Below are positions 1 through 64,000 of a DNA stretch of 64,000 bases, in pieces. The stretch covers positions 1,532-65,531 of IMG/VR virus record IMGVR_UViG_3300045988_097954; one strand, given 5' to 3'. The position numbers and the translations under genes are program-made. The notes under the pieces were generated by a model that saw only the letters and a program-made list of their open reading frames with translations, was not told the DNA's origin and did not search any database. Source of the stretch: a virus. Position 1 is the first letter of the stretch. The number at the start of each line of letters is the position of its first letter.

Positions 1-1
1 T

Positions 2-298
2 AATTATGAGCCGTGCCATACGGAATACAACTCTAAATATTCCGATGAATACGACTTTTACCACGCAATTGAAGAAAACGGCGGTTATAATTATATAGCC
101 GTTCCTAAGCCTAGTTATAGAATTATAACGCCTTATACGGTGATTGAAGTTAATTGCAATGATTATTTTAAAGTCTTTCAATCTGCTAACCACTTACAGT
201 ATGAAGAGTTGATGGCGGAGGAATTACAAGAAGGTAATTATATCGAGGTGGAAGAATATGAGCCACCGCAAGAAATTTCATATATTGAAGTCTACTAG
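2..298 (+). CDS. hypothetical small acidic protein, 5' end outside window
   Basis: Stop-free frame from window edge to TAG 296-298 (..YEPCHTEYNSKYSDEYDFYHAIEENGG..EEYEPPQEISYIEVY*). Composition resembles the other small arm ORFs. Missing from the ORF track because it has no in-window start. Confidence 0.4.
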   Translation, partial: NYEPCHTEYNSKYSDEYDFYHAIEENGGYNYIAVPKPSYRIITPYTVIEVNCNDYFKVFQSANHLQYEELMAEELQEGNYIEVEEYEPPQEISYIEVY

Positions 299-691
299 AG
301 ACATTGGCGGTATACCTTAGTATATCGCCTTTTGTTATATTCCATTGTTTTAATACAATTGAATCCATATGCAACCCCATGCAGCACATTCTCAATTAGA
401 CAACCTAAATGATAATACCAGCGTAAAACCATATGTATTGAGAATGTTTATCAAATAAGTGTTTATTTATTTGCGTTCTAAGGTCGCTCTAAAGAGTCCG
501 CCTTATGATTATATGCGAAACATCTAAAAACGCATACAAGCGAAAATACGCATTTTTAAAGCATATGAATTCTAATGAATCTACAATAGATACACCCATG
601 ACATACATATGTATAATTTTGTTCTTCTGTGGTAGACATGGGTAAAATCGCTGGATAAACGAGAATGTATCTCAAGTAGGTATTCAGCAGG

Positions 692-719
692 TTGCCATAG
701 TTTAAAGCTATGGTAAAAT
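692..719 (+). promoter_or_regulatory. sigma-70/sigma-A type promoter (TTGCCA-16-TGgTAAAAT) with a palindrome in the spacer
   Basis: TTGCCA 692-697 and extended -10 TGGTAAAAT ending 719. CCATAGTTTAAAGCTATGG (695-713) fills the spacer. About 100 nt upstream of CDS 817. Confidence 0.55.
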
Positions 720-816
720 ACTTTGTTATAGACAAAAACTATTATGCATATGTTTTAAAACATGAGATAATAAGACCATAGAAATAGGCAACGGTAGACC
801 CTATAGGAGGAAACAT

Positions 817-1125
817 ATGAAAACTTTATTTGGTGTAGATAATTACAAAAACTATAATTTAGTATGTGTACTTGACGGTACAGAAATTCACTTAATCGAG
901 GTTGAACATATCTATATTGATAGATATACGGGCAGTATGTCGGTTATCGGTGAACGTCTTTGGGTGTGGTCAATGAATGCATTATGTAATATTGCTCATG
1001 GTATTGGCGATTGTACTCGTCAGCCTTTATATGATGTTAAATATTTTTGGACGAATTGGGAAGAGTTTAAAAATTTACCTACAAGAGATATTTATTTACG
1101 ATTAGGCGAGTATTGGGAATACTAG
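817..1125 (+). CDS. hypothetical early-type protein
   Basis: ATG preceded by TAGGAGGAAACAT; 102 aa; followed by a strong terminator. Confidence 0.6.
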   Translation: MKTLFGVDNYKNYNLVCVLDGTEIHLIEVEHIYIDRYTGSMSVIGERLWVWSMNALCNIAHGIGDCTRQPLYDVKYFWTNWEEFKNLPTRDIYLRLGEYWEY

Positions 1126-1181
1126 GAAGGGCGTTCTAGTGTCCTATCTGATAGAGTAAATATTAATAGTCGAAGACTATT

Positions 1182-1212
1182 GACGGTATACAATTATGTA
1201 TACCGTCTTTTT
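1182..1212 (+). terminator. rho-independent terminator
   Basis: GACGGTATAC-AATTAT-GTATACCGTC followed by TTTTT. Confidence 0.8.
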
Positions 1213-1236
1213 ATGTCCTAAAACAATAGAACGAAA

Positions 1237-2235
1237 ACAATCGTTTTTACAATCGTATTTTTATATGCTGATTACTATTAAGAAAACATAAGATATCTAT
1301 TGTTTTCAAACCATAAGAGATATATTGTATTGTCTTATGTGTGTACGTTTGTATATTCAATAGATGTTCTATTATGTGTGTACATGTGTTTAGACATGGG
1401 TTTTGCTTGTGTATTGGGCTTTGGGTTGAGTCTTATGTACTAGAGAGTTTGAGCGTCCTATTGATGACGACACCTAAGAAATACCCCACTATGGGACTGC
1501 TTATGACCCACCCCATGAGCCCACCAATTGTTATTACTATGTGGCAACAATCGTATAACTTAGGTGTATACATACGTATCGACATATACCAATATATTCA
1601 TATGTAATCAACAATGGTTATACAATCGTTTTTGCTTATGCATATACTTTTGATACCACATATGAGCCATACTAATTGATAACGTAAGTGAGAGTGAATG
1701 TAATATTATGGGTATTCTATTACGTTGACACATTGGCAAGCATTAGCCTTGCCTAGTGTTGTGTACATATGTTTAACTGCTCATGTGTTCCTATAAGACA
1801 CCCCCTAGCGTATCGAAAATTTTGAATATCCAAAAGGGGTACATATGTTCTGCTGGGGGCGGTTATATTACACCAAACTCTCGCCGCATACTACAGATTA
1901 AAGCATATGTCCATACACCAGACTACTACAATGGTACATACTATGGGTTTCTACACGACATATACAAACATAAGTATATACTGTGGTTTACAACATAAGA
2001 ACCACAACACATATGTATCATGCAATCGCAAATACTATGGAGAATACAATCGTTTAATACGATTTACAACATATAGAAAAACATATAAGAAAAACTATGG
2101 ATTATCCAATCGAGGTATGCTATTGTAAAAACAATCGTCTAAAAATTTTGTAGAAAATTTTATGGATTTTATATGAATTGACTTATAAACTCTATATAGA
2201 AAACCATAGTATAGTGCTATGGATAATACAATCGT
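1237..2235. repeat. dispersed direct-repeat array of the 8-mer ACAATCGT (iteron-like)
   Basis: Perfect copies at 1237, 1249, 1547, 1622, 2046, 2131 and 2228. Variants GCAATCGC at 2022 and CCAATCGA at 2106. Several copies are preceded by CTATGGA (2035, 2095, 2214). The region has no RBS-supported ORF. Confidence 0.7.
2204..2222. promoter_or_regulatory. operator-like palindrome CCATAG-N7-CTATGG
   Basis: CCATAGTATAGTGCTATGG; same half-sites and spacing as 695-713 and 62848-62865. Confidence 0.45.
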
Positions 2236-2530
2236 TTTATGATATATAGATGCAATCATAAGATTGTGATATGTTTAAAACATCTGACTAGATGTATGTC
2301 CTAATAGTATTGTGAAATACATTACAACATAGTTAATCACCATCATAGAATGGTGATTGTGTATTCTTAGTCAAGATAATATGCTTGCACAGCCCTAGTG
2401 ATAAAATATTAATGACACACCATACTAATGGACTGTCTACTATGGATGCGTATATATATTCAATATACTATGGAAATGACATATGTTGCCCTGTGATGGC
2501 ATTTCATCCGTTGACCAAAATATGACAAAA

Positions 2531-2591
2531 ACCCCTGTTATTAACATATGTAATTAATAATAGTTATTCATATGTGAAGATAAACAGGGGT
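2531..2591. repeat. 9-bp inverted repeat enclosing two CATATG palindromes
   Basis: ACCCCTGTT (2531-2539) pairs with AACAGGGGT (2583-2591). The loop contains AACATATGTAATTA and TTCATATGTG. Confidence 0.4.
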
Positions 2592-2754
2592 CTGCATATG
2601 GGGTAGACAAGGGTAAATTTTCTTATGACCTGGTGATAATTTTTAAAACTTCATCAAAATTTCATAATTACTATAAACACAGTAACTATATGGGTTCGTC
2701 GGTCTTTATACCTAACGGATAATCATTATTACTTCCGATAATTGAAAAAATAGT

Positions 2755-2789
2755 GTTACAAAATTTCAATGTTTGACACTATAAGTAGA
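2755..2789 (+). promoter_or_regulatory. 35-nt late-promoter-like motif, copy A
   Basis: GTTACAAAATTTCAATGTTTGACACTATAAGTAGA; near-identical to the copies at 4720 and 18621. Confidence 0.5.
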
Positions 2790-3124
2790 AGACTAAAGTT
2801 TTTAAAGCTAGAGGTTTTAAATCGAGGGATTTATAATCAGGTGTTTAGGCTAATAGTCTAAAACAGTTTGTCTAAAGCATTGTGCTCCAAGCTTTAGATA
2901 CTGACTAAGTAACACTCCGTAGGAGTATTGCGAAGCAATCTAAAGAAGCATGCTCTTTAGAATACATAAGTATAAAACCTATAGGATTCCTTGACAGGAA
3001 TAAACACTCCGTGTTTGCCCTATAGTCAGATTATGATTACAGCCTAAAGCAGTAGACTCAAAACCTCAGCAAAAGCATGAGCCATATGCATTAGACCAAA
3101 CATGTCAAACATAAGAATATACAA
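2790..3124 (+). ncRNA. candidate structured non-coding transcript (unknown function)
   Basis: Lies between motif copy A and the terminator hairpin at 3125-3176. No ORF or RBS. Hairpins at 2871-2898, 2914-2926 and 2939-2961, with repeated CTAAAG and AACACTCCGT words. Confidence 0.35.
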
Positions 3125-3176
3125 AAGGGGCATACATAAGTATATACCATAAGATATAAACTCATGTATGCCCCTT
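3125..3176. terminator. bidirectional rho-independent terminator
   Basis: 13-bp stem AAGGGGCATACAT / ATGTATGCCCCTT. T-run on the minus strand (CCCCTTTTGT) and TTT on the plus strand. Sits at the 3' end of the minus-strand operon. Confidence 0.75.
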
Positions 3177-3189
3177 TATAAGACTTATA

Positions 3190-3444
3190 TTAATACTCTG
3201 GAAACTCTCTAATGAATTTCTGACCCAAGTATAAGAACGTAAAGACAATAACCCATGCAAATAATGAATATTCTACTTGGGTTGTACCATTAAGAATATT
3301 GTCGAATACTGCTCCACCAAATGCAATGGCAGCAACAATATATAAAATACCGACTGTGCGTGGGGATGTAAACCATCCAACAACTAATGCGATGGCTAAT
3401 GAAACCCCAACAATTAAACACCATAATAGAACTAATGCAATCAT
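3190..3444 (-). CDS. small integral membrane protein
   Basis: 84 aa, mostly hydrophobic helices; GGAGG RBS; co-oriented just downstream of the recombinase gene. Confidence 0.6.
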   Translation of the reverse strand: MIALVLLWCLIVGVSLAIALVVGWFTSPRTVGILYIVAAIAFGGAVFDNILNGTTQVEYSLFAWVIVFTFLYLGQKFIREFPEY

Positions 3445-3454
3445 AAATAACCTC

Positions 3455-3985
3455 CTATAAGGACATAATAGAATAAACTTTAGTATTTAATTCCTCGGTT
3501 GTAATACCAATGTAACGCATTGTGATGGCTTCTGAGGAATGATTAAAGACTTGCATAAGATATGCAATTGGAACACCTTTGCGATACGCATGATACCCAA
3601 AGGTTTTACGCATGGAGTGCGTTCCGATGTTATCAAGTCCGCATTTAATGGATGCTGCTTTGATTTTTCTCCATGCTTGCACAGTGGTAATATGACCATC
3701 ACCAGAACGACTTGGAAACAACCAATGCTTACATTTAGATGCATATTCGCACAACATATTATATACTGACTTAGATAATGTAAATCGTTTGAACTTGCCT
3801 GTTTTTTGTTCATACAATTCCATCTCAGGTTTTACATCATCTATTGTTAAACCGACTAAATCACTGATGCGGAGACCAGAGTTGATGCCAAGTGTGAACA
3901 ACATGCGGTCTCTCTCGTTACCGAGAGCTGTACGCATTTCATCTACTTTTGATAGTTCTCTGATTGGTTCTGTTGTATTAGCCAT
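3455..3985 (-). CDS. tyrosine recombinase / phage integrase family, catalytic domain only
   Basis: GLRISD (Arg), THSMRKT (H-x-x-R), NHSS (His) and MRYIG (Tyr) in the canonical order. 176 aa with no N-terminal core-binding domain. RBS AGGAGG. Confidence 0.8.
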   Translation of the reverse strand: MANTTEPIRELSKVDEMRTALGNERDRMLFTLGINSGLRISDLVGLTIDDVKPEMELYEQKTGKFKRFTLSKSVYNMLCEYASKCKHWLFPSRSGDGHITTVQAWRKIKAASIKCGLDNIGTHSMRKTFGYHAYRKGVPIAYLMQVFNHSSEAITMRYIGITTEELNTKVYSIMSL

Positions 3986-4025
3986 AATATATTTCCTCCT
4001 GTGTCTTACTTCTGTTATTAAGTAT

Positions 4026-4054
4026 ATGATACACTAGGGTCTTGTTTTTGTCAA
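4026..4054 (-). promoter_or_regulatory. sigma-70 type promoter for the recombinase operon
   Basis: Minus strand reads TTGACA-17-TATCAT with TG upstream of the -10. Confidence 0.6.
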
Positions 4055-4055
4055 C

Positions 4056-4074
4056 AATTATTTAAAAAATAATT
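4056..4074. promoter_or_regulatory. AT-rich palindrome between divergent genes (possible operator)
   Basis: AATTATTT-AAA-AAATAATT, perfect 8-bp arms. Confidence 0.3.
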
Positions 4075-4090
4075 CAGGAGATACACATAT

Positions 4091-4702
4091 ATGCAAGAAG
4101 TCGCATTAAAACGTAAAAAAGGATATGAGAATCGCATTGATTTCTTTGGTCTTGGCGATGATGTTACCGAAGCAAGAAACGCAGGGAAATCGTATATGCT
4201 GATTGCACGAGAGCTCAATAAGAAACATAAAAAAGAACTACAGTCAATCTTAATTACACCAAAGATGGTCGGCGATTGGTGTCGTACTAATTTAATACAA
4301 GAGCAGTCACCAACGCAAGAAACAGAGGTTATTAATACATACAATGAACAAAAAGGTCTCCTTGAGTTGGTTGAGACACAACTTGAGATGATTCAATTGT
4401 TTATCGATGATTTACAATGCCAAGACATCCAAGGCTCTGTACCGTCTGACCTTTTGTATGACCGTATGAAGAATCTTATGTTAGACCAAGAGAAATACAT
4501 TGGGCGGAAACAGTCTATTCTCAAAGACATGCAAAATATCGCAGAAAAGATATACACTTTCCAAGCAATGAACGCTATTATACTAGAAATCATGCGTATG
4601 GTCGAACAAGAAGACCCTGTTTTAGCCGAAAAAATCAAGAATAATATGAAAGAAAACAAGATTTTATTGGCGAATTATGCTAAAATTCAACAAAATTCAT
4701 AA
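4091..4702 (+). CDS. HTH-containing protein, possible small terminase subunit by position
   Basis: 203 aa immediately upstream of terL. HTH-like segment KSYMLIARELN and a coiled-coil-rich C-terminus. No motif-level proof. Confidence 0.4.
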   Translation: MQEVALKRKKGYENRIDFFGLGDDVTEARNAGKSYMLIARELNKKHKKELQSILITPKMVGDWCRTNLIQEQSPTQETEVINTYNEQKGLLELVETQLEMIQLFIDDLQCQDIQGSVPSDLLYDRMKNLMLDQEKYIGRKQSILKDMQNIAEKIYTFQAMNAIILEIMRMVEQEDPVLAEKIKNNMKENKILLANYAKIQQNS

Positions 4703-4719
4703 AAATTCTGTTAAAAAGT

Positions 4720-4754
4720 GTTACAAAATCAAAATGTTTTATACTATATATAGA
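4720..4754 (+). promoter_or_regulatory. 35-nt late-promoter-like motif, copy B
   Basis: GTTACAAAATCAAAATGTTTTATACTATATATAGA, 27 nt upstream of the terL start. Confidence 0.55.
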
Positions 4755-4780
4755 GAGCAATTTCTACAGGAGGTGTGTCC

Positions 4781-6463
4781 ATGGCTGAAAACATTTTAGA
4801 CTCGCTCTTAGGTGCATCCATGGCGAACACAGAGTCCACTGGCAACACACCTACTGACAAAGATATTAGTGCTACTAATTTAGAACATTTTGCAAAGACA
4901 TATTTTCCTCATATCTTTTCAACACCGTTTTGTGAGTTTCATCACTCGATGTTTAAAGATGCGGAGAATATGATTTTATATTTTGACAATCTACACAATA
5001 AATTCGTTCGAGCTGCACCACGAGGTCACGGCAAAAGTCGTATCATCTCGGTTGTGTTTCCGATTTGGTTGATTGTGTATGGATACCGCAAGAATATACT
5101 AATTATATCAGATACCTTTGAACAAGCCAAAGAATTCATTCAAACGATAAAAGATGAACTGGAAGATAATGAACGTTTGAAAAAGGACTTTGGTCTTTTA
5201 AAGGGTGATAAAACTTGGGCGTCCGACAAGATTGTAACAAAGAATAAAATACAAGTATTTGCAAAGTCAAGCGGACAGTCGCTCCGTGGCTCAAGTTACA
5301 ATAATATTCGACCAGAAGTTGTAATATTAGATGACCTTGAGAATGACGAAGCGGTTGAAACTGAAAATCAACGCAAGAAATTATATGATTGGTTTATGAA
5401 GGTATTAATGCCAATTGGTAACCCAAGAACCGTATTCTTGTATGTTGGTTCTGTTCTTCATTACGAAGCATTGTTATATAAAGTATTAACGGAACCGAAG
5501 TTTAATAACTGGAACCGTGCTATTTATAAAGCTGTATACTCCTTCTCAGAAAACCCAAGATGGGCGGTATGGGAAGAGATATTTAATGACTTATCTGACC
5601 CAGATGCTGCACAGAACGCAGCCGATTATTTTAACGACCATCGAGAAGAAATGATGGAAGGCGTTGAGATAATGTGGGAGGGTCGTAACTTTGGTTTATT
5701 TGAATCCCTCGATTGTTCATACGAAGAAAAAATGAGAATGTCTCGTGATAACTGGTATCAAGAACTCATGATTTTACGTATGCAAGATGACGAAGCTTTC
5801 AACTCGGAGTATCAAAACAATCCGATGACCGAAGAAAGTCGCATTATTAAAGACTCATGGATTAAAGCCAATTATTATGACGACACGCAATTGCCTAAGA
5901 TGAAACAGATTTATGCGGCTGTCGATGTATCCATGGGTAAATCACGCACGTCTGACTACTCGGCAATACTGGTGGTTGGTCGTGGTGTAGACAACTATTT
6001 TTATGTACTCGAAGCGGATGTCGAAAGACGCTCACCAGACATAATCATTAATGATATTCTATTATACCTTGATAAGTACAATGGAAGACTTGATGGATTT
6101 ATCGTTGAAGAAAACGTATTCCAAGAGTTTTTCTCTAAGACATTACAACAGACTGCACTTGATATGGGTCTGTATGTAAACTGGGTATCCGTTAGGTCTA
6201 CTGCGAGCGACAACAAAGGAACACGTATCCGCTCGCTTGCTCCTAAGATTAAACAAGGGTATATTAAATTTAATAAAAATCATCGTGTACTTGAAAGCCA
6301 ACTAAAGAACTTTCCGAAAGACCATGACGATGCACCTGACTGTTTGGAACGATGCATTTCAAAATTCATGGAAAACTCTTCGACAATCAACGTTGGTGCA
6401 ATGGGTACACTTAGGAAAAAACGTATGGACACATTATCATTCATGAAAGGTTGGAAACGATGA
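4781..6463 (+). CDS. terL: terminase large subunit
   Basis: Walker A AAPRGHGKSR, Walker B VVILDDLEND and a C-terminal nuclease-type acidic motif DHDDAPD. ATG 4781 sits 7 nt after AGGAGG; the track start at 4775 is GTG. Confidence 0.9.
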   Translation: MAENILDSLLGASMANTESTGNTPTDKDISATNLEHFAKTYFPHIFSTPFCEFHHSMFKDAENMILYFDNLHNKFVRAAPRGHGKSRIISVVFPIWLIVYGYRKNILIISDTFEQAKEFIQTIKDELEDNERLKKDFGLLKGDKTWASDKIVTKNKIQVFAKSSGQSLRGSSYNNIRPEVVILDDLENDEAVETENQRKKLYDWFMKVLMPIGNPRTVFLYVGSVLHYEALLYKVLTEPKFNNWNRAIYKAVYSFSENPRWAVWEEIFNDLSDPDAAQNAADYFNDHREEMMEGVEIMWEGRNFGLFESLDCSYEEKMRMSRDNWYQELMILRMQDDEAFNSEYQNNPMTEESRIIKDSWIKANYYDDTQLPKMKQIYAAVDVSMGKSRTSDYSAILVVGRGVDNYFYVLEADVERRSPDIIINDILLYLDKYNGRLDGFIVEENVFQEFFSKTLQQTALDMGLYVNWVSVRSTASDNKGTRIRSLAPKIKQGYIKFNKNHRVLESQLKNFPKDHDDAPDCLERCISKFMENSSTINVGAMGTLRKKRMDTLSFMKGWKR

Positions 6464-7749
6464 GTTTGAAGCAAAAGATATTAGCATGGATGAGTGCCCT
6501 CGTTACACGAGATACGGTTGCAAACATAAGTCAGACATGGTTTGGACGTTGGGGTCGCACCTCTCGTAGAAACACAGAGATGAAACTTAGTGTTGATGCT
6601 CTACGTAATATGGCGAGGACACCGATTGCTCGGTCAGCCATCAATCAGATTAGAGAGGGCGTTCTCGCACTCCCATGGGAGGTTGTATCCGTTGATGGCA
6701 ATGAAAATAAAAAAGCTATTCGACTTGTCAAAAACATTATCAACCAACCTAATCCAGTCGATGACTACTATGACTTTATGGGAAAATTATTCGAAGACTT
6801 AATCGTTTTAGATATTGCGTTTTTCGAACAAAAAGTTGTCAAGCGAGACAGACCTTTGTATTTATTCCCTATTGATGCTCAAACGATTGAAGTCGCAACG
6901 AATTGGACAGGCGATTTAAACCAGCCACGATACTTGCAAAAAGTCAATGGCTTACAAGAGTGGTATAAATGTGACAAAATCGCAATGTTACAACGAACGA
7001 AGTTGACTTATGATGAGTTCGGTTATTCACCATTAGAACAAGCATATCGACATATAATGTACTTACAAGAGGTACAAGCATATGCAAACGATATATCTTC
7101 TAATGCCATGCCGAAGTACTTAATCAACCTTGGTGATAAGGCATCTCAAGAAGAAATCGAAAAAGTTCGAGTATATATTGAGAATGAAATCCAAGGTCAA
7201 TCTGCTGTTGCAATCGTTGGTACTACGACATTAGATGCAAAACAAGTATCTCCGATTGGTGACGAGTCAGCATCCTTGAATTGGCAAAAGCTATTGTTAC
7301 AAATTATTGCTACATGCTTTAATATTCCACCAGAACGACTTGGGGTTGCTATCTCAAATGACCGTTCGACATCATCTGAAAAAGACAATGAGATGTTGGA
7401 ATACACAATTAAACCATGGGCGAAGATATTCGAACGTGCTTTCAACAAGTATGTAATCGATAGACTTGGCTATAGTGGCAAAATCGAGTTTCGTTTTGTG
7501 TTTACTCCTACGAAGGCACAACAAGCGGATGCTGTAGAACGTGTTCGTAAGTTGGTTGATGGAAATATTATCACAATTAACGAAGCAAGACAAGAACTCA
7601 ATGGTGTTCTTGGGATTGGTCTTTCCGATATTCCATCAGGAGATAAACTCTTGAGTGAATATAATACATCTCTGAGTGGTAATGAAGATACCACCCCTTC
7701 AACCACAACAGAGAAATCTACGGAGAAAGGAGAGAAAACAGATGAATAA
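6460..7749 (+). CDS. portal protein
   Basis: About 430 aa directly after terL with ATGA start/stop overlap. Size, position and acidic C-terminus are typical of portals. Confidence 0.75.
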   Translation: MSLKQKILAWMSALVTRDTVANISQTWFGRWGRTSRRNTEMKLSVDALRNMARTPIARSAINQIREGVLALPWEVVSVDGNENKKAIRLVKNIINQPNPVDDYYDFMGKLFEDLIVLDIAFFEQKVVKRDRPLYLFPIDAQTIEVATNWTGDLNQPRYLQKVNGLQEWYKCDKIAMLQRTKLTYDEFGYSPLEQAYRHIMYLQEVQAYANDISSNAMPKYLINLGDKASQEEIEKVRVYIENEIQGQSAVAIVGTTTLDAKQVSPIGDESASLNWQKLLLQIIATCFNIPPERLGVAISNDRSTSSEKDNEMLEYTIKPWAKIFERAFNKYVIDRLGYSGKIEFRFVFTPTKAQQADAVERVRKLVDGNIITINEARQELNGVLGIGLSDIPSGDKLLSEYNTSLSGNEDTTPSTTTEKSTEKGEKTDE

Positions 7750-8650
7750 GCGTAAAGTTTCCTTACAAGCTAGTGCAATTAGTGTTGTTTTAGATAATTC
7801 ACATCCCAATGCAATGCGATTTACTGGCACATGTATGTTCTTGAATACTCCATCTGACTACACACCTGGTGGTATTAACAAACCTGTGTTATTGACATCG
7901 GAAGAAGCAGAAAAAAGTGCATCAACAATGAACCTCATGGGTATTAACTGTGATTATGAAACATGGATGTTCCCTGATGAAGTAATGATGGCTCACGACC
8001 GTCGCAATAAGATTGGCGTTGTTGAAAAATGCTGGGTTGATGGTGATGAGTTAAAATTTACAGGCATTATGTATAAGAACGATTTCCCAGATATTGCCGA
8101 ATTCATTAAAAAAACAGTAGACTCCCTTGGGTTCTCCGTGGAAGCAATGTTCAATATTAATGAACATGACGACTACATTGAAGCAAAAGACGTTGAATTT
8201 ACTGGGGTTGCAATCTTGTTTAAAGATGCAGCCGCATATCAAAATACGTATATCGCAGAAATTGCCGCTAAGGCGAAAGGAAAACAACTAATGGAAAAAC
8301 AAGAAATTCAAAACCTTATTGAAGAAACAATCAAGGCTCAATTAGAAGCTAATGCTAAGGCTGAACAAGAAAAAGCAGAAGCACAAGAATTGGCAGATGC
8401 AAAAGCAGAAGTTGAACGCTTGACTGCTGAATGTTCCGCAAAAGACGAAGCAATCGCTGAAAAAGACGCTAAGATTGCAGAGCTTGAAAAAGCGGTTGAA
8501 ACAAAAGATGCTGAAATCGAAGCAAGTAAAACAGAAGAAACCGTAGTTTCCGATGTTGCTAATTTGGAAACAAAAGCGAAAATGGATGCAAGCAAAAAAG
8601 CTGTAGCACCGAAATCTTTCGCTGATGTTGTACGTTCCGCAATGAAATAA
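7742..8650 (+). CDS. head scaffolding protein (possible protease-scaffold fusion)
   Basis: Lies between portal and capsid genes. C-terminal 120 aa is an Ala/Glu/Lys coiled coil. Start ATG 7742 overlaps the portal stop. Confidence 0.55.
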   Translation: MNKRKVSLQASAISVVLDNSHPNAMRFTGTCMFLNTPSDYTPGGINKPVLLTSEEAEKSASTMNLMGINCDYETWMFPDEVMMAHDRRNKIGVVEKCWVDGDELKFTGIMYKNDFPDIAEFIKKTVDSLGFSVEAMFNINEHDDYIEAKDVEFTGVAILFKDAAAYQNTYIAEIAAKAKGKQLMEKQEIQNLIEETIKAQLEANAKAEQEKAEAQELADAKAEVERLTAECSAKDEAIAEKDAKIAELEKAVETKDAEIEASKTEETVVSDVANLETKAKMDASKKAVAPKSFADVVRSAMK

Positions 8651-8700
8651 TCATCGATATCTTTTATTAATTCATTATCAATTACAGGAGAAACAAACTA

Positions 8701-9717
8701 ATGGCAGTAACAAAAACTGGTTTCATGAGTGCAGCCGCTGTTGCGGACTATAATCAATCTCACTACTTAGAACTTCCAAAGTTCCAATCTGAAATTCTTG
8801 ACTTGTTAAATCGTCAAGTAACAATCCGTGACCGTATTAAATCTGTAATGGCAACAGGTCATCCATCTCGTTACTTCGAACAAACAAAACTTGCTCACAA
8901 CGCTAAGTTCGTAAACGCACGTACAGGCGACTCTGGCAAGTTTGGTGGTGTAACCGATGAAGACTACGGTCGTGTAGAACGTGCGTTGTTCATCAAAGCG
9001 ATTACAAGCGGTATTAAATACTCTTTGTTTGACCAAGATGTTGTAAAACAACAAGGTGATGCATTGGCTGAACAACTTTTGAACAAAGACATGGCTGATA
9101 TGCTTGTTGATGTATACAAAACTTCTAACAAAGCGATTTGGACTGGTGCAGCAACTGAAGTCGATGACTCTACATCTCTTGAATACTGTGGCTTGGCTAC
9201 ACAAATTACTGATGCAGTATCTGTAGCTAACCCTTACAGCTTTGCAACAGGCACAGGCGAATTCGTAACTGATGCTATTAGAACTAAAATGGCTCAAAAC
9301 TTGGCTAATACAGATTTCATTGGTCGTCCAACTGCAATCTATGCAAACCCAATGACTATTGACTACATTAGCCGTTCTGAATTAAAGCGTCCTGGTGTTG
9401 CATTGAACCAAGATGCACAACAAGTTGACTTGGGTAACGGCTTTATTGTGAATACAATCCGTACACAAGCAGGTTTCTTACCATTGATTCCTGATAACTA
9501 TATCCCATTCGATGCTGGTACTAAGAAACATACATTGTATGTTGTAAACGAAGACTTAATCGAACGTCATTGGATTGGTGATTCCGAAGCTCGTGTTTAC
9601 AAAATGGGTCTTAACCAAGGCTTATTAGACGAATATGTTGCAGTATTATTTGATGCTGTTGTTGCTAAGGGTACTTCTGCTGGTGCTCACTTCAAAGTTG
9701 AATTCATAGAAGCATAA
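8701..9717 (+). CDS. major capsid protein
   Basis: 338 aa after the scaffold gene, strong RBS ACAGGAGA, followed by a hairpin. Assigned by position and size only. Confidence 0.7.
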   Translation: MAVTKTGFMSAAAVADYNQSHYLELPKFQSEILDLLNRQVTIRDRIKSVMATGHPSRYFEQTKLAHNAKFVNARTGDSGKFGGVTDEDYGRVERALFIKAITSGIKYSLFDQDVVKQQGDALAEQLLNKDMADMLVDVYKTSNKAIWTGAATEVDDSTSLEYCGLATQITDAVSVANPYSFATGTGEFVTDAIRTKMAQNLANTDFIGRPTAIYANPMTIDYISRSELKRPGVALNQDAQQVDLGNGFIVNTIRTQAGFLPLIPDNYIPFDAGTKKHTLYVVNEDLIERHWIGDSEARVYKMGLNQGLLDEYVAVLFDAVVAKGTSAGAHFKVEFIEA

Positions 9718-9735
9718 TTCAAACGATTAATCACA

Positions 9736-9755
9736 GGGGTGTCTAATGACACCCC
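9736..9755 (+). terminator. stem-loop after the capsid gene (weak or partial terminator)
   Basis: GGGGTGTC-TAAT-GACACCCC; only a weak T tract follows. Confidence 0.4.
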
Positions 9756-9781
9756 AATGTCTTAACCGAATGGAGAAACAC

Positions 9782-9991
9782 ATGTTAGTAACTTTAAAGA
9801 ATACGGATGCGAAACGCATTTATCTCTGTGGTCGAATCATTGATTCTGAAAACGGTCGTTTTGAGGTCACAGAAGAAGAATATGCGTTAAACGAATCCAT
9901 TTTAGAGCCTGTGGATAAAAAAGCAGGAAAAGTGGTAAAACCACTTGAAAAAACCGAAGAAGATGTAAAAGACGAAAAACCGTCCAAATAG
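9782..9991 (+). CDS. hypothetical head-associated protein
   Basis: ATG 9782 follows GGAGA. The track start at 9746 lies inside the hairpin. Confidence 0.5.
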   Translation: MLVTLKNTDAKRIYLCGRIIDSENGRFEVTEEEYALNESILEPVDKKAGKVVKPLEKTEEDVKDEKPSK

Positions 9992-10000
9992 GAGTCAACT

Positions 10001-10573
10001 ATGTCGATGTATTTAGAACCATTTGAGATGGAAGAATATGGTGCAATTATCCCATTTGATGAAACTCATGTTAAATTCGCATCGACAATGATTGATGCTT
10101 ACATTGGAACAAACAATGGGAAATCCAAATTTACATCTAACACGACAACCGAAGTAATCAAGCCAACACGCAAAGGATTGTTGATACTAAAGAATGACCC
10201 TGTGATAGACATTGTTTCTATACAAGGGGTAACAACAAGAGATGTGCATGAAGACGGAGTTGAGATTGAACCATATTTATATGACTTCGATGGCAGCAAA
10301 TATGTGTATTTATCAAACAATTCCGCCAATATGACATACTCTAAGATATTCTTACGAAACGCAAGATATTATAAAGTCACATACAAATACGGATTCGATG
10401 AAATCCCAGAAGAAGTTAAAACGGCGTGTGCTATGCTTGCGATGAATATCTCTCAAGTATCAACATTTACTGCATTGGATTCCATGACTACTTTGGATGC
10501 TAGATTTTCCCTTGCTGACCCTAATCTATTTACCAATGAGATTAAGTCTCTACTGTCTCGCTATAGATTTTAA
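10001..10573 (+). CDS. putative head-tail connector/adaptor
   Basis: Position after the capsid gene; RBS AGGAG. Confidence 0.45.
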   Translation: MSMYLEPFEMEEYGAIIPFDETHVKFASTMIDAYIGTNNGKSKFTSNTTTEVIKPTRKGLLILKNDPVIDIVSIQGVTTRDVHEDGVEIEPYLYDFDGSKYVYLSNNSANMTYSKIFLRNARYYKVTYKYGFDEIPEEVKTACAMLAMNISQVSTFTALDSMTTLDARFSLADPNLFTNEIKSLLSRYRF

Positions 10574-10585
10574 ACGGAGGTATGT

Positions 10586-11173
10586 ATGAATCCAAAATAT
10601 ACACCAAAGTTTGATTGTACACGTATGTTCGCATCGTGGCGTGAGATAATAACCTGTATAGGCAAGAAACCAGAATATGTACTATTTACTAGAATTGGTC
10701 GTGGTACAAAGCGTTTTCTTGTGAACAATGTCAGATGGGGAAGTCTAATGTCAGATTCTTCGCTAGAAAGTGGAGATATCTGTCAGCGGTCAAACGGAGA
10801 TACGCTGTTTTTGGTCGCTAAAACAAACTCATTCAACGGTGATAAGGGTGAGTTTTATACAACAAACACTACAGTAAATCTTTATAAAGTTTCAAATCAG
10901 TTAGATGAATACGGCAATACAGCTGGCACATCCGTTGAGAAGACTGCGGAGAACATCAAATGTGTATACGAAGATGTATCCGCAAAAATGCATTTGTTTG
11001 ATTATGGTTTGTTACCAACTACAACCAAGCGTTTTATCCTGCCAAAAGATACTAAAGTGGCACTACTTGATAGAATCGAAAGCAATGGACAGTTGTTACA
11101 AATTGATGTAATTAACAAGTTTGACTTCGCTCCATTCTTGTATGTGCAATGCTCACCAGATGAGCGTGGATAG
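10586..11173 (+). CDS. putative head-tail joining protein
   Basis: RBS GGAGG; lies in the head-completion block. Confidence 0.45.
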   Translation: MNPKYTPKFDCTRMFASWREIITCIGKKPEYVLFTRIGRGTKRFLVNNVRWGSLMSDSSLESGDICQRSNGDTLFLVAKTNSFNGDKGEFYTTNTTVNLYKVSNQLDEYGNTAGTSVEKTAENIKCVYEDVSAKMHLFDYGLLPTTTKRFILPKDTKVALLDRIESNGQLLQIDVINKFDFAPFLYVQCSPDERG

Positions 11174-11175
11174 CC

Positions 11176-11769
11176 ATGGAAACGATACAAGATGTTGTCT
11201 CGAAAGTTGTCAAAGACCATTTAGATGTTCTCATGGAGCGTATCCGACAACAATGGAACGCTACTGATAAGGGCATCTATACTCGTCATGAGGTAATCTT
11301 ACGAAGATATACACCAAGCAAAAACATGGTTAGACTTGGGTTAGACTTTCAGGGTCTTGGTGCATTTATCCTTGAGTATGGCTCAGGGTCACTTATGGTG
11401 ACTAATACGAGTGCAGAAATTGGTGAAATGGGCAACCCCTCTTTACCTGAGTACATTGGTTCGACTTGGTATAATGACGACAGAGCGGCAAACGGTAATG
11501 CAATCATGGGTCGCAAAAAAGGTGATGTTATACATTCACCAACCGAGGGTGTCGAAGATACAAAATCCTCTGGTAAGCTATATGGGAAAAATCTTGAACA
11601 ACCCATTAAAAACTCAAAGCTAAAGCCATTAGAACCCCAAGAACCACTACATATTGTGGAAGAACAGGTTTTTTACTGGTGTATAGAACTTGAGGAAGCA
11701 ATTAACGATGCTGTTTCTGATTGGCTAGATGACCAAATATCGAGCTGTTTTAAAGGAGCAAACGCATGA
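11176..11769 (+). CDS. putative head-tail joining protein
   Basis: Tightly coupled ORF in the structural block. Confidence 0.45.
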   Translation: METIQDVVSKVVKDHLDVLMERIRQQWNATDKGIYTRHEVILRRYTPSKNMVRLGLDFQGLGAFILEYGSGSLMVTNTSAEIGEMGNPSLPEYIGSTWYNDDRAANGNAIMGRKKGDVIHSPTEGVEDTKSSGKLYGKNLEQPIKNSKLKPLEPQEPLHIVEEQVFYWCIELEEAINDAVSDWLDDQISSCFKGANA

Positions 11770-12185
11770 AGTATACGGTACAACTATTAGACGAACTATG
11801 GGATATATTCCGCAAGGATGAAACCATGGCACGTCTTCTCAAGGTATCAGACCCCAATAATCTCGCTGAGTGGAATACAAAGATGAGACGTGGATTGGCT
11901 GGTGCTGACCTAGTTGACGAGAAACAAGAGATTTACTTTGTTATGTCATTTATACCATCTGTTGGTGAAACTAAAAATTGGATGGTAAATAAGAATTTGC
12001 TTGAGTTTCGCATTATTGGGCGAAGCAACAATCGTAAACTCGTGAATGACTTATATATTCACTTAAATAAACTTTTAAAGGGGCATTATGAAGATATGTC
12101 AGTATATGCCGAGGGTTCATTCTCTACTGGTACTGCTGGTTTAATCGGTTATATGTTCCGTGTTCGACCATTTACTTGGTCTTAA
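11766..12185 (+). CDS. putative tail completion protein
   Basis: ATGA-coupled; immediately upstream of the tail tube gene. Confidence 0.45.
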   Translation: MKYTVQLLDELWDIFRKDETMARLLKVSDPNNLAEWNTKMRRGLAGADLVDEKQEIYFVMSFIPSVGETKNWMVNKNLLEFRIIGRSNNRKLVNDLYIHLNKLLKGHYEDMSVYAEGSFSTGTAGLIGYMFRVRPFTWS

Positions 12186-12213
12186 TTACATCTTATTACA
12201 GGAGAAATACTTA

Positions 12214-13011
12214 ATGGCTACACAAACAGGCAAAAACTTTGTATTGAATGGTGTTGGTGAAGCATGGGCAAAACGTGTCGTAAACGGCAAAGTTGAAGCA
12301 TACAAACTTGGCACTCTTCAAACAATGAAATTATCTTTCAGTTCTTCTGATGAAAAAGTGTATGGTTCTGATGCACTTCCACCAATCTATATCTTGAATA
12401 AAGAATCTTCTGTTTCTGCATCTTTTACAGAAGCACGTTTCAATCTTGACTACTTAGGCGTAACATCTGGTGCTGAAATTGATAACAAAGGTACTTTAAT
12501 CTTTAGCGTTGAACCTACGTTGATTGCTACTGGTACTGCTTTCCAAGTTCCTGATGTAACTAATGTTGTACCAGAGGACACTATTGTTGTTCTTGCAGAT
12601 GACGTGCAAATGGAAAACAACCGAGAAACTTTGGCATATGTCAAAGCATCTCCATCCGCAGGTCAATTCACAATTGATGCAAGCGGTCAAATCACTTTGG
12701 GTGCATCTGTAACAAACAAATACATTGAAGTCTCTGGCTTGCGTACCGATACAACTTCTCGCCGTGCAACAATGAAGGCAACAAGCGTGCCACAATTCGT
12801 TGAAATTCGTCACGTTTCTAACCCTGTTGATATGGGCGATGGCAAAAAAGTTGTTCTCCATACACATATCTTCCGTGCTCGTGCTACTGGCAAAATGGAT
12901 ATCGACCATGAACGTCAAAAAGCATCTGCTCCTCAATTGGAGTTTGAAGTAATGTATGACACAACTCGTACAGACGGTAAAATCTTGGAGATTACTCAAG
13001 AAATTAAATAA
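12214..13011 (+). CDS. major tail (tube) protein
   Basis: ATG 12214 follows CAGGAGA. Lies upstream of the chaperone and tape measure genes and is followed by a strong terminator. Confidence 0.65.
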   Translation: MATQTGKNFVLNGVGEAWAKRVVNGKVEAYKLGTLQTMKLSFSSSDEKVYGSDALPPIYILNKESSVSASFTEARFNLDYLGVTSGAEIDNKGTLIFSVEPTLIATGTAFQVPDVTNVVPEDTIVVLADDVQMENNRETLAYVKASPSAGQFTIDASGQITLGASVTNKYIEVSGLRTDTTSRRATMKATSVPQFVEIRHVSNPVDMGDGKKVVLHTHIFRARATGKMDIDHERQKASAPQLEFEVMYDTTRTDGKILEITQEIK

Positions 13012-13017
13012 TGAATG

Positions 13018-13046
13018 TGGGGCATCTTTGGATGCCCCTTATTTTT
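13018..13046 (+). terminator. rho-independent terminator
   Basis: GGGGCATC-TTTG-GATGCCCC followed by TTATTTTTT. Confidence 0.8.
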
Positions 13047-13064
13047 TATATATGGAGATTTAAC

Positions 13065-13457
13065 ATGGCAGACACATTAATTCCAAAAAGTAAGTATGTT
13101 CAGCTTGGGGGCAAAGAATATCAAATTTATCCGATGATTTTGGGTGATTATGCAAAAGTGGAACGATTGTTGTCAAAGATTAACGACCAATACTTATATT
13201 TGAATTTACCAACACCAATCACAAAAGATGATGGTTCATTCGAGCTCGATAAGAATGGTAAGGTGAAATATGACTATGTGGCGTTCAATGCCATGTGTGA
13301 ATTATTTGAGTTGGCACTACACATTCCACGCAAAGAAGTAATGAATGTGGTTGACCTTGAGAGTGGTATCGAGATATTAGATGAATACATGTGTATCTCA
13401 GGTTTAAAAAAAAAGATACTACAGGGGATTCAACAGATAGCGGACTCGACAATGTAA
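13065..13457 (+). CDS. tail assembly chaperone (gpG-like)
   Basis: 130 aa directly upstream of the tape measure gene; contains a slippery A-run near its 3' end. Confidence 0.7.
   Translation: MADTLIPKSKYVQLGGKEYQIYPMILGDYAKVERLLSKINDQYLYLNLPTPITKDDGSFELDKNGKVKYDYVAFNAMCELFELALHIPRKEVMNVVDLESGIEILDEYMCISGLKKKILQGIQQIADSTM
13404..13415 (+). promoter_or_regulatory. -1 programmed frameshift slippery site
   Basis: TTA AAA AAA AAG (nine consecutive A). The -1 frame stays open to 13657. Confidence 0.65.
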
Positions 13458-13657
13458 TCGCATCCCTTGTCCAACACACCAGCGAAACAAAAGCAAGTCT
13501 AATGCAATATACATTACCTGAGCTTGAGGGTTTATCTAATGCATTAAACGAAAACAATAAAATGGACGATTCTACAGAGAATTCTTTCGTTGATTCTAAT
13601 TCTGTAACTGGTGCGGATGCCATTAGAGGTCTTTTGAGTTCAGATTATGCAGAGTAA
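13406..13657 (+). CDS. frameshift extension of the tail chaperone (gpT-like part of a G-T fusion)
   Basis: ORF 13391-13657 is in the -1 frame relative to 13065-13457 and ends 14 nt before the tape measure start. Confidence 0.6.
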   Translation, partial: KKKDTTGDSTDSGLDNVIASLVQHTSETKASLMQYTLPELEGLSNALNENNKMDDSTENSFVDSNSVTGADAIRGLLSSDYAE

Positions 13658-13670
13658 ATGGAGAAAATAA

Positions 13671-16600
13671 ATGGCTGATAAAAAGTTTGGATATGACATA
13701 AAGGTCAATTATAATAATATCCAAGATGACACACAAAAAGTCATCCGTGGTATCCAAGAGTTAGACAAAGCGATTGGTCGTCTCAAGAATGTTAAAGACA
13801 TCTCGATTAATGTCAAAGCTGGTGGAGACCAATTTAAGAAATTAACCGAATATGCCGCACAACTGGATAAAAATCTAAAGACCGCATCCGTAAGTGGTGC
13901 AAACCTTAGCCAATCCTTGGGTCAAGTAACCTCACAGTTTAAAAACGTGCGTGATATGACTCGTGGTGTTTCCAAAGAAGTTACCGATGCATCACGTAAT
14001 ATTGAAAAACTTGGACAATCATTGCAACGGTCTGTATCCACGGCAAAAGAACAATCGCTATCAGGTCAGTTGTCTGCTCTAAAGAGACAAGCCGAAGAAA
14101 ACTATAGACAAAACTTTAGTAAAAACCCAATTCTTTATAGTCAAAATATGTCTAACATTAACAGACAAATGCAAGAAATCTATCGTGCACAACGAGCAAT
14201 TAATCAAGCGACTAGAGAACAATTACCACTATTAAAACAATGGGGTATTGATACTGAAAACGTAGGTCATCGTTTAGGGTATTTGGCAACAAGAATGGTG
14301 GCATCTTACGCTTTAAATACGGCATTGCAAGGTTTTACTCAATTAAAAGATGTTGAGAAAGATATGGCTGGTTTTGCTCAAGTTATGAAACATGGCACAG
14401 GAGCAACCAATGCTTTTGCTCGTAGCTTGATTGAAGTCAATCCAAGAGATATGATTAATGGTCTTCAACTTACTGGTGAAGAAGCAACACATTTTAAGCA
14501 CGAGCTTGATGATATGCAAGGCAAATTACAGTCATTGGCTATAAAATATGGCACAACAAGTCATGAAATGATTGAGTCAGCAAAGTTATGGGGTCGTGCA
14601 TATAAAGATAACAATACCGTACTTGCATTGACTGATGCAGCAACTAAATTGGCTGTTGCCGATGCGTTTGATATTGTATCTGCTAACAAAGCACTTGAAT
14701 CCTCAATCATGCAATGGGGTTTCCAAATTAACAATGCTAATGATGCTATGAGTGTTTCAAACCGTATTATTGACTCATGGACATCTCTGGCTCACAACTA
14801 TACGGTATCTGCTCAAACATTGTCCGAAGCCAATAAGCGGATGGCTCAATCTGCCGCAGAAGTTGGTGTCGGATTCCATTCCGCTCAAGCATTAATCTCT
14901 GTAATGGCTCGTAAAACTCAAGCAGATGGTGGTGAAATTGGTAACGCCTTAAAGTCAATCTTTGGTTCCATTCACTCGAAGAAAGCTATTAAAGAATTAC
15001 AGGACTTTGGTATTGAAGTTTATAAGGTTGGAGAAAACGGAGAAAAATCGTTCCGTAAGGTTGATGATGTCTTGTTAGACCTTATGATTAAGGCTCAAGA
15101 CTCCAAAGAATCTATGGAAGACTTATTAAAGGCAATCTCTGGTGGTAAATGGCAATGGAATAAAGCCGATGCTATGCTTGATTTACAAGAGTACTTAGAA
15201 GCATTACGCCTAAGCTCTTCTGCCATGGGATTTACCAATGCTCAAGTTGGGATGCAACTCGATACAATTCAAACAAAATTAAAATCTATTGCAGCTCAAT
15301 GGGAAAAAGTTATGACTGGCACAGGAAACATTTCTTGGCTGATTAAAGGTATTCTTGATGGTGTTCTTGAGTTATTACAATGGCTTGATAAACTACCGAA
15401 GAGTGCATTTATGCTTGGTTTGGCTATGACTGCTTTAATCATGATACATCGTAACTTTGGTAATGTATTCCGTCTACTAAAAACAAGCGTTGTCTCTGGT
15501 TGGCAACAAATGACATTATCTGCTGAAAAATACGCAAGAGCCGCACGAATTGCCAATGCATCTACTGGTGGTCTTCGTGGCAAGGTCGCCAGTGTTGGTG
15601 GTGTATTTACTGGTGCTGGTCGTGCGATTGGTTCTGCGACTGCCTTTATGGGTGGCTGGGTTGGTATCGCCTTAGTTGCAACTGATGTAGCATTCTCCAT
15701 GTATGAAGCCTATAGATTCTCAAATGAAGCGATTGAGAAGTCTGTTGAGACAAATTCTAAGATGTTGCAACAACATCAAGAGCTCCACGCACGACTTAGT
15801 GAATCTCAACAAATTGTATCTCAATTTATTCTTGCATATGATTCCCTTAATAAAAAAATGGTTGACTACAAGGCTAATGGTCAAGATGTATCTCAAATTG
15901 AAAATCAAATGCAAATCGCAAAAGAAGGTCTTGTGGAAATCCTTGGTGAAGAAAACACAAATTGGGTACTCAACGCATCAACTGTAGAAGAAGCTAATGA
16001 CCGTGCTAAAACTGCTATTAACCAAAAGAAAACTCAACTTGAGGACTCTATCCAAGCAGAAAAACTGGCGTTGATTGACTCTGCAAAATCTGTAAGACAA
16101 CAAGCCAAAGATAACCTTGCAAGTCTTCGTGAGGAGAAAAAAGGTTGGGGCGACCGTGTAATGGTAATGTATCATTTTGCTGATGCCATTGGTGTCGCAA
16201 AAGAAGCATACTACGGTTTGATGGAGTTGTTAAACAAACAACGTCTTAGCGATGCACTCAAGAATTCTGCGGCAATGGGTGAAGCATTACATGACATGAG
16301 GGTAGCAAAGAAAGAAGCTGCCGAACGTGGTGCAAGTCAAGCTGAACTTGATGATTTCGATGCAAAAATTGCTCGTGCTTATGAAGGCATGCAAAACGCC
16401 GAAAAAGAAGTATATGATGCAAACTATAACTATACTTACTATAAAGACGAATATGCAAAACATATCGAGTCTATTGCTGCAAAAATTGTTGCAGATGAAC
16501 AACGCCAGTTAGCAGACATTAATGAAAATGCATACGGCAACGGTCATGGCAACCCAGGCACAATCGGTGGTGGCACTACTGGTGATTATGCACGAGATGA

Positions 16601-18614
16601 ATTACCTGAGGGTGCTGATGCTGGTAAAAAGAAAAAAGGTTCTAAGTCTAAAAAAGAAAAGAATCCTTTATATGGCACTAAAAAAGGCGAAGCTATTGAC
16701 TTTTTGATGAAACAAGGTTTTACCGCAAACCAAGCATATGGTATCGTTGGCAATCTAATACAAGAGTCACAACTTGACCCAACTGCGGTTAATGCCACTG
16801 GTCATCGTGGTATCGCACAATGGGATGCAAATCGATGGAGTAATCTATTGAGTTTCGCTAATGGAAATAATTCTGACCCAAATGCGTACGAAACACAACT
16901 TGCGTTCTTGGTTCATGAGTTACAAACCACACACAGAGATGCATGGCAAAAAGTCCTAGCAAAAGCTGTAAATCAAACACCAGAAGAATATGCTCATTAT
17001 TTTGACGAATTTGTCGAAATCTCTGGTGGTGAAGAAACAGCACAACGACAAGCATATGCGAGAGAACTTGCGAATACTGGGTATGGACAAGATGATTTAC
17101 ATGGTGCTGAACGTGCGAACAAAATCGCTGATAAACAAAAGAAGATACAAGACCTTGCGGACAAACTTGCTGAAAAGCAAATCGAAATGGCTAATGCTAT
17201 TAAGCCAGAGGAACAAGTTAAGTCAGCCAAGGCTACTGCGGAATTAAACAAAAAGATAAAAGACATCGAAAAGCAAATCGATGAGTTGTTAAAACTTAAT
17301 CCACAAGCCAATGTTAAAGAACTTAGAGATACTATGGCTAAGTATACCGAAGTTATGAAACATCAGATTATGGACGAAGAACGTGACTCTAATTATGCAT
17401 CCGCAATGCAAATGGCTAAGGATAGACATGAGTTAGAAGACTTTGATTTAGATGGTAAGGCAGAAAACTTTTGGGTATCGGATGTTCGTAATGTACAACG
17501 TGCATGGGAACAAGCTGAAATTGCCAAGCGTGAATACTTAGATAAAAAAGCCAGCTATGACACTGGTATGTCCAAATATACAGAGGATGACCTAAGGAAA
17601 TCTTTAATCGCATGGAAAAAATACGAAAAAGAAGCTACTAAGACCTCAAAAGATTTGAATAAAAACATCAGACAACAAACGCATGATGTTTTCCATAGTT
17701 TAATCTTTGAAGGGAAATCCATTAAAGATATATGGAAAAATCTATGGAAACAACTTGCCGAAGATGCGTTGAAGATGATATTCAAAATTCAAGATGGCAA
17801 TGGTGGTCTTTTTCAAAATATTTTGCGTAGAGTTGATAGCAGATATCAAAAAGGTATTAATGGTTTAGATAGCAAAAACATTGGTGGCATTGATAATGCT
17901 GACAATCAATTGTTAATGGCTCAGTCAACACGTAATCTTGATAAAAACTTTGAAACCTTCTTGGCTAATACTGAGGGCGGTACAGCGTGGAAACAAGCGA
18001 CATTTACTGATGCTGTAATCTATGGTAATATCCAAGGCGATAAATCAAACGTAGATATACCAGAGAATACTACTGATAAAGACGACAAACAAGATGTTTC
18101 CCAATACATCAATGCAAGTATGAAATTGGCTGGTGGCAACAACAAGTGGTTGGGTACGCTTGGTACAATCGCTGGTTTCGCTAAACAGTTTGGTCTTTTA
18201 AAGTTTGCTGGCGGTGGTTCTGTTGATAAAGACCAACTCGTACGTGTCGGTGAAGGTGATAAGAAAGAATGGATTATCCCAACCGCTGACAAAGCAAGAG
18301 GTCGCCAATTGTTGAATCAAGCAGCAAAAGACTTGGGAGTTGGTGTTACAAGTGGTATTGAACCAAAGTGGCAACATGAGGATACTAAGAATGGTGCTTT
18401 GTCAGAACAAACTAAAAGGCAAGAACACTTGATGAATCAAATGGTTGCTAACACACAGGCAATGACAAAGGGCATGAACTACATGGCAAACGGTGGTTCT
18501 GGCACTAAAGAATCCATTGCACAACCTGTGTTTGTAAAACAAACGATTTCAGACCAAGACTTCCTTGCGAAGTATCAAAAGTTGATTGCACTTGGGAAGT
18601 TAAAACAATCTTAA
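13671..18614 (+). CDS. tape measure protein with embedded lysozyme-like domain
   Basis: 1647 aa, coiled-coil rich, hydrophobic segments around aa 560-680. Segment GIVGNLIQESQLDPTAVNATGHRGIAQW resembles tail-associated lysozyme/transglycosylase domains. Confidence 0.9.
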   Translation: MADKKFGYDIKVNYNNIQDDTQKVIRGIQELDKAIGRLKNVKDISINVKAGGDQFKKLTEYAAQLDKNLKTASVSGANLSQSLGQVTSQFKNVRDMTRGVSKEVTDASRNIEKLGQSLQRSVSTAKEQSLSGQLSALKRQAEENYRQNFSKNPILYSQNMSNINRQMQEIYRAQRAINQATREQLPLLKQWGIDTENVGHRLGYLATRMVASYALNTALQGFTQLKDVEKDMAGFAQVMKHGTGATNAFARSLIEVNPRDMINGLQLTGEEATHFKHELDDMQGKLQSLAIKYGTTSHEMIESAKLWGRAYKDNNTVLALTDAATKLAVADAFDIVSANKALESSIMQWGFQINNANDAMSVSNRIIDSWTSLAHNYTVSAQTLSEANKRMAQSAAEVGVGFHSAQALISVMARKTQADGGEIGNALKSIFGSIHSKKAIKELQDFGIEVYKVGENGEKSFRKVDDVLLDLMIKAQDSKESMEDLLKAISGGKWQWNKADAMLDLQEYLEALRLSSSAMGFTNAQVGMQLDTIQTKLKSIAAQWEKVMTGTGNISWLIKGILDGVLELLQWLDKLPKSAFMLGLAMTALIMIHRNFGNVFRLLKTSVVSGWQQMTLSAEKYARAARIANASTGGLRGKVASVGGVFTGAGRAIGSATAFMGGWVGIALVATDVAFSMYEAYRFSNEAIEKSVETNSKMLQQHQELHARLSESQQIVSQFILAYDSLNKKMVDYKANGQDVSQIENQMQIAKEGLVEILGEENTNWVLNASTVEEANDRAKTAINQKKTQLEDSIQAEKLALIDSAKSVRQQAKDNLASLREEKKGWGDRVMVMYHFADAIGVAKEAYYGLMELLNKQRLSDALKNSAAMGEALHDMRVAKKEAAERGASQAELDDFDAKIARAYEGMQNAEKEVYDANYNYTYYKDEYAKHIESIAAKIVADEQRQLADINENAYGNGHGNPGTIGGGTTGDYARDELPEGADAGKKKKGSKSKKEKNPLYGTKKGEAIDFLMKQGFTANQAYGIVGNLIQESQLDPTAVNATGHRGIAQWDANRWSNLLSFANGNNSDPNAYETQLAFLVHELQTTHRDAWQKVLAKAVNQTPEEYAHYFDEFVEISGGEETAQRQAYARELANTGYGQDDLHGAERANKIADKQKKIQDLADKLAEKQIEMANAIKPEEQVKSAKATAELNKKIKDIEKQIDELLKLNPQANVKELRDTMAKYTEVMKHQIMDEERDSNYASAMQMAKDRHELEDFDLDGKAENFWVSDVRNVQRAWEQAEIAKREYLDKKASYDTGMSKYTEDDLRKSLIAWKKYEKEATKTSKDLNKNIRQQTHDVFHSLIFEGKSIKDIWKNLWKQLAEDALKMIFKIQDGNGGLFQNILRRVDSRYQKGINGLDSKNIGGIDNADNQLLMAQSTRNLDKNFETFLANTEGGTAWKQATFTDAVIYGNIQGDKSNVDIPENTTDKDDKQDVSQYINASMKLAGGNNKWLGTLGTIAGFAKQFGLLKFAGGGSVDKDQLVRVGEGDKKEWIIPTADKARGRQLLNQAAKDLGVGVTSGIEPKWQHEDTKNGALSEQTKRQEHLMNQMVANTQAMTKGMNYMANGGSGTKESIAQPVFVKQTISDQDFLAKYQKLIALGKLKQS

Positions 18615-18620
18615 AATATC

Positions 18621-18655
18621 GTTACAAAATCTAAATGTTTTTTACTATATGTAGA
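18621..18655 (+). promoter_or_regulatory. 35-nt late-promoter-like motif, copy C
   Basis: GTTACAAAATCTAAATGTTTTTTACTATATGTAGA, 7 nt after the tape measure stop and 41 nt before CDS 18696. Confidence 0.55.
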
Positions 18656-18695
18656 GGGGTTTTTACCCCTCTCATTACATACTATTGGAGGTCAT

Positions 18696-19106
18696 ATGGA
18701 AGATATAACAAAATATCTTGGCTTGAAATATGGCTTTGATAAATCACAGGGTCAATACCATTGTGTTGATGTATGTCGCATGTGGTATAAAGACCATGGA
18801 TATAAACATTGTTTTGATGATGGTAAGACTGACCCCATTAGTTGCGAAGACTTTCACAAGAATCATCAGACACGACTATTACGATATTTACTCAAGTATT
18901 TTAATAAAATACGAAATGTAGATGACTTAAAACAGGGAGATATCGTCTTATTCAATGTAGATGGTGATTTACATACAGGTGTATATCTACAGAATGGACA
19001 AATACTGGCGATGCAAGTTCCGTGCGTGACAAACGAGTCATTATCTGCTGTTTTTAAACGCAGTTATTGGCAACCATTGTTTTTCTGTGGTTTTCGCCAG
19101 CGTTAG
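18696..19106 (+). CDS. tail-associated NlpC/P60-like peptidase (gpK-like)
   Basis: Candidate Cys in QYHCVDVCRMW and His context GDIVLFNVDGDLHTGVYL; lies in the tail-tip block. Confidence 0.6.
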   Translation: MEDITKYLGLKYGFDKSQGQYHCVDVCRMWYKDHGYKHCFDDGKTDPISCEDFHKNHQTRLLRYLLKYFNKIRNVDDLKQGDIVLFNVDGDLHTGVYLQNGQILAMQVPCVTNESLSAVFKRSYWQPLFFCGFRQR

Positions 19107-19119
19107 CGAGGAATAAATA

Positions 19120-19494
19120 ATGGCACAATTACCGAGATTCCCTTTGCCTTATATATTTGAGGTCGAAAAGGGTCTAAAATTTGCCACACAAGAAGTTGTG
19201 TTCACAAGTGGTAAAAAACAAATACGACAAAATGCGTTAAATCCACAGAGAACATGGTCTATCAGCTTGCGTGGAACTGTGGAACAACAAAAGATATTTG
19301 AACAATTTTGTGAGACCGTTGGTGGTAACACAAGAACATTTATATTTACCGATGAATTTAATCAAGACCAAATCTGTCGTTTTGCAACCAATGAATTCAA
19401 TCTAAAGGTGTTGCGTGACTTTACCGTTGAGAATGGTACCCATGGTAATGCCATCGGTTTTACAGCAAGCGTACAGATTGAGAAAGTCTTATAG
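19120..19494 (+). CDS. minor tail protein, gpM-like
   Basis: 124 aa; pattern F-P-L-P..SG..Q....LNP.R.W.I.L, then GG.TR.F.FT, resembles lambda M / DUF2460-type distal tail proteins. Confidence 0.55.
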   Translation: MAQLPRFPLPYIFEVEKGLKFATQEVVFTSGKKQIRQNALNPQRTWSISLRGTVEQQKIFEQFCETVGGNTRTFIFTDEFNQDQICRFATNEFNLKVLRDFTVENGTHGNAIGFTASVQIEKVL

Positions 19495-19501
19495 GTGATA
19501 C

Positions 19502-20320
19502 ATGATTAATTTACCTGTTGCTTTTAGAGAAGCATTAGAGGGCGGTTCTGTTTTTGATATTGAGTTGTATGAAGTTCATATTCCAAATATGACTTTGTAC
19601 TTATGCTCATGTGATATAAATATTCAATTCAATGGACAACAATATTTAGCACTACCAATCAAGCGTGGAGAAATTAATAAAACCGTTGATAATTCCATTG
19701 ATTCATGCGAACTTGAGATTTCTAATGCTACCGATAAGTTTACTCAATTGTTATTCAAGGGTATTCCATTCACAGGTAGTCGTATCTATATTTACAAAAT
19801 ACTGTATCCTGACTCCTTGGCTAATCCAAAGATGATTAAACCTGTGTTCATGGGTAGAGTTGATTCTCCTGAGTTGACAAACGATGGCATATTTAAAGTT
19901 GTGGTTACATCCGATGTTCCAAACGTGCGTGGCGGTCGTAGAACTCAATACACATGCACATCAACATTTGGCGACAGCAGTTGTCGTGCTGTGATTAAGA
20001 AAACACAAGCTGTTATTACGAATATTCAACAATCGAATGATGGCTATGTGGTGTCTATTGACACACCCATTGAAGAAAAGGATTATATCAATGGTGTATT
20101 GATTGTCGAGGGTGAAGCACGTAAAATTGTTGGTATCCCAACCAATAAAACTATCAAGCTAGAATATCCATTACTAACGGCAAAAGATATTCTAATGAAT
20201 AAACAATGTACGGTACAAGCGGGATGTGATAAAACTCCATCTGACTGCAAGAGACATGGTAATCAAAAGCGATATGCTGGATTCTTGTCTGTACCGTTTG
20301 AATTTACAATTAGAACTTAA
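19502..20320 (+). CDS. minor tail protein, gpL-like
   Basis: 272 aa with a C-terminal Cys cluster (CTSTFGDSSC ... GCDKTPSDCKRHGNQKRYAGF), as in gpL / BR0599-type proteins. Confidence 0.6.
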   Translation: MINLPVAFREALEGGSVFDIELYEVHIPNMTLYLCSCDINIQFNGQQYLALPIKRGEINKTVDNSIDSCELEISNATDKFTQLLFKGIPFTGSRIYIYKILYPDSLANPKMIKPVFMGRVDSPELTNDGIFKVVVTSDVPNVRGGRRTQYTCTSTFGDSSCRAVIKKTQAVITNIQQSNDGYVVSIDTPIEEKDYINGVLIVEGEARKIVGIPTNKTIKLEYPLLTAKDILMNKQCTVQAGCDKTPSDCKRHGNQKRYAGFLSVPFEFTIRT

Positions 20321-20348
20321 TCAGCGAAACGAAGCGAGGTATTAATAT

Positions 20349-23300
20349 ATGGGTAAAGGCGGTGGCAAGGGCGGAAAAGGTCGTGTTGGTAAGATTGTTG
20401 GTCTTGCGGCGGCTGCTGTCTTTGGCTTTGGTGGCGGAGCATGGGGATTCTTAAAAGGTGTATCCATGTTCAGTCGTGCTATGTATGGGTTATCCCTTGG
20501 GATGTCCATTGGTGGTCTATTCGACAAACAAAAGAATACAACACCAGAATCTACCTTCGACTCTAAAAACAACCAAGTCACATCAGAGGGTACAATTCCG
20601 ATTATCTATGGACAATCTAAGGTTGGTGGTATACAAACGTATCACCACATGGACGTCGATGGTCGCAAGCTGTTGAAACACGTATTGATTGGCGAAGGTG
20701 AAATCGAAGGATTCTACGGTGCTACTGCTAATGGATATTTACTACCGATTAAAAGCGGTGGAAACATCAACAGAAAAGTACCTGTGTTTGGTATACGGAA
20801 TAACAAATGGAGCGATGCCACCGTTCAAATCTCAAGCGGTGTCGCACCATCAAAAGGCTTTAAAGGGATTTTCCGTAAACCTTCTGAGTCTCAACAATCA
20901 ATTTATCAAGACGACCTTGACTATGGACAATTCAATAAATTTCCTAAGTTGATATTGCATGCCAATGGTCGAGATGTATACATTTTCTTAACAGAAGACA
21001 ATACTAAGATTGACGACAAATACTCTCTTGCATGTAACACCTTTGGTAAAGTCTATCAGATTATCTTGGGAGACACCTATTTGTCTACATTACAAGAAGA
21101 CGGTTGGGAGCTTGTGAATCCTGTGGTTTGCCAAGATTCTCCAAACAAGATTCAAACAACTGATATTATCTCTTGTTATCAAAAAGATGTATTCTTTACT
21201 ACAAACGGCGAGCAAAATGCTAAAGAAAGTACTATTGAATTACACACAGGCAATGCTAATGCAGATGCCGTAAGTACATACTTAACTACAGGTGGCTATC
21301 CTAATGATGCGTATGTGATTGCAGACTTGCGTTATACCGATAAGATGGGTGCTGGTAATCCAACGATTACTGCTATTGTAAGGGGTCGCAAGGTATACGA
21401 TTGGCGTACCAAGGAGACAAAATTCTCTAAGAACCCTGCTGTTTGTTTGTATGATTATTTGACAAATAATGTTTATGGTGCTGGTCAATATATCACGCCT
21501 GAAATGCTTGATATGGAGTCCTTTACTGATGTTGCTAACTATTGTGACGAAGTGATTACATATAATGACCCATATGGCGTTACCAAGAGCGAAAAACGCT
21601 ATGAGTTAGACTTAGTATTAAACGAGACAAAATCTCATTTAGAAAATATTCAGTCAATCTTAAACTCATTCCTTGGGTTTGTTGTGTTTTCAAACAATCA
21701 AATCAAGCTACGGTGCGAACGATTGGAAACACCTGTGTATGCATTTAATGATGACAACATCGTTGAAAACTCTTTATCTTACAAGGGTGCTTCGATTGAG
21801 CAATCCCCAAACAAATTCAATCTTACTTACGTTGAGCCAGCATTGGATTATACTGCGGTTAAATTAATTGTTGAAGATGCCACAAATCAACTACCACCAC
21901 CAATTGGCATTGGTCGTCCTGTGGAACAAGACATCGAATTCAAGGGTGTTCGCAGACAAACCCAATGTTTACGACTTGGGAAGATTGCACGAGATATTGT
22001 TCGTTTGTGTCCAATTACGGTTACATTTAAGACTGGTCTTATGGCTTCTCATTTGGAAGCTGGGGATGTCGTTACGGTATCTAAAACATATATTGATGAG
22101 AACGGTGATAAACAAACCTTATTTAAAAATCAACAAGCACGTATTGTTGAAATCAAAGAAGAAGACGGTACGTATGAAATCTCCGCTAAACAATACAATC
22201 CATCAATCTACGACGATACATTTGGGGCATCCCTCAAAGTATTTGCTCCTACAGGTGCTAATACAAAAGACATTCAATTGTTACCTGAGACTGTTAAATC
22301 CGTTGAGAACATCAACGCTGAACAGGTGTATCGCCAACGAGTCAACGGTGTACCGACATATGATGTTGTACTATCGTTTACCGAGCCTGATGACGTCAAC
22401 TACAATTATGCTATGGTATCTGTTCAGATTGAACACAATGGTACTCTTAGCCCATGGCGAGTCTATGGTGCAACTCATGGTGTAATGCCTGTGATTGGCT
22501 TATATAAAAACGATAAGGTCAACTTTAGAATTATTCCATATGACTCCAAAGATTTACCACATGAAGAATCCATGAGTACGTATACACACGTTATCGTGCC
22601 AAAGATTGGCAATCCATCTGCACCAACGAATGTAAATATTCGATTTACAGATGTGGCAACCATAAGTTGGAATCGTGTGACGACTGCGGATATAGACCGA
22701 TATGAAGTGCGTTCATCTGAATCATTGACTGAGAACAATCTATTGTTGATGACTTCCGAACCTAGCGGTGAGATTGATTTATCAAGAATTGGTCGTAGTG
22801 GTACTGTATGGGTCTATGCGGTCAACTCTGAAGACATCTACAGCTCACCAACCAAGTATGGATACAATCTACCAAAACCAACGGCTCCTGCTATTAGTAT
22901 TAAAACTTTTATACAATCCTTTAGAGTCACATACGGCTCAATACCGAAGTCTTGTACTGCGGTGATACGTATTGACAATCAAGATTATAAAACTAAGGAT
23001 ACGCTATTTTTTTACAACGAAAGTGCTGGTTTGTTTAATGTGTCGGTTGCCTTTGAAGATTACTTTGGTCTAGGGGAGTTCTCCCCACAACAAATGGTTG
23101 AAATTAAAGCGACAATACCAAAAGAACTGATTGATAAAGAAGCTCTTGGACTTCAAGGAATGGAAAATAAAATACGACAGTTAGATGCGGATGTCGAATC
23201 TATTGCTGGAGCTTGGACACAAAAGGTTCAAGACTTAGAGGATAACATCCAAAGTCGTATCACACAACTTGAAAATGGGATTGACTTGCGTGTTGAGGAG

Positions 23301-24065
23301 AAAGTCGGAAAATTAGATGGTAATACTATATTGTCACGAATTAATTTATCAAGTGGTGGTGTACGCATTGATGGTAAGCTGTTGCATGTCACTGGTCAAT
23401 CACAATTTGACGACAATATTATTACAAACAAGATGTTGCAAGCCAATGCTGTTACTGCGGACAAAATTAAGACTGATACATTGGCTGCCTTGAGTGCAAA
23501 CCTTGGTGATGTCAGAAGCGGTACAATCACAAGTACAACCATTAAAAACGAAAGTGGTACATTCTCTGTTGACCCTAATGGTAATATCCGTGGTGCAAAT
23601 ATTGTGGCTTCCACCATTAGTGCTGACTCTATTTTTAACGCAGGTTTTAAAGTCAAGAATATTGACTATGCGGTTTTAACTGTGGCTCACGGTCAAGATT
23701 GTCCACCAATTGGTAATTACAGCGTTAGCGAATGTACGTTTGTTCCGATTGGGTATTACTTTACAAGCACTTATTCAAATGACTGGTCTACTAGAGAGGG
23801 TCGAGAAAGATGGCGTGAGGTTCAAGATAGAAAACAAGACCGTTGTACTATTTACTTACAAGGTAATATGCCACAAATGAATAACTCTGGTCGTTATGGC
23901 AATAGACATTTAAAAACCTTAGTTGGTCTCAATGGAAGAAAAGCCGTATGTCAAGCGACATGGGAAAGTTATTGGTCTTCTGGTGGCGACAACGGTAATG
24001 ACGGCACAAATGAGTTTATTTCTTTTGGAGTAATCTATGTTCTCGTCATTGGCAAGAAAGGGTAA
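20349..24065 (+). CDS. central tail fibre / host specificity protein (gpJ-like) with Gly-rich hydrophobic N-terminus
   Basis: 1238 aa; motif NPAVCLYDYLTNNVYGAGQYI is typical of the J family; follows the M/L-like genes. Confidence 0.8.
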   Translation: MGKGGGKGGKGRVGKIVGLAAAAVFGFGGGAWGFLKGVSMFSRAMYGLSLGMSIGGLFDKQKNTTPESTFDSKNNQVTSEGTIPIIYGQSKVGGIQTYHHMDVDGRKLLKHVLIGEGEIEGFYGATANGYLLPIKSGGNINRKVPVFGIRNNKWSDATVQISSGVAPSKGFKGIFRKPSESQQSIYQDDLDYGQFNKFPKLILHANGRDVYIFLTEDNTKIDDKYSLACNTFGKVYQIILGDTYLSTLQEDGWELVNPVVCQDSPNKIQTTDIISCYQKDVFFTTNGEQNAKESTIELHTGNANADAVSTYLTTGGYPNDAYVIADLRYTDKMGAGNPTITAIVRGRKVYDWRTKETKFSKNPAVCLYDYLTNNVYGAGQYITPEMLDMESFTDVANYCDEVITYNDPYGVTKSEKRYELDLVLNETKSHLENIQSILNSFLGFVVFSNNQIKLRCERLETPVYAFNDDNIVENSLSYKGASIEQSPNKFNLTYVEPALDYTAVKLIVEDATNQLPPPIGIGRPVEQDIEFKGVRRQTQCLRLGKIARDIVRLCPITVTFKTGLMASHLEAGDVVTVSKTYIDENGDKQTLFKNQQARIVEIKEEDGTYEISAKQYNPSIYDDTFGASLKVFAPTGANTKDIQLLPETVKSVENINAEQVYRQRVNGVPTYDVVLSFTEPDDVNYNYAMVSVQIEHNGTLSPWRVYGATHGVMPVIGLYKNDKVNFRIIPYDSKDLPHEESMSTYTHVIVPKIGNPSAPTNVNIRFTDVATISWNRVTTADIDRYEVRSSESLTENNLLLMTSEPSGEIDLSRIGRSGTVWVYAVNSEDIYSSPTKYGYNLPKPTAPAISIKTFIQSFRVTYGSIPKSCTAVIRIDNQDYKTKDTLFFYNESAGLFNVSVAFEDYFGLGEFSPQQMVEIKATIPKELIDKEALGLQGMENKIRQLDADVESIAGAWTQKVQDLEDNIQSRITQLENGIDLRVEEKVGKLDGNTILSRINLSSGGVRIDGKLLHVTGQSQFDDNIITNKMLQANAVTADKIKTDTLAALSANLGDVRSGTITSTTIKNESGTFSVDPNGNIRGANIVASTISADSIFNAGFKVKNIDYAVLTVAHGQDCPPIGNYSVSECTFVPIGYYFTSTYSNDWSTREGRERWREVQDRKQDRCTIYLQGNMPQMNNSGRYGNRHLKTLVGLNGRKAVCQATWESYWSSGGDNGNDGTNEFISFGVIYVLVIGKKG

Positions 24066-24071
24066 ATACTT

Positions 24072-24563
24072 ATGTTTTACATATTTGACAAAAACACAGG
24101 ATTATGCATCTGCTCATCACCAATCGCAGTAAACATTGATGGTACAACTGCGGTTGAAACAGATGTTTTCTATAACACATGGGAAATACAGTTGGTAAAC
24201 GGTGAGATTAAACCATATCAACCACAAACGTATGAACCTGATGACGAACCACAAACCAATAACAGTATTCCGACTCTAGTATACAGAGTTAGACATGGGG
24301 ATACCGTCTTTACAGACGAACACCCCATGAAGTCTTATGATGCAACGATTGTATCATTCCAAATGGCTGATGGTACATTTAACTCACCAAATGTGGGGGC
24401 TGTGGTTGAGAAACCAAAGAATCCGATGTTTATCGGTAGAAATTATTCCGTTGGTATTAACTCAAGTGGTATCGCTTATTGTCGAACTGATGATACCACC
24501 GCTGAGAATACAATATCTGGGTGGATTACCGTTGTCTTAACACGAAAGCAGGTGAACAAATGA
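24072..24563 (+). CDS. hypothetical tail-associated protein
   Basis: 163 aa directly after the J-like gene. Confidence 0.5.
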   Translation: MFYIFDKNTGLCICSSPIAVNIDGTTAVETDVFYNTWEIQLVNGEIKPYQPQTYEPDDEPQTNNSIPTLVYRVRHGDTVFTDEHPMKSYDATIVSFQMADGTFNSPNVGAVVEKPKNPMFIGRNYSVGINSSGIAYCRTDDTTAENTISGWITVVLTRKQVNK

Positions 24564-24886
24564 ATGATTACGTCCGCAACGAAGATGAGTTTCTACATGT
24601 GGGTGCGAACTGGGAACGCATGTACACAATAGAAAATCGGACGTTGGACACCGAACATTCAACTGCGGTTTTCAAAATCAGAGACCGCCAAGGCAATCTT
24701 GTGTGTGAAGCCGTATGCACGGTACAACCAGAGGGTGTTCTTGTGCAGATACCATACGAAATAACACAAAAGATTGACAAAAAAATAACCAAAGCGAAAT
24801 ATGACTTGTTTTTAAAAATGAATGAGAAGTCGTATAAATTAATCATGGGTAACATCGAGATTATTCATGACATTTCAATGCATTAA
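24560..24886 (+). CDS. hypothetical tail-associated protein
   Basis: ATGA overlap start at 24560. Confidence 0.5.
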   Translation: MNDYVRNEDEFLHVGANWERMYTIENRTLDTEHSTAVFKIRDRQGNLVCEAVCTVQPEGVLVQIPYEITQKIDKKITKAKYDLFLKMNEKSYKLIMGNIEIIHDISMH

Positions 24887-24903
24887 TCACAGGAGAAAAA
24901 ATA

Positions 24904-25824
24904 ATGGCTGATAACAATCCAGTAAAAGTGTCTATTATTGACCCAATTCAATTAAATGTAAATATGCCTAATATTAAAGGCGATGCTGGTAAAGATGGCG
25001 ATAGTGCTTACTTAACTGCTGTAAAAAACGGTTTTGTCGGTACTGAACGTGAATGGTTAGAAAGCCTAAAAGCAAACATCGATGTAACTCAGGCATACGA
25101 AACACTTATGAGAAATAATGTGTACTGTGCTTCTAAAGACGTAGTAGGTGTAGTAAATGGTTTCTTATCAGGACTAGGTGACTTAGCGAAAAAACAAGCT
25201 AGAGAATTTGAGTATGACGTACCTGTGCCAAATCAACTATATATTTCTATGCGTGGTGAGCCACATTATTGGGTTGGCATTCAAAATGCACCAGCAAATG
25301 AACGTGTTGAATTTTCACAAAATGGTACTATATTGTTCCAATTGAAAACACCATTTGGTTCTGATAGTATAACTTTTGAATATTATAATATGTTAAAAGA
25401 AAAAGTATCAAAGTCTACAATACAAGGTTCTGTTGGTGTAAAAACATCAATTAGTGATTATGAATTTGCTAGAAATGATGGTTCAACAGAATATTACTTC
25501 CCAGAAGTAACATCCGTTGGTGAACAAGCGTTCCATCCATATACACTAAAGATTAAATTGCCTAAAGCAACAACTATTGCATCTAATGCATTCCTTATGT
25601 GTCGTGAACTAGAAGAACTAGAACTTCCATCGTATATCCTATCACAAAGCAATAAGTTTGATAATGTGTTCGGCAATAGCTTACAAACAATGGTTATCAA
25701 TGATTCTTCCGCTATCGATGTATTAAGTGAATATTCTGACGAGACAGTTAAAGCAATCATCTACAACCAAGACAAAACAAAAAAATTCGACAAAGCGACT
25801 AAAACTTGGGTTTCTGCACAATAA
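24904..25824 (+). CDS. tail fibre / receptor-binding protein with collagen-like N-terminus and BspA-type LRR-like C-terminus
   Basis: KGDAGKDGDSAYLTAVKNGFVGTEREWLESLK is a typical fibre N-terminus. The C-terminal repeats (..VTSVGEQAF..ATTIASNAF..) resemble LRR_5. Confidence 0.6.
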   Translation: MADNNPVKVSIIDPIQLNVNMPNIKGDAGKDGDSAYLTAVKNGFVGTEREWLESLKANIDVTQAYETLMRNNVYCASKDVVGVVNGFLSGLGDLAKKQAREFEYDVPVPNQLYISMRGEPHYWVGIQNAPANERVEFSQNGTILFQLKTPFGSDSITFEYYNMLKEKVSKSTIQGSVGVKTSISDYEFARNDGSTEYYFPEVTSVGEQAFHPYTLKIKLPKATTIASNAFLMCRELEELELPSYILSQSNKFDNVFGNSLQTMVINDSSAIDVLSEYSDETVKAIIYNQDKTKKFDKATKTWVSAQ

Positions 25825-25844
25825 CAACAAATGTTTTAACCATT

Positions 25845-25874
25845 GGGGTCTACTAAAGACCCCTTTGGTATTTT
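25845..25874 (+). terminator. rho-independent terminator
   Basis: GGGGTCT-ACTAA-AGACCCC followed by TTTGGTATTTT. Confidence 0.7.
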
Positions 25875-25889
25875 ACCAGGGAGATACCA

Positions 25890-26156
25890 ATGGAGTTATT
25901 GACAATGATATCCTTGATATGTGGCATACTTGTGTTTGTCGGCAGTTTCATTGGCTTTGTTTTTAAAGTCATGATTATATCGCCGTTGAAAATCTCAATT
26001 GACAACCTAAGCACAACTATTGCTGCAATCCTAAAGGATATTGAAACAGGGCGTATAGACCGCTACAATATGTCTATCAAATTGAGTGGAATGGAAAGCG
26101 ATATCAAACATATAAGTCAACGGATTGACACCTTGGAAGAGTATACACGGAGGTAA
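25890..26156 (+). CDS. membrane protein with coiled coil (lysis cassette)
   Basis: N-terminal TM helix followed by a heptad region; first gene of the lysis block. Confidence 0.5.
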   Translation: MELLTMISLICGILVFVGSFIGFVFKVMIISPLKISIDNLSTTIAAILKDIETGRIDRYNMSIKLSGMESDIKHISQRIDTLEEYTRR

Positions 26157-26159
26157 TTT

Positions 26160-26513
26160 ATGTTTCAACAACTTAAAGATTATTACAACCGTGTGAAAAC
26201 AGCTCACGTGAAAATCCAATCGCTACAATTTGTAAAGTTTGTAATCACAACATCTTTCGTTCCAATATTTATGTATTTAATCGTATGGCTATATGCTATA
26301 TATGCCATGCACATTGGTCTCAACGTGAGTATTTTGCTTGCGTTGTTGACCGAATTACGCCAATTTGTGGCTGTTATATTCTCGACTCAAACTGTTGCTG
26401 GGGTGTTGGCGTATGGTGTTGCACTAATCGATTCGGACGGCAATGGAGAATCAGATGAACTCGATGCCAAAGCACACACGAAACAGACTATGGGGGCAGG
26501 TGATATAAAATGA
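26160..26513 (+). CDS. putative holin
   Basis: 117 aa, 2-3 TM helices, charged C-terminus, immediately upstream of the endolysin. Confidence 0.5.
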   Translation: MFQQLKDYYNRVKTAHVKIQSLQFVKFVITTSFVPIFMYLIVWLYAIYAMHIGLNVSILLALLTELRQFVAVIFSTQTVAGVLAYGVALIDSDGNGESDELDAKAHTKQTMGAGDIK

Positions 26514-27088
26514 GACAAATCGAAAAAGAAGAATTAATGCAGATGGCAACTAGAGCCGTTGGTCAAATCGACCGTATCTACTTACATTGGTCTGCTGGCA
26601 GATACAACCAAAGTCACACCGACAGCTATCACATATGTATTGACGACCAAGGACGTTGGTTTACCGATGTATACGAATTGACTGAACACAGAGACCATAC
26701 ATATATGCGAAATTATCGGTCTATTGCCATCTGTTTAAACGGTTGTTTTGATGCAACAGGGATTTACAATATGGGCACTCAACCGCCAACAGATGCACAA
26801 ATCTATGCAATGTCATATGTTGTGGCACTATTGTGTGTTCAAATGGGTATACCACTCGATATACAACATGTAATGACACATGCAGAAGCTGCGGATAACA
26901 AAGACGGCATGGATTTGTATTATCTTGACTATACTGGATATCCAAACAATACTTACGGTCCAGAGTCAAATTGTGACCGTTGGGATTTATGGGTTTTACA
27001 TCAAGGAGACCCTGAGTGGTCTGGCGGAGAAAACATTCGTGGCAACGCACGATTCATCGCCAAGAACGAATGGGGGTATGATATCTGA
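26510..27088 (+). CDS. endolysin, N-acetylmuramoyl-L-alanine amidase (Amidase_2/PGRP-like)
   Basis: IYLHWSAG..H.C....G, then AICLNG, then THAEA pattern. 192 aa with no separate cell-wall-binding domain. Confidence 0.65.
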   Translation: MRQIEKEELMQMATRAVGQIDRIYLHWSAGRYNQSHTDSYHICIDDQGRWFTDVYELTEHRDHTYMRNYRSIAICLNGCFDATGIYNMGTQPPTDAQIYAMSYVVALLCVQMGIPLDIQHVMTHAEAADNKDGMDLYYLDYTGYPNNTYGPESNCDRWDLWVLHQGDPEWSGGENIRGNARFIAKNEWGYDI

Positions 27089-27363
27089 TGAAGATACACA
27101 TGAAAGAACCATGCGTATGGAGAACCCTTGGTGCTGTCTTTAGTGTCTGTCTTGTTGGATTATTCGTATGTGTGTATCTGTTGTTTAGTGGTATCCACGA
27201 GCATGAACAACAGTTACGACATACGGAACAACAACTGCATCAAACACAAATACAACTACAGATTACAAAACAAGAACGCACAATATTACAACAAAAGATT
27301 GACATGCTAGAGAATATTGAATACGAGCGTGGTACATTAGAACCACCAATGGAGACACGATGA
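27088..27363 (+). CDS. TM plus coiled-coil protein (lysis accessory)
   Basis: N-terminal TM and a Gln-rich heptad region; TGATG coupling to the endolysin gene. Confidence 0.5.
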   Translation: MKIHMKEPCVWRTLGAVFSVCLVGLFVCVYLLFSGIHEHEQQLRHTEQQLHQTQIQLQITKQERTILQQKIDMLENIEYERGTLEPPMETR

Positions 27364-27797
27364 ATGACAAAATCAAATCATATGTATTCAACCATCAGAA
27401 AAGTTCTATTGTTATCTGTATTGGGATTATTCTTTTGTGTGCCATCGGTATATGGTACTTCATCAGAGCCAACAGTAACATTGACACTACAGGAATACAA
27501 CACGCTACAACAGAACTTCACAACGCTGGAGAATACAATCGACAATCAATTGAATACAATCAACGAATTAGAGACTCAATTATCACTAGCGAAAGCATCA
27601 ACCAGCGAGCAACAACAGATGTTGAACGAATTATTGAATCTACTAAAGGAACAACATCAAGAATTGACAGAAGCCAAGAACTCGTTAGAGATGCAAAACA
27701 AGACGCTATTGATGCAAAAAGAATCGTTGGCGAAAGCAGAAGCATACTTGAAAATGCAAGAGCGAGAACTGAAAAGAGCACAACAGGACAGCCGTAG
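27360..27797 (+). CDS. alternative-frame ORF fully overlapping 27364-27855 (N-terminal TM protein)
   Basis: 145-aa stop-free frame with ATGA coupling to the upstream gene and a TM helix SSIVICIGIILLCAIGIWYF. It cannot be decided by eye which frame, or whether both, is translated. Confidence 0.3.
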   Translation: MNDKIKSYVFNHQKSSIVICIGIILLCAIGIWYFIRANSNIDTTGIQHATTELHNAGEYNRQSIEYNQRIRDSIITSESINQRATTDVERIIESTKGTTSRIDRSQELVRDAKQDAIDAKRIVGESRSILENARARTEKSTTGQP

Positions 27798-27855
27798 AGC
27801 TAAGCTATTGAATGTTCTGTTGGGAGCAGGAGTTATCTATTTGGCATCTCGATGA
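27364..27855 (+). CDS. secreted coiled-coil protein with C-terminal TM anchor (unimolecular-spanin-like topology)
   Basis: Signal-peptide-like N-terminus (KVLLLSVLGLFFCVPSVYG), about 110 aa of heptad repeats, and a C-terminal LLNVLLGAGVIYLASR. Confidence 0.5.
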   Translation: MTKSNHMYSTIRKVLLLSVLGLFFCVPSVYGTSSEPTVTLTLQEYNTLQQNFTTLENTIDNQLNTINELETQLSLAKASTSEQQQMLNELLNLLKEQHQELTEAKNSLEMQNKTLLMQKESLAKAEAYLKMQERELKRAQQDSRRAKLLNVLLGAGVIYLASR

Positions 27856-27926
27856 TTGGATGGTGGTCTATCTTATCTCTACAGCATACAGTAGTGGATG
27901 TATGCATATATCTTGATATTAAAAAT

Positions 27927-27960
27927 GGGAGTATACCTAAGTGGTATACTCCCAAATTTT
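27927..27960. terminator. bidirectional terminator between convergent operons
   Basis: 11-bp stem GGGAGTATACC / GGTATACTCCC with T-runs on both strands. Confidence 0.8.
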
Positions 27961-27965
27961 TGCGT

Positions 27966-30722
27966 TTAAGGGGTATTTTGTTTTAGTTCTAATGGTTTAA
28001 CCTTGCGAATTGTGTCACCATATACTTGGATATAATACCCTTTGCCACACTCAAGTTCGACCAAATAATTAGACCACATGACATATCTATTGCCGTTATG
28101 GTCTAAGATATTCGCCATGGGTTTGCCTGCTTTGGTTGTTCGTCTCTCGAATTTGCTACAGATGATTGCCTTGACGTCACGACCATTTGCTAGATTTGTG
28201 TTATATCCCTTTAGAGGGTCTTCAAATGAACACCCAAGGTATTTATATCTAAGAGTACTCACAGACACCTTACAGGTTAAATTTGGCGATTCTATGAGCA
28301 TTATAGAGTTATATTTATCAGTCCATTCTTGTATCTTGTTTTCAATAGATACCTTTTTCTTTTTCATTGACTGTTGTTGCTTGAGTGTTACATTATCAAA
28401 CTCTTGAGACATTAATTTCTCATGTTCTAACAATTTGGCTTTCCACTCGTCAATTTTCGCCAATGCGTTCTTTCTGTCTCCATCATAGGATTTATACTCA
28501 GGGATTAGTGCCATTAATTCATTGGTATCGCCCAAGAAATCCAATGCACCACTACCGACTAGACCTTCAAGTTGAAGCTTTGTGTATTTACTAAAGATAG
28601 CATCAATGGTATATTCATGTGGTTTTTCAATCTTGTTGATACCACGGATATATGAAAGTCCAACTCGGATGGAATTCCCCTGTACTGTCCATTCACGTTT
28701 ACTGTACCTTAGGTCAGGTGGTAAAATCTCGATACCCTTGCGTTTAATCTCTTGAATGTACGGTAGTATTTTCTCTTGATTGCCGTCTTCGGAATTAATG
28801 GTTGCTACATAGAATTCCAACGGATAGTGAGCCTTTAGGTATGCAGTTATGTATGCCATATATCCGTATGATTGACTGTGAGAGTTACATACGACCAAGC
28901 CATTGTTCACAACAAATGTATGGTTCGGATGTGCCATTTCTACGTCATAAACATCTTCAACACCGACATACGTAATAGACTTGATTTTATCAGCATTCAA
29001 CAAATAACCGTGGTCGCCTTTTTTAGCACGCCCATGTTTATAATGTTCTTTTTTATGACAAGACACACAAAGCCATTGGAAGTTGTCTAAATCGTTATTC
29101 TTGCGATTAAAGTCTTTATGATGCATTTCAAATCGAGTAGACCCATATTCGCATCCGCACAATTCACAAGGTCTTTGTTCTTGTTTTGCATTTTCGATAG
29201 ACTGCTCAAAGTTCCGATATGGACTGTAGTCTTTTCGTTGAAAACCTTGTTGACCTTTTGTTGGTAAATTATCAGAACGCTTCAAACCAGTTAAATTATA
29301 TGTATCTTTGACGACTGCTCTTTCACCTTTGGTATATAATAAATCACCGACTTGCAATTCACTCAATAGCTTGATACCATCTGGTGTAGGAAATTTATGT
29401 TTCATAGTTGATTTTACAAAAGAACCGTTTTCTGTTTCAACTAAGTAAACATCGTTTTTACCCTTATAGTAGATGTCAACAATATCATTTATTTTAATTC
29501 TATCGTCAACCATACTGAGAGATTTACCATAGCCATTTCTACGGTACTTACCCCTCAATGCTGTGTGACCGTTCTTTTTCGCCCAATCATTATCATGCAT
29601 TGTTTTATACATTTCTGCGACCGTCAATGGTTTATGACGACCCTTGTCTCTATACAGCACAGTATCACCAGAAATACAATGGTTAAACGAATAAGAGCCT
29701 GCTGCAACAATCATATCTAAAATCTGTTGTGCAACCTCTGGGTCTGTACCTGTGGATTTTGCACGTTCGATGAATTCACCTGTAATCTGTTGCATTAAAT
29801 CATGGTCTTTTTTGCCGATGGCTCTACGAACGGTGTCTGCTTCTGCCATACTGTAGCCACCAATTACTTGTACAACTTTCATAATGTCTTCTTGATATAG
29901 CATGATACCGTATGTTTCAGACAAGACATCTTTGAGTCGTGTGTCTAAATATTCAAACGGCTTGCCATTTCTTCGGTCAATAAACTCTTGTAATGTACCA
30001 CCAAGAATACATGCTGGTCTATATAACGCAACAACAGAAATTAAGTCAACAAAAGACCTTGGTGCAATATCTTTTAGAACTTGAGTCATGCCATATGATT
30101 TCATTTGGAATACACCAAGCGTATCGCCTTTACGTAATAACTCAAGTGTTTTCTCGTCATTCCACGGCAAATTAATTAAATCTAGGGTGTCCTTAACGCC
30201 TGCGATAGTTACACAATCGTCAATAACATCCAGTGTTCTTAACCCAAGAATATCCTCTTTTAGAAATCCCATGGACTCCAAATGTTTAAAATTTGTAGAT
30301 GCCACATATGTTTCTTCCTTTGTTTTAGAATCTTTTTGCATTTCTAAAGAGCAGTACTTTGTAATATCTTGATTTGATACAATAACTGCCGATGCATGCT
30401 TACCAAAGCCAGTCATAATACCGACCAACTGTTTTGCTAAAGAGAATAGCTCTGGATATTTATGGTCGTTCACATGTTCTAGTTTTGCATGTTCTAGTTC
30501 ATCATCGTAGAAATCTTTATCATCATCGAATGACACCTTTTTAATTTTCTTTGAGTACGCATCTGCAATATCTTTATCAACCCCAAGACATCGTGCGGCT
30601 TCCTTGAGTGCACCTGCTGCTTTCATGTATGAGAATGTACGACATTGGTATACATATTTGTATTTTTCTTTTAAATATTCAATGACTTCCGCACGTCTTA
30701 CTTGGGAACAATCGTTGTCAAT
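27966..30722 (-). CDS. dnaE: DNA polymerase III alpha subunit (DnaE-type), exon 2, includes the intein
   Basis: The reading frame continues upstream of the track ATG (30626) to 30722. It reads IDNDCSQVRRAEVIEYLKEKY.., completing the PDxDxDF-type catalytic motif begun in exon 1. The finger motif FNxSH is split by the intein. Confidence 0.85.
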   Translation of the reverse strand: MDNDCSQVRRAEVIEYLKEKYKYVYQCRTFSYMKAAGALKEAARCLGVDKDIADAYSKKIKKVSFDDDKDFYDDELEHAKLEHVNDHKYPELFSLAKQLVGIMTGFGKHASAVIVSNQDITKYCSLEMQKDSKTKEETYVASTNFKHLESMGFLKEDILGLRTLDVIDDCVTIAGVKDTLDLINLPWNDEKTLELLRKGDTLGVFQMKSYGMTQVLKDIAPRSFVDLISVVALYRPACILGGTLQEFIDRRNGKPFEYLDTRLKDVLSETYGIMLYQEDIMKVVQVIGGYSMAEADTVRRAIGKKDHDLMQQITGEFIERAKSTGTDPEVAQQILDMIVAAGSYSFNHCISGDTVLYRDKGRHKPLTVAEMYKTMHDNDWAKKNGHTALRGKYRRNGYGKSLSMVDDRIKINDIVDIYYKGKNDVYLVETENGSFVKSTMKHKFPTPDGIKLLSELQVGDLLYTKGERAVVKDTYNLTGLKRSDNLPTKGQQGFQRKDYSPYRNFEQSIENAKQEQRPCELCGCEYGSTRFEMHHKDFNRKNNDLDNFQWLCVSCHKKEHYKHGRAKKGDHGYLLNADKIKSITYVGVEDVYDVEMAHPNHTFVVNNGLVVCNSHSQSYGYMAYITAYLKAHYPLEFYVATINSEDGNQEKILPYIQEIKRKGIEILPPDLRYSKREWTVQGNSIRVGLSYIRGINKIEKPHEYTIDAIFSKYTKLQLEGLVGSGALDFLGDTNELMALIPEYKSYDGDRKNALAKIDEWKAKLLEHEKLMSQEFDNVTLKQQQSMKKKKVSIENKIQEWTDKYNSIMLIESPNLTCKVSVSTLRYKYLGCSFEDPLKGYNTNLANGRDVKAIICSKFERRTTKAGKPMANILDHNGNRYVMWSNYLVELECGKGYYIQVYGDTIRKVKPLELKQNTP
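28884..29678 (-). mobile_element. intein with nested HNH endonuclease domain in DnaE
   Basis: 265 aa. Begins CISGDTVL right after FNH, has TxxH (STMKH), and ends VYDVEMAHPNHTFVVNNGLVVCN followed by SHSQSY. HNH motif CELCGC..HHKD..N..NFQWLCVSCHKKEH lies in the middle. Confidence 0.8.
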
Positions 30723-31571
30723 CCTGTTTACCCTCTGTTTCCAGATATTTATTAGGGGAGTAGACTATCTCATCATCTTGTTAAAAACAAGAGCCTTGCA
30801 CTTCCATTGGGGCAATATCCAATGTACTTCACTACTGTGAATAGTCGTTACACTTTATATGAAAACAACCAACTTTACGATACTTATGCATAGAACTTAG
30901 TGAGCCACCATAAACTTTATGGAAATATCTTGACGCTTCAAGACACGACTGAAAACTTTTTATTGGTGTATCACCGTTATATAATGTACACTCTCTAAAA
31001 TTACGGACAGGCGACATTGTTTGGTAAGATTTATATAAATTTTCCTTTCTTGTTACCCATCTTAAATTAGAGACATGATTATTTTTAATATTATTATCTA
31101 TGTGGTCTACTTCTGGCAAGTTATTCGGATTAGGAATAAAAGCCATTGCGACCAATCGGTGAACAGAAAATTGTTTAGTTATATTATTCTTGTTTAGCCG
31201 AACGTACATATATTTACTTCTGGTTGTAGGTGCTTGAGAAATAAAACGTTTAGAATAATTGCTATAAACACGACCATCTTCATATACGATATAATTCTCA
31301 TACCCCTTAATTGGTTTTGATTTCATTATTACCTCTTTTTAGAGGTTGTTTTCATACCTTAGCACGGTATTATCTGCTATCTCGTGTATTATATACACTA
31401 GACCGTAGACTCTCTTACGAAGCGTATTCGCCTATGGATAAAGACTATAATTGTCATATAGCCAGTCTTATTTAACTTCTACCGTTAGCCGTCTATTGAC
31501 GACACCGCTTTTGCCATAGCGTTCACAAGGTTCTCAGCTATGTGTCACCACACGCTCGGACATTAAAATCT
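30723..31571 (-). mobile_element. group I intron interrupting dnaE
   Basis: Exon 1 stops 2 codons after ..NRVSPAD. Exon 2 resumes in frame as IDND.. The 5' exon ends in U, and CGGAU pairs with intron GUCCG (31557-31561) to form a P1 helix with a U.G wobble. The intron ends in G and carries a free-standing HNH ORF. Confidence 0.75.
30832..31326 (-). CDS. intron-encoded HNH homing endonuclease
   Basis: YENYIVYEDGRVYS N-terminus and VDHIDNNIKNNHVSNLRWVTRKEN (HNH_3-type); RBS AAAGAGG. Confidence 0.85.
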   Translation of the reverse strand: MKSKPIKGYENYIVYEDGRVYSNYSKRFISQAPTTRSKYMYVRLNKNNITKQFSVHRLVAMAFIPNPNNLPEVDHIDNNIKNNHVSNLRWVTRKENLYKSYQTMSPVRNFRECTLYNGDTPIKSFQSCLEASRYFHKVYGGSLSSMHKYRKVGCFHIKCNDYSQ

Positions 31572-32768
31572 ATCCGCTGGAGATACACGATTTGGGTTCG
31601 CAAACCGTTCAAAATACAAGTTGTTTTTAATGGCATCTAAACCGACAATATCGAGTAAATATGCACACTCGCATCCACCAACCGACCCCCTGCCCACTTG
31701 AGACACTGGTATGCCACGCTTGCGACATGCATCGAGCAAGTCTTTGGTAATCAACAAGTAGTCCATATACCCAACTTGTTCCAAAATATCAATCTCGTGT
31801 AGCACGCGTTCGTCTACCTGTTTTTTGAATTCAGGCGTGACCTTGCCGATAATCTTTTGTTTATACCCATCACGCAACGCCTGTAAAAACACAGGTTTAA
31901 CATCCCCATCTTTAACAAACTTAGGGTATACGTCAAGATTGAAATCAATTTGTGTATTGCATTGGTCGAACACAACATTAGTATTCTTTACCATTGTTTC
32001 AACCATATCTACACCAAATTGTGGATACAGACGGTCAAACACTTGTGCTTCCGATTGGATAAAAAAGTCATTGCTTGCATAGTATTGGTCTTCGTCATCA
32101 TCTTTAGACCGACCACGGAACGCTTTGTGTAATTCATAGTCTTCTTCATACACATAATGAGAATCACAAGCGGCAATCAATGGAACATCATACTTGACAG
32201 ACATTTCTGCAACCATTGCATTAAAACGCTTTTGGTCTTCATGTTGATACGTGTGGATTTCAAAATACAAGTCGTCACCAAAGATATCTTTAAATTGTGG
32301 TATTAATGACTCACGATTATCACCTTTTAGCCATCCACCCATGCATGCAGACGTACAGATTAATCCCTCAGAGTACTGCTTGATTAAGTCTAAATCAATT
32401 CTTGACTTATAATAATAATGTTTATGTGCTTCTGTTGTCAACTTAAATAAGTTCTCAAGACCTGTTTGGTTTTTCGCAAGAAACAGTATGTGAGAATACG
32501 ATTTATCTTTAATTGACACATCATATGTATAATACAACTCTGAACCAAAGACCATCTTTAAGTCGGTCTGATGTTTCTGATTGTATTTCTGTAGATGTAC
32601 ATATGTATCAATCAAGCCTGAGCAACCATTGTGGTCTGTAAGTGCAAACCCTCGTTGTCCAAGTTCATGTACACGCTTTATGATGCCGTCTACAGAACTT
32701 ATGGCATCTTTCATACCATAGTTTGAGAATTGTGAATGTAGATGCAAATGAATAAAGTTATCTGCCAT
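31572..32768 (-). CDS. dnaE: DNA polymerase III alpha subunit (DnaE-type), exon 1 (PHP domain)
   Basis: HLHLHSQFS and TDHNG PHP motifs; ends ..FERFANPNRVSPAD at the splice site. Confidence 0.9.
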
Positions 32769-32805
32769 ATATAGTCCTCCTGTTGAAAAATTATTTTATT
32801 CACTA

Positions 32806-32839
32806 TTGACATTATACACCATATAACGTATAATTGCAA
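32806..32839. promoter_or_regulatory. overlapping divergent promoter pair (ssb rightward, dnaE leftward)
   Basis: Plus strand: TTGACA(32806)-17-TATAAT(32829). Minus strand: TTGCAA(32839-32834)-17-TATAAT(32816-32811) with TG upstream. The two are interleaved in one 34-bp quasi-palindrome. Confidence 0.65.
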
Positions 32840-32893
32840 GTGAAGACAATTGGTTCTTCAAAAGTATTTTTCCAACGGAAGGAACAAAAGAAT

Positions 32894-33511
32894 ATGGCAA
32901 AAGTAGTAGACAAAATCGTTGATGTAATGACACCAGTTGGTGAGTCTGTTTTCTGTAAAATCAATGGTATCGTTGATGATTACATGGGTCAAAACAAGTA
33001 CACCATTACAATGACTCTTGGTGAGAAAGAAGCTAAGGCATTACAAAAACAATTAGTCAAAATTTGGGAGCAATCTGAAACTTTCAAAAGTCGTAATGAA
33101 GACGAGAAAGAAACAGACCGTCCTAAGATTCCAATCACTAAAAGTAAAGAATATGGGTATCAACTCAAGGCATCTACCAAGACCGAATTCATTGACAAAA
33201 ACGGTAATACAAAACAAAATGTGGTGTCCTTGGTTGACGGTCATAAGAAACCTTTGGATGCGAAGACACAAATTTGGAAAGGCTCTAAGGTTGCACTATG
33301 GATTGGTGCAAAACCATATGAGACTCCAACGATGTACGGTGTGTCTTTAAAACTCAAGGGAATCCAAGTGATTGAACTTGTGAATGGTGGTTCTGGTGGT
33401 GCGTTCGGTGGTTCTGCATCTGATGATGTACAATCTTTTGGCACATCTTCTATGGCTGAAGCATTTGATACACCTGTGGAAGACACAGACTCAGACGCAA
33501 TCCCATTCTAA
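32894..33511 (+). CDS. ssb: single-stranded DNA-binding protein
   Basis: Gly-rich linker and acidic C-terminal tail ..DTDSDAIPF. ATG 32894 lies downstream of the promoter; the track start at 32834 is TTG inside the -10. Confidence 0.7.
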   Translation: MAKVVDKIVDVMTPVGESVFCKINGIVDDYMGQNKYTITMTLGEKEAKALQKQLVKIWEQSETFKSRNEDEKETDRPKIPITKSKEYGYQLKASTKTEFIDKNGNTKQNVVSLVDGHKKPLDAKTQIWKGSKVALWIGAKPYETPTMYGVSLKLKGIQVIELVNGGSGGAFGGSASDDVQSFGTSSMAEAFDTPVEDTDSDAIPF

Positions 33512-33555
33512 CACAAGATAATACCCTGGTCTACAATTGAATAAACCAAAATTCA

Positions 33556-33582
33556 ACCCAAGTCAAACGGCTTGGGTATTTT
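33556..33582 (+). terminator. rho-independent terminator
   Basis: ACCCAAG-TCAAACGG-CTTGGGT followed by ATTTT. Confidence 0.7.
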
Positions 33583-33664
33583 GGCGTTCAAACAATTGCG
33601 TTAAAAATTTTGTTGAAAAATTGTGATTTTAACTCTTGACAAATTTACTGAAATGTGATACCCT

Positions 33665-33840
33665 TTAAAACCTAAGTTTTAATACATAAGAATACCTATG
33701 AATGAATACCATAGATTTAATACTGAGGTCTTAAAACATTGGTTGTTCATACCAAGGTTTCTAAAACCACAGTTGATAAAACCATGGTTGTTAAAGCGTA
33801 TGTCTTAAAGCCTACGTTTTACTCTTTATGTTTTAAAACA
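33665..33840. repeat. iteron-like repeats (TTAAAAC / AAAACCAYRGTTG), candidate replication origin
   Basis: TTAAAACC 33665, TTAAAACATTGGTTG 33731, CTAAAACCACAGTTG 33761, ATAAAACCATGGTTG 33776, TTAAAGCG 33791, TTAAAGCC 33805, TTTAAAACA 33832. ORF-free region next to the replication genes. Confidence 0.5.
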
Positions 33841-33859
33841 GTAGTGGAATACTTGTTTG

Positions 33860-33901
33860 GTAACTTATGTATACTCACTACGTTCGTATAACATAAGTTA
33901 C
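33860..33901. repeat. 11-bp inverted repeat
   Basis: GTAACTTATGT ... ACATAAGTTAC with a 20-nt loop. Confidence 0.5.
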
Positions 33902-33930
33902 AACGAAAACCATGGAAATTGCTTCGCAAT

Positions 33931-33954
33931 AATCGGCAAGCCGATTGTTTTTTT
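33931..33954 (+). terminator. rho-independent terminator
   Basis: AATCGGC / GCCGATT stem followed by GTTTTTTT. Confidence 0.6.
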
Positions 33955-33981
33955 ATTCTTAGTCAGAACAGAAATTCTTCC

Positions 33982-34010
33982 TTGACTTGGGTAATCTTGT
34001 ATGATACAAT
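33982..34010 (+). promoter_or_regulatory. sigma-70 type promoter
   Basis: TTGACT-17-TACAAT. Confidence 0.65.
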
Positions 34011-34050
34011 AAGAGCATACTTAACGAGAATACATGAAAGGAAACCAACC

Positions 34051-34389
34051 ATGGCAATTGACTTTGAAAAACAAGAACCAAAGAAAAAAGCATGGACACT
34101 TACAATGATGTACTTTAAAAAGTGTACAGTTCATGGTGCATTTAAGAATAACAAACCTACATCAGAGTTCTTTAAGGTTCGCTCATTCTTTATGCAAATT
34201 GATGAGAACTCAATGTTAAAATTATACAAGTATATGAACGCTATGGAGCATGCAGATATGTCCTTGACTGAGTTATTTGTTCATGCCAATGAACTAAATG
34301 CAAAACAATTTGCCAAAGCAAATACAAATACAACAGTCAGAGAACGATTACCGTTTGACTTAAATGGGTGGCTTGATAAAAATGCGTAG
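34051..34389 (+). CDS. hypothetical protein (replication module)
   Basis: ATG 34051 follows GAAAGGAAA and the promoter. The upstream part of track ORF 33919 overlaps the terminator and promoter. Confidence 0.55.
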   Translation: MAIDFEKQEPKKKAWTLTMMYFKKCTVHGAFKNNKPTSEFFKVRSFFMQIDENSMLKLYKYMNAMEHADMSLTELFVHANELNAKQFAKANTNTTVRERLPFDLNGWLDKNA

Positions 34390-34819
34390 AGTAACACAGC
34401 TTGGGTTCTTAGTTGTAAATAAACCAAAGCCAAAACCAAAAAGAGAAATTCAACAGATAAATCTAAATAATTTCTTGAAAAGACTCAAGGAACATCGTTT
34501 TGTCAATACTATTGATACGACATCATTAGAAGACATTCTTATTGCACTACCACATATCACTGGTGTATATGGAGAAACAACATATCAAACTGTTGGGTCT
34601 CTACTTAGAATGGAAATCAAACGAATTAATCGTGCGTTGTTGTCGATGCAATGGAATACTAAAGATATTGGATTTGGGTCATATAACCGTTCTAAGAACT
34701 CATGGATATTCTTGTTTGACTATCAAAGAAACCAAACATATGTGTTTGTTGATAAAACATCATCATTTGAAACCGAGCTATCCATATGGGAAAGCTCTGA
34801 CGTAAATTACTGGGGGTAA
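34364..34819 (+). CDS. hypothetical protein (replication module)
   Basis: 151-aa ORF; start uncertain (34364 or 34382). Confidence 0.5.
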   Translation: MGGLIKMRRVTQLGFLVVNKPKPKPKREIQQINLNNFLKRLKEHRFVNTIDTTSLEDILIALPHITGVYGETTYQTVGSLLRMEIKRINRALLSMQWNTKDIGFGSYNRSKNSWIFLFDYQRNQTYVFVDKTSSFETELSIWESSDVNYWG

Positions 34820-34820
34820 T

Positions 34821-35450
34821 ATGGACGTTTTAATTGAAATGCATTTACGAAAGTTTATTCAAGTACGAGCAGAAATCTTGCGTTTACTGGATAAAATAAA
34901 AGAATATGGTTTTTACCAAGTAGCACCAGCAGAAAAGAATCTATTGGTTTTTTGGGATAAAAACAATCGCTTGTATTGCGAAGACCAATATCCATATAAG
35001 TTTGCTTTTGTTACAGACGACTGTATTGCAGACTTGACAGATATTAAAACATTTGTTGACTCCATTAGAACCCATATGATTCAATGGGGTATCAAGAACA
35101 CAACTATTGTTGATGACATCAATAAAACATATGATTCGCTAATGGGAATCATGTCAAATGTTGAAAACTCTTATAGTCCAACTGATATGTATTATCTGCA
35201 AAATAGAAACTCGGTATGGCGAAAGAATATTACATCTGAAAGTCATTTTGTAACTCATGTCGATGAAATACCTGAGTATTTACCAATTACGGTATATGGG
35301 TATGACAACGAGTTTGTAGACTTGAGAACGGCTGTCAATCAGATGTATTTGCTGAAATGTTGTTTTGACCCATCTATTGACTATCAGCTTAATGACAAAT
35401 ATAAACAGGAGGACTTATTAAATGAACACAATAGCGACACTACGGTATAA
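34821..35450 (+). CDS. hypothetical protein (replication module)
   Basis: RBS GGGGG; 209 aa. Confidence 0.55.
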   Translation: MDVLIEMHLRKFIQVRAEILRLLDKIKEYGFYQVAPAEKNLLVFWDKNNRLYCEDQYPYKFAFVTDDCIADLTDIKTFVDSIRTHMIQWGIKNTTIVDDINKTYDSLMGIMSNVENSYSPTDMYYLQNRNSVWRKNITSESHFVTHVDEIPEYLPITVYGYDNEFVDLRTAVNQMYLLKCCFDPSIDYQLNDKYKQEDLLNEHNSDTTV

Positions 35451-36327
35451 AATTGACTTACAAGAATTAGTCGAAGAATACACAGAGCTGTCTCGCAACG
35501 GCGGAGCAGTACCACGTGGTACATGTCCAATTTGTCACGGAGATAATCCAACCGAGTTTTGTATTCTACAAGACAGATACTATTGTCATCGCTGTGGTGC
35601 ATCTGGTGATGCCATCAATTTTTATGCCGAAGTGGAAGGTCTACCGTTCTATCAAGCGGTTGAAGCCTTAGCTGAAAAATATGAGGTGTCTACAGATGAC
35701 CCAACGTATCAAAAACAAAAGAGTATCGTTGGACAAAACACAAAGACAGCACTCAAGTATCATAAAGCGGTTGATGCCGTTCGTGAGTATATGAATGTTA
35801 AACGTGGTATTAATGATGAAACCTTAGAAGAATTCATGATTGGCTATGACAAGGGTGGATTTCTAAACGTAAAGTCCTCTGGTATTGTCATTCCGATTCA
35901 AGATGCTTATGGTCGTATCGTTGGTTTTTCCAAGAGACGACTCGAAGAAACCAATGAACCAAAATATAAGAATACACGAGAAGATGATGTATTTATCAAA
36001 CGACAACTGCTGTTTAATTATCACAGAGCCATCAAGATGTTAAAGCCAAATGGTGTGTTACATGTTGCCGAGGGTTATCTTGATGTAATGTCTGCACATC
36101 AGCAAGGGATTCCATGTGTTGGATACTTGGGTGGACGACTCACGAAAGACCAAATTGTATTACTGTGGGAATTACAAAAGCGATACAATGGTGATATTAC
36201 CTTTGCATTGGCTGTGGATAATCCAGAGTGTGATGCCACAGGTCGTAAAGCATTGTTAAAGACACGAGAGGACATTAATAAGTATGCCCCAGAGTTGAAT
36301 GTTCGTGTTGTAATTTACCCAAAATAA
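35422..36327 (+). CDS. dnaG: DNA primase (DnaG-like: CHC2 zinc finger plus Toprim)
   Basis: CPICHGDNPTEF..CHRCGASGDAINF zinc finger; EGYLDVMS and a later acidic Toprim-like motif. Confidence 0.8.
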   Translation: MNTIATLRYKIDLQELVEEYTELSRNGGAVPRGTCPICHGDNPTEFCILQDRYYCHRCGASGDAINFYAEVEGLPFYQAVEALAEKYEVSTDDPTYQKQKSIVGQNTKTALKYHKAVDAVREYMNVKRGINDETLEEFMIGYDKGGFLNVKSSGIVIPIQDAYGRIVGFSKRRLEETNEPKYKNTREDDVFIKRQLLFNYHRAIKMLKPNGVLHVAEGYLDVMSAHQQGIPCVGYLGGRLTKDQIVLLWELQKRYNGDITFALAVDNPECDATGRKALLKTREDINKYAPELNVRVVIYPK

Positions 36328-36331
36328 ATAC

Positions 36332-36360
36332 TTGACACTCCTATAGTATTGTGCTATAGT
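36332..36360 (+). promoter_or_regulatory. sigma-70 type promoter
   Basis: TTGACA-17-TATAGT. Confidence 0.65.
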
Positions 36361-36401
36361 ATAACCATAGAACAACGTATTTGATTAAACAGGAGGATTT
36401 T

Positions 36402-36518
36402 ATGAAAGTAGTATCTTACAGACATCTATTTGGAGACAATCAATGGGAGTCAGAAAACTTAGACAAATATGCTGTTGTAAAAGATGGCGTTAAATATGCA
36501 CCGTTAAAAAATTGTTAA
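36402..36518 (+). CDS. small hypothetical protein (38 aa)
   Basis: ATG 6 nt after AGGAGG; below the ORF-track size cutoff. Confidence 0.45.
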   Translation: MKVVSYRHLFGDNQWESENLDKYAVVKDGVKYAPLKNC

Positions 36519-36569
36519 AAAGACAAACCTTATTTATGAAGAGTATGCTGTAAAGGAGATTAAAGTCTA

Positions 36570-37295
36570 ATGAACATACTGATTGCATGTGAAGAATCCC
36601 AAACAGTTTGCTTATCCTTTAGAAAACTTGGGTTTAACGCCTATAGTTGCGACCTAGTGGAATGCTCTGGTGGTTATCCACGTTGGCATATCCAAGGCGA
36701 TGCACTAGAAGTCATCAGAAATAACGGTGGTACAACTCAAGATGGTAAACGTGTGATAGTCGATAAATGGGATTTAATGATTGCCCATCCACCGTGTACA
36801 TATTTGACATCTAGTGGTGCAAAATGGTTTTATCATCCAGATGACAAAGGTTTACCAATTGAAGACCGAAGACCACATCCAAAGTTTCCCAATCGCAAGA
36901 AAGACCAAGATGCTGGTGCTGAATTTTTCATGGCATTATACAATTCCGACATTCCATATATTGCAGTAGAAAACCCTGTTGGTGTCATGTCAACACGTTT
37001 TCGCAAGCCAGACCAAATTGTTCAACCGTTTATGTTTGGCGACCAAGCACGCAAAACAACTTGTTTATGGCTCAAGGGTTTGCCACTATTAGAGCCAACT
37101 AATGTTGTAGACGAGGGCGAGACTTTGACGTTTAAAAGCGGCAAGCGTATGCAAAAGTGGATTTCTGATGCATTAACAAATACCAAGACTGCCGAAGAAC
37201 GCAGACGATTACGTTCTAAGACATTCGAAGGTATGGCACAAGCAATGGCATCTCAATGGGGTGCATTTGTATTATCGCAGGAGGAAAACAAATGA
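36570..37295 (+). CDS. DNA (cytosine-5) methyltransferase-like protein
   Basis: ILIACEESQ N-terminus, catalytic-type PPCTYLTSSG and ENPVG motifs in C5-MTase order. Small (241 aa) with no obvious target-recognition domain. Confidence 0.5.
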   Translation: MNILIACEESQTVCLSFRKLGFNAYSCDLVECSGGYPRWHIQGDALEVIRNNGGTTQDGKRVIVDKWDLMIAHPPCTYLTSSGAKWFYHPDDKGLPIEDRRPHPKFPNRKKDQDAGAEFFMALYNSDIPYIAVENPVGVMSTRFRKPDQIVQPFMFGDQARKTTCLWLKGLPLLEPTNVVDEGETLTFKSGKRMQKWISDALTNTKTAEERRRLRSKTFEGMAQAMASQWGAFVLSQEENK

Positions 37296-38050
37296 AAGAT
37301 TTTGAGATTATCAAAGATTTGGTTTCTACAGAAGAATATTACCAATATTTAGACCATATGATTTTTCATTATTCAACAATGGAAGTTTCATTAGAACAAG
37401 CATTAGAATTAAAATCATATGTAGATGAATTGGTTGATACATTAGAAGAAAACAAAGGTAATAACACATCTGCTGAACTTGATAAATACTTAGAGCGGTC
37501 TTATCGTGAATTTTTCAAAGAACAAGAAGAGTCGATGGTTGATGACGTAGAAGAGCCTACACAGGATACATCTGATGTAGAATTTAAAGTTGGTGACCGT
37601 GTTGTAGTACGCCCTGATAACAGGATTGTTGACAAACAATATTGGGGAACAGTTATCTTGGTACACAAAGATTTACATGGTGATTACAACTATTTAGTAG
37701 AATTAGACAATAAAAAACTTGGATGGATAGCAACTGTTGGACTAGAGGGCATCGCCTGTGACAATGCATGGTGGGCAGACCCAGAAACTATGGTTCATAT
37801 GAAAGATTATCTAAAGAAAGATGTTTGGTATGATTGCCATAATTTTACACCAGAGCAGCTCAAAGAAGTGTTGCATATTGGAACAACAATTGACGTTGTT
37901 GTATTGGACGATAGTGAAATTACAAAAGATGATTTAGTTGGTGAATTTTCTTGTGTGTCTCGTGTAGAAGATATTATCACACAGGATGGACAAACCGTAA
38001 TCGAGGTTAATCGTGGTAATTGCTATCGTAGATATTTCAAACTAGCATAG
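37292..38050 (+). CDS. hypothetical acidic protein
   Basis: ATGA-coupled start after CAGGAGG; contains an SH3-like VGDRVVV segment. Confidence 0.55.
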   Translation: MKDFEIIKDLVSTEEYYQYLDHMIFHYSTMEVSLEQALELKSYVDELVDTLEENKGNNTSAELDKYLERSYREFFKEQEESMVDDVEEPTQDTSDVEFKVGDRVVVRPDNRIVDKQYWGTVILVHKDLHGDYNYLVELDNKKLGWIATVGLEGIACDNAWWADPETMVHMKDYLKKDVWYDCHNFTPEQLKEVLHIGTTIDVVVLDDSEITKDDLVGEFSCVSRVEDIITQDGQTVIEVNRGNCYRRYFKLA

Positions 38051-38072
38051 TATTACATCAGGAGGGCAAATT

Positions 38073-38990
38073 ATGAAATACAGAAACGGTAATGCCGTTG
38101 TTACACTTGATTTAAGAGATGGAACACGTGTGATTGAATACCCAGATAACGAACGTTTAACTTTGGAGACACCACTCAATATTGACGTTCGAGTATCCAC
38201 ACGTTGTCCATACGGCTACGATAGCACAACACAACATTCTACTTGTGGATTCTGCCATGAGTCTGCACTTGTAAATGGACATGAGTGTGATTATAATGCT
38301 TTGACTCAGGTTTTTACAGATGCCAGATTACCACGTGGTACGGAAATTGCCTTGGGTGTCAATGAAGTAACGGACTCCTTAGTATATTTTGTCAAATATT
38401 TATATTTTTTGGGTCTAGTTGTCAACATTACAATGAACGAGCGTTATATTAACGAATATGGCGATACAGGGCTATTAAGATTAAAGCCGTATATCTTTGG
38501 TCTTGGGATTTCTTATCGCTCCTTACAGGGGTGTTTATCGCTACCAGATTGGATTGCAGAATATCCACATACGGTTATCCATGTGATTAATGGCATTGAT
38601 GATTTTACAGATGTCATGGAGCTTGGGGTGAAGTACCGTAAGTTATTAGTCTTGGGTGAAAAAGACTTTGGATTCAACCGTGGTAAAGTCGATTTGTCTA
38701 CTAAAGAACATCAACAATGGAAAACCAATATTATGCAATTGACACAAATCTTTGATGTTGTGTCTTTCGACAACTTAGGGTTGCAACAATTGGACATCCG
38801 TGGTAAAATATCCATACAGGAATACAATGAATTTTACCAAGGTGAACATTCTATGTATATCAATGCGGTAGAACAATATTTTGCACCATCTAGTCGGACA
38901 CGCAATAATATTAAATACTTTAGCGAAACCGCAATTAAACCGTATTTCCAATATTGCGAACAACAGGGGGTATCTCATGAGACTTATTAG
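38073..38990 (+). CDS. hypothetical enzyme with Cys cluster C-x12-C-x2-C (possibly radical-SAM-like)
   Basis: VSTRCPYGYDSTTQHSTCGFCHE near the N-terminus, then alternating beta/alpha-like segments. The assignment is tentative. Confidence 0.3.
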   Translation: MKYRNGNAVVTLDLRDGTRVIEYPDNERLTLETPLNIDVRVSTRCPYGYDSTTQHSTCGFCHESALVNGHECDYNALTQVFTDARLPRGTEIALGVNEVTDSLVYFVKYLYFLGLVVNITMNERYINEYGDTGLLRLKPYIFGLGISYRSLQGCLSLPDWIAEYPHTVIHVINGIDDFTDVMELGVKYRKLLVLGEKDFGFNRGKVDLSTKEHQQWKTNIMQLTQIFDVVSFDNLGLQQLDIRGKISIQEYNEFYQGEHSMYINAVEQYFAPSSRTRNNIKYFSETAIKPYFQYCEQQGVSHETY

Positions 38991-39471
38991 ACATAGTGTT
39001 TTCGAAACAAACAGCTCTTCTTGTCATTCAATGGCATATGTCGCAAGATTACAATTAAATGTACCACAGGAGACACAAACGATTACTCAGCAATTTGGTA
39101 CTCTTGGTTTTACTCCAATGTTTAATGACCAATCTTGGGAAGTGCATTTTAAGAACTATATGTGGAAAGAACAAAAGTTATCATCACCACAAGACAAATT
39201 ATGGTTTTTATTAATGGAAGTCTATAGTGAGTCTTTGCTTGATGAAGTGTTTGCTGATGAGTTCTATCTACATGTAAAACAATGGCTACAAGACATCGGC
39301 ATTTATCTGGAAGAAATTGGATATGATGAAAATGACTACATAGAAAATATACCAACCAACGGAATAGTAAAACAAGAGATGTTTAAAACACCACAAGATT
39401 TATATAAATACTTGTTTGATAATAATCTTATAATTGACATTCGTCAATATGAGGTCGAAGCTGAGTATTAA
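38977..39471 (+). CDS. FETNSSS-motif family protein, paralog 1 (divergent)
   Basis: MRLIRHSVFETNSSSCHSMAY.. Start 38977 follows CAGGGGG. Shares N-terminal, KQWLQDIGI and DLYKYLFDNN motifs with 39802 and 40865. Confidence 0.6.
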   Translation: MRLIRHSVFETNSSSCHSMAYVARLQLNVPQETQTITQQFGTLGFTPMFNDQSWEVHFKNYMWKEQKLSSPQDKLWFLLMEVYSESLLDEVFADEFYLHVKQWLQDIGIYLEEIGYDENDYIENIPTNGIVKQEMFKTPQDLYKYLFDNNLIIDIRQYEVEAEY

Positions 39472-39484
39472 TGGGAGGACTAAT

Positions 39485-39802
39485 ATGCAAACATATTTAA
39501 CACAAGAGCAGCAAAGAGAGTTAAATACTTTGTTAAACGCAACTTATAGCGAAAAAGACGAGTTGTTTAGCGATTTTCTTTATAATTACCCATACTATCT
39601 AATGGAAGAAGATTCTGGGGTTGATTGGGTTGATGAGTATTATAGTGGTAAATGGATTGTTTATCAATGCATTGATGGTCGATATTTTAAGCTGACATAT
39701 ACAGAACACAACAGTATGCAAGACCGTGATAATTGGGAATTCTTTGAGGTTAGACCGTTCCCAAAAACAGTCTTTGTTTACGAACCAGTGGAGGAAAACT
39801 AA
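39485..39802 (+). CDS. small protein homologous to the N-terminal domain of 39802-40884
   Basis: GKWIVYQCIDGRYFKLTYTEH..WEFFEV aligns with VYMCSNGKYYMLECYEPH..YRFIEV. RBS GGGAGG. Confidence 0.55.
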   Translation: MQTYLTQEQQRELNTLLNATYSEKDELFSDFLYNYPYYLMEEDSGVDWVDEYYSGKWIVYQCIDGRYFKLTYTEHNSMQDRDNWEFFEVRPFPKTVFVYEPVEEN

Positions 39803-40884
39803 TGGATTCTCAAGACCAACATTCTTTAGAGTGTCTATTGGAATCATCCTTTGGTATGCGTTGTGATGTAGACATGATGCCGTCTTGCTTAGATTTAGTA
39901 AAAAGACGAGTTATTTTTGTTACTGATACTTATACTAAGGTTATGGAAGTCTATATGTGTTCTAATGGCAAATACTATATGTTAGAATGTTATGAGCCAC
40001 ACATAGGCACTCACAGAATGTTATATCGATTTATTGAAGTTGAACACAAGATGAAAATTGTTGATTATTTTTGTGCCACTACAGGAGGAAAACAAACGAA
40101 ATTAATACGCAATGGTGTATTTGAGACCAACTCTAGCTCTGCACATTCGTTGGCATACACAAATAAAGTCTTGCGTGATTATGAGTATAAAATCAATCCA
40201 TCCGAATGTTTGAAAGATAGCCGTTTTCGTCTAACAGAAATGCCAGAAGAATATCGCTCGTATGCATATATGCCGTTATACTTTGATGATTACGGCTGGA
40301 GTGGCAAATGCTTAACATCTCCTGCCCAAAAACTGAGTTATTTGATGTCGTCCGTTTACCAGTATAAAACTTGGGGAGAAATGTATAGTGACCCATTCTT
40401 TAAGCAAATTGTACAATGGTTGACTGAACTAGGTATTAATCTTGAATATGAATACCCAGGTGATGACGAAAGAATTGACGGTTATGTAGACCACCAGTCT
40501 TATGACGTTGTGTGTAAACAGATGTTTAATTCTAAAGAAGATTTACTTACGTATTTATTCAATGATGCAATTACTGTGTATATCGAAAATGATAACGATG
40601 ATTTTCAAGAATGGGTTGAAAACCCGAGTGATACAATCGGTTATCAAGAAGCAATGTATTATGTTTGTTCTCGTGGTAAATGTGCTAAACGTAAATCTTG
40701 GGATGATAATACATATATTTATTCTGACTTGGTATATTCTCATGATAACAACTATTTGGGGCAAGCCATTATAAAAGTTTGTGATAAATCTAAATGGTTA
40801 TATGCTGCAAGTACGTCTGATGTAAATGCAAATGACTGGGTTATTCTTTGGGAGGTAAACAAATATGCGATTAGTAAGAAATAA
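39802..40884 (+). CDS. three-domain fusion: small beta-rich domain, FETNSSS-motif domain, DUF2829-like C-terminus
   Basis: IRNGVFETNSSSAHSLAY.., DGYVDHQS, KEDLLTYLFNDAITVYIENDNDDFQEW. The C-terminus has GYQEAMYYV..KRKSW..ANDWVIL. Confidence 0.6.
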   Translation: MDSQDQHSLECLLESSFGMRCDVDMMPSCLDLVKRRVIFVTDTYTKVMEVYMCSNGKYYMLECYEPHIGTHRMLYRFIEVEHKMKIVDYFCATTGGKQTKLIRNGVFETNSSSAHSLAYTNKVLRDYEYKINPSECLKDSRFRLTEMPEEYRSYAYMPLYFDDYGWSGKCLTSPAQKLSYLMSSVYQYKTWGEMYSDPFFKQIVQWLTELGINLEYEYPGDDERIDGYVDHQSYDVVCKQMFNSKEDLLTYLFNDAITVYIENDNDDFQEWVENPSDTIGYQEAMYYVCSRGKCAKRKSWDDNTYIYSDLVYSHDNNYLGQAIIKVCDKSKWLYAASTSDVNANDWVILWEVNKYAISKK

Positions 40885-41401
40885 TCTGTTTGAAACCAAT
40901 AGTTCCTCGGCTCATTCTTTGGCTTTTGGCACATCTAAAATCATTCGTGGTGCTGGATGGGGCATACCAGAAGATGAAACCGACTTCAGTAATCCATTGT
41001 ATCACCTGTATGAAATCCCAAGTTGTTATCAAGGATATACACTGCATGAATGGCTTGGGGAATATGGCTGGGGTTATGACGTACTGTCTACACCACAAGA
41101 AAAATTCTCTTATTTAATTACAGGTATTTGGCAACGGAATGGTGGCTTCTCGTTAGAGAAGAGCATGTTTTATACCGAAATTAAACATTGGTTGACAGAG
41201 TTGGGTATTCCAGTGATTGAATCATCCGCAGATGAAGAAGGTTATATCGACCACGAAAGTACGCACTTAGTAAATCCATCGTTGTTTAAAACCAAAGAAG
41301 ACTTGATTACATACTTGTTCAATGATAATATTGTGATTTACATTGAGAACGACAACGATGAATATCAAGAGTGGTACACAGGTGAAAGGTCAGAAGATTA
41401 A
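40865..41401 (+). CDS. FETNSSS-motif family protein, paralog 3
   Basis: VRNNLFETNSSSAHSLAF.., EGYIDHES, KEDLITYLFNDNIVIYIENDNDEYQEW. Confidence 0.6.
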   Translation: MRLVRNNLFETNSSSAHSLAFGTSKIIRGAGWGIPEDETDFSNPLYHLYEIPSCYQGYTLHEWLGEYGWGYDVLSTPQEKFSYLITGIWQRNGGFSLEKSMFYTEIKHWLTELGIPVIESSADEEGYIDHESTHLVNPSLFKTKEDLITYLFNDNIVIYIENDNDEYQEWYTGERSED

Positions 41402-41841
41402 TGAGAGATGTATATATTGTCTATTCTTGCAGTGGCGAATGGGAAGACTATATAGAATCTATTGTGTATCTAGTGTATCACAAACATTATGCAGAGATAC
41501 TATTGAAACAGCTACAAGAAGAAGACAAGCGGTTAGAACAAGAATATAGACAGGTTTACAAACAATTGGAATCATTCGAGGACGATGACTTAGGAGACCT
41601 TTGGTTAGATAGGGTAGAAGATATATATTTTGAAGACTTTTTAAATGAGCCTGAGCAGTACCCAAATGTCTTATCTCAGTTTACAATCCCTGAGCAAAAA
41701 CGTTTGCTTGAATATGCACAGTTATATAAACGATGGGAACAACTCGGTGGATATATGTATGATGGCACAAATTATTTTATTCGTCAGTATGCCATGAGCG
41801 ATGACGGTCGTATGACATATATCAACAGTAATTGGGGGTAA
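41401..41841 (+). CDS. hypothetical protein
   Basis: TAATG-coupled; 146 aa. Confidence 0.55.
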   Translation: MRDVYIVYSCSGEWEDYIESIVYLVYHKHYAEILLKQLQEEDKRLEQEYRQVYKQLESFEDDDLGDLWLDRVEDIYFEDFLNEPEQYPNVLSQFTIPEQKRLLEYAQLYKRWEQLGGYMYDGTNYFIRQYAMSDDGRMTYINSNWG

Positions 41842-41844
41842 CGT

Positions 41845-42066
41845 ATGACATATGCAGAAGTAACAAAAGATATTTACGCAGGTCTCATTGTAAAGCGAAA
41901 ATCTTGGAATAATATTCGTGTTCAATACATGGATTTATTCGATGGGTTTGATAGTTTTGTAGATTTTGCCATGGTATTATATGATGAAATAACAAGAGAA
42001 TACATTGGTATTTATACACCAGAACCACGAGATGAATTTGCCAACGATTGGGTGATTGTTAAATGA
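41845..42066 (+). CDS. DUF2829-like small protein
   Basis: MTYAEVTKDIYAGLIVKRKSWNN ... ANDWVIVK, the hallmark N- and C-terminal pattern of DUF2829. Confidence 0.5.
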   Translation: MTYAEVTKDIYAGLIVKRKSWNNIRVQYMDLFDGFDSFVDFAMVLYDEITREYIGIYTPEPRDEFANDWVIVK

Positions 42067-42386
42067 GATTAGAACACAAGATTGATAATATATTGGGTAG
42101 AAATTATGCGTTTCTTATTGTAGATAACCCTGTATCTGTAGATACTTTAGATTTGATACAATGGATACACAATAGTATTCACAGAGATATATCATATAGA
42201 CAAATTCTTGGCATATTACATATGATTGACTTGTATGAACGGACAGGTGACAAAAACATTCCTGTGTCCGCCGAGTCTCATATTGGTAGAACTGTAGCAA
42301 AATACTTTTTGCCACACAAGATGTCATATGTGTTATCTGGTGAACTACAGTTTAAACCGTTGAATATGCCACAGGAGGATGAATAA
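42063..42386 (+). CDS. hypothetical protein
   Basis: ATGA-coupled. Confidence 0.5.
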   Translation: MRLEHKIDNILGRNYAFLIVDNPVSVDTLDLIQWIHNSIHRDISYRQILGILHMIDLYERTGDKNIPVSAESHIGRTVAKYFLPHKMSYVLSGELQFKPLNMPQEDE

Positions 42387-42655
42387 TGAATTTTATTGAT
42401 AATTGTCTAAATGCTGTATGGCTGACTTTAAGTGTCGAAGATAATCAAGCCGATGAAGTTTATGAATCTTTAAAGATTGTATGGTTCTCAAAGACACTAC
42501 AAAATCATAAAGCCTTAGTTATGTCTACTTCTGGCTATTTTAATGAAACATATTGGGAAGTAACATACAATGGCGACAAAGACGAGTATTATGTTGATGA
42601 GTACATTAAAACCTCTAATGAAGTAATATCTGGTGATGATATTGAAACAATGTAA
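42386..42655 (+). CDS. hypothetical protein
   Basis: RBS CAGGAGG. Confidence 0.55.
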   Translation: MNFIDNCLNAVWLTLSVEDNQADEVYESLKIVWFSKTLQNHKALVMSTSGYFNETYWEVTYNGDKDEYYVDEYIKTSNEVISGDDIETM

Positions 42656-43799
42656 AGATTATAACGATTTATTAATAAATGGATATGACATCTCTACACT
42701 TGAAACTGAACCCTTAGATATTACATGCTTAAATGTTTTACTGGAAGAGTACCCAAGACAAGAAGACCAATACAAAAAGGCTGCACGCTTTTGTAAATCC
42801 GTAAACGACTCTATGGTTCTAGCAGATATTGCAACCATGCTGGCAAAACGATGGGAGCGTTCCATTGAAGAAGTCAAAAGTTATCTCAATGTGTCTGCAA
42901 CTAATGGTGAAGAACTTTGGGAAAAAGTCCATGGTTTCTCTGATTCGTTTGAAGACTTGAAATCGTTCATTGGGCAAGAAGGTGTGCCGCTTGGGTTTCC
43001 CTCTTTGGACTTGGCTTTGGGTGGTGTCAAACGCCGTGAGATTGTATTACTTGGGGCATACACCAACCAAGGTAAATCATTCTTTGCAGCCAAAGTTGCA
43101 GCACATCGCTTGATGGACTCAAGTGATAATATTTTGGTTTTCTCAATGGAGATGCCAAGGGGTCAATTCTTGGCTGAAATCATAAAAGAAATCTTGGGTG
43201 TCAACGATGATAAATTACTTGAGATGTTACAAACGGAGCATGGTGTTGAATTATATTCAAGAGTGTCATCTGTTTTAGACAAGCGTATCCGTATTGTGGA
43301 TGAACCAAACAAGGATATTGACGACTTGTTTAAAATTACCGCTGTATGTCAAGCGAATGATTTTCCTGTGGATTTTGTCGTGTTTGACCACTTCCATTTA
43401 ATCCCAGAGGTTGATGACATTCCTGTAATGACACGTAATGCCAATAAGATGAAAGAATACGTAAAGCAATTCAATTTGGTTTTATTTATGCTTTGTCAGT
43501 TCAATGAAGACTCCCAGTCCAACTTTAGCAAAGACAAAAATAAGAAACCTTATGAAGCTGTCTTGCGTAACATCAAGGGTGCAAACGCACTCAAGGCAAT
43601 CGCAGATATTGTTCTACTACTGTGGCGACCGTATAAAACGGATACACAACTTGACTTTGATGAACGTCAGAAAATCAAAAATATTTCCTGCGTTAAGATT
43701 GGGAAGTCTCGCAGACCAATCAAGGGTTATGCTGACATATTCCAACTCAAGTATAACGAGGAGACATCACATCTCGAAGAAGTAAATTTCTTTAATTAA
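42636..43799 (+). CDS. dnaB: replicative DNA helicase (DnaB/RecA-fold)
   Basis: Walker A GAYTNQGKSFF, Walker B VVFDHFHLI, later KGANALKAIADIV. Exact start uncertain (GTG 42633 or ATG 42636). Confidence 0.8.
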   Translation: MILKQCKDYNDLLINGYDISTLETEPLDITCLNVLLEEYPRQEDQYKKAARFCKSVNDSMVLADIATMLAKRWERSIEEVKSYLNVSATNGEELWEKVHGFSDSFEDLKSFIGQEGVPLGFPSLDLALGGVKRREIVLLGAYTNQGKSFFAAKVAAHRLMDSSDNILVFSMEMPRGQFLAEIIKEILGVNDDKLLEMLQTEHGVELYSRVSSVLDKRIRIVDEPNKDIDDLFKITAVCQANDFPVDFVVFDHFHLIPEVDDIPVMTRNANKMKEYVKQFNLVLFMLCQFNEDSQSNFSKDKNKKPYEAVLRNIKGANALKAIADIVLLLWRPYKTDTQLDFDERQKIKNISCVKIGKSRRPIKGYADIFQLKYNEETSHLEEVNFFN

Positions 43800-43814
43800 T
43801 TTGCAAATTTATAC

Positions 43815-43843
43815 TTGACATTTTATCACGAATGTGATATTAT
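43815..43843 (+). promoter_or_regulatory. sigma-70 type promoter of the tRNA operon
   Basis: TTGACA-17-TATTAT. Confidence 0.7.
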
Positions 43844-43926
43844 AATAATGTACCAAGGATTAGACAACTTGGTTCTAGCCCTCCTTTCTTAACATAGCCA
43901 GCGGAGTCACATCCGTTGGCACACAT

Positions 43927-43985
43927 GGGTCGTTGTTGGATACAATCAAGACACTTGAGCTTGGGTTCGATTCCCAAGAGACCCA
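43927..43985 (+). ncRNA. tRNA-like element lacking an anticodon arm (no encoded CCA)
   Basis: Acceptor GGGTCGT/GAGACCC (6 of 7 pairs), D arm TTGG-ATACAA-TCAA, 11-nt linker, canonical T arm TTGGG-TTCGATT-CCCAA. Confidence 0.3.
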
Positions 43986-44307
43986 ATAGCATAACCGCTT
44001 AGTTGATGTGCGGTGTCACAAACATCAAACAAGTTTCTGATAGCCTTGATAAAACTAACAGGGGTGTATGACCTCATAGTCATACCGTCAGATAAGACGA
44101 TAAAATCATATGTAAAATGTAGAGAACACTCTATATTTACTGCCGTCATTGTGAAGACGTTAAAACTCGCTTGAGCCTGTCAAGCTACAACAGGTACGCT
44201 ATAGCATCTACCGCCGATGAGTATAGACGTATACGAACATAAGACACGTAGATTGCAATCTTTGCGTGGTCGAAAGATACAGCAGGGACTGTATGGCGGT
44301 AGAATAT

Positions 44308-44380
44308 CGAGAGATGGTGTAACGATAGCACAGTCATAACGTCTTGACAGGTACAGGTTTAATTCCTGTTCGCTCGACCA
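44308..44380 (+). ncRNA. tRNA-like RNA with atypical anticodon loop, CCA encoded
   Basis: Acceptor CGAGAGA/TCGCTCG, D arm GTGT-AACGATA-GCAC, T arm ACAGG-TTTAATT-CCTGT, then ACCA. The anticodon stem GTCA/TGAC closes an 8-nt loop TAACGTCT, so no anticodon can be assigned. Confidence 0.4.
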
Positions 44381-44537
44381 TATGGTGCTTATATACTGCC
44401 ATTAAGGGCTGGACGCACGATGGGTGTCTAGCTGTATATACCATTCAACAGCTATACAGTAGTTTACAAGGAAAAACAGCATCCAGTATGGGTGAAGACG
44501 GGAGGTTCGATGCCTGCCATGTATAGTGGTGTTGTAT

Positions 44538-44611
44538 TCTTGGGTAGTTCAATGGTAGAGCATCTGGCTGTTAACCAGAGAGTTGCAAGTTCGAGTCTTG
44601 CCCAAGAGCCA
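44538..44611 (+). tRNA. tRNA-Asn (anticodon GTT)
   Basis: Hand-folded cloverleaf: TA, GTTC-AATGGTA-GAGC, TCTGG-CTGTTAA-CCAGA, GCAAG-TTCGAGT-CTTGC, then GCCA. The acceptor/T-stem junction is one nt short. Confidence 0.75.
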
Positions 44612-44612
44612 T

Positions 44613-44698
44613 GTCGTTGTGGTCAAGATGGATAAAGACAACAGACTGTAAATCTGTCGCTTATAGCTTCGTAGGTTTGAATCATCCCAACGGCACCA
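44613..44698 (+). tRNA. tRNA-Tyr (anticodon GTA), long variable arm
   Basis: Acceptor GTCGTTG/CAACGGC, ACAGA-CTGTAAA-TCTGT, variable arm CGCTTATAGCTTC, then ACCA. The T stem is weak (3 of 5 pairs). Confidence 0.6.
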
Positions 44699-44699
44699 T

Positions 44700-44773
44700 G
44701 TGGGCATGGTGTAATGTAAACACGTCGGTCTCCAAAACCGAAGATAGGGGTTAGATTCCTCTTGCCTATGCCA
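44700..44773 (+). tRNA. tRNA-Trp (anticodon CCA)
   Basis: Acceptor GTGGGCA/TGCCTAT, GTGT-AATGTAA-ACAC, TCGGT-CTCCAAA-ACCGA, AGGGG-TTAGATT-CCTCT, then GCCA. Confidence 0.8.
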
Positions 44774-44774
44774 T

Positions 44775-44851
44775 ATCCCCATGATGAAACTGGCAAACAT
44801 ACTGGACTTAGAATCCAGGTTTTGTAGGTTCGAGTCCTACTGGGGATACCA
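44775..44851 (+). tRNA. tRNA with anticodon TAG (Leu by anticodon) but a short variable loop
   Basis: Acceptor ATCCCCA/TGGGGAT, CTGGA-CTTAGAA-TCCAG, 5-nt variable loop, GTAGG-TTCGAGT-CCTAC, then ACCA. Confidence 0.7.
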
Positions 44852-44854
44852 CAT

Positions 44855-44928
44855 AGAGATATGGTGTAATGGTAACACAGCAGATTTTGACTCTGCAATC
44901 CTAGGTTCAACTCCTAGTATCTCTTCCA
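44855..44928 (+). tRNA. tRNA-Gln (anticodon TTG)
   Basis: Acceptor AGAGATA/TATCTCT, GTGT-AATGGTA-ACAC, GCAGA-TTTTGAC-TCTGC, CTAGG-TTCAACT-CCTAG, then TCCA. Confidence 0.85.
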
Positions 44929-45024
44929 TTAAATCCACTGTGGGTCGCAACCACGGTGGTCGGTATTAGGGGTTTGCCGATAAGGGGAGAACGGATGCAT
45001 GCTGTTTTTCTAACCCACCTACAT

Positions 45025-45114
45025 GGATAGTTGGCAGAGTATGGTTTATTGCGACAGTCTTGAAAACTGTTGAGCGGAAACGCTCCGTGGGTTCAAATCC
45101 TACACTATCCTCCA
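45025..45114 (+). tRNA. tRNA-Ser (anticodon TGA), long variable arm
   Basis: Acceptor GGATAGT/ACTATCC, ACAGT-CTTGAAA-ACTGT, variable arm GAGCG-GAAA-CGCTC, GTGGG-TTCAAAT-CCTAC, then TCCA. Confidence 0.85.
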
Positions 45115-45117
45115 TAT

Positions 45118-45236
45118 GAAGAATTAGCTTAAGGGTAAAGCACTATGAGGGGTGAATACTGGTTCGACTCCAGTAACGTAACGGTTTACAACACCATTAG
45201 TAGTAGATATTGGTTCAACCCCAGTATTCTTCACCA
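45118..45236 (+). ncRNA. 119-nt tRNA-like stable RNA candidate with an extra T-arm-like hairpin, CCA encoded
   Basis: Perfect acceptor GAAGAAT/ATTCTTC plus ACCA. D arm GCTT-AAGGGTA-AAGC and T arm ATTGG-TTCAACC-CCAGT. The internal about 55 nt fold as TACTGG-TTCGACT-CCAGTA and AACGGT-TTACAAC-ACCATT. Confidence 0.45.
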
Positions 45237-45358
45237 GAGCCAGATACATATGGTACGCCATTGTATCACCGAATGGGTTACTTAAGGGTTTCTCATTCGG
45301 ATGGCATTCTACATAATTTTCCTCCTGATGGTTACATCTTATGTTTGCAACCATTCGT

Positions 45359-45422
45359 GTCGCCATAGTTTAATTGGTAGAACCCCAAATGGGCGGTACA
45401 GGTTCGACTCCTGTTGGTGGCT
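45359..45422 (+). ncRNA. tRNA-like element lacking an anticodon arm (no encoded CCA)
   Basis: Acceptor GTCGCCA/TGGTGGC, TA, D arm GTTT-AATTGGTA-GAAC, 14-nt linker CCCAAATGGGCGGT, T arm ACAGG-TTCGACT-CCTGT. Confidence 0.3.
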
Positions 45423-45592
45423 GCATGTAAAATCCATATGTTGTATATCGGACGTCATATACACGTGTGGTTATCGAGCTGTGGCGATATGAATTATTAT
45501 GGGTCAGAACGTAAGCTGACACCACAGCAAAACCGAGAGGTGTTTCTCACAGGTTTCACCCAAAAACAAAAACCTGTGATTTATCATCAAAA

Positions 45593-45643
45593 GACCACTT
45601 GAGTATTTTCCCTCCTTTCATGCTCAGGTGGTCTTTTTTTTTG
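45593..45643 (+). terminator. rho-independent terminator of the tRNA operon
   Basis: 12-bp stem AGACCACTTGAG / CTCAGGTGGTCT followed by T8. Confidence 0.85.
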
Positions 45644-45644
45644 T

Positions 45645-45672
45645 TGACAAACACAGATAAATACTGTATAAT
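45645..45672 (+). promoter_or_regulatory. sigma-70 type promoter
   Basis: TTGACA-16-TATAAT. Confidence 0.7.
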
Positions 45673-45704
45673 ATACATAGAATGGAAACACAGGGGGTGA
45701 ATAT

Positions 45705-46589
45705 GTGAAAGAAAATTCATTCGTGTGTCCTGATGGTGAAACCATATTAGTTAAAGACTGTATGAGCCAATGTAGGATGCAACAGCGATGTCTAGCAAAA
45801 CCATTATTGGTAAACGCAAGTCGTCTCAGAGACCTGAATCGGACACACTTTAGTGTCACAGAAGTATTGTCGCCAACCTTATATATGTATCTAAAGGCGA
45901 ATAATCCTGAGACAATCAATCCGTTTTCATCCATCGCTGCAACTGTGGGTACATCACTTCATGGAATACTTGAGAATTGCTTACCACAGAATTACGCTGG
46001 TGAGTTTCGATTGAATTACCAAGGTCTCACAGGTCAAATGGACTGTATTGACTTAGAGTATCACACTCTATATGATTACAAGGTCGTTGGTGCATACAAG
46101 TGTGCGACAATGATGGGTGGACGACCATTGTGGAAACCCCATGTAATCACACGTGGAAAACGCAAAGGTGAAACCGAGATGAGACAACAATGGGTGTACG
46201 ATGGATTGCATCATTATGGTGACTACTGTAAGCAACAAAACCTATATAGAATACTATTGAATAAACATGGTATTCCCATTAATGATATGTTCTTACAAGT
46301 AATCATTAAAGAACCAATCAATACGATTAAGACTTTTAATCTGTCACAACAATGCTATTTGATACAACTACCAAAGATGAACGACCAACGTCTTCTTGAC
46401 TATGCGTTATACAAAAAGGATGCCTTGGTAAATGCCATCGCAAACAATGAATTGCCAAAAGAATGTTCTGCAAAAGAACGATGGGTATCAAAAACATATC
46501 CATTGGGTCGAAAGTGTCAAGATTATTGCTCTGTTTCATACTGTTGTCCATATTATCAAAAGAAATTACAGGAGAAGAAAAAACGATGA
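45705..46589 (+). CDS. PD-(D/E)XK exonuclease with Cys cluster (Cas4/RecB-family-like)
   Basis: GTG start after GGGGGTGA. CID..YDYK nuclease core, QQNLY (QxxxY) motif, N-terminal Cys plus C-terminal CQDYCSVSYCC cluster. Confidence 0.65.
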   Translation: MKENSFVCPDGETILVKDCMSQCRMQQRCLAKPLLVNASRLRDLNRTHFSVTEVLSPTLYMYLKANNPETINPFSSIAATVGTSLHGILENCLPQNYAGEFRLNYQGLTGQMDCIDLEYHTLYDYKVVGAYKCATMMGGRPLWKPHVITRGKRKGETEMRQQWVYDGLHHYGDYCKQQNLYRILLNKHGIPINDMFLQVIIKEPINTIKTFNLSQQCYLIQLPKMNDQRLLDYALYKKDALVNAIANNELPKECSAKERWVSKTYPLGRKCQDYCSVSYCCPYYQKKLQEKKKR

Positions 46590-46885
46590 TTAATATTAAA
46601 ACACAAGAGTTTATGACAACTACTAGATATGTGGTAACGTCAATCAAAAAACAATCACGAACTGCGTTCGTAAACGAAATCAAAGTCGGTGACGAATTCT
46701 ATATTTGTACTAAGTTACATGGTGAAAAAACACAAGCAGGGTATCTCGCTCCACGAGTACGATTATATTTCCCTGATAAAAACAAATATACAAAGTATAC
46801 TACACAAGAACGCATGCAACAAATCTTTGGTTTTAATTTTGATGCAGAACCTGTTAAATTACTCAGCGAAAGAGAAGACGTATGA
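46586..46885 (+). CDS. hypothetical protein
   Basis: ATGA-coupled start at 46586. Confidence 0.5.
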   Translation: MINIKTQEFMTTTRYVVTSIKKQSRTAFVNEIKVGDEFYICTKLHGEKTQAGYLAPRVRLYFPDKNKYTKYTTQERMQQIFGFNFDAEPVKLLSEREDV

Positions 46886-47535
46886 TTCTAGTCGGAAGAG
46901 CAGGCGTTGGTAAAGATACTGTTGCTGATTTATTGGTTGGTAACTTGCCGAAATATGCTTTTGCTGATGCCATTAAAGAAACAGTCCAAGTCATTCAAAC
47001 CGATGGCGTTGATGCTGGTATGGAATACTTGGCAGACTTGAGTGGTCATACCACAGATGAAATCATTGGTATTCTCCCTGTGGTGCAGACGATTGAAAAA
47101 ACCGTCTTAGACGGTAAACAACGAAAGCATTTACAATCGCTTGGCAATGGTTTACGAGCAATGTTTAAAGACTTTTGGATTATTGTCTTGCGAAATAAAA
47201 TCATTCGAGATAACCCAGATGGATACATTGTTACTGACTGTCGTTATTTAAATGAGTTACAGATGTTGCAAGAACTGGATGTTGGTCTTCCGTGTTACCG
47301 CAAGTCAATCTTTATCAGTGCAAACAAAAAAGAACGCATTAAACGTATGAAACAACGTGATGGCTCTTGTGATATCACCAGACTCAATGATGTATCTGAG
47401 ACATCTGTTGACGAACTCAAGGGGTATTGTGATTACAAAATCAATAATTCTAAGGGATATGCTGATTTGATTGTCGCTGTAGATAAAATCAATGGAGATA
47501 TCTTGCGTGAAAGACAGGAGTCCGACAATGGTTAA
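46882..47535 (+). CDS. P-loop nucleotide kinase (dNMP kinase-like)
   Basis: MILVGRAGVGKDT Walker A at the N-terminus; 217 aa. Confidence 0.6.
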   Translation: MILVGRAGVGKDTVADLLVGNLPKYAFADAIKETVQVIQTDGVDAGMEYLADLSGHTTDEIIGILPVVQTIEKTVLDGKQRKHLQSLGNGLRAMFKDFWIIVLRNKIIRDNPDGYIVTDCRYLNELQMLQELDVGLPCYRKSIFISANKKERIKRMKQRDGSCDITRLNDVSETSVDELKGYCDYKINNSKGYADLIVAVDKINGDILRERQESDNG

Positions 47536-47710
47536 AGAATTACATATGATTTCCATTATTGATTATCGAACAAATGAACTGAAGGCAGAAGTCAGACGTC
47601 AAATGTTAGATTCCGAGTTATCAAAGGAGCAGGCTGTTAAGTTAATATCTAAGGCATATGATGACATAACAGATACCGTATGCCGTTTATACGACAGAGC
47701 AGAGGTTTAA
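47528..47710 (+). CDS. small hypothetical protein
   Basis: ATG 47528 overlaps the upstream stop. Confidence 0.45.
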   Translation: MVKELHMISIIDYRTNELKAEVRRQMLDSELSKEQAVKLISKAYDDITDTVCRLYDRAEV

Positions 47711-47713
47711 TTA

Positions 47714-48133
47714 ATGAAATTAATTTATTCAGCAACAGTTTATGGTGAACCAGTACCACAAGGTAGACCACGGTTGTGTGGTCGAGGACGTTTCGTGAGA
47801 GCATATGACCCTCCGAAGTCCAAAGCATACAAACAGTTGATAAAAGACACAATCAAACATCCAAAAGAGGTGACAGATGTGCCACTACTGTTTGAACTTG
47901 ATATTTATCGTAAAATACCTAAAAGTGGTTCATATAAATTAAGAACAGACATGAGAGATGGTCTTGTGTTGCCGACTAAAAAACCAGATGTTGATAACGT
48001 GTTGAAAGGCGTTATGGATGCACTCAGCGGTATTGTATGGCACGATGACAACCAAGTGTGTGATGTCATCTGTCGTAAACGCTATAGTGATAATCCTCGG
48101 ATTGAATTCAAGGTGTACGATATTACACCATAA
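47714..48133 (+). CDS. rusA: RusA-type Holliday junction resolvase
   Basis: GEPVPQGRPR ... KPDVDNVLKGVMDALSGIVWHDDNQV. Confidence 0.8.
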   Translation: MKLIYSATVYGEPVPQGRPRLCGRGRFVRAYDPPKSKAYKQLIKDTIKHPKEVTDVPLLFELDIYRKIPKSGSYKLRTDMRDGLVLPTKKPDVDNVLKGVMDALSGIVWHDDNQVCDVICRKRYSDNPRIEFKVYDITP

Positions 48134-48148
48134 CAGGAGATTACATTT

Positions 48149-48709
48149 ATGTTAGAACAAAAATTAATTAATACAGATGGACTTGATAAAATGTGGGGGG
48201 AACACCTTGTGTGGTTCGATAGTGTTAAATACCATTTGATTTCTACCGAAGACCCACAATCGGAAGATGTTCGCAAGTATCATAAACATTGGGTTGTATT
48301 CTTGACAGGCAATGTCGATGAAGATATTTCTGAAATTCAACGACAAACATTCTTGACAAATGAAACATTGGATGAGTGCTTGTGTGACATCGGTATTGTA
48401 GAAGATGACTGTGGTATTGAACCAGAAGATATTGTCAAAAGAGCAACAGTTGATAAAAATGGCGATGTCTCTGAGGACTTATTTCTCAAAGAGCATCTTG
48501 CATTAAACAACAAAAATACCATTGCTGTATATGAGATTGCAGACGATAATCAAACGAAAACTGCGAAGATTATCTCTGGTGCGATTGAGCATGGATATAC
48601 TTTAAAAGAAGCCATGATTTGGGCGATGCAACTTGGATATATGGCTCAAGACAAGATTGTCAAACAATTAGAAGACACAATTAGTGCGGTGGAATCATGG
48701 ACTATTTAG
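48149..48709 (+). CDS. hypothetical protein
   Basis: RBS ACAGGAGA; 186 aa. Confidence 0.55.
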   Translation: MLEQKLINTDGLDKMWGEHLVWFDSVKYHLISTEDPQSEDVRKYHKHWVVFLTGNVDEDISEIQRQTFLTNETLDECLCDIGIVEDDCGIEPEDIVKRATVDKNGDVSEDLFLKEHLALNNKNTIAVYEIADDNQTKTAKIISGAIEHGYTLKEAMIWAMQLGYMAQDKIVKQLEDTISAVESWTI

Positions 48710-48819
48710 TAATACTTGTAATATTAAAACACATATTAAACATCACGTTTACCGTATGGTTTGCATATGTTATTTATGCGGCATTGCGTGAGTGGTACTA
48801 TTGGTTTAAACATAAGTAA
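48697..48819 (+). CDS. small hydrophobic protein (40 aa)
   Basis: MDYLVILVILKHILNITFTVWFAYVIYAAL..; overlaps the upstream gene end; below the track cutoff. Confidence 0.35.
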   Translation: MDYLVILVILKHILNITFTVWFAYVIYAALREWYYWFKHK

Positions 48820-48834
48820 ACAGGAGATACAAAT

Positions 48835-49170
48835 ATGATTAAAATTATGGATAAATTATTGGGCGTGACGATGTTGGCTGGTATGTTGTTATTCTTGGGT
48901 GTTCAACCCTCGCATGCATACCCAATACAAGCCAATGTATCAGCCTATGCAGAACACGGAACGATGGCAAACGGTGAGTGGACACATGAGGGTGCTATTG
49001 CAGCAGACGACTTACCGTTTGGTACACATGTAATTATCAATGGTCGTGAATATGTTGTAAAAGACCGATTCGGTGGTGGTTATTCTAATGCAATTGACAT
49101 TTGGATGCCATCATATGATGATGCCATTGAATTCGGTCGTCAGTATTTGACTGTGGAAGTATTATTGTAA
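48835..49170 (+). CDS. secreted 3D-domain protein (MltA/RlpA-like fold)
   Basis: Signal peptide, then IAADDLPFGTHVIINGREYVVKDRFGGGYSNAIDIWM with three conserved Asp positions. Confidence 0.6.
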   Translation: MIKIMDKLLGVTMLAGMLLFLGVQPSHAYPIQANVSAYAEHGTMANGEWTHEGAIAADDLPFGTHVIINGREYVVKDRFGGGYSNAIDIWMPSYDDAIEFGRQYLTVEVLL

Positions 49171-49179
49171 GAGGAAATT

Positions 49180-49623
49180 ATGTCAAAACAAACAAGAGGA
49201 TTTGAATCAATTGGTGATTGCACACAAGTGATGCCTGTCAGGGGGTCAGCTCATAGTGCAGGATATGATATTTGTGCTATAGATGATTATGTGATTAGAC
49301 CAAACCAATCAGTAGTCATTCATACAGGCGTTAAAGCATATATGCCAAAAGATGAATACTTGGATTTACGTGTGCGGTCTTCTTTGGGGATTAAACGACA
49401 ATTAATGCTTGCGACAGGGGCATCTGTTATTGACTCTGACTATTATAATAACCCAGACAATGAGGGCGAAATTATGGTCGTATTACACAACTATGGGTCT
49501 GTAACACAAAAGATTGATGCTGGCGAACGTATCGTTCAAGGTATCTTTACTAAGTATTTCTTGGCAGATAATGACAACGTAACTACAAAACGCACAGGTG
49601 GCACAGGTTCTACAAATAAATAA
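49180..49623 (+). CDS. dut: dUTPase
   Basis: GSAHSAGYDI, GASVIDSDYYN and the C-terminal RTGGTGSTNK motif. Confidence 0.85.
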   Translation: MSKQTRGFESIGDCTQVMPVRGSAHSAGYDICAIDDYVIRPNQSVVIHTGVKAYMPKDEYLDLRVRSSLGIKRQLMLATGASVIDSDYYNNPDNEGEIMVVLHNYGSVTQKIDAGERIVQGIFTKYFLADNDNVTTKRTGGTGSTNK

Positions 49624-49641
49624 CAGGAGTTTAGACAATCC

Positions 49642-49962
49642 ATGTATAAGCGATATATGTTTTTAGTGGATATGTTTAAGAATGGGGAGTTGTATCGTGT
49701 TTCAATCTATGGACAAAACAGGGAATTGATACAACAATATTTATACTCGATTTCACCAGAGGTTATCTTCTTGCGTGAAGACGAGGAAACAGAAAAACAA
49801 CAAAAGAAACGCACCAAAGGCAAGTTTCGGTCGATTTATTATCACGGAGAAAACATTGGTACAATTGTTCAATGTGAGTTTCGTACCGACCGTTGTCAAT
49901 CCATTGGTGACAGGTCAAAGAAGTTGCCTGGTGTTGATGAAAGATATATGGTGGTCGAATGA
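49642..49962 (+). CDS. hypothetical protein
   Basis: RBS ACAGGAG. Confidence 0.5.
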   Translation: MYKRYMFLVDMFKNGELYRVSIYGQNRELIQQYLYSISPEVIFLREDEETEKQQKKRTKGKFRSIYYHGENIGTIVQCEFRTDRCQSIGDRSKKLPGVDERYMVVE

Positions 49963-50612
49963 ATAAATTAATGGGATTCTTTTGTTCGAATGTTGACGAA
50001 TTAGCCACAATACACGAGTTTGACAACCGCATGTCTTTCGAAGAGTTTAATCAAAATCGGATTTCAAACAAAATTATCCGTAAGTTAAAACGCTATAGAG
50101 AATTCGATTATGAACGCTCACCAGAAGACATCTTGATTGAACAAGAAGAATTAACCGAGATGACGTATGCGTTTTTACAACTACAGAATAAATTGGGGTC
50201 TGCGAACATGAGTCGTCTTATCATGCGATACGGACACAAGATGAAAGTCAAAGATATTGCCATACAGTTTGGCGAATACAAGATGATGACCTCAAGACGT
50301 CTCAAGAAGGCATATAAGATGGCTCAAGAGATTATCGAACGGTTGATTAACGATGGCGTTCTCGATAGAGAAGTATTATATCAAGACGTTCGATACTATG
50401 AAGCAAAGACACCAACCATTAAAGTCAATTATCCTTTTGACTCTGCACGAGAGACATTTAAACGCATGTATAAGTACGCAGGCGAGCAACGACCAATGAC
50501 AACTTGCAAAGCCATTGAATATCTTGACGAGTCATTTGGTGATACAAACACTATTTGTAATTTCTGCGGCAACCAATGTTCTCGCAAGAAAACCATGGAG
50601 GAGCGCATTTGA
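49959..50612 (+). CDS. sigma-factor-like protein (region 4-like HTH)
   Basis: MSRLIMRYGHKMKVKDIAIQFGEYKMMTSRRLKKAYKMAQEIIERL resembles sigma-70 region 4.2. No clear region 2 seen. Cys-rich C-terminus. Confidence 0.4.
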   Translation: MNKLMGFFCSNVDELATIHEFDNRMSFEEFNQNRISNKIIRKLKRYREFDYERSPEDILIEQEELTEMTYAFLQLQNKLGSANMSRLIMRYGHKMKVKDIAIQFGEYKMMTSRRLKKAYKMAQEIIERLINDGVLDREVLYQDVRYYEAKTPTIKVNYPFDSARETFKRMYKYAGEQRPMTTCKAIEYLDESFGDTNTICNFCGNQCSRKKTMEERI

Positions 50613-51409
50613 ATATTGCTGAACAATCATTTAATTTAAACAAACTGGATGTACGTGTCACGGCAGACAGAGCATTTGTCGCTGACGTATCAGATATCCA
50701 CGTTGGTAATATCTATCATAATCGAACAAAATTTGAGGACTTCTTATCTAAGGTCAAGTCTATTGACAATCTATATTTGATTATCGGTGGTGATTCTACT
50801 GATAATGCCACCACGTCATCCGCATCATCTGTGTTTGAACAATCGGAACACGGTGGAGACCAAGTACTGACTGCTTATAGATTACTAGAACCGATTAAAG
50901 ACCGTATTTTGTTTTGCCGAAGTGGTAACCATGGATATGAACGTGCGTTGAAATACAACCGTTTAATTCCTGAGCAGATGCTGGCGGAGTTGTTGGGTGT
51001 GCCGTTTTACCATGGTATGGCATCGGTATTCTTTAATGTCAACAAAAACTTGTATGTTATTGGTACATGGCATAACTCAAAGAAACCAGATAAAATGGAA
51101 TGGCTTCATACCGATGTTACGTTCTATGAACATCTACATAAGACAACTTATGAGCGAACACTCGTGGCAGAACCGAATCGCATCGCCAAGTGCTGGTCTT
51201 TGATTGAACATTATGATGTGCAAACAGGCTCATTCCTTGGTTGGGGTGGGTATTCTGCTGATAAAGGGTATCGTCCAAACGACAGTGGTACATCTGTGGT
51301 TGAATTTTCTGGTGAACGCAACAAAAAGTCAATTCGAGTTCACGACAGTATTGACCGTCTGTTGGAGCTTGAGGAATTGCGAAAGCGTGTATCGGATGGC
51401 AACAAATAA
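50609..51409 (+). CDS. calcineurin-like metallophosphoesterase
   Basis: DIHVGN, GGDSTDN and GNHGYE motifs. Start uncertain (TTG 50609 after GGAGGA, or upstream). Confidence 0.7.
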   Translation: MNIAEQSFNLNKLDVRVTADRAFVADVSDIHVGNIYHNRTKFEDFLSKVKSIDNLYLIIGGDSTDNATTSSASSVFEQSEHGGDQVLTAYRLLEPIKDRILFCRSGNHGYERALKYNRLIPEQMLAELLGVPFYHGMASVFFNVNKNLYVIGTWHNSKKPDKMEWLHTDVTFYEHLHKTTYERTLVAEPNRIAKCWSLIEHYDVQTGSFLGWGGYSADKGYRPNDSGTSVVEFSGERNKKSIRVHDSIDRLLELEELRKRVSDGNK

Positions 51410-51569
51410 GAATACAACCAAACGTAAACGCAAGCCATCAATACCAAAAACACCACTTGATGCAATACATAAGAAATGTCGTGAGTGTTGTTGTGGAACA
51501 CTTGAAGAGGTTCGTTTGTGTGAAATCACGGAATGTGCCTTATGGCATTACCGATTGGCGGAAGATTAA
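51396..51569 (+). CDS. small zinc-ribbon protein
   Basis: KKCRECCCGT..LCEITECALW; basic N-terminus; 57 aa. Confidence 0.45.
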   Translation: MATNKNTTKRKRKPSIPKTPLDAIHKKCRECCCGTLEEVRLCEITECALWHYRLAED

Positions 51570-51588
51570 TTTCTTCCGTCTTTTTTTT
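51557..51588 (+). terminator. rho-independent terminator
   Basis: GGCGGAAGA / TCTTCCGTC stem followed by T8. Confidence 0.8.
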
Positions 51589-51596
51589 ATTTGTTG

Positions 51597-51625
51597 TTGA
51601 CATAAGTTATATTCCGTGATATTCT
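51597..51625 (+). promoter_or_regulatory. sigma-70 type promoter
   Basis: TTGACA-17-TATTCT. Confidence 0.5.
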
Positions 51626-51662
51626 ATATGTAATTAATCTATTGTTTACTACAGGAGGATAT

Positions 51663-51836
51663 ATGTTACAATCTAAATATTTAACACAAGATGGCATCAC
51701 AGGATTTTTACAAATGATTTATGACCGAGGGTATAACTTTGTGTTTCGTAACCCAGATAAATGTGAATACACCTTATCAAAGAAAGAGCCTGTGTTCCGT
51801 GGGAATACATTCTTGAGATGTGATGGTGACAAATAA
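51663..51836 (+). CDS. small hypothetical protein
   Basis: ATG 51663 follows ACAGGAGG. Confidence 0.5.
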   Translation: MLQSKYLTQDGITGFLQMIYDRGYNFVFRNPDKCEYTLSKKEPVFRGNTFLRCDGDK

Positions 51837-52110
51837 CAACTGGGGCGGTGGTCGCAAGATACCGCAAAAGCGTGAGTATTATTTGGAATATGGCGATGGC
51901 TTTGACGACATTTTAAACAAATGTAAATCCCTGTGCGGATGTCATAAGTGTGGTTCAAAGCCAATCCCCATTATTCAACATCAGCGTTCAAAAGATGAAC
52001 GTTGGATATACTTATGTTGCCCCAAGCACCCAAAGAACCGTACATACATAAATCTTGATTATAATGCCATGTTTAAAGCATGGGAATTTTTACAACGAAA
52101 GCAGGACTGA
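51820..52110 (+). CDS. Cys-rich small protein
   Basis: CKSLCGCHKCG ... CCPKHP. Confidence 0.45.
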   Translation: MMVTNNNWGGGRKIPQKREYYLEYGDGFDDILNKCKSLCGCHKCGSKPIPIIQHQRSKDERWIYLCCPKHPKNRTYINLDYNAMFKAWEFLQRKQD

Positions 52111-52112
52111 TT

Positions 52113-52277
52113 ATGGATAGAGAATTAAAAGAGAAATTATTTATGTTTATCGACATAGCATCGGTATTGATTACCCTTGGGTCATTTATTCAAGTGTTTG
52201 TCTTTGGTAATCAAGATTGGTTTGGAGCAATGTTATTATGTCTAGCAATCTCTTGTTTCTTACCATTGTTTGATTAA
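52113..52277 (+). CDS. small membrane protein
   Basis: Two hydrophobic helices; 54 aa. Confidence 0.4.
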   Translation: MDRELKEKLFMFIDIASVLITLGSFIQVFVFGNQDWFGAMLLCLAISCFLPLFD

Positions 52278-52289
52278 CAGGAGGTATAT

Positions 52290-52550
52290 ATGCGTTTTAG
52301 TCAAGCATATGAACAATTGTTAAATGGTGCAGCCATCCGCAGATATCATTGGGGTACACACCAATATCTACGCATGAAAAATCATCAGTTATATATGTAT
52401 GCCAATGGTACTCAACAAAAGGTTGACTGCATTAAGGCTTCTGCCATTATTGCAACCGATTGGCAAACTTGTGATGATATCTATAAAACAACACGAGTAC
52501 AACAAGACGATTTATTACAGTATTTACAAGAGTTGAATAACTCGTTATAA
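52290..52550 (+). CDS. DUF2829-like protein (Tad2-like candidate)
   Basis: MRFSQAYEQLLNGAAIRRYHWG ... ASAIIATDWQ; RBS ACAGGAGG. Confidence 0.55.
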   Translation: MRFSQAYEQLLNGAAIRRYHWGTHQYLRMKNHQLYMYANGTQQKVDCIKASAIIATDWQTCDDIYKTTRVQQDDLLQYLQELNNSL

Positions 52551-52564
52551 ACACAGGAGGACAT

Positions 52565-52960
52565 ATGAAAACATCGGTAAGAATCAATGGAGTAGTCATA
52601 CAGGATTCTATTAAAAAGATTGAAGATTCTTCTGTATTGGTCGATAAGTTATTGGCGACATTCAATAATACAGCATTTACATCCGTTGAAGATGTTATGT
52701 TATATTTGTATAGACTTAAAGAAAATATGAGTACTAGACACCAGTGGAAACATAAAAAATTGCGTGGTTTATTACGACAACACCACATTCGTTTATGTGA
52801 TTTATCAGAACGGACAGGGATTAATATTGCGACGTTGTCTCTAAAGATGAATGGTCGCAAACTATGGACTGAATCAGACAAAGACGCTATTTTGACAGCA
52901 CTTGGATTGCAATATTCCAAACAACTGGATAAAGAATTGTTTGAAACACAGGAGAACTAA
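52565..52960 (+). CDS. HTH (XRE-like) domain protein
   Basis: LRQHHIRLCDLSERTGINIATLSLKMNG. Confidence 0.5.
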   Translation: MKTSVRINGVVIQDSIKKIEDSSVLVDKLLATFNNTAFTSVEDVMLYLYRLKENMSTRHQWKHKKLRGLLRQHHIRLCDLSERTGINIATLSLKMNGRKLWTESDKDAILTALGLQYSKQLDKELFETQEN

Positions 52961-52962
52961 TT

Positions 52963-53373
52963 ATGGATATTACACAGGGGAACATTATTAGATACGCAGG
53001 TACATATTATGCGGTATTGTCTGTTGATTATAAAGATAAGACTTGCTTATGTATAAATAAACTTGGGGTTGTCTCTACGTTCGACCTAAGTTCTATTAGC
53101 CAAGTTTATAAGACTGAAGTGTTAGAGACCGTATTGTCTGCTTTAGATAATTTTGAGATAGATAGACGTAATGACATATCCAACAATACCATCGAACTAA
53201 TTAAACATTTGAATGAAATGCTTTTTAGATATAATGATGAATATTATCAAGTAACAGATAAAATTAAACGAGATGGTAATTATTTCTATATTCAAGTTGA
53301 ATGTTGTGAAGAAAAACGTTTTGATTGGGTAGAACTACAAGTTTTACTCAATAGAATTACACATGGAGATTAA
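52963..53373 (+). CDS. hypothetical protein
   Basis: RBS ACAGGAGA. Confidence 0.5.
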   Translation: MDITQGNIIRYAGTYYAVLSVDYKDKTCLCINKLGVVSTFDLSSISQVYKTEVLETVLSALDNFEIDRRNDISNNTIELIKHLNEMLFRYNDEYYQVTDKIKRDGNYFYIQVECCEEKRFDWVELQVLLNRITHGD

Positions 53374-53378
53374 TAACT

Positions 53379-53891
53379 ATGAGTAAATTTATAAAAGGTG
53401 AACTAGTACAATACTGGTTTGGAAAAACAGTTGTTTTCTTAAACTATTGTATTGCTGGTGCAGAATGTATTGTTTATAACCCAAAACGTGATGTATTTGA
53501 AGTCCTCGACAGTAGAAGATTAAAACCTATTGACAGATATGGTTTCCATAGATATACAATCGATGTTGAAAATGGTATTGATTCAATAAAAGAAGAATAT
53601 AACTTTAAAATGTTTGATTTATATTTCAAGGCATTACCAATTGCAGAAAAACACTTAGCTCTGTTTAAATCTTTAGAAGGGTGTACATTAGATTTGTCTG
53701 ACAGCAAACTACAGGTTACCAATGTTACTATTGGAGAGAATGAGTCTCACGATTGGAAAGACTTAATTGAAATCACTGGTGTTAGAACACGTAATGACTG
53801 TAGTAAAAACTATTGTGCACCACTTAGTGTTTTAAACCCCAATAGTAAACTGTTGAGAAAAATGACTGAACAAACATGTGAGGACTTATGA
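53379..53891 (+). CDS. hypothetical protein
   Basis: RBS GGAGA. Confidence 0.5.
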   Translation: MSKFIKGELVQYWFGKTVVFLNYCIAGAECIVYNPKRDVFEVLDSRRLKPIDRYGFHRYTIDVENGIDSIKEEYNFKMFDLYFKALPIAEKHLALFKSLEGCTLDLSDSKLQVTNVTIGENESHDWKDLIEITGVRTRNDCSKNYCAPLSVLNPNSKLLRKMTEQTCEDL

Positions 53892-54118
53892 AAGAAAAGC
53901 ATATGAAGTACGGTGGAATCATTAAACTAATGGATAATGTCTACGGACATATATTGCCGCAAGATACATATGAAAAGGCACAAATGGAATTACAAAGATG
54001 TTGTATGAGATGTCGACCAATTTTAACTGAATATTGGGTCGGTGAAATTGCCGATGCAGGTTTGTATCATTATTTAGACCATTGGTTTTTAGATGAGTAT
54101 GGAGAGTGGGTGTTTTAA
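53888..54118 (+). CDS. hypothetical protein
   Basis: ATGA-coupled. Confidence 0.5.
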   Translation: MKEKHMKYGGIIKLMDNVYGHILPQDTYEKAQMELQRCCMRCRPILTEYWVGEIADAGLYHYLDHWFLDEYGEWVF

Positions 54119-54372
54119 TGCTGCAAAACACACAATACACCGTCCAATGGACTAACAGCTTAACAAATGAGTTGCATACACACGGAACTTATGATACAAT
54201 AGATTTGGCAATACAATCAATTTACGATTGGTGGGAAGAAAATGATTATACACCAAAGTATATGCGTGTGATAGACCACGGAGACCATCTCATGATTGAC
54301 TATGGGTTGCACTATTGCTTTTATTCCATTGTGAAAACAACAGATTGTGAAAACAACAGGAGGAACGAATGA
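54118..54372 (+). CDS. hypothetical protein
   Basis: TAATG coupling. Confidence 0.45.
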   Translation: MLQNTQYTVQWTNSLTNELHTHGTYDTIDLAIQSIYDWWEENDYTPKYMRVIDHGDHLMIDYGLHYCFYSIVKTTDCENNRRNE

Positions 54373-54710
54373 ATAAAGACCAAAGTCCATACCAACGAGT
54401 TCACGAAACGATGTCTACCATTGCAAAGGGCGTTGGGAAGAATACTAATGACATAACAGCAAACGATGAGTCCATAAAAGAGCTATGGGAAGCTCACAGA
54501 AATGTATTACATACGTTTGCAAAACTTAATGGCGTCCTCGATAGTAACACTGAATTACATAAATTGCATACGCAACGTATGGACAGACATCAAACACAAA
54601 TTCAAGAATTACAACAGGATATTAAACATACAAAACGAGTACTATTGGTGTACGTATGGTTTATTGCCGTAGTGAATCTTGGGTTCTTGCTATATGGCTT
54701 GTTTCAATAG
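54369..54710 (+). CDS. coiled-coil protein with C-terminal TM anchor
   Basis: C-terminal VLLVYVWFIAVVNLGFLLYGLF. Confidence 0.5.
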   Translation: MNKDQSPYQRVHETMSTIAKGVGKNTNDITANDESIKELWEAHRNVLHTFAKLNGVLDSNTELHKLHTQRMDRHQTQIQELQQDIKHTKRVLLVYVWFIAVVNLGFLLYGLFQ

Positions 54711-54719
54711 GGGGTACGT

Positions 54720-55061
54720 ATGTATTACTTAGACAAGTTTAAAAAGCATGGGTGGAACTCTTTAGAGCCATATGAGCAGAATATGTTGGCGGTCTCATGT
54801 TTTAGTGTTTATCCAATAGAAAAATTCTATAAAGATATTCTTGTCAACGAAGTGTTATACAAAAACTTTGGAACATATCATTTAATCCACCAGTCTGTAT
54901 CCATAGGGTTTTATTCTAAGACACATAAAACTATATATCATAAGCCTGATACAGATACATATTGGATGATAACGTGGCAAGAAGATAAATTCAGCGGATA
55001 TACTTATGAATTCGATTTGTATCAACTAGAGAGATATGCAGATGGTTTCAGAAGGGTGTAA
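54720..55061 (+). CDS. hypothetical protein
   Basis: RBS GGGGG. Confidence 0.5.
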   Translation: MYYLDKFKKHGWNSLEPYEQNMLAVSCFSVYPIEKFYKDILVNEVLYKNFGTYHLIHQSVSIGFYSKTHKTIYHKPDTDTYWMITWQEDKFSGYTYEFDLYQLERYADGFRRV

Positions 55062-55064
55062 CAT

Positions 55065-55400
55065 ATGAAAAGTACATGGGATATAGACAAGGGTTATCAG
55101 CCGCCGTTTGACCGCTTGTGTCAAAAAGTGAAAGAGCAAGAAAAAACTATTAAAGAATTAAACGAAAGAATTAATGCTTTAGAGTTTGTGTCAGGGAATC
55201 ATTCAGACAGCATGGTTACTGCTGTTAAAACAGAGTTGATGCTGTCAAGTTCTATCGACAGAATAAAACAGGATATTCAATATTTAAAGAAAACACAAGG
55301 TGTTCCGCTAAAGGCATACGATTGGTTATTAATTTTTGTTGTCCTTTCTGTGATATTCTGTTGGGTGATTATCCCTGCGTTTAGTCTTTGGTTTAAATAA
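55065..55400 (+). CDS. coiled-coil protein with C-terminal TM anchor
   Basis: C-terminal WLLIFVVLSVIFCWVIIPAFSLWF. Confidence 0.5.
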   Translation: MKSTWDIDKGYQPPFDRLCQKVKEQEKTIKELNERINALEFVSGNHSDSMVTAVKTELMLSSSIDRIKQDIQYLKKTQGVPLKAYDWLLIFVVLSVIFCWVIIPAFSLWFK

Positions 55401-55413
55401 CAGGAGAAAAGCT

Positions 55414-55596
55414 ATGATGTTTAAACATAATAAAAAATATATGTGTAAGCATTTGAATACTTGTAGTATTTGTGCTCCAGAAGGACACTTAAATAATTTA
55501 TTTGAAGAAGGCTGGCAATTCCATAGCGTATTTACTGCTGGTCTTGCCAATGGTGGTTCAGCCGAATACGTGATTTTGTACAAACAGGAGGATTAA
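55414..55596 (+). CDS. small hypothetical protein
   Basis: RBS ACAGGAGA. Confidence 0.45.
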   Translation: MMFKHNKKYMCKHLNTCSICAPEGHLNNLFEEGWQFHSVFTAGLANGGSAEYVILYKQED

Positions 55597-55802
55597 TGAG
55601 ACAAACAGTACAGACATTCTTCCCTGATAAAGACGATGGTCTTGAACAAAGTATAAACAATTTTCTTAAACTTGGGTGGCTTGTAGTTTCAATCGTTCCT
55701 TTTACCGCTAGTGATGGTCTCATGGCTTATACAGTTGTATTCCAAGAAAAGGAAGCCACAGGATATAAACTACAGGGCAAACAGGAGGATATATGCGAGT
55801 AG
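55596..55802 (+). CDS. small hypothetical protein
   Basis: RBS ACAGGAGG. Confidence 0.45.
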   Translation: MRQTVQTFFPDKDDGLEQSINNFLKLGWLVVSIVPFTASDGLMAYTVVFQEKEATGYKLQGKQEDICE

Positions 55803-56461
55803 AACTACAGAATTATACACCACTCAATACATCGGCTCATGCCATGGGTCAATGCTATGGTAAGACAGTAGATGAAAACGCATTGGTGCGTGCCATCCGT
55901 AGTGGACATTTGTCTCTTTTAGAGCATACAATCGTATCATTTGACATCGAAATGTCTCAAAAGTGTTTGGCTCAAATCACACGACACAGACATCTGTCAT
56001 TTACGGTCAAGTCAACACGTGGTACAGACTTTGGAGATGCATCATGGTTTAACAACACACAACATCCTGAGATTTCAAATGACATGGGTAAGCTGATGAA
56101 TAAGCTGGTGGAGAACCAAATTATCGAATACAGGCGTTTGATTCAATCAGGTGTTCCATATCAAGTTGCAGCATATGTACTACCATTGGGAACAAACGTA
56201 ACAATGACCGTGAGTGGCAACCTGAGGGCATGGATGGAGTATTTACCCAAGCGACTTTGCAAACGAGCATCTACAGAACACCAACAGATTGCACGTTTGA
56301 TTTTTGAACGCTTGAATTATTTGTATCCGTCTATTGTAAATTTAGAAATGCTTGGTATGTGCGTTGGATGCAAAGAAATCTCGTGTGACTTTACGTCTCA
56401 CAAGAAACAGCCAAAAGAACCAGTTATATTGGATTTAAAACAGGAGAAAACACATGAATAA
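55793..56461 (+). CDS. thyX: flavin-dependent thymidylate synthase ThyX
   Basis: ThyX signature ITRHRHLSFTVKSTRG (RHRxxSxxxxSxR). Confidence 0.85.
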   Translation: MRVELQNYTPLNTSAHAMGQCYGKTVDENALVRAIRSGHLSLLEHTIVSFDIEMSQKCLAQITRHRHLSFTVKSTRGTDFGDASWFNNTQHPEISNDMGKLMNKLVENQIIEYRRLIQSGVPYQVAAYVLPLGTNVTMTVSGNLRAWMEYLPKRLCKRASTEHQQIARLIFERLNYLYPSIVNLEMLGMCVGCKEISCDFTSHKKQPKEPVILDLKQEKTHE

Positions 56462-56693
56462 ATTAGTAGTTGGATTCGCAGCATTATTGGCAATTGTTTT
56501 AACCATTGGTGCTGTTGCCACAAAAATCGTATGGATTGCCACATTTGGTGCATTTGTATTGGCATTAATTGGTCTCTTTGGTGTCACAATGAGCGTGGCA
56601 TGGGGATTACTATGGTTTGCACTCAAGTTGACATTGGGCATGTTCATTTTGTTAGTCATTGGTAAAGTCGTTGGCGACAATATGAAAGCGTAA
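56454..56693 (+). CDS. small polytopic membrane protein
   Basis: 79 aa, almost entirely hydrophobic. Confidence 0.5.
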   Translation: MNKLVVGFAALLAIVLTIGAVATKIVWIATFGAFVLALIGLFGVTMSVAWGLLWFALKLTLGMFILLVIGKVVGDNMKA

Positions 56694-56697
56694 ACAT

Positions 56698-56904
56698 ATG
56701 GATAACAAGTTATATACCATCAGTATGCACGGCAATTTTTCAATCGAGAAAGACTTTGTGGCACAGTCTAAAGAAGATGCATACTCTTTAGCAGAAGAAT
56801 TTCTTGATGATTTATATCTAAACAGTATGAATTTTGATGACGACTTTGACTCAGTTATTTATAGCACAGTAGATATTGTATCAGAAATACAGGAGGATTT
56901 ATAA
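56698..56904 (+). CDS. small acidic protein
   Basis: 68 aa, Asp/Glu-rich. Confidence 0.45.
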   Translation: MDNKLYTISMHGNFSIEKDFVAQSKEDAYSLAEEFLDDLYLNSMNFDDDFDSVIYSTVDIVSEIQEDL

Positions 56905-57092
56905 TGCAAACATATGAAGTAGAAATTAGCGGTGAACTATTAGGTACGGTTCTTGTTGAAGCAGAGTCGGAAGAAGCTGCGGAACAATATATCAATAGCC
57001 TACCTCACGATGTAAGTATTAAAACTTTATTACAAATGGATTTAGATGCTGATGTTTCAAATATTGGTGTCGAATCTGTCAACGAGGAATAA
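56904..57092 (+). CDS. small acidic protein
   Basis: RBS ACAGGAGG; 62 aa. Confidence 0.45.
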   Translation: MQTYEVEISGELLGTVLVEAESEEAAEQYINSLPHDVSIKTLLQMDLDADVSNIGVESVNEE

Positions 57093-57094
57093 CA

Positions 57095-57535
57095 ATGGAT
57101 ATAAAAATACCGTTTCAACCAGGAGACATCATTCAACATAAAGACGGTGGTTGTGCCATTGTCAATCATGTGAATGAGCACTTGTGCCTAGTCGGATGCT
57201 TCAATAGCACCACAGCATATACCCTCGGTGAAGGAGACTTTGGAATATGGCATAAGATTGGCACATATGACTTAACCAATATTGCATCCGCCATCAAACA
57301 AGCTAAAGATGAATACATTGACATACAAACTCAAGTTAATATGGCACTTCAAATCATGGGTCATACATATGCTCATGCAGGCGACTCACGCAGAACTTTA
57401 ATTGGAGACACAATTTCTGTAAATAAAGAATTAAACAAAGTTTTTATTCAAGTGTATCCTGATATTGGAGACCCATATACGTCTGAGCCAGTATTAGATA
57501 TTATTAAAAGATTTGATATAAAAATTTCAAAATAA
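57095..57535 (+). CDS. hypothetical protein
   Basis: RBS GAGGA. Confidence 0.5.
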   Translation: MDIKIPFQPGDIIQHKDGGCAIVNHVNEHLCLVGCFNSTTAYTLGEGDFGIWHKIGTYDLTNIASAIKQAKDEYIDIQTQVNMALQIMGHTYAHAGDSRRTLIGDTISVNKELNKVFIQVYPDIGDPYTSEPVLDIIKRFDIKISK

Positions 57536-57538
57536 TTA

Positions 57539-57567
57539 TTGACACACAAAACCCCAGCTGATATAAT
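57539..57567 (+). promoter_or_regulatory. sigma-70 type promoter
   Basis: TTGACA-17-TATAAT. Confidence 0.65.
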
Positions 57568-57687
57568 GTAATCAATAGGTAGATATAACACCTGTTAGAC
57601 ATTCGATGTCATTAGACATCATATGTTGTAAAACATTAGATTATCTGGGGTTTTTAATACAAACGACTGAAAGGAGTAGGACAACAT

Positions 57688-57888
57688 ATGGAACTACCAG
57701 AGAAAGAATACAAGAGGTTCACTCGCAGTCTTAACAAAGGTCGAAAGTTACTAAATGGGATACAAAAGAAAAAGACTCTGACGGAAAACGACCGTAAGGA
57801 CTACTGGGAGAAACAATCAGAATTATTAAAAGAACCAACTTGTGCATGGTATTGCGCAATGGTTCGAGACATTATTTTAAGAAAGTAG
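57688..57888 (+). CDS. small basic protein
   Basis: RBS AAAGGAG. Confidence 0.5.
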   Translation: MELPEKEYKRFTRSLNKGRKLLNGIQKKKTLTENDRKDYWEKQSELLKEPTCAWYCAMVRDIILRK

Positions 57889-57896
57889 GAATCATT

Positions 57897-58211
57897 ATGT
57901 TATTTAAAATCAGTTTAGACACAAGTACACACTTTATTAGAAGTTTTTCTTTCGATGCACAGGCATCTAAGATTATTATTCTCGACAATGAACTTAGTGG
58001 AGTTTCTATTCCATTGAAAGTCTCAAGACATGAACCAGTGTTGTTATCTAAAATGTTTAATACAATGACTCACCAACTCATGGAAGAAGCCATTGAAACA
58101 AACAAAGGATATGTATACATCAATCTACGTACCTTCTTGGAAAATTACGAATCGGCACTTAAAGATACGCCTGTAAGAACCATGCGAAAACGTAAGGTAT
58201 ATGAGTTTTAG
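57897..58211 (+). CDS. hypothetical protein
   Basis: ATG 57897 follows AGGAA. Confidence 0.45.
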   Translation: MLFKISLDTSTHFIRSFSFDAQASKIIILDNELSGVSIPLKVSRHEPVLLSKMFNTMTHQLMEEAIETNKGYVYINLRTFLENYESALKDTPVRTMRKRKVYEF

Positions 58212-58223
58212 CGGAGGTGCATC

Positions 58224-58505
58224 ATGAGTAATTTACCAGAGTTTCTACAGGGCAAATCTTGTTTTGACGGTAGACCATCTCCGTCCGTATCAGAAGACTT
58301 CCTTAAAGAGTTCTATGCCAAAGAAAACGAACGCAAAAAACACATGAAGGTGTGTCCAGGGTGTGGTAAATGGTTTACACCAAAACGTTCAGACCAAGTA
58401 TATCACACAAATACATGTAAACAACAATACTTTAGCCGTTTATACCAACAACAAAAACAAGAATTAATTGATGAAGAATTAATCGCAGGAGGATGGGTTT
58501 TATGA
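58224..58505 (+). CDS. zinc-ribbon protein
   Basis: VCPGCGKWF...HTNTCKQQY. Confidence 0.5.
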   Translation: MSNLPEFLQGKSCFDGRPSPSVSEDFLKEFYAKENERKKHMKVCPGCGKWFTPKRSDQVYHTNTCKQQYFSRLYQQQKQELIDEELIAGGWVL

Positions 58506-58933
58506 CAGACAATCAAATTACAAAAGAAGAAATTATTGACGCCACAGCTAGCTATTATTTGACTTACTATATGAATAAAATTGCAACTAATATGGAGTCA
58601 AACAAAACCAAAGAACGAAATATTGTGCTACACCACTTGAGATATTCTATGTATAAATCGTTACTAAAAACTATTCAAGACCAGCATTTGTCGATTTATG
58701 GTTTACAACAACAGATTGCCGAATGGAAAACCATTCGTAAAATTAAAGATATTAAACTATTGTTGCCAAACGCCAATACAGAGGAACTAACGAAAGCTGA
58801 TTTACAGAATGTCCGTTTGTTAGTACGTGAGATAGACCAAATTGTAAAATTAGTAATAACTCAACTAACTAAGGTATTGGACAAATGCGATTCTTTGGTT
58901 GATAAACAAGAACCAACACAGGAGGATAACTAA
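58502..58933 (+). CDS. hypothetical protein
   Basis: ATG 58502 lies 9 nt after GCAGGAGG; ATGA coupling. Confidence 0.5.
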   Translation: MTDNQITKEEIIDATASYYLTYYMNKIATNMESNKTKERNIVLHHLRYSMYKSLLKTIQDQHLSIYGLQQQIAEWKTIRKIKDIKLLLPNANTEELTKADLQNVRLLVREIDQIVKLVITQLTKVLDKCDSLVDKQEPTQEDN

Positions 58934-59193
58934 TGGAAACGCAAGATTTAAACGAAATAATTAAACAACAGAACGAAATTATTGCGGTTAAAGACTCTAA
59001 GATTGAGATTCTGGAAGAACACATCGGTGAGCTAAAGAATAAAATCAGAAACCTCTCAGATGAAGTCTTTTGGCTTGAATACGATAAGTCTTACCGCCAA
59101 CAGGAATCAAAAGAATCTCATGACTGGTTCGGACTTGTTATGTTTATTGTTGCTCTAGGGGCAGTTATGGCAATGGTGATGTTATGTCGATAA
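58933..59193 (+). CDS. coiled-coil protein with C-terminal TM anchor
   Basis: C-terminal WFGLVMFIVALGAVMAMVML. Confidence 0.5.
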   Translation: METQDLNEIIKQQNEIIAVKDSKIEILEEHIGELKNKIRNLSDEVFWLEYDKSYRQQESKESHDWFGLVMFIVALGAVMAMVMLCR

Positions 59194-59627
59194 ACAATAA
59201 TAAAGATTTTTGGGATACAATGTTTAATGCCTTGTATAATACATCAGAACAAGATTGGAGTGACTTTGTGAAAACATTTGACGAGCAACATAAGAAAAAT
59301 ACAAATGTTATTCAATGGTTTTCTAAAGGATATATCTTTAAGGGCAACCAAAGATTACCTATTGATGAAAAACTATTGGTAAATAAATACATATGTTTTT
59401 ATATGAAAGAAAATACTCCAGATGCTGACAGCGGATATCTTATGTCTACTAAAGAGTTGCAAGCTTTGGGTGATTTCTTAGGCGAAAATCAAGATATTTT
59501 TACAGAAAACATGAATTCTCAAACTGCTGCACTTTATGTAGAATCCTTAGAGTGGCTACAAGGAGCACTAGATTTTGCAAATGCTGGTCTTGAAGTTTAT
59601 ATTAAGGTAATACAGGAGGTAAACTAA
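59184..59627 (+). CDS. hypothetical protein
   Basis: 147-aa ORF overlapping the upstream stop. Confidence 0.5.
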   Translation: MSINNNKDFWDTMFNALYNTSEQDWSDFVKTFDEQHKKNTNVIQWFSKGYIFKGNQRLPIDEKLLVNKYICFYMKENTPDADSGYLMSTKELQALGDFLGENQDIFTENMNSQTAALYVESLEWLQGALDFANAGLEVYIKVIQEVN

Positions 59628-60040
59628 TGTATATAACTAATGAAAAACAATGGTGTTGGACTACAGATTATACTTGTGGAGAACCACAGAATTCTATTGA
59701 AGATGCCATTAGAAACTTTTATGAATATGACTGCGATAACTTGGATTACCCCTTAGTAGAAATCGGTCATCCGACATATTATGTTCCACAAATGTTTGAT
59801 GCAGAAGCAATTATGTGGGATATGAATGATAAAATTGCAGAAGAATTTGATATTGATTTAAACGATGAATTAACGACAGACCAAGACTTAGAATTAGAGG
59901 ACTTATTACAACAGACTTTATATAAGTTCTTAAAACAACATAATTTACATGAGCGTGTATGGACTGTGTTTAAGTCTAAAGAATACAGACCAGAGGATTA
60001 CGGCATTAGTCGCACAGATTATGATTATTCACAGGAGTAA
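59627..60040 (+). CDS. hypothetical acidic protein
   Basis: RBS ACAGGAGG. Confidence 0.5.
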   Translation: MYITNEKQWCWTTDYTCGEPQNSIEDAIRNFYEYDCDNLDYPLVEIGHPTYYVPQMFDAEAIMWDMNDKIAEEFDIDLNDELTTDQDLELEDLLQQTLYKFLKQHNLHERVWTVFKSKEYRPEDYGISRTDYDYSQE

Positions 60041-60066
60041 CACCTGAGCAAGTAAGCACAAGGTTG

Positions 60067-60348
60067 ATGCAAGCAAGACCAATTGTAGAGCCTGAAATGA
60101 TTAAAACCTTAAAAACTCCCAAGGGTCTTATTAGAGTTGGTGACATCATTGTTTATAATATCACTAACAACGCAGCATATATCGGCACAGTCAATAATTT
60201 TGACAATAATAAAATCTATATTACAGATTCTTTACTAATCAGTATCCTGGATGGGATTAAGGTCTCTAGGGGAACTATATATAGTTGTTTTATAGATGAC
60301 ATAGATACTATTATACCAAAAACCAACGACCAAACTCCAAAAAATTAA
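60067..60348 (+). CDS. hypothetical protein
   Basis: Last ORF of the operon; weak RBS. Confidence 0.4.
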   Translation: MQARPIVEPEMIKTLKTPKGLIRVGDIIVYNITNNAAYIGTVNNFDNNKIYITDSLLISILDGIKVSRGTIYSCFIDDIDTIIPKTNDQTPKN

Positions 60349-60427
60349 AAACCAAAATTTAGAATTTAAGATTTCAAAAATAAGATTTAATACCATGGTT
60401 TTTTACCATATATTTCACCCCTAGGTG

Positions 60428-60456
60428 TTGACATATGTTTATAACTATGGTATTAT
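60428..60456 (+). promoter_or_regulatory. sigma-70 type promoter
   Basis: TTGACA-17-TATTAT. Confidence 0.6.
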
Positions 60457-60461
60457 ACTTG

Positions 60462-60689
60462 TAGACAACAGCTGTTTAGTGCTTTGGATGTGGTTGATAG
60501 TTCTTTTGTAGTCTTTAGTAGTCTTTTATAGGAGTATAGTTTTGTTTTTATGTGGATGTTCTGTATATGGTGTTTAGTGTCTATGGATAAACTGTTGCTG
60601 TTGTCTACACAAGAGACCACCTGAGTTTATCAAGCCGATGTATCGCCATATGCGGCATCATATATGATACTCCTGGTGGTCTTTTTTTG
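60462..60689 (+). ncRNA. candidate sRNA (about 230 nt), promoter-to-terminator unit without an ORF
   Basis: GTAGACAACAGC (60461-60472) pairs with GCTGTTGTCTAC (60597-60608), enclosing a G/T-rich repeat region. Ends in a hairpin plus T7. Confidence 0.4.
60614..60689 (+). terminator. terminator hairpin with large loop
   Basis: AGACCACC / GGTGGTCT stem followed by T7. The arms are homologous to the tRNA-operon terminator. Confidence 0.6.
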
Positions 60690-61023
60690 TTGATATACTT
60701 GTGTTCTTATATACAATTTCACGACCAGAGAATACATATGAATAATCGCACACGATGTTTTGTTTATGTTTATGTCATGAAGTCTATTGGTGAAACATGT
60801 GTTGTAATGTATATGCTTATTACTTACGACATCATAAGTCAAGAAAGAAAACATTGTTTTGTTATCATATGTCTTTTATAGATGACACCACGGACATCTA
60901 CCATAGAATAAAACACTTGTATTTACCCTGTGTGGTGTGTCTCTGGCTGTGCCAAGCCAAATATATCACCGTGGTATTTAACATACCATATAGACGACAT
61001 ATGTGAATTTTATTGGTATATCT

Positions 61024-61190
61024 CCACGGATTTTTATATATGTATATATACGTATGGATGTCCACGGTATTTTACATATGTATATACATATATCACACCG
61101 ATATTTTTACATTAATATATACATATGTCTCTCCACCGATATATACATATATACTTACATATATTTTGATATACATATGTATTATTTCAA
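61024..61190. repeat. four degenerate tandem AT-rich repeats (34-38 bp)
   Basis: Units begin CCACGGA 61024, CCACGGT 61062, CACCGAT 61096 and CCACCGAT 61133, each followed by T-rich and (TA)n/CATATG sequence. Confidence 0.6.
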
Positions 61191-61361
61191 GCCATTGTAT
61201 ATTGACCGCCAGCGTGTTCTCGTTGCGTTCTCAACTAGCCTGTAACCTACGAACAAATGTTCTGTTTAATACATTGAAAAATCTCGATATTGTAAATCGA
61301 AAGTTTTCTATCTTTATTATACTAAAGTATTCAATCTAATCGAAAACTTTAGATATACCGT

Positions 61362-61378
61362 CATAGCTTTAGACTATG
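61362..61378. promoter_or_regulatory. operator-like palindrome CATAG-N7-CTATG
   Basis: CATAGCTTTAGACTATG, 22 nt upstream of the promoter -35. Confidence 0.4.
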
Positions 61379-61399
61379 GCTAGCTATGCGTAAAAACTA

Positions 61400-61429
61400 T
61401 TGTACAAACTTTGGTATTCATGATATAAT
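61400..61429 (+). promoter_or_regulatory. sigma-70 type promoter
   Basis: TTGTAC-18-TATAAT. Confidence 0.5.
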
Positions 61430-61496
61430 GAGTGTAACGAAAGATGATAAATGTCTTTCGTGGGTCTTTTATAATTTTATACGGAGGGCGTTTTAT

Positions 61497-61763
61497 ATGG
61501 AATATACATATAGAACAATTCAAGATTATTTTTATAAGAATAATCTACACGCTAGCGACACTATCTATAATGACTTAGACAGTATAGCTTATGTCTTATG
61601 CGAAGTGCTAACGAGTCAAGAAAAAGCACGAGCAAGAAAAGCGGTTAAAAACGGCGGATTCTTTACATTTGGGTACAACGGTTTATACTGCTGTAATAGT
61701 CTTAAAAAATCAACTGTACAACGCTTTTTCAAAAAGAATTATAATCTTAGTTTAGAGGTGTAG
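61497..61763 (+). CDS. hypothetical early-type protein
   Basis: ATG 61497 follows GGAGGG. The upstream part of track ORF 61386 overlaps the promoter. Confidence 0.5.
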   Translation: MEYTYRTIQDYFYKNNLHASDTIYNDLDSIAYVLCEVLTSQEKARARKAVKNGGFFTFGYNGLYCCNSLKKSTVQRFFKKNYNLSLEV

Positions 61764-61766
61764 AAA

Positions 61767-61946
61767 ATGAGTAAAAATAATCAAATTACAGACAGCCTAA
61801 TTTATCTATTGGATACATGGTATGAAGAAGGTGAACTCACAGACTTCGACTATAAGAATTATACCACTATAGCGGAAGGCGGAACGCTTAGACAGAAAAA
61901 GGCTTTATGGTATGACTTAACGGGCTCAGATTTTGAATTTGAATAA
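61767..61946 (+). CDS. small acidic protein (59 aa)
   Basis: MSKNNQITDSLIYLLDTWYEEGELTDFDYKNY..; RBS GAGGTG; followed by a terminator; below the track cutoff. Confidence 0.5.
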   Translation: MSKNNQITDSLIYLLDTWYEEGELTDFDYKNYTTIAEGGTLRQKKALWYDLTGSDFEFE

Positions 61947-61955
61947 TTAGCAGTC

Positions 61956-61984
61956 GAGCGGTACTTATGTACCGCTCATTTTTT
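61956..61984 (+). terminator. rho-independent terminator
   Basis: GAGCGGTAC-TTAT-GTACCGCTC followed by ATTTTTT. Confidence 0.85.
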
Positions 61985-62785
61985 ATACCTAATTTTAGAT
62001 CTAAATTGTAAAACCATAGTTATTGACAATAGTTCTCAATAAAAAGTTTCTATATTTGCGTTATACGCTCGTTTTCACATGTTCCCCTAGGGTTTATACA
62101 CAATAGGGGCAAGCGTCCATACAAGCGAAAATGCGCAATTATAAGACATGCGGTTATTTGTGATTGAAAACGCTAATATATCCATGTAGACATATACATA
62201 TGTTTTGTATGCATGGAATAGACATGCATATATACCGCTGGGTATTTGAGAATTATTTTCATTTGTTCAAAATATGGTCTCCGCTGGCGGAGGTTATACA
62301 ATTTAGTTGTATACAATAGATATACACCTAAGATATATGTTAATGTGTTCATATGTTAATCATGATAAAAAACTCATGATTGAATACATGATGATATATT
62401 CATATGTATAAAACACTTGATATAATTCTATTGCGTGCCATATAGTTGTGTTGCCCAAACCTGCTGAAGTATATTTAAAATTTTCGATATCGAACAAGAA
62501 TGATAACATTTATCAATAACATATTGAATATTATAGATATACATTAGTATCTACTGTAGAAATACAAATACAGCACTTATGTTCATAGACAAAAGACATC
62601 TGCCGTATTCTCAATTAGCGAATACCCCTAGAATTACGTATTTTAAGTTATACGGCGTTTTTGTTCTTTTGCATACAATCATAAGGGGAAATCTTTAGAC
62701 ACGCCTTAAAACGCAAATAAATGAACGTCTTATTGAGAGACATTATCATTTACCCAGCATTTTCCATATTTTTTTTAGAAAAGAC

Positions 62786-62814
62786 TTGACATATCTATAG
62801 AACTGTGGTAATTA
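62786..62814 (+). promoter_or_regulatory. sigma-70 type promoter (extended -10)
   Basis: TTGACA-17-TAATTA with TGg immediately upstream. Confidence 0.55.
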
Positions 62815-62847
62815 TATATATTCATTTATATGTGGTGCTTTTTGCTA

Positions 62848-62865
62848 CCATAGCTTTAAACTATG
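62848..62865. promoter_or_regulatory. operator-like palindrome CCATAG-N7-CTATG
   Basis: CCATAGCTTTAAACTATG, followed by ATAG-ACAAAAA-CTAT at 62873-62887. Confidence 0.45.
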
Positions 62866-62967
62866 AGTACCCATAGACAAAAACTATTGGACGGAATACA
62901 AACGGTATGAGACAATGGACACAACAAAGGGGCTTGCCTTTGTGGTCTTATTCATAGGAGGTCTAAT

Positions 62968-63150
62968 ATGACACGTGCGGAACAATTAAAAGACATTAAA
63001 GAAATTATTCAAAATGAATTAGATTATAGAGTATGTCAAAATGAACTGAGTGCAGATAGTTCACTATATGACATGCTAGAGGGTAATAACTTCCAAGCCC
63101 TTAAAGGTCTATACCGCCGTTTATTTGGGTATGGATACGACGAGTTTTAA
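62968..63150 (+). CDS. small hypothetical early-type protein
   Basis: RBS TAGGAGG. Confidence 0.55.
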   Translation: MTRAEQLKDIKEIIQNELDYRVCQNELSADSSLYDMLEGNNFQALKGLYRRLFGYGYDEF

Positions 63151-63165
63151 GAAAGGGGAGTTACA

Positions 63166-63450
63166 ATGATTTTAAAAGAAAATGAATGTAAACAATTATT
63201 TCAACGCGGTGTTTATGTAATAAAACGAAATGCAAGAGATAAAGACACATGGAATAAAATTTTATTGTTGTCTCAATCATTAGATGTTTTTTGTGATTTA
63301 GATTATGAAAAAGACAATATTATGAATTACATGTTTGATATTTTGCACGCATTTTTAAAACACTATAAAAAACGTTTAACACAAACGCAAGGCAATGCGT
63401 TCAAAACCGCGGTATTATGTCAAGTGCAAGCCGTTATAGTTGCACGATAG
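63166..63450 (+). CDS. hypothetical early-type protein
   Basis: RBS GGGGAG. Confidence 0.55.
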   Translation: MILKENECKQLFQRGVYVIKRNARDKDTWNKILLLSQSLDVFCDLDYEKDNIMNYMFDILHAFLKHYKKRLTQTQGNAFKTAVLCQVQAVIVAR

Positions 63451-63471
63451 TTTATACGGAGGTATAAGCAT

Positions 63472-63597
63472 ATGTCTTTATCAGAAGTTTTAAACATTCT
63501 CAACCTAGGCGGAGCGTTGGTATTCGCCTATGTGGTGGTACGCATGATTAAACATGCGTATGAGTCATTGTCTTTAGTCAAGAGGGTGAACAGATGA
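63472..63597 (+). CDS. small membrane protein (41 aa)
   Basis: MSLSEVLNILNLGGALVFAYVVVRMIK..; RBS GGAGG; ATGA coupling to the next ORF. Confidence 0.45.
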   Translation: MSLSEVLNILNLGGALVFAYVVVRMIKHAYESLSLVKRVNR

Positions 63598-63935
63598 AGT
63601 TATATCAATATCAAAAAGACTATATTTATAGTCAATTAGAAAATTTTCATAGTGAAAAAGAATGTCAAGTAATTTTAAAAATATTTGAGGTGATGTATAA
63701 TCTAGGGCAAAGACTATCAATGACATCAGTCGAAGTTATTGAAGAGACAGCAAGTATTAATCATTTGGGTGACAAAATACCCTATTGGCTTTATAATGTG
63801 ATACCATATGAAGACTTTTGTAATTATATAGAGTCTTTAGATGTTATACAATTAGGTGAAGACTTTATAAAACTTGATGAAGGTATTTACTTTGAAATAT
63901 CTGATATTGTTAATTTTGTATATGGGAGTAAATAA
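63594..63935 (+). CDS. hypothetical early-type protein
   Basis: RBS AGAGGGTG. Confidence 0.55.
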   Translation: MKLYQYQKDYIYSQLENFHSEKECQVILKIFEVMYNLGQRLSMTSVEVIEETASINHLGDKIPYWLYNVIPYEDFCNYIESLDVIQLGEDFIKLDEGIYFEISDIVNFVYGSK

Positions 63936-63936
63936 A

Positions 63937-64000
63937 ATGGATACTAAAGATATTATGGATTTATACGAAGAAAACAGCGCTTACACATTAAGCGAGTTTA
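63937..64000 (+). CDS. hypothetical protein, 3' end outside window
   Basis: ATG 63937 follows GGGAG; open to the window end. Confidence 0.4.
   Translation, partial: MDTKDIMDLYEENSAYTLSEF

Follow-up and report, generated by a model that had tools for sequence, protein, structure and literature searches.

Several radical-SAM maturases and activases act on dedicated protein substrates: anSME acts with sulfatases, which carry a (C/S)-x-(P/A)-x-R formylglycine motif; PFL-AE and NrdG act with glycyl-radical enzymes, which carry an R-V-x-G-[FWY] motif; and RiPP radical-SAM maturases act with several precursor paralogues, short peptides of conserved leader and variable core encoded in several copies next to the maturase. 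Peptide maturases usually possess recognition domains or a C-terminal SPASM/twitch domain, with extra Cys motifs for an auxiliary Fe-S cluster, whereas viperin, QueE and MoaA are small-molecule radical-SAM enzymes. Among phage counter-defence proteins, the Tad2-like/DUF2829 family (PF11195) includes the anti-Thoeris sponge Tad2, which binds and sequesters gcADPR, and an anti-CRISPR (PDB 8kbi). Phage gene catalogues separately list phrog_28997 (‘unknown function’) and phrog_16999 (‘Fe-S oxidoreductase’). Here, a locus in a 64,000-nucleotide stretch of viral DNA (IMG/VR record IMGVR_UViG_3300045988_097954, positions 1,532 to 65,531; ‘the window’) is shown to combine members of these two phage families with Tad2-like domains, in the following arrangement.

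38073..38990 (+), divergent radical-SAM enzyme (305 aa; assignment inferred through homologues), with the cluster motif Cys45-x12-Cys58-x2-Cys61 at nt 38205-38255
38977..39471 (+), FETNSSS-box protein copy 1 (164 aa), box at nt 39001-39030; body type-A-like but without DH.S and NDN motifs; start overlaps the radical-SAM stop by 14 nt
39485..39802 (+), small free-standing clade-specific protein (105 aa), a distant paralogue of the piece at the start of copy 2
39802..40095 (+), 98-aa small-protein module now fused in frame to copy 2
40096..40641 (+), FETNSSS-box type-A domain of copy 2, box at nt 40120-40149, DH.S and NDN motifs present
40642..40884 (+), Tad2-like (DUF2829, PF11195) domain at the C-terminus of copy 2
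40865..41401 (+), FETNSSS-box protein copy 3 (178 aa), type A, box at nt 40889-40918
41401..41841 (+), 146-aa ORF without a significant family hit, a clade-specific neighbour with homologues in only 19 close loci, not part of the universal module
41845..42066 (+), free-standing Tad2-like (DUF2829) protein (73 aa)

A preliminary description, made from the sequence alone, had reported the three neighbouring ORFs at 38977-39471, 39802-40884 and 40865-41401 as paralogues, and this observation is confirmed. All ORFs lie at those coordinates, and an independent assembly of the same phage (ERR589449) has the same gene calls of 164, 105, 360, 178, 146 and 73 aa. It had been set beforehand that a lack of statistical significance in pairwise alignment would count against the family, but BLASTP gave 32% identity over 162 aa between copies 1 and 3 (E 9e-25) and 43% over 174 aa between copies 2 and 3 (E 5e-45). 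The reported motifs (FETNSSS[AC]HS, WL..[LI]GI, DL..YLF, GY[IV]DH[EQ]S and YIENDND..QEW) are all visible in a multiple alignment, and copy 1 does lack the DH.S and NDN blocks. A six-frame scan found exactly three box proteins and one radical-SAM gene in the window, with family HMM E-values of 3.9e-36, 4.4e-43 and 4.3e-45 for copies 1, 2 and 3.

The two Tad2-like assignments also held: copy 2 residues 281-348 scored 29.0 bits (E 1.6e-6) and ORF 41845-42066 scored 27.3 bits (E 5.2e-6, full-length match 1-73/73), against a Pfam cut-off of 25 bits. The reported similarity between the first 98 aa of copy 2 and ORF 39485-39802 was marginal pairwise (25% identity, E 7e-4), although iterative search with jackhmmer merged the two groups; homologues of the free-standing protein occur only in close relatives. 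However, the N-terminal fusion requires correction. In every relative the 98-aa piece is a separate ORF followed by an RBS and an ATG (stand-alone 98-aa ORFs were found in L004, L008-L015, L022 and L032 of the numbered loci retrieved here), whereas in the window a 1-nt indel plus ATG>ACG joins the two genes, with the RBS AGGAGG retained. The fusion is therefore a recent, lineage-specific, frameshift-type event rather than ancient domain shuffling.

The family is unrecognised by curated resources. It matches only phrog_28997, weakly for the window copies (E 3.9e-5 for copy 3, 9.7e-4 for copy 2, 6.2e-3 for copy 1) but in 96 of 110 family representatives (best E 1.8e-33), and searches of Pfam, NCBIfam, PADLOC, PDB sequences and, with Foldseek, PDB structures returned no relative. 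PIN, Toprim, metallophosphoesterase, SGNH and other folds were considered from motif resemblance, but Foldseek gave a best E of 0.62 for an AF2 model of pLDDT 70.9 and 1.7 for that of pLDDT 78.7 (copy 3), with TM below 0.2, and a profile search of PDB sequences gave nothing below E 0.5; the N-terminal part of the model is unreliable, so a remote fold relationship is not excluded. Chance or low-complexity similarity, or a housekeeping enzyme missed by the searches, is effectively refuted. Beyond the Ser-rich, low-complexity look of the box nothing favours it (tblastn with the low-complexity filter on did miss phage homologues), while against it stand the pairwise E-values, the 2231 50%-identity representatives recovered by HMM with E<=1e-3, the lack of any curated-family or structure hit, and the recovery of only 61 loci, mostly on MAG contigs, among 185,579 species genomes.

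What the preliminary description had missed is the gene immediately upstream, outside its coordinates. ORF 38073-38990 matches phrog_16999 (E 1.3e-19). The window protein itself has no Pfam hit at E<=1, but 25 of 34 aligned homologues hit PF04055 Radical_SAM (best E 4e-12), and the family profile hits radical-SAM PDB chains at 1e-4 to 1e-3; membership is therefore inferred through homologues. C45, C58 and C61 are invariant in the alignment, in which most homologues have the canonical CxxxCxxC (‘ITNxCDxGCxxCHE’), whereas the window protein and its clade have CX12CX2C because of a 9-aa insertion. There is no conserved Cys beyond these three cluster ligands, and the only Pfam hits are Radical_SAM and Fer4_12, so that the SPASM/twitch subclass is not indicated.

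Linkage of the two families runs in both directions, in hundreds of very different phages. Of loci seeded on the FETNSSS box, 67/79 from IMG/VR and 50/61 from GTDB carry exactly one radical-SAM homologue, always on the same strand (median gaps -9 and 16 nt), and 79/80 loci seeded on a radical-SAM peptide pattern that owes nothing to the box carry box proteins; even three contigs of 1.5-2.3 kb show the pair. The base rate of this radical-SAM family, by comparison, is 24 of 50,697 phage records. No third gene family is conserved beyond close relatives. One enzyme gene accompanies one to many partners: the first set held 172 box proteins against 68 radical-SAM proteins, and copy number is 1-10 per locus (median 2), so a three-copy array is typical. 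Lak-B1 has four in tandem after the radical-SAM gene, and Microcystis phage Ma-LMM01 has gp130 with gp128. Despite this adjacency, no radical-SAM/box fusion was found among 120 and 344 proteins.

Only the N-terminal box of roughly 20 residues, M-[KR]-x-I-R-x-x-V-F-E-T-N-S-S-S-x-H-[SA], is shared by all box proteins, and it behaves as an independent unit. R5, E10 and S13-15 are invariant, and F9, T11, N12 and H17 at least 90% conserved, in 110 representatives found without any pattern; loci were partly retrieved through the box pattern, so that box invariance in the seed copies is circular, but the pattern-free searches mitigate this. The box starts at residue 5-9 in 234 of 327 proteins. The bodies, which can bear C-terminal add-on domains, fall into at least three classes: type A with GEYGW, DH and NDN motifs, a short type B ending ..VAFGEYGYDG, and others; A+B pairs are frequent directly next to the radical-SAM gene. 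Fewer than half of box proteins keep the DH and NDN motifs, with 186 of 327 lacking DH and/or NDN yet keeping the box. Copy 1, suggested earlier to be an inactive paralogue, is not an odd inactive copy but belongs to this majority class, and its orthologues (P0121 and P0123 among the collected proteins) likewise lack DH/NDN and keep the box. Although most conserved, the box is the least confident part of both AF2 models (residues 1-13 below pLDDT 50 in copy 3), which fits a segment not packed in the monomer but may simply reflect alignment or model limits.

The preferred reading, held tentatively, is that the three ORFs are the protein partners of the radical-SAM enzyme, together forming an obligate, phage-specific two-component module of one radical-SAM gene plus 1-10 tandem box proteins, in which the enzyme acts with, and probably on, the box. 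The co-occurrence of the two families on the same strand and usually abutting, the box as sole shared feature and the classes of body are established by the sequence comparisons, whereas the mechanism, and any catalysis, ligand binding or biological role, is inferred. In this view the enzyme would bind the exposed box of each paralogue and chemically modify it, most plausibly at the invariant Ser-Ser-Ser/His, resembling a maturase acting on several related protein substrates. In type-A proteins (copies 2 and 3) the modified box would work with the conserved Asp-His and Asn-Asp-Asn residues as the catalytic centre of a small, probably metal-dependent, enzyme, and variable C-terminal add-ons, here the Tad2-like, putatively nucleotide-binding domain, would direct it to a ligand. 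The weak subfamily matches of the radical-SAM enzyme include protein and peptide maturases and activases (W-cofactor maturase, NrdG2, HxsC), although those to MoaA, viperin and QueE are as good. Other features sit less easily with this reading: the invariant box residues (E, N, S, H) look like catalytic or metal-binding residues, not only a recognition tag; no recognisable peptide-recognition domain was looked for or seen; the supposed substrates are folded proteins; and the box of copy 2 is internal (residues 108-117) after the recent fusion, which is awkward if a free N-terminus is required. The role would be accessory, with counter-defence one possibility.

A less likely alternative is that the radical-SAM enzyme and the type-A proteins are consecutive enzymes acting on a small molecule, nucleotide or DNA base, for example making or trimming a modified nucleotide, without protein modification, the extra paralogues providing different specificities or being regulatory pseudo-enzymes. 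The conserved E/N/S/H, DH and NDN residues of type A do look like a hydrolase or phosphoesterase site, the module sits between primase/methyltransferase and DnaB in the window and next to primase and a resolvase in Ma-LMM01, and the weak small-molecule matches and clade-specific fusion to a predicted nucleotide-binding domain are consistent with it. However, it does not explain why paralogues that lost DH/NDN keep a perfect box, nor why the box sits at the very N-terminus; distant loci have no consistent nucleotide-metabolism neighbours; and there are no enzyme fusions despite tight adjacency. It is also conceivable, though unlikely, that box proteins are interchangeable specificity subunits, the box docking into the radical-SAM enzyme and completing its active site while variable bodies and add-on domains, Tad2-like and others, bring different targets to a single catalytic subunit. 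The gene ratio, the universal box with highly variable bodies and C-terminal add-ons, and the frequent A+B pairs would fit, but type-A bodies carry their own catalytic-looking motifs, and fusion to the catalytic subunit, common for obligate subunits, was not seen.

The interpretation first offered, a stand-alone counter-defence island built by shuffling a novel domain with Tad2-like sponge domains, is only partly supported, and as a whole appears more doubtful still. Paralogue expansion and C-terminal add-on domains are genuine features of the family, both Tad2-like domains (one fused, one free) pass the Pfam threshold, and some distant loci have accessory-type neighbours such as an ADP-ribosylglycohydrolase and a DHH phosphoesterase. 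Yet the array is not self-contained, given its linkage to the radical-SAM gene, and it lies inside the replication gene block. The Tad2-like association, the only argument for counter-defence, is confined to this phage's own clade (24 proteins in L004-L025 and L032), where a 262-aa FETNSSS+Tad2-like form is widespread, and is absent from about 115 distant loci. No PADLOC or anti-defence family hit was obtained.

Microcystis phage Ma-LMM01 gp130 and gp128 (‘Fe-S oxidoreductase’) and the Lak megaphage locus represent the same two families in the same neighbourhood, catalogued or annotated but uncharacterised; the databases list the families separately, and no statement of their linkage was found in the literature searched. 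As for Tad2, both window domains show the N-terminal ‘..G..V.RK.W’ and C-terminal ‘A.DWV’ hallmarks, but there was no significant sequence match to any solved Tad2 or Acr structure (a weak match of ORF 41845-42066, E 0.91, to the ‘type II CRISPR-Cas inhibitor’ 8kbi shows its N- and C-terminal DUF2829 motifs), and the domain is a clade-specific add-on rather than a defining part of the module.

With radical-SAM maturases and activases the module shares one radical-SAM gene tightly linked to one or several genes for proteins with a short, near-invariant motif, a one-to-many gene ratio, a Ser-rich candidate target and the absence of enzyme-partner fusions. It differs in lacking a SPASM/twitch domain and in being phage-specific, and modification of its partners is hypothetical. 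The box, F-E-T-N-S-S-S-x-H-[SA], has no P/R signature of the sulfatase (C/S)xPxR motif, and no sulfatase Pfam hit was obtained. The glycyl-radical motif is likewise absent: the G-[FY]-G-[WY] hairpin lacks the Arg, and its Gly is not conserved in many paralogues (for example ‘..ALSLYREN’ and ‘..AVSAYVAE’ in locus L138). Relative to RiPP cassettes, the conserved N-terminal segment, variable remainder and multi-copy adjacency are present, but the partners are proteins of 120-300 aa with predicted folded cores and the motif at the extreme N-terminus, not peptides. With viperin, QueE and MoaA the enzyme shares a single-cluster core of about 300 aa and weak profile matches (E 1e-5 to 1e-8) over the cluster and SAM-binding region; these cover only the generic N-terminal core, without an equivalog-level hit, and the conserved C-terminal motifs (SFDNLAxxQL, YMGDDG) are family-specific.

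The window is most of a roughly 65-kb tailed-phage genome, and carries a terminase, a split DNA polymerase, a primase, a DnaB helicase, a dUTPase, RusA and six tRNAs. The observation set out in the preliminary description, a tandem array of three FETNSSS-motif ORFs with neighbouring and fused small domains, was borne out: the ORFs lie where they had been placed, and an independent assembly of the same phage has the same gene calls. The three FETNSSS ORFs (copies 1, 2 and 3, in gene order) are clear paralogues (copy 1 versus copy 3, E 9e-25; copy 2 versus copy 3, E 5e-45), and every shared motif that had been reported for them is present in their alignment; copy 1 lacks the DH.S and NDN blocks. 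The C-terminus of copy 2 and a free-standing ORF both exceed Pfam's threshold for Tad2-like/DUF2829. The 98-aa N-terminus of copy 2 resembled a free-standing small ORF only marginally in a pairwise test (E 7e-4), although an iterative search united the two groups. The features of the window to which we refer, including some beyond the array, are as follows.

27966–32768 (− strand): DNA polymerase encoded in two ORFs, 31563–32768 (N-terminal part) and 27966–30626 (C-terminal part, with an internal HNH-like stretch at residues ~462–539); a free-standing HNH endonuclease gene (30832–31326) lies between them, which looks like a homing-endonuclease-split polymerase.
36332–36360 (+): near-consensus sigma-70-like promoter, TTGACA-17-TATAGT, with an extended −10 TG.
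38073–38990: radical-SAM ORF, ending 14 nt inside copy 1.
38205–38255: radical-SAM cluster motif, CX12CX2C.
39485–39802: free-standing ORF resembling the N-terminus of copy 2.
41845–42066: free-standing Tad2-like ORF.
42386–42655 (+): 89-aa ORF just upstream of DnaB, a clear DUF6275/phrog_918 member (E 1.4e-20) of unknown function, conserved with DnaB in the clade.
43815–43843 (+): near-consensus sigma-70-like promoter, TTGACA-17-TATTAT, with an extended −10 TG.
44537–45114 (+): cluster of six tRNA genes (Asn, Tyr, Trp, Leu, Gln, Ser) just downstream of the DnaB helicase gene, in a local GC peak (0.43 against ~0.37).

The description of the FETNSSS family as unrecognised holds for curated resources. 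The copies matched only phrog_28997, a PHROG of unknown function, which was also matched by 96 of 110 diverse relatives. Pfam, NCBIfam and PADLOC searches of the window proteins and of 110 family members gave only scattered single-member noise; no PDB sequence was hit by copy 3 or by a 110-member family profile; and Foldseek comparison of two AF2 models (pLDDT 70.9 and 78.7) with the PDB gave no hit below E 0.6. Foldseek against BFVD returned only an uncharacterised homologue, plus a weak hit (E 0.07) to a 461-aa ‘Radical_SAM domain containing protein’, which suggested a fusion, but no fusion was found among 120 radical-SAM and 344 box proteins. A near-identity DNA search of the region against 50,697 phage records gave no match, nor did tblastn of a typical family member (P0131) against phages, the latter probably because of low-complexity masking of the box. 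An exhaustive HMM search, in contrast, found 2231 representative clusters (50% identity) at E≤1e-3, most of them about 150 aa. Among 185,579 species genomes there are only 61 loci, almost all MAG contigs, and the family is therefore essentially viral.

The preliminary description missed the partner of the array. ORF 38073–38990 matches phrog_16999, ‘Fe-S oxidoreductase’; its homologues carry the canonical CxxxCxxC motif, and 25 of 34 hit PF04055 Radical_SAM. In the window protein and its clade (also in loci L020 and L043 of our numbered set) a 9-residue insertion (PYGYDSTTQHST) gives CX12CX2C, whereas the canonical CX3CX2C is seen in most homologues. Some homologues carry mobile-element-like additions: at L092 (3629–5704) a ~380-aa insertion splits the core between profile positions ~100 and ~94 (intein-like), and at L055 (9612–11153) and L099 (8993–10528) there is a ~200-aa N-terminal HNH/AP2-like extension.

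Linkage between the radical-SAM and FETNSSS-box families, by seed, with loci examined, partner found and median gap.
FETNSSS box, IMG/VR: 79 loci; 67 carry one radical-SAM homologue, same strand; −9 nt.
FETNSSS box, GTDB genome contigs: 61 loci; 50 carry it (misses are mostly short contigs); 16 nt.
Radical-SAM peptide pattern, IMG/VR: 80 loci; 79 carry box proteins; −13 nt.

The radical-SAM seed pattern has nothing to do with the box. Even three tiny contigs of 1.5–2.3 kb show the pair. This radical-SAM family occurs in only 24 of 50,697 deposited phage genomes, so the association is not a base-rate effect. A conserved third component was sought by clustering all neighbours, but no third family was conserved beyond the close relatives of this phage. 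Named phages with the module are Microcystis phage Ma-LMM01, in which gp128 occurs with gp130, and the Lak megaphages, with the radical-SAM gene followed by four tandem box genes in Lak-B1; the Ma-LMM01 and Lak copies were found by reading the neighbourhood.

Tandem arrays are the rule, with 1–10 copies per locus (median 2), and the three copies here are therefore typical. The largest arrays seen, ten tandem paralogues with very divergent bodies, were at L138 and L141 (Prevotella and Fibrobacter MAG contigs, about 1390–10750), and may be useful for defining the minimal conserved unit. The only universal feature is the N-terminal box M-[KR]-x-I-R-x-x-V-F-E-T-N-S-S-S-x-H-[SA], which starts at residue 5–9 in 234 of 327 proteins. 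In the pattern-free representative set, R5, E10 and S13–15 are invariant, and F9, T11, N12 and H17 are at least 90% conserved. The protein bodies differ: type A (141/327) has GEYGW, K..SYL.T, GYIDH.S and NDN, and includes copies 2 and 3; type B comprises about 40–50 short proteins of roughly 129 aa ending ..TPSGE.VVAFGEYGYDG, often directly next to the radical-SAM gene; and 96 proteins belong to neither. In this last group, copy 1 is a type-A-like body that has lost DH and NDN, as have its orthologues. Type-A domains also carry other C-terminal add-ons, such as a roughly 140-aa ‘PDPTFYHVPEF’ domain and the 300–480 aa forms. Both AF2 models give their lowest confidence to the box itself, even though it is the most conserved segment.

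The Tad2-like fusion (the 262-aa form) and the free Tad2-like ORF occur only in this phage's clade, in 24 proteins from loci L004–L025 and L032, and in none of about 115 distant loci. The N-terminal 98-aa piece of copy 2 is a separate ORF in all relatives, followed by AGGAGG and an ATG; in the window a 1-nt indel and ATG>ACG create the 360-aa ORF. The box of copy 2 is therefore internal, which is atypical for the family.

The genes from 36381 to 43799 are co-directional and mostly overlap, in a block in which the module lies between primase/methyltransferase and DnaB. The two best promoter-like sites, at 36332 and 43815, lie in the only sizeable intergenic gaps flanking the methyltransferase-to-DnaB gene block, suggesting one transcription unit, although this is only suggestive because promoter-like sites are not enriched over shuffles. 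No consistent functional neighbourhood was found in distant loci, where the neighbours are heterogeneous accessory genes: methyltransferases, a GmrSD-like protein, an ADP-ribosylglycohydrolase, a DHH phosphoesterase and RlaP. The ADP-ribosylglycohydrolase, a DHH/DHHA1 phosphoesterase and a GmrSD-N-like protein (L115: 1865–2641; L103: 4637–5647; L085: 309–2462) are of the kind often tied to phage–host conflict, but are not consistently present.

What the data show is an obligate, phage-specific module of radical-SAM enzyme and box proteins; that the enzyme acts directly on the exposed N-terminal box, as a maturase on its substrate, is our inference, and a tentative one. It rests on the 1-to-many gene ratio, the persistence of a perfect box in paralogues that lost the other motifs, the terminal position of the box and its low structural confidence, the absence of fusions, and weak affinities of the radical-SAM enzyme to maturases and activases. 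Against it, there is no SPASM or recognisable peptide-binding domain, the box residues look catalytic, matches to small-molecule radical-SAM enzymes are equally weak and equally good, and the box of copy 2 is internal. A two-enzyme pathway acting on a small molecule or DNA is a less likely alternative, an adaptor-subunit model is more doubtful again, and the stand-alone anti-defence array envisaged in the preliminary description is the least likely of these; the interpretation offered there was only partly supported. Resemblances to sulfatase formylglycine sites, glycyl-radical sites, pyruvoyl self-processing sites, SGNH hydrolases, metallophosphoesterases, PIN and Toprim were also considered, but they failed their defining features or the fold search, and they remain no more than resemblances.

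A more far-reaching possibility, which we consider unlikely although it is compatible with the evidence, is a previously undescribed, phage-wide protein-maturation system. A stand-alone radical-SAM enzyme would install a new post-translational modification in the invariant N-terminal Ser-Ser-Ser/His box of a diversified family of small effector proteins with a new fold, which phages from Lak megaphages to cyanophages and gut phages would deploy, with exchangeable C-terminal ligand-binding domains such as Tad2-like, to manipulate host nucleotide signalling or immunity.

The module is in any case widespread: at least 587 IMG/VR contigs carry the radical-SAM partner, and examples include, besides the Lak megaphages and Ma-LMM01, many gut, rumen and environmental phages, yet both halves are annotated only as ‘hypothetical’ or ‘Fe-S oxidoreductase’. 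The link turns two orphan families into one testable system, improves annotation of thousands of phage proteins, and may reveal new radical-SAM chemistry or a new phage strategy; it also cautions against reading the Tad2-like fusion as evidence that the whole family is anti-defence. Literature searches on the motif, on DUF2829 with radical SAM, on the ‘Fe-S oxidoreductase’ of Ma-LMM01 and on Tad2 with radical SAM returned nothing relevant, and the linkage of the two families, both catalogued in PHROGs but uncharacterised, appears undescribed. The arrangement itself has known counterparts, and we regard the module as a further form of a radical-SAM enzyme with dedicated protein partners.
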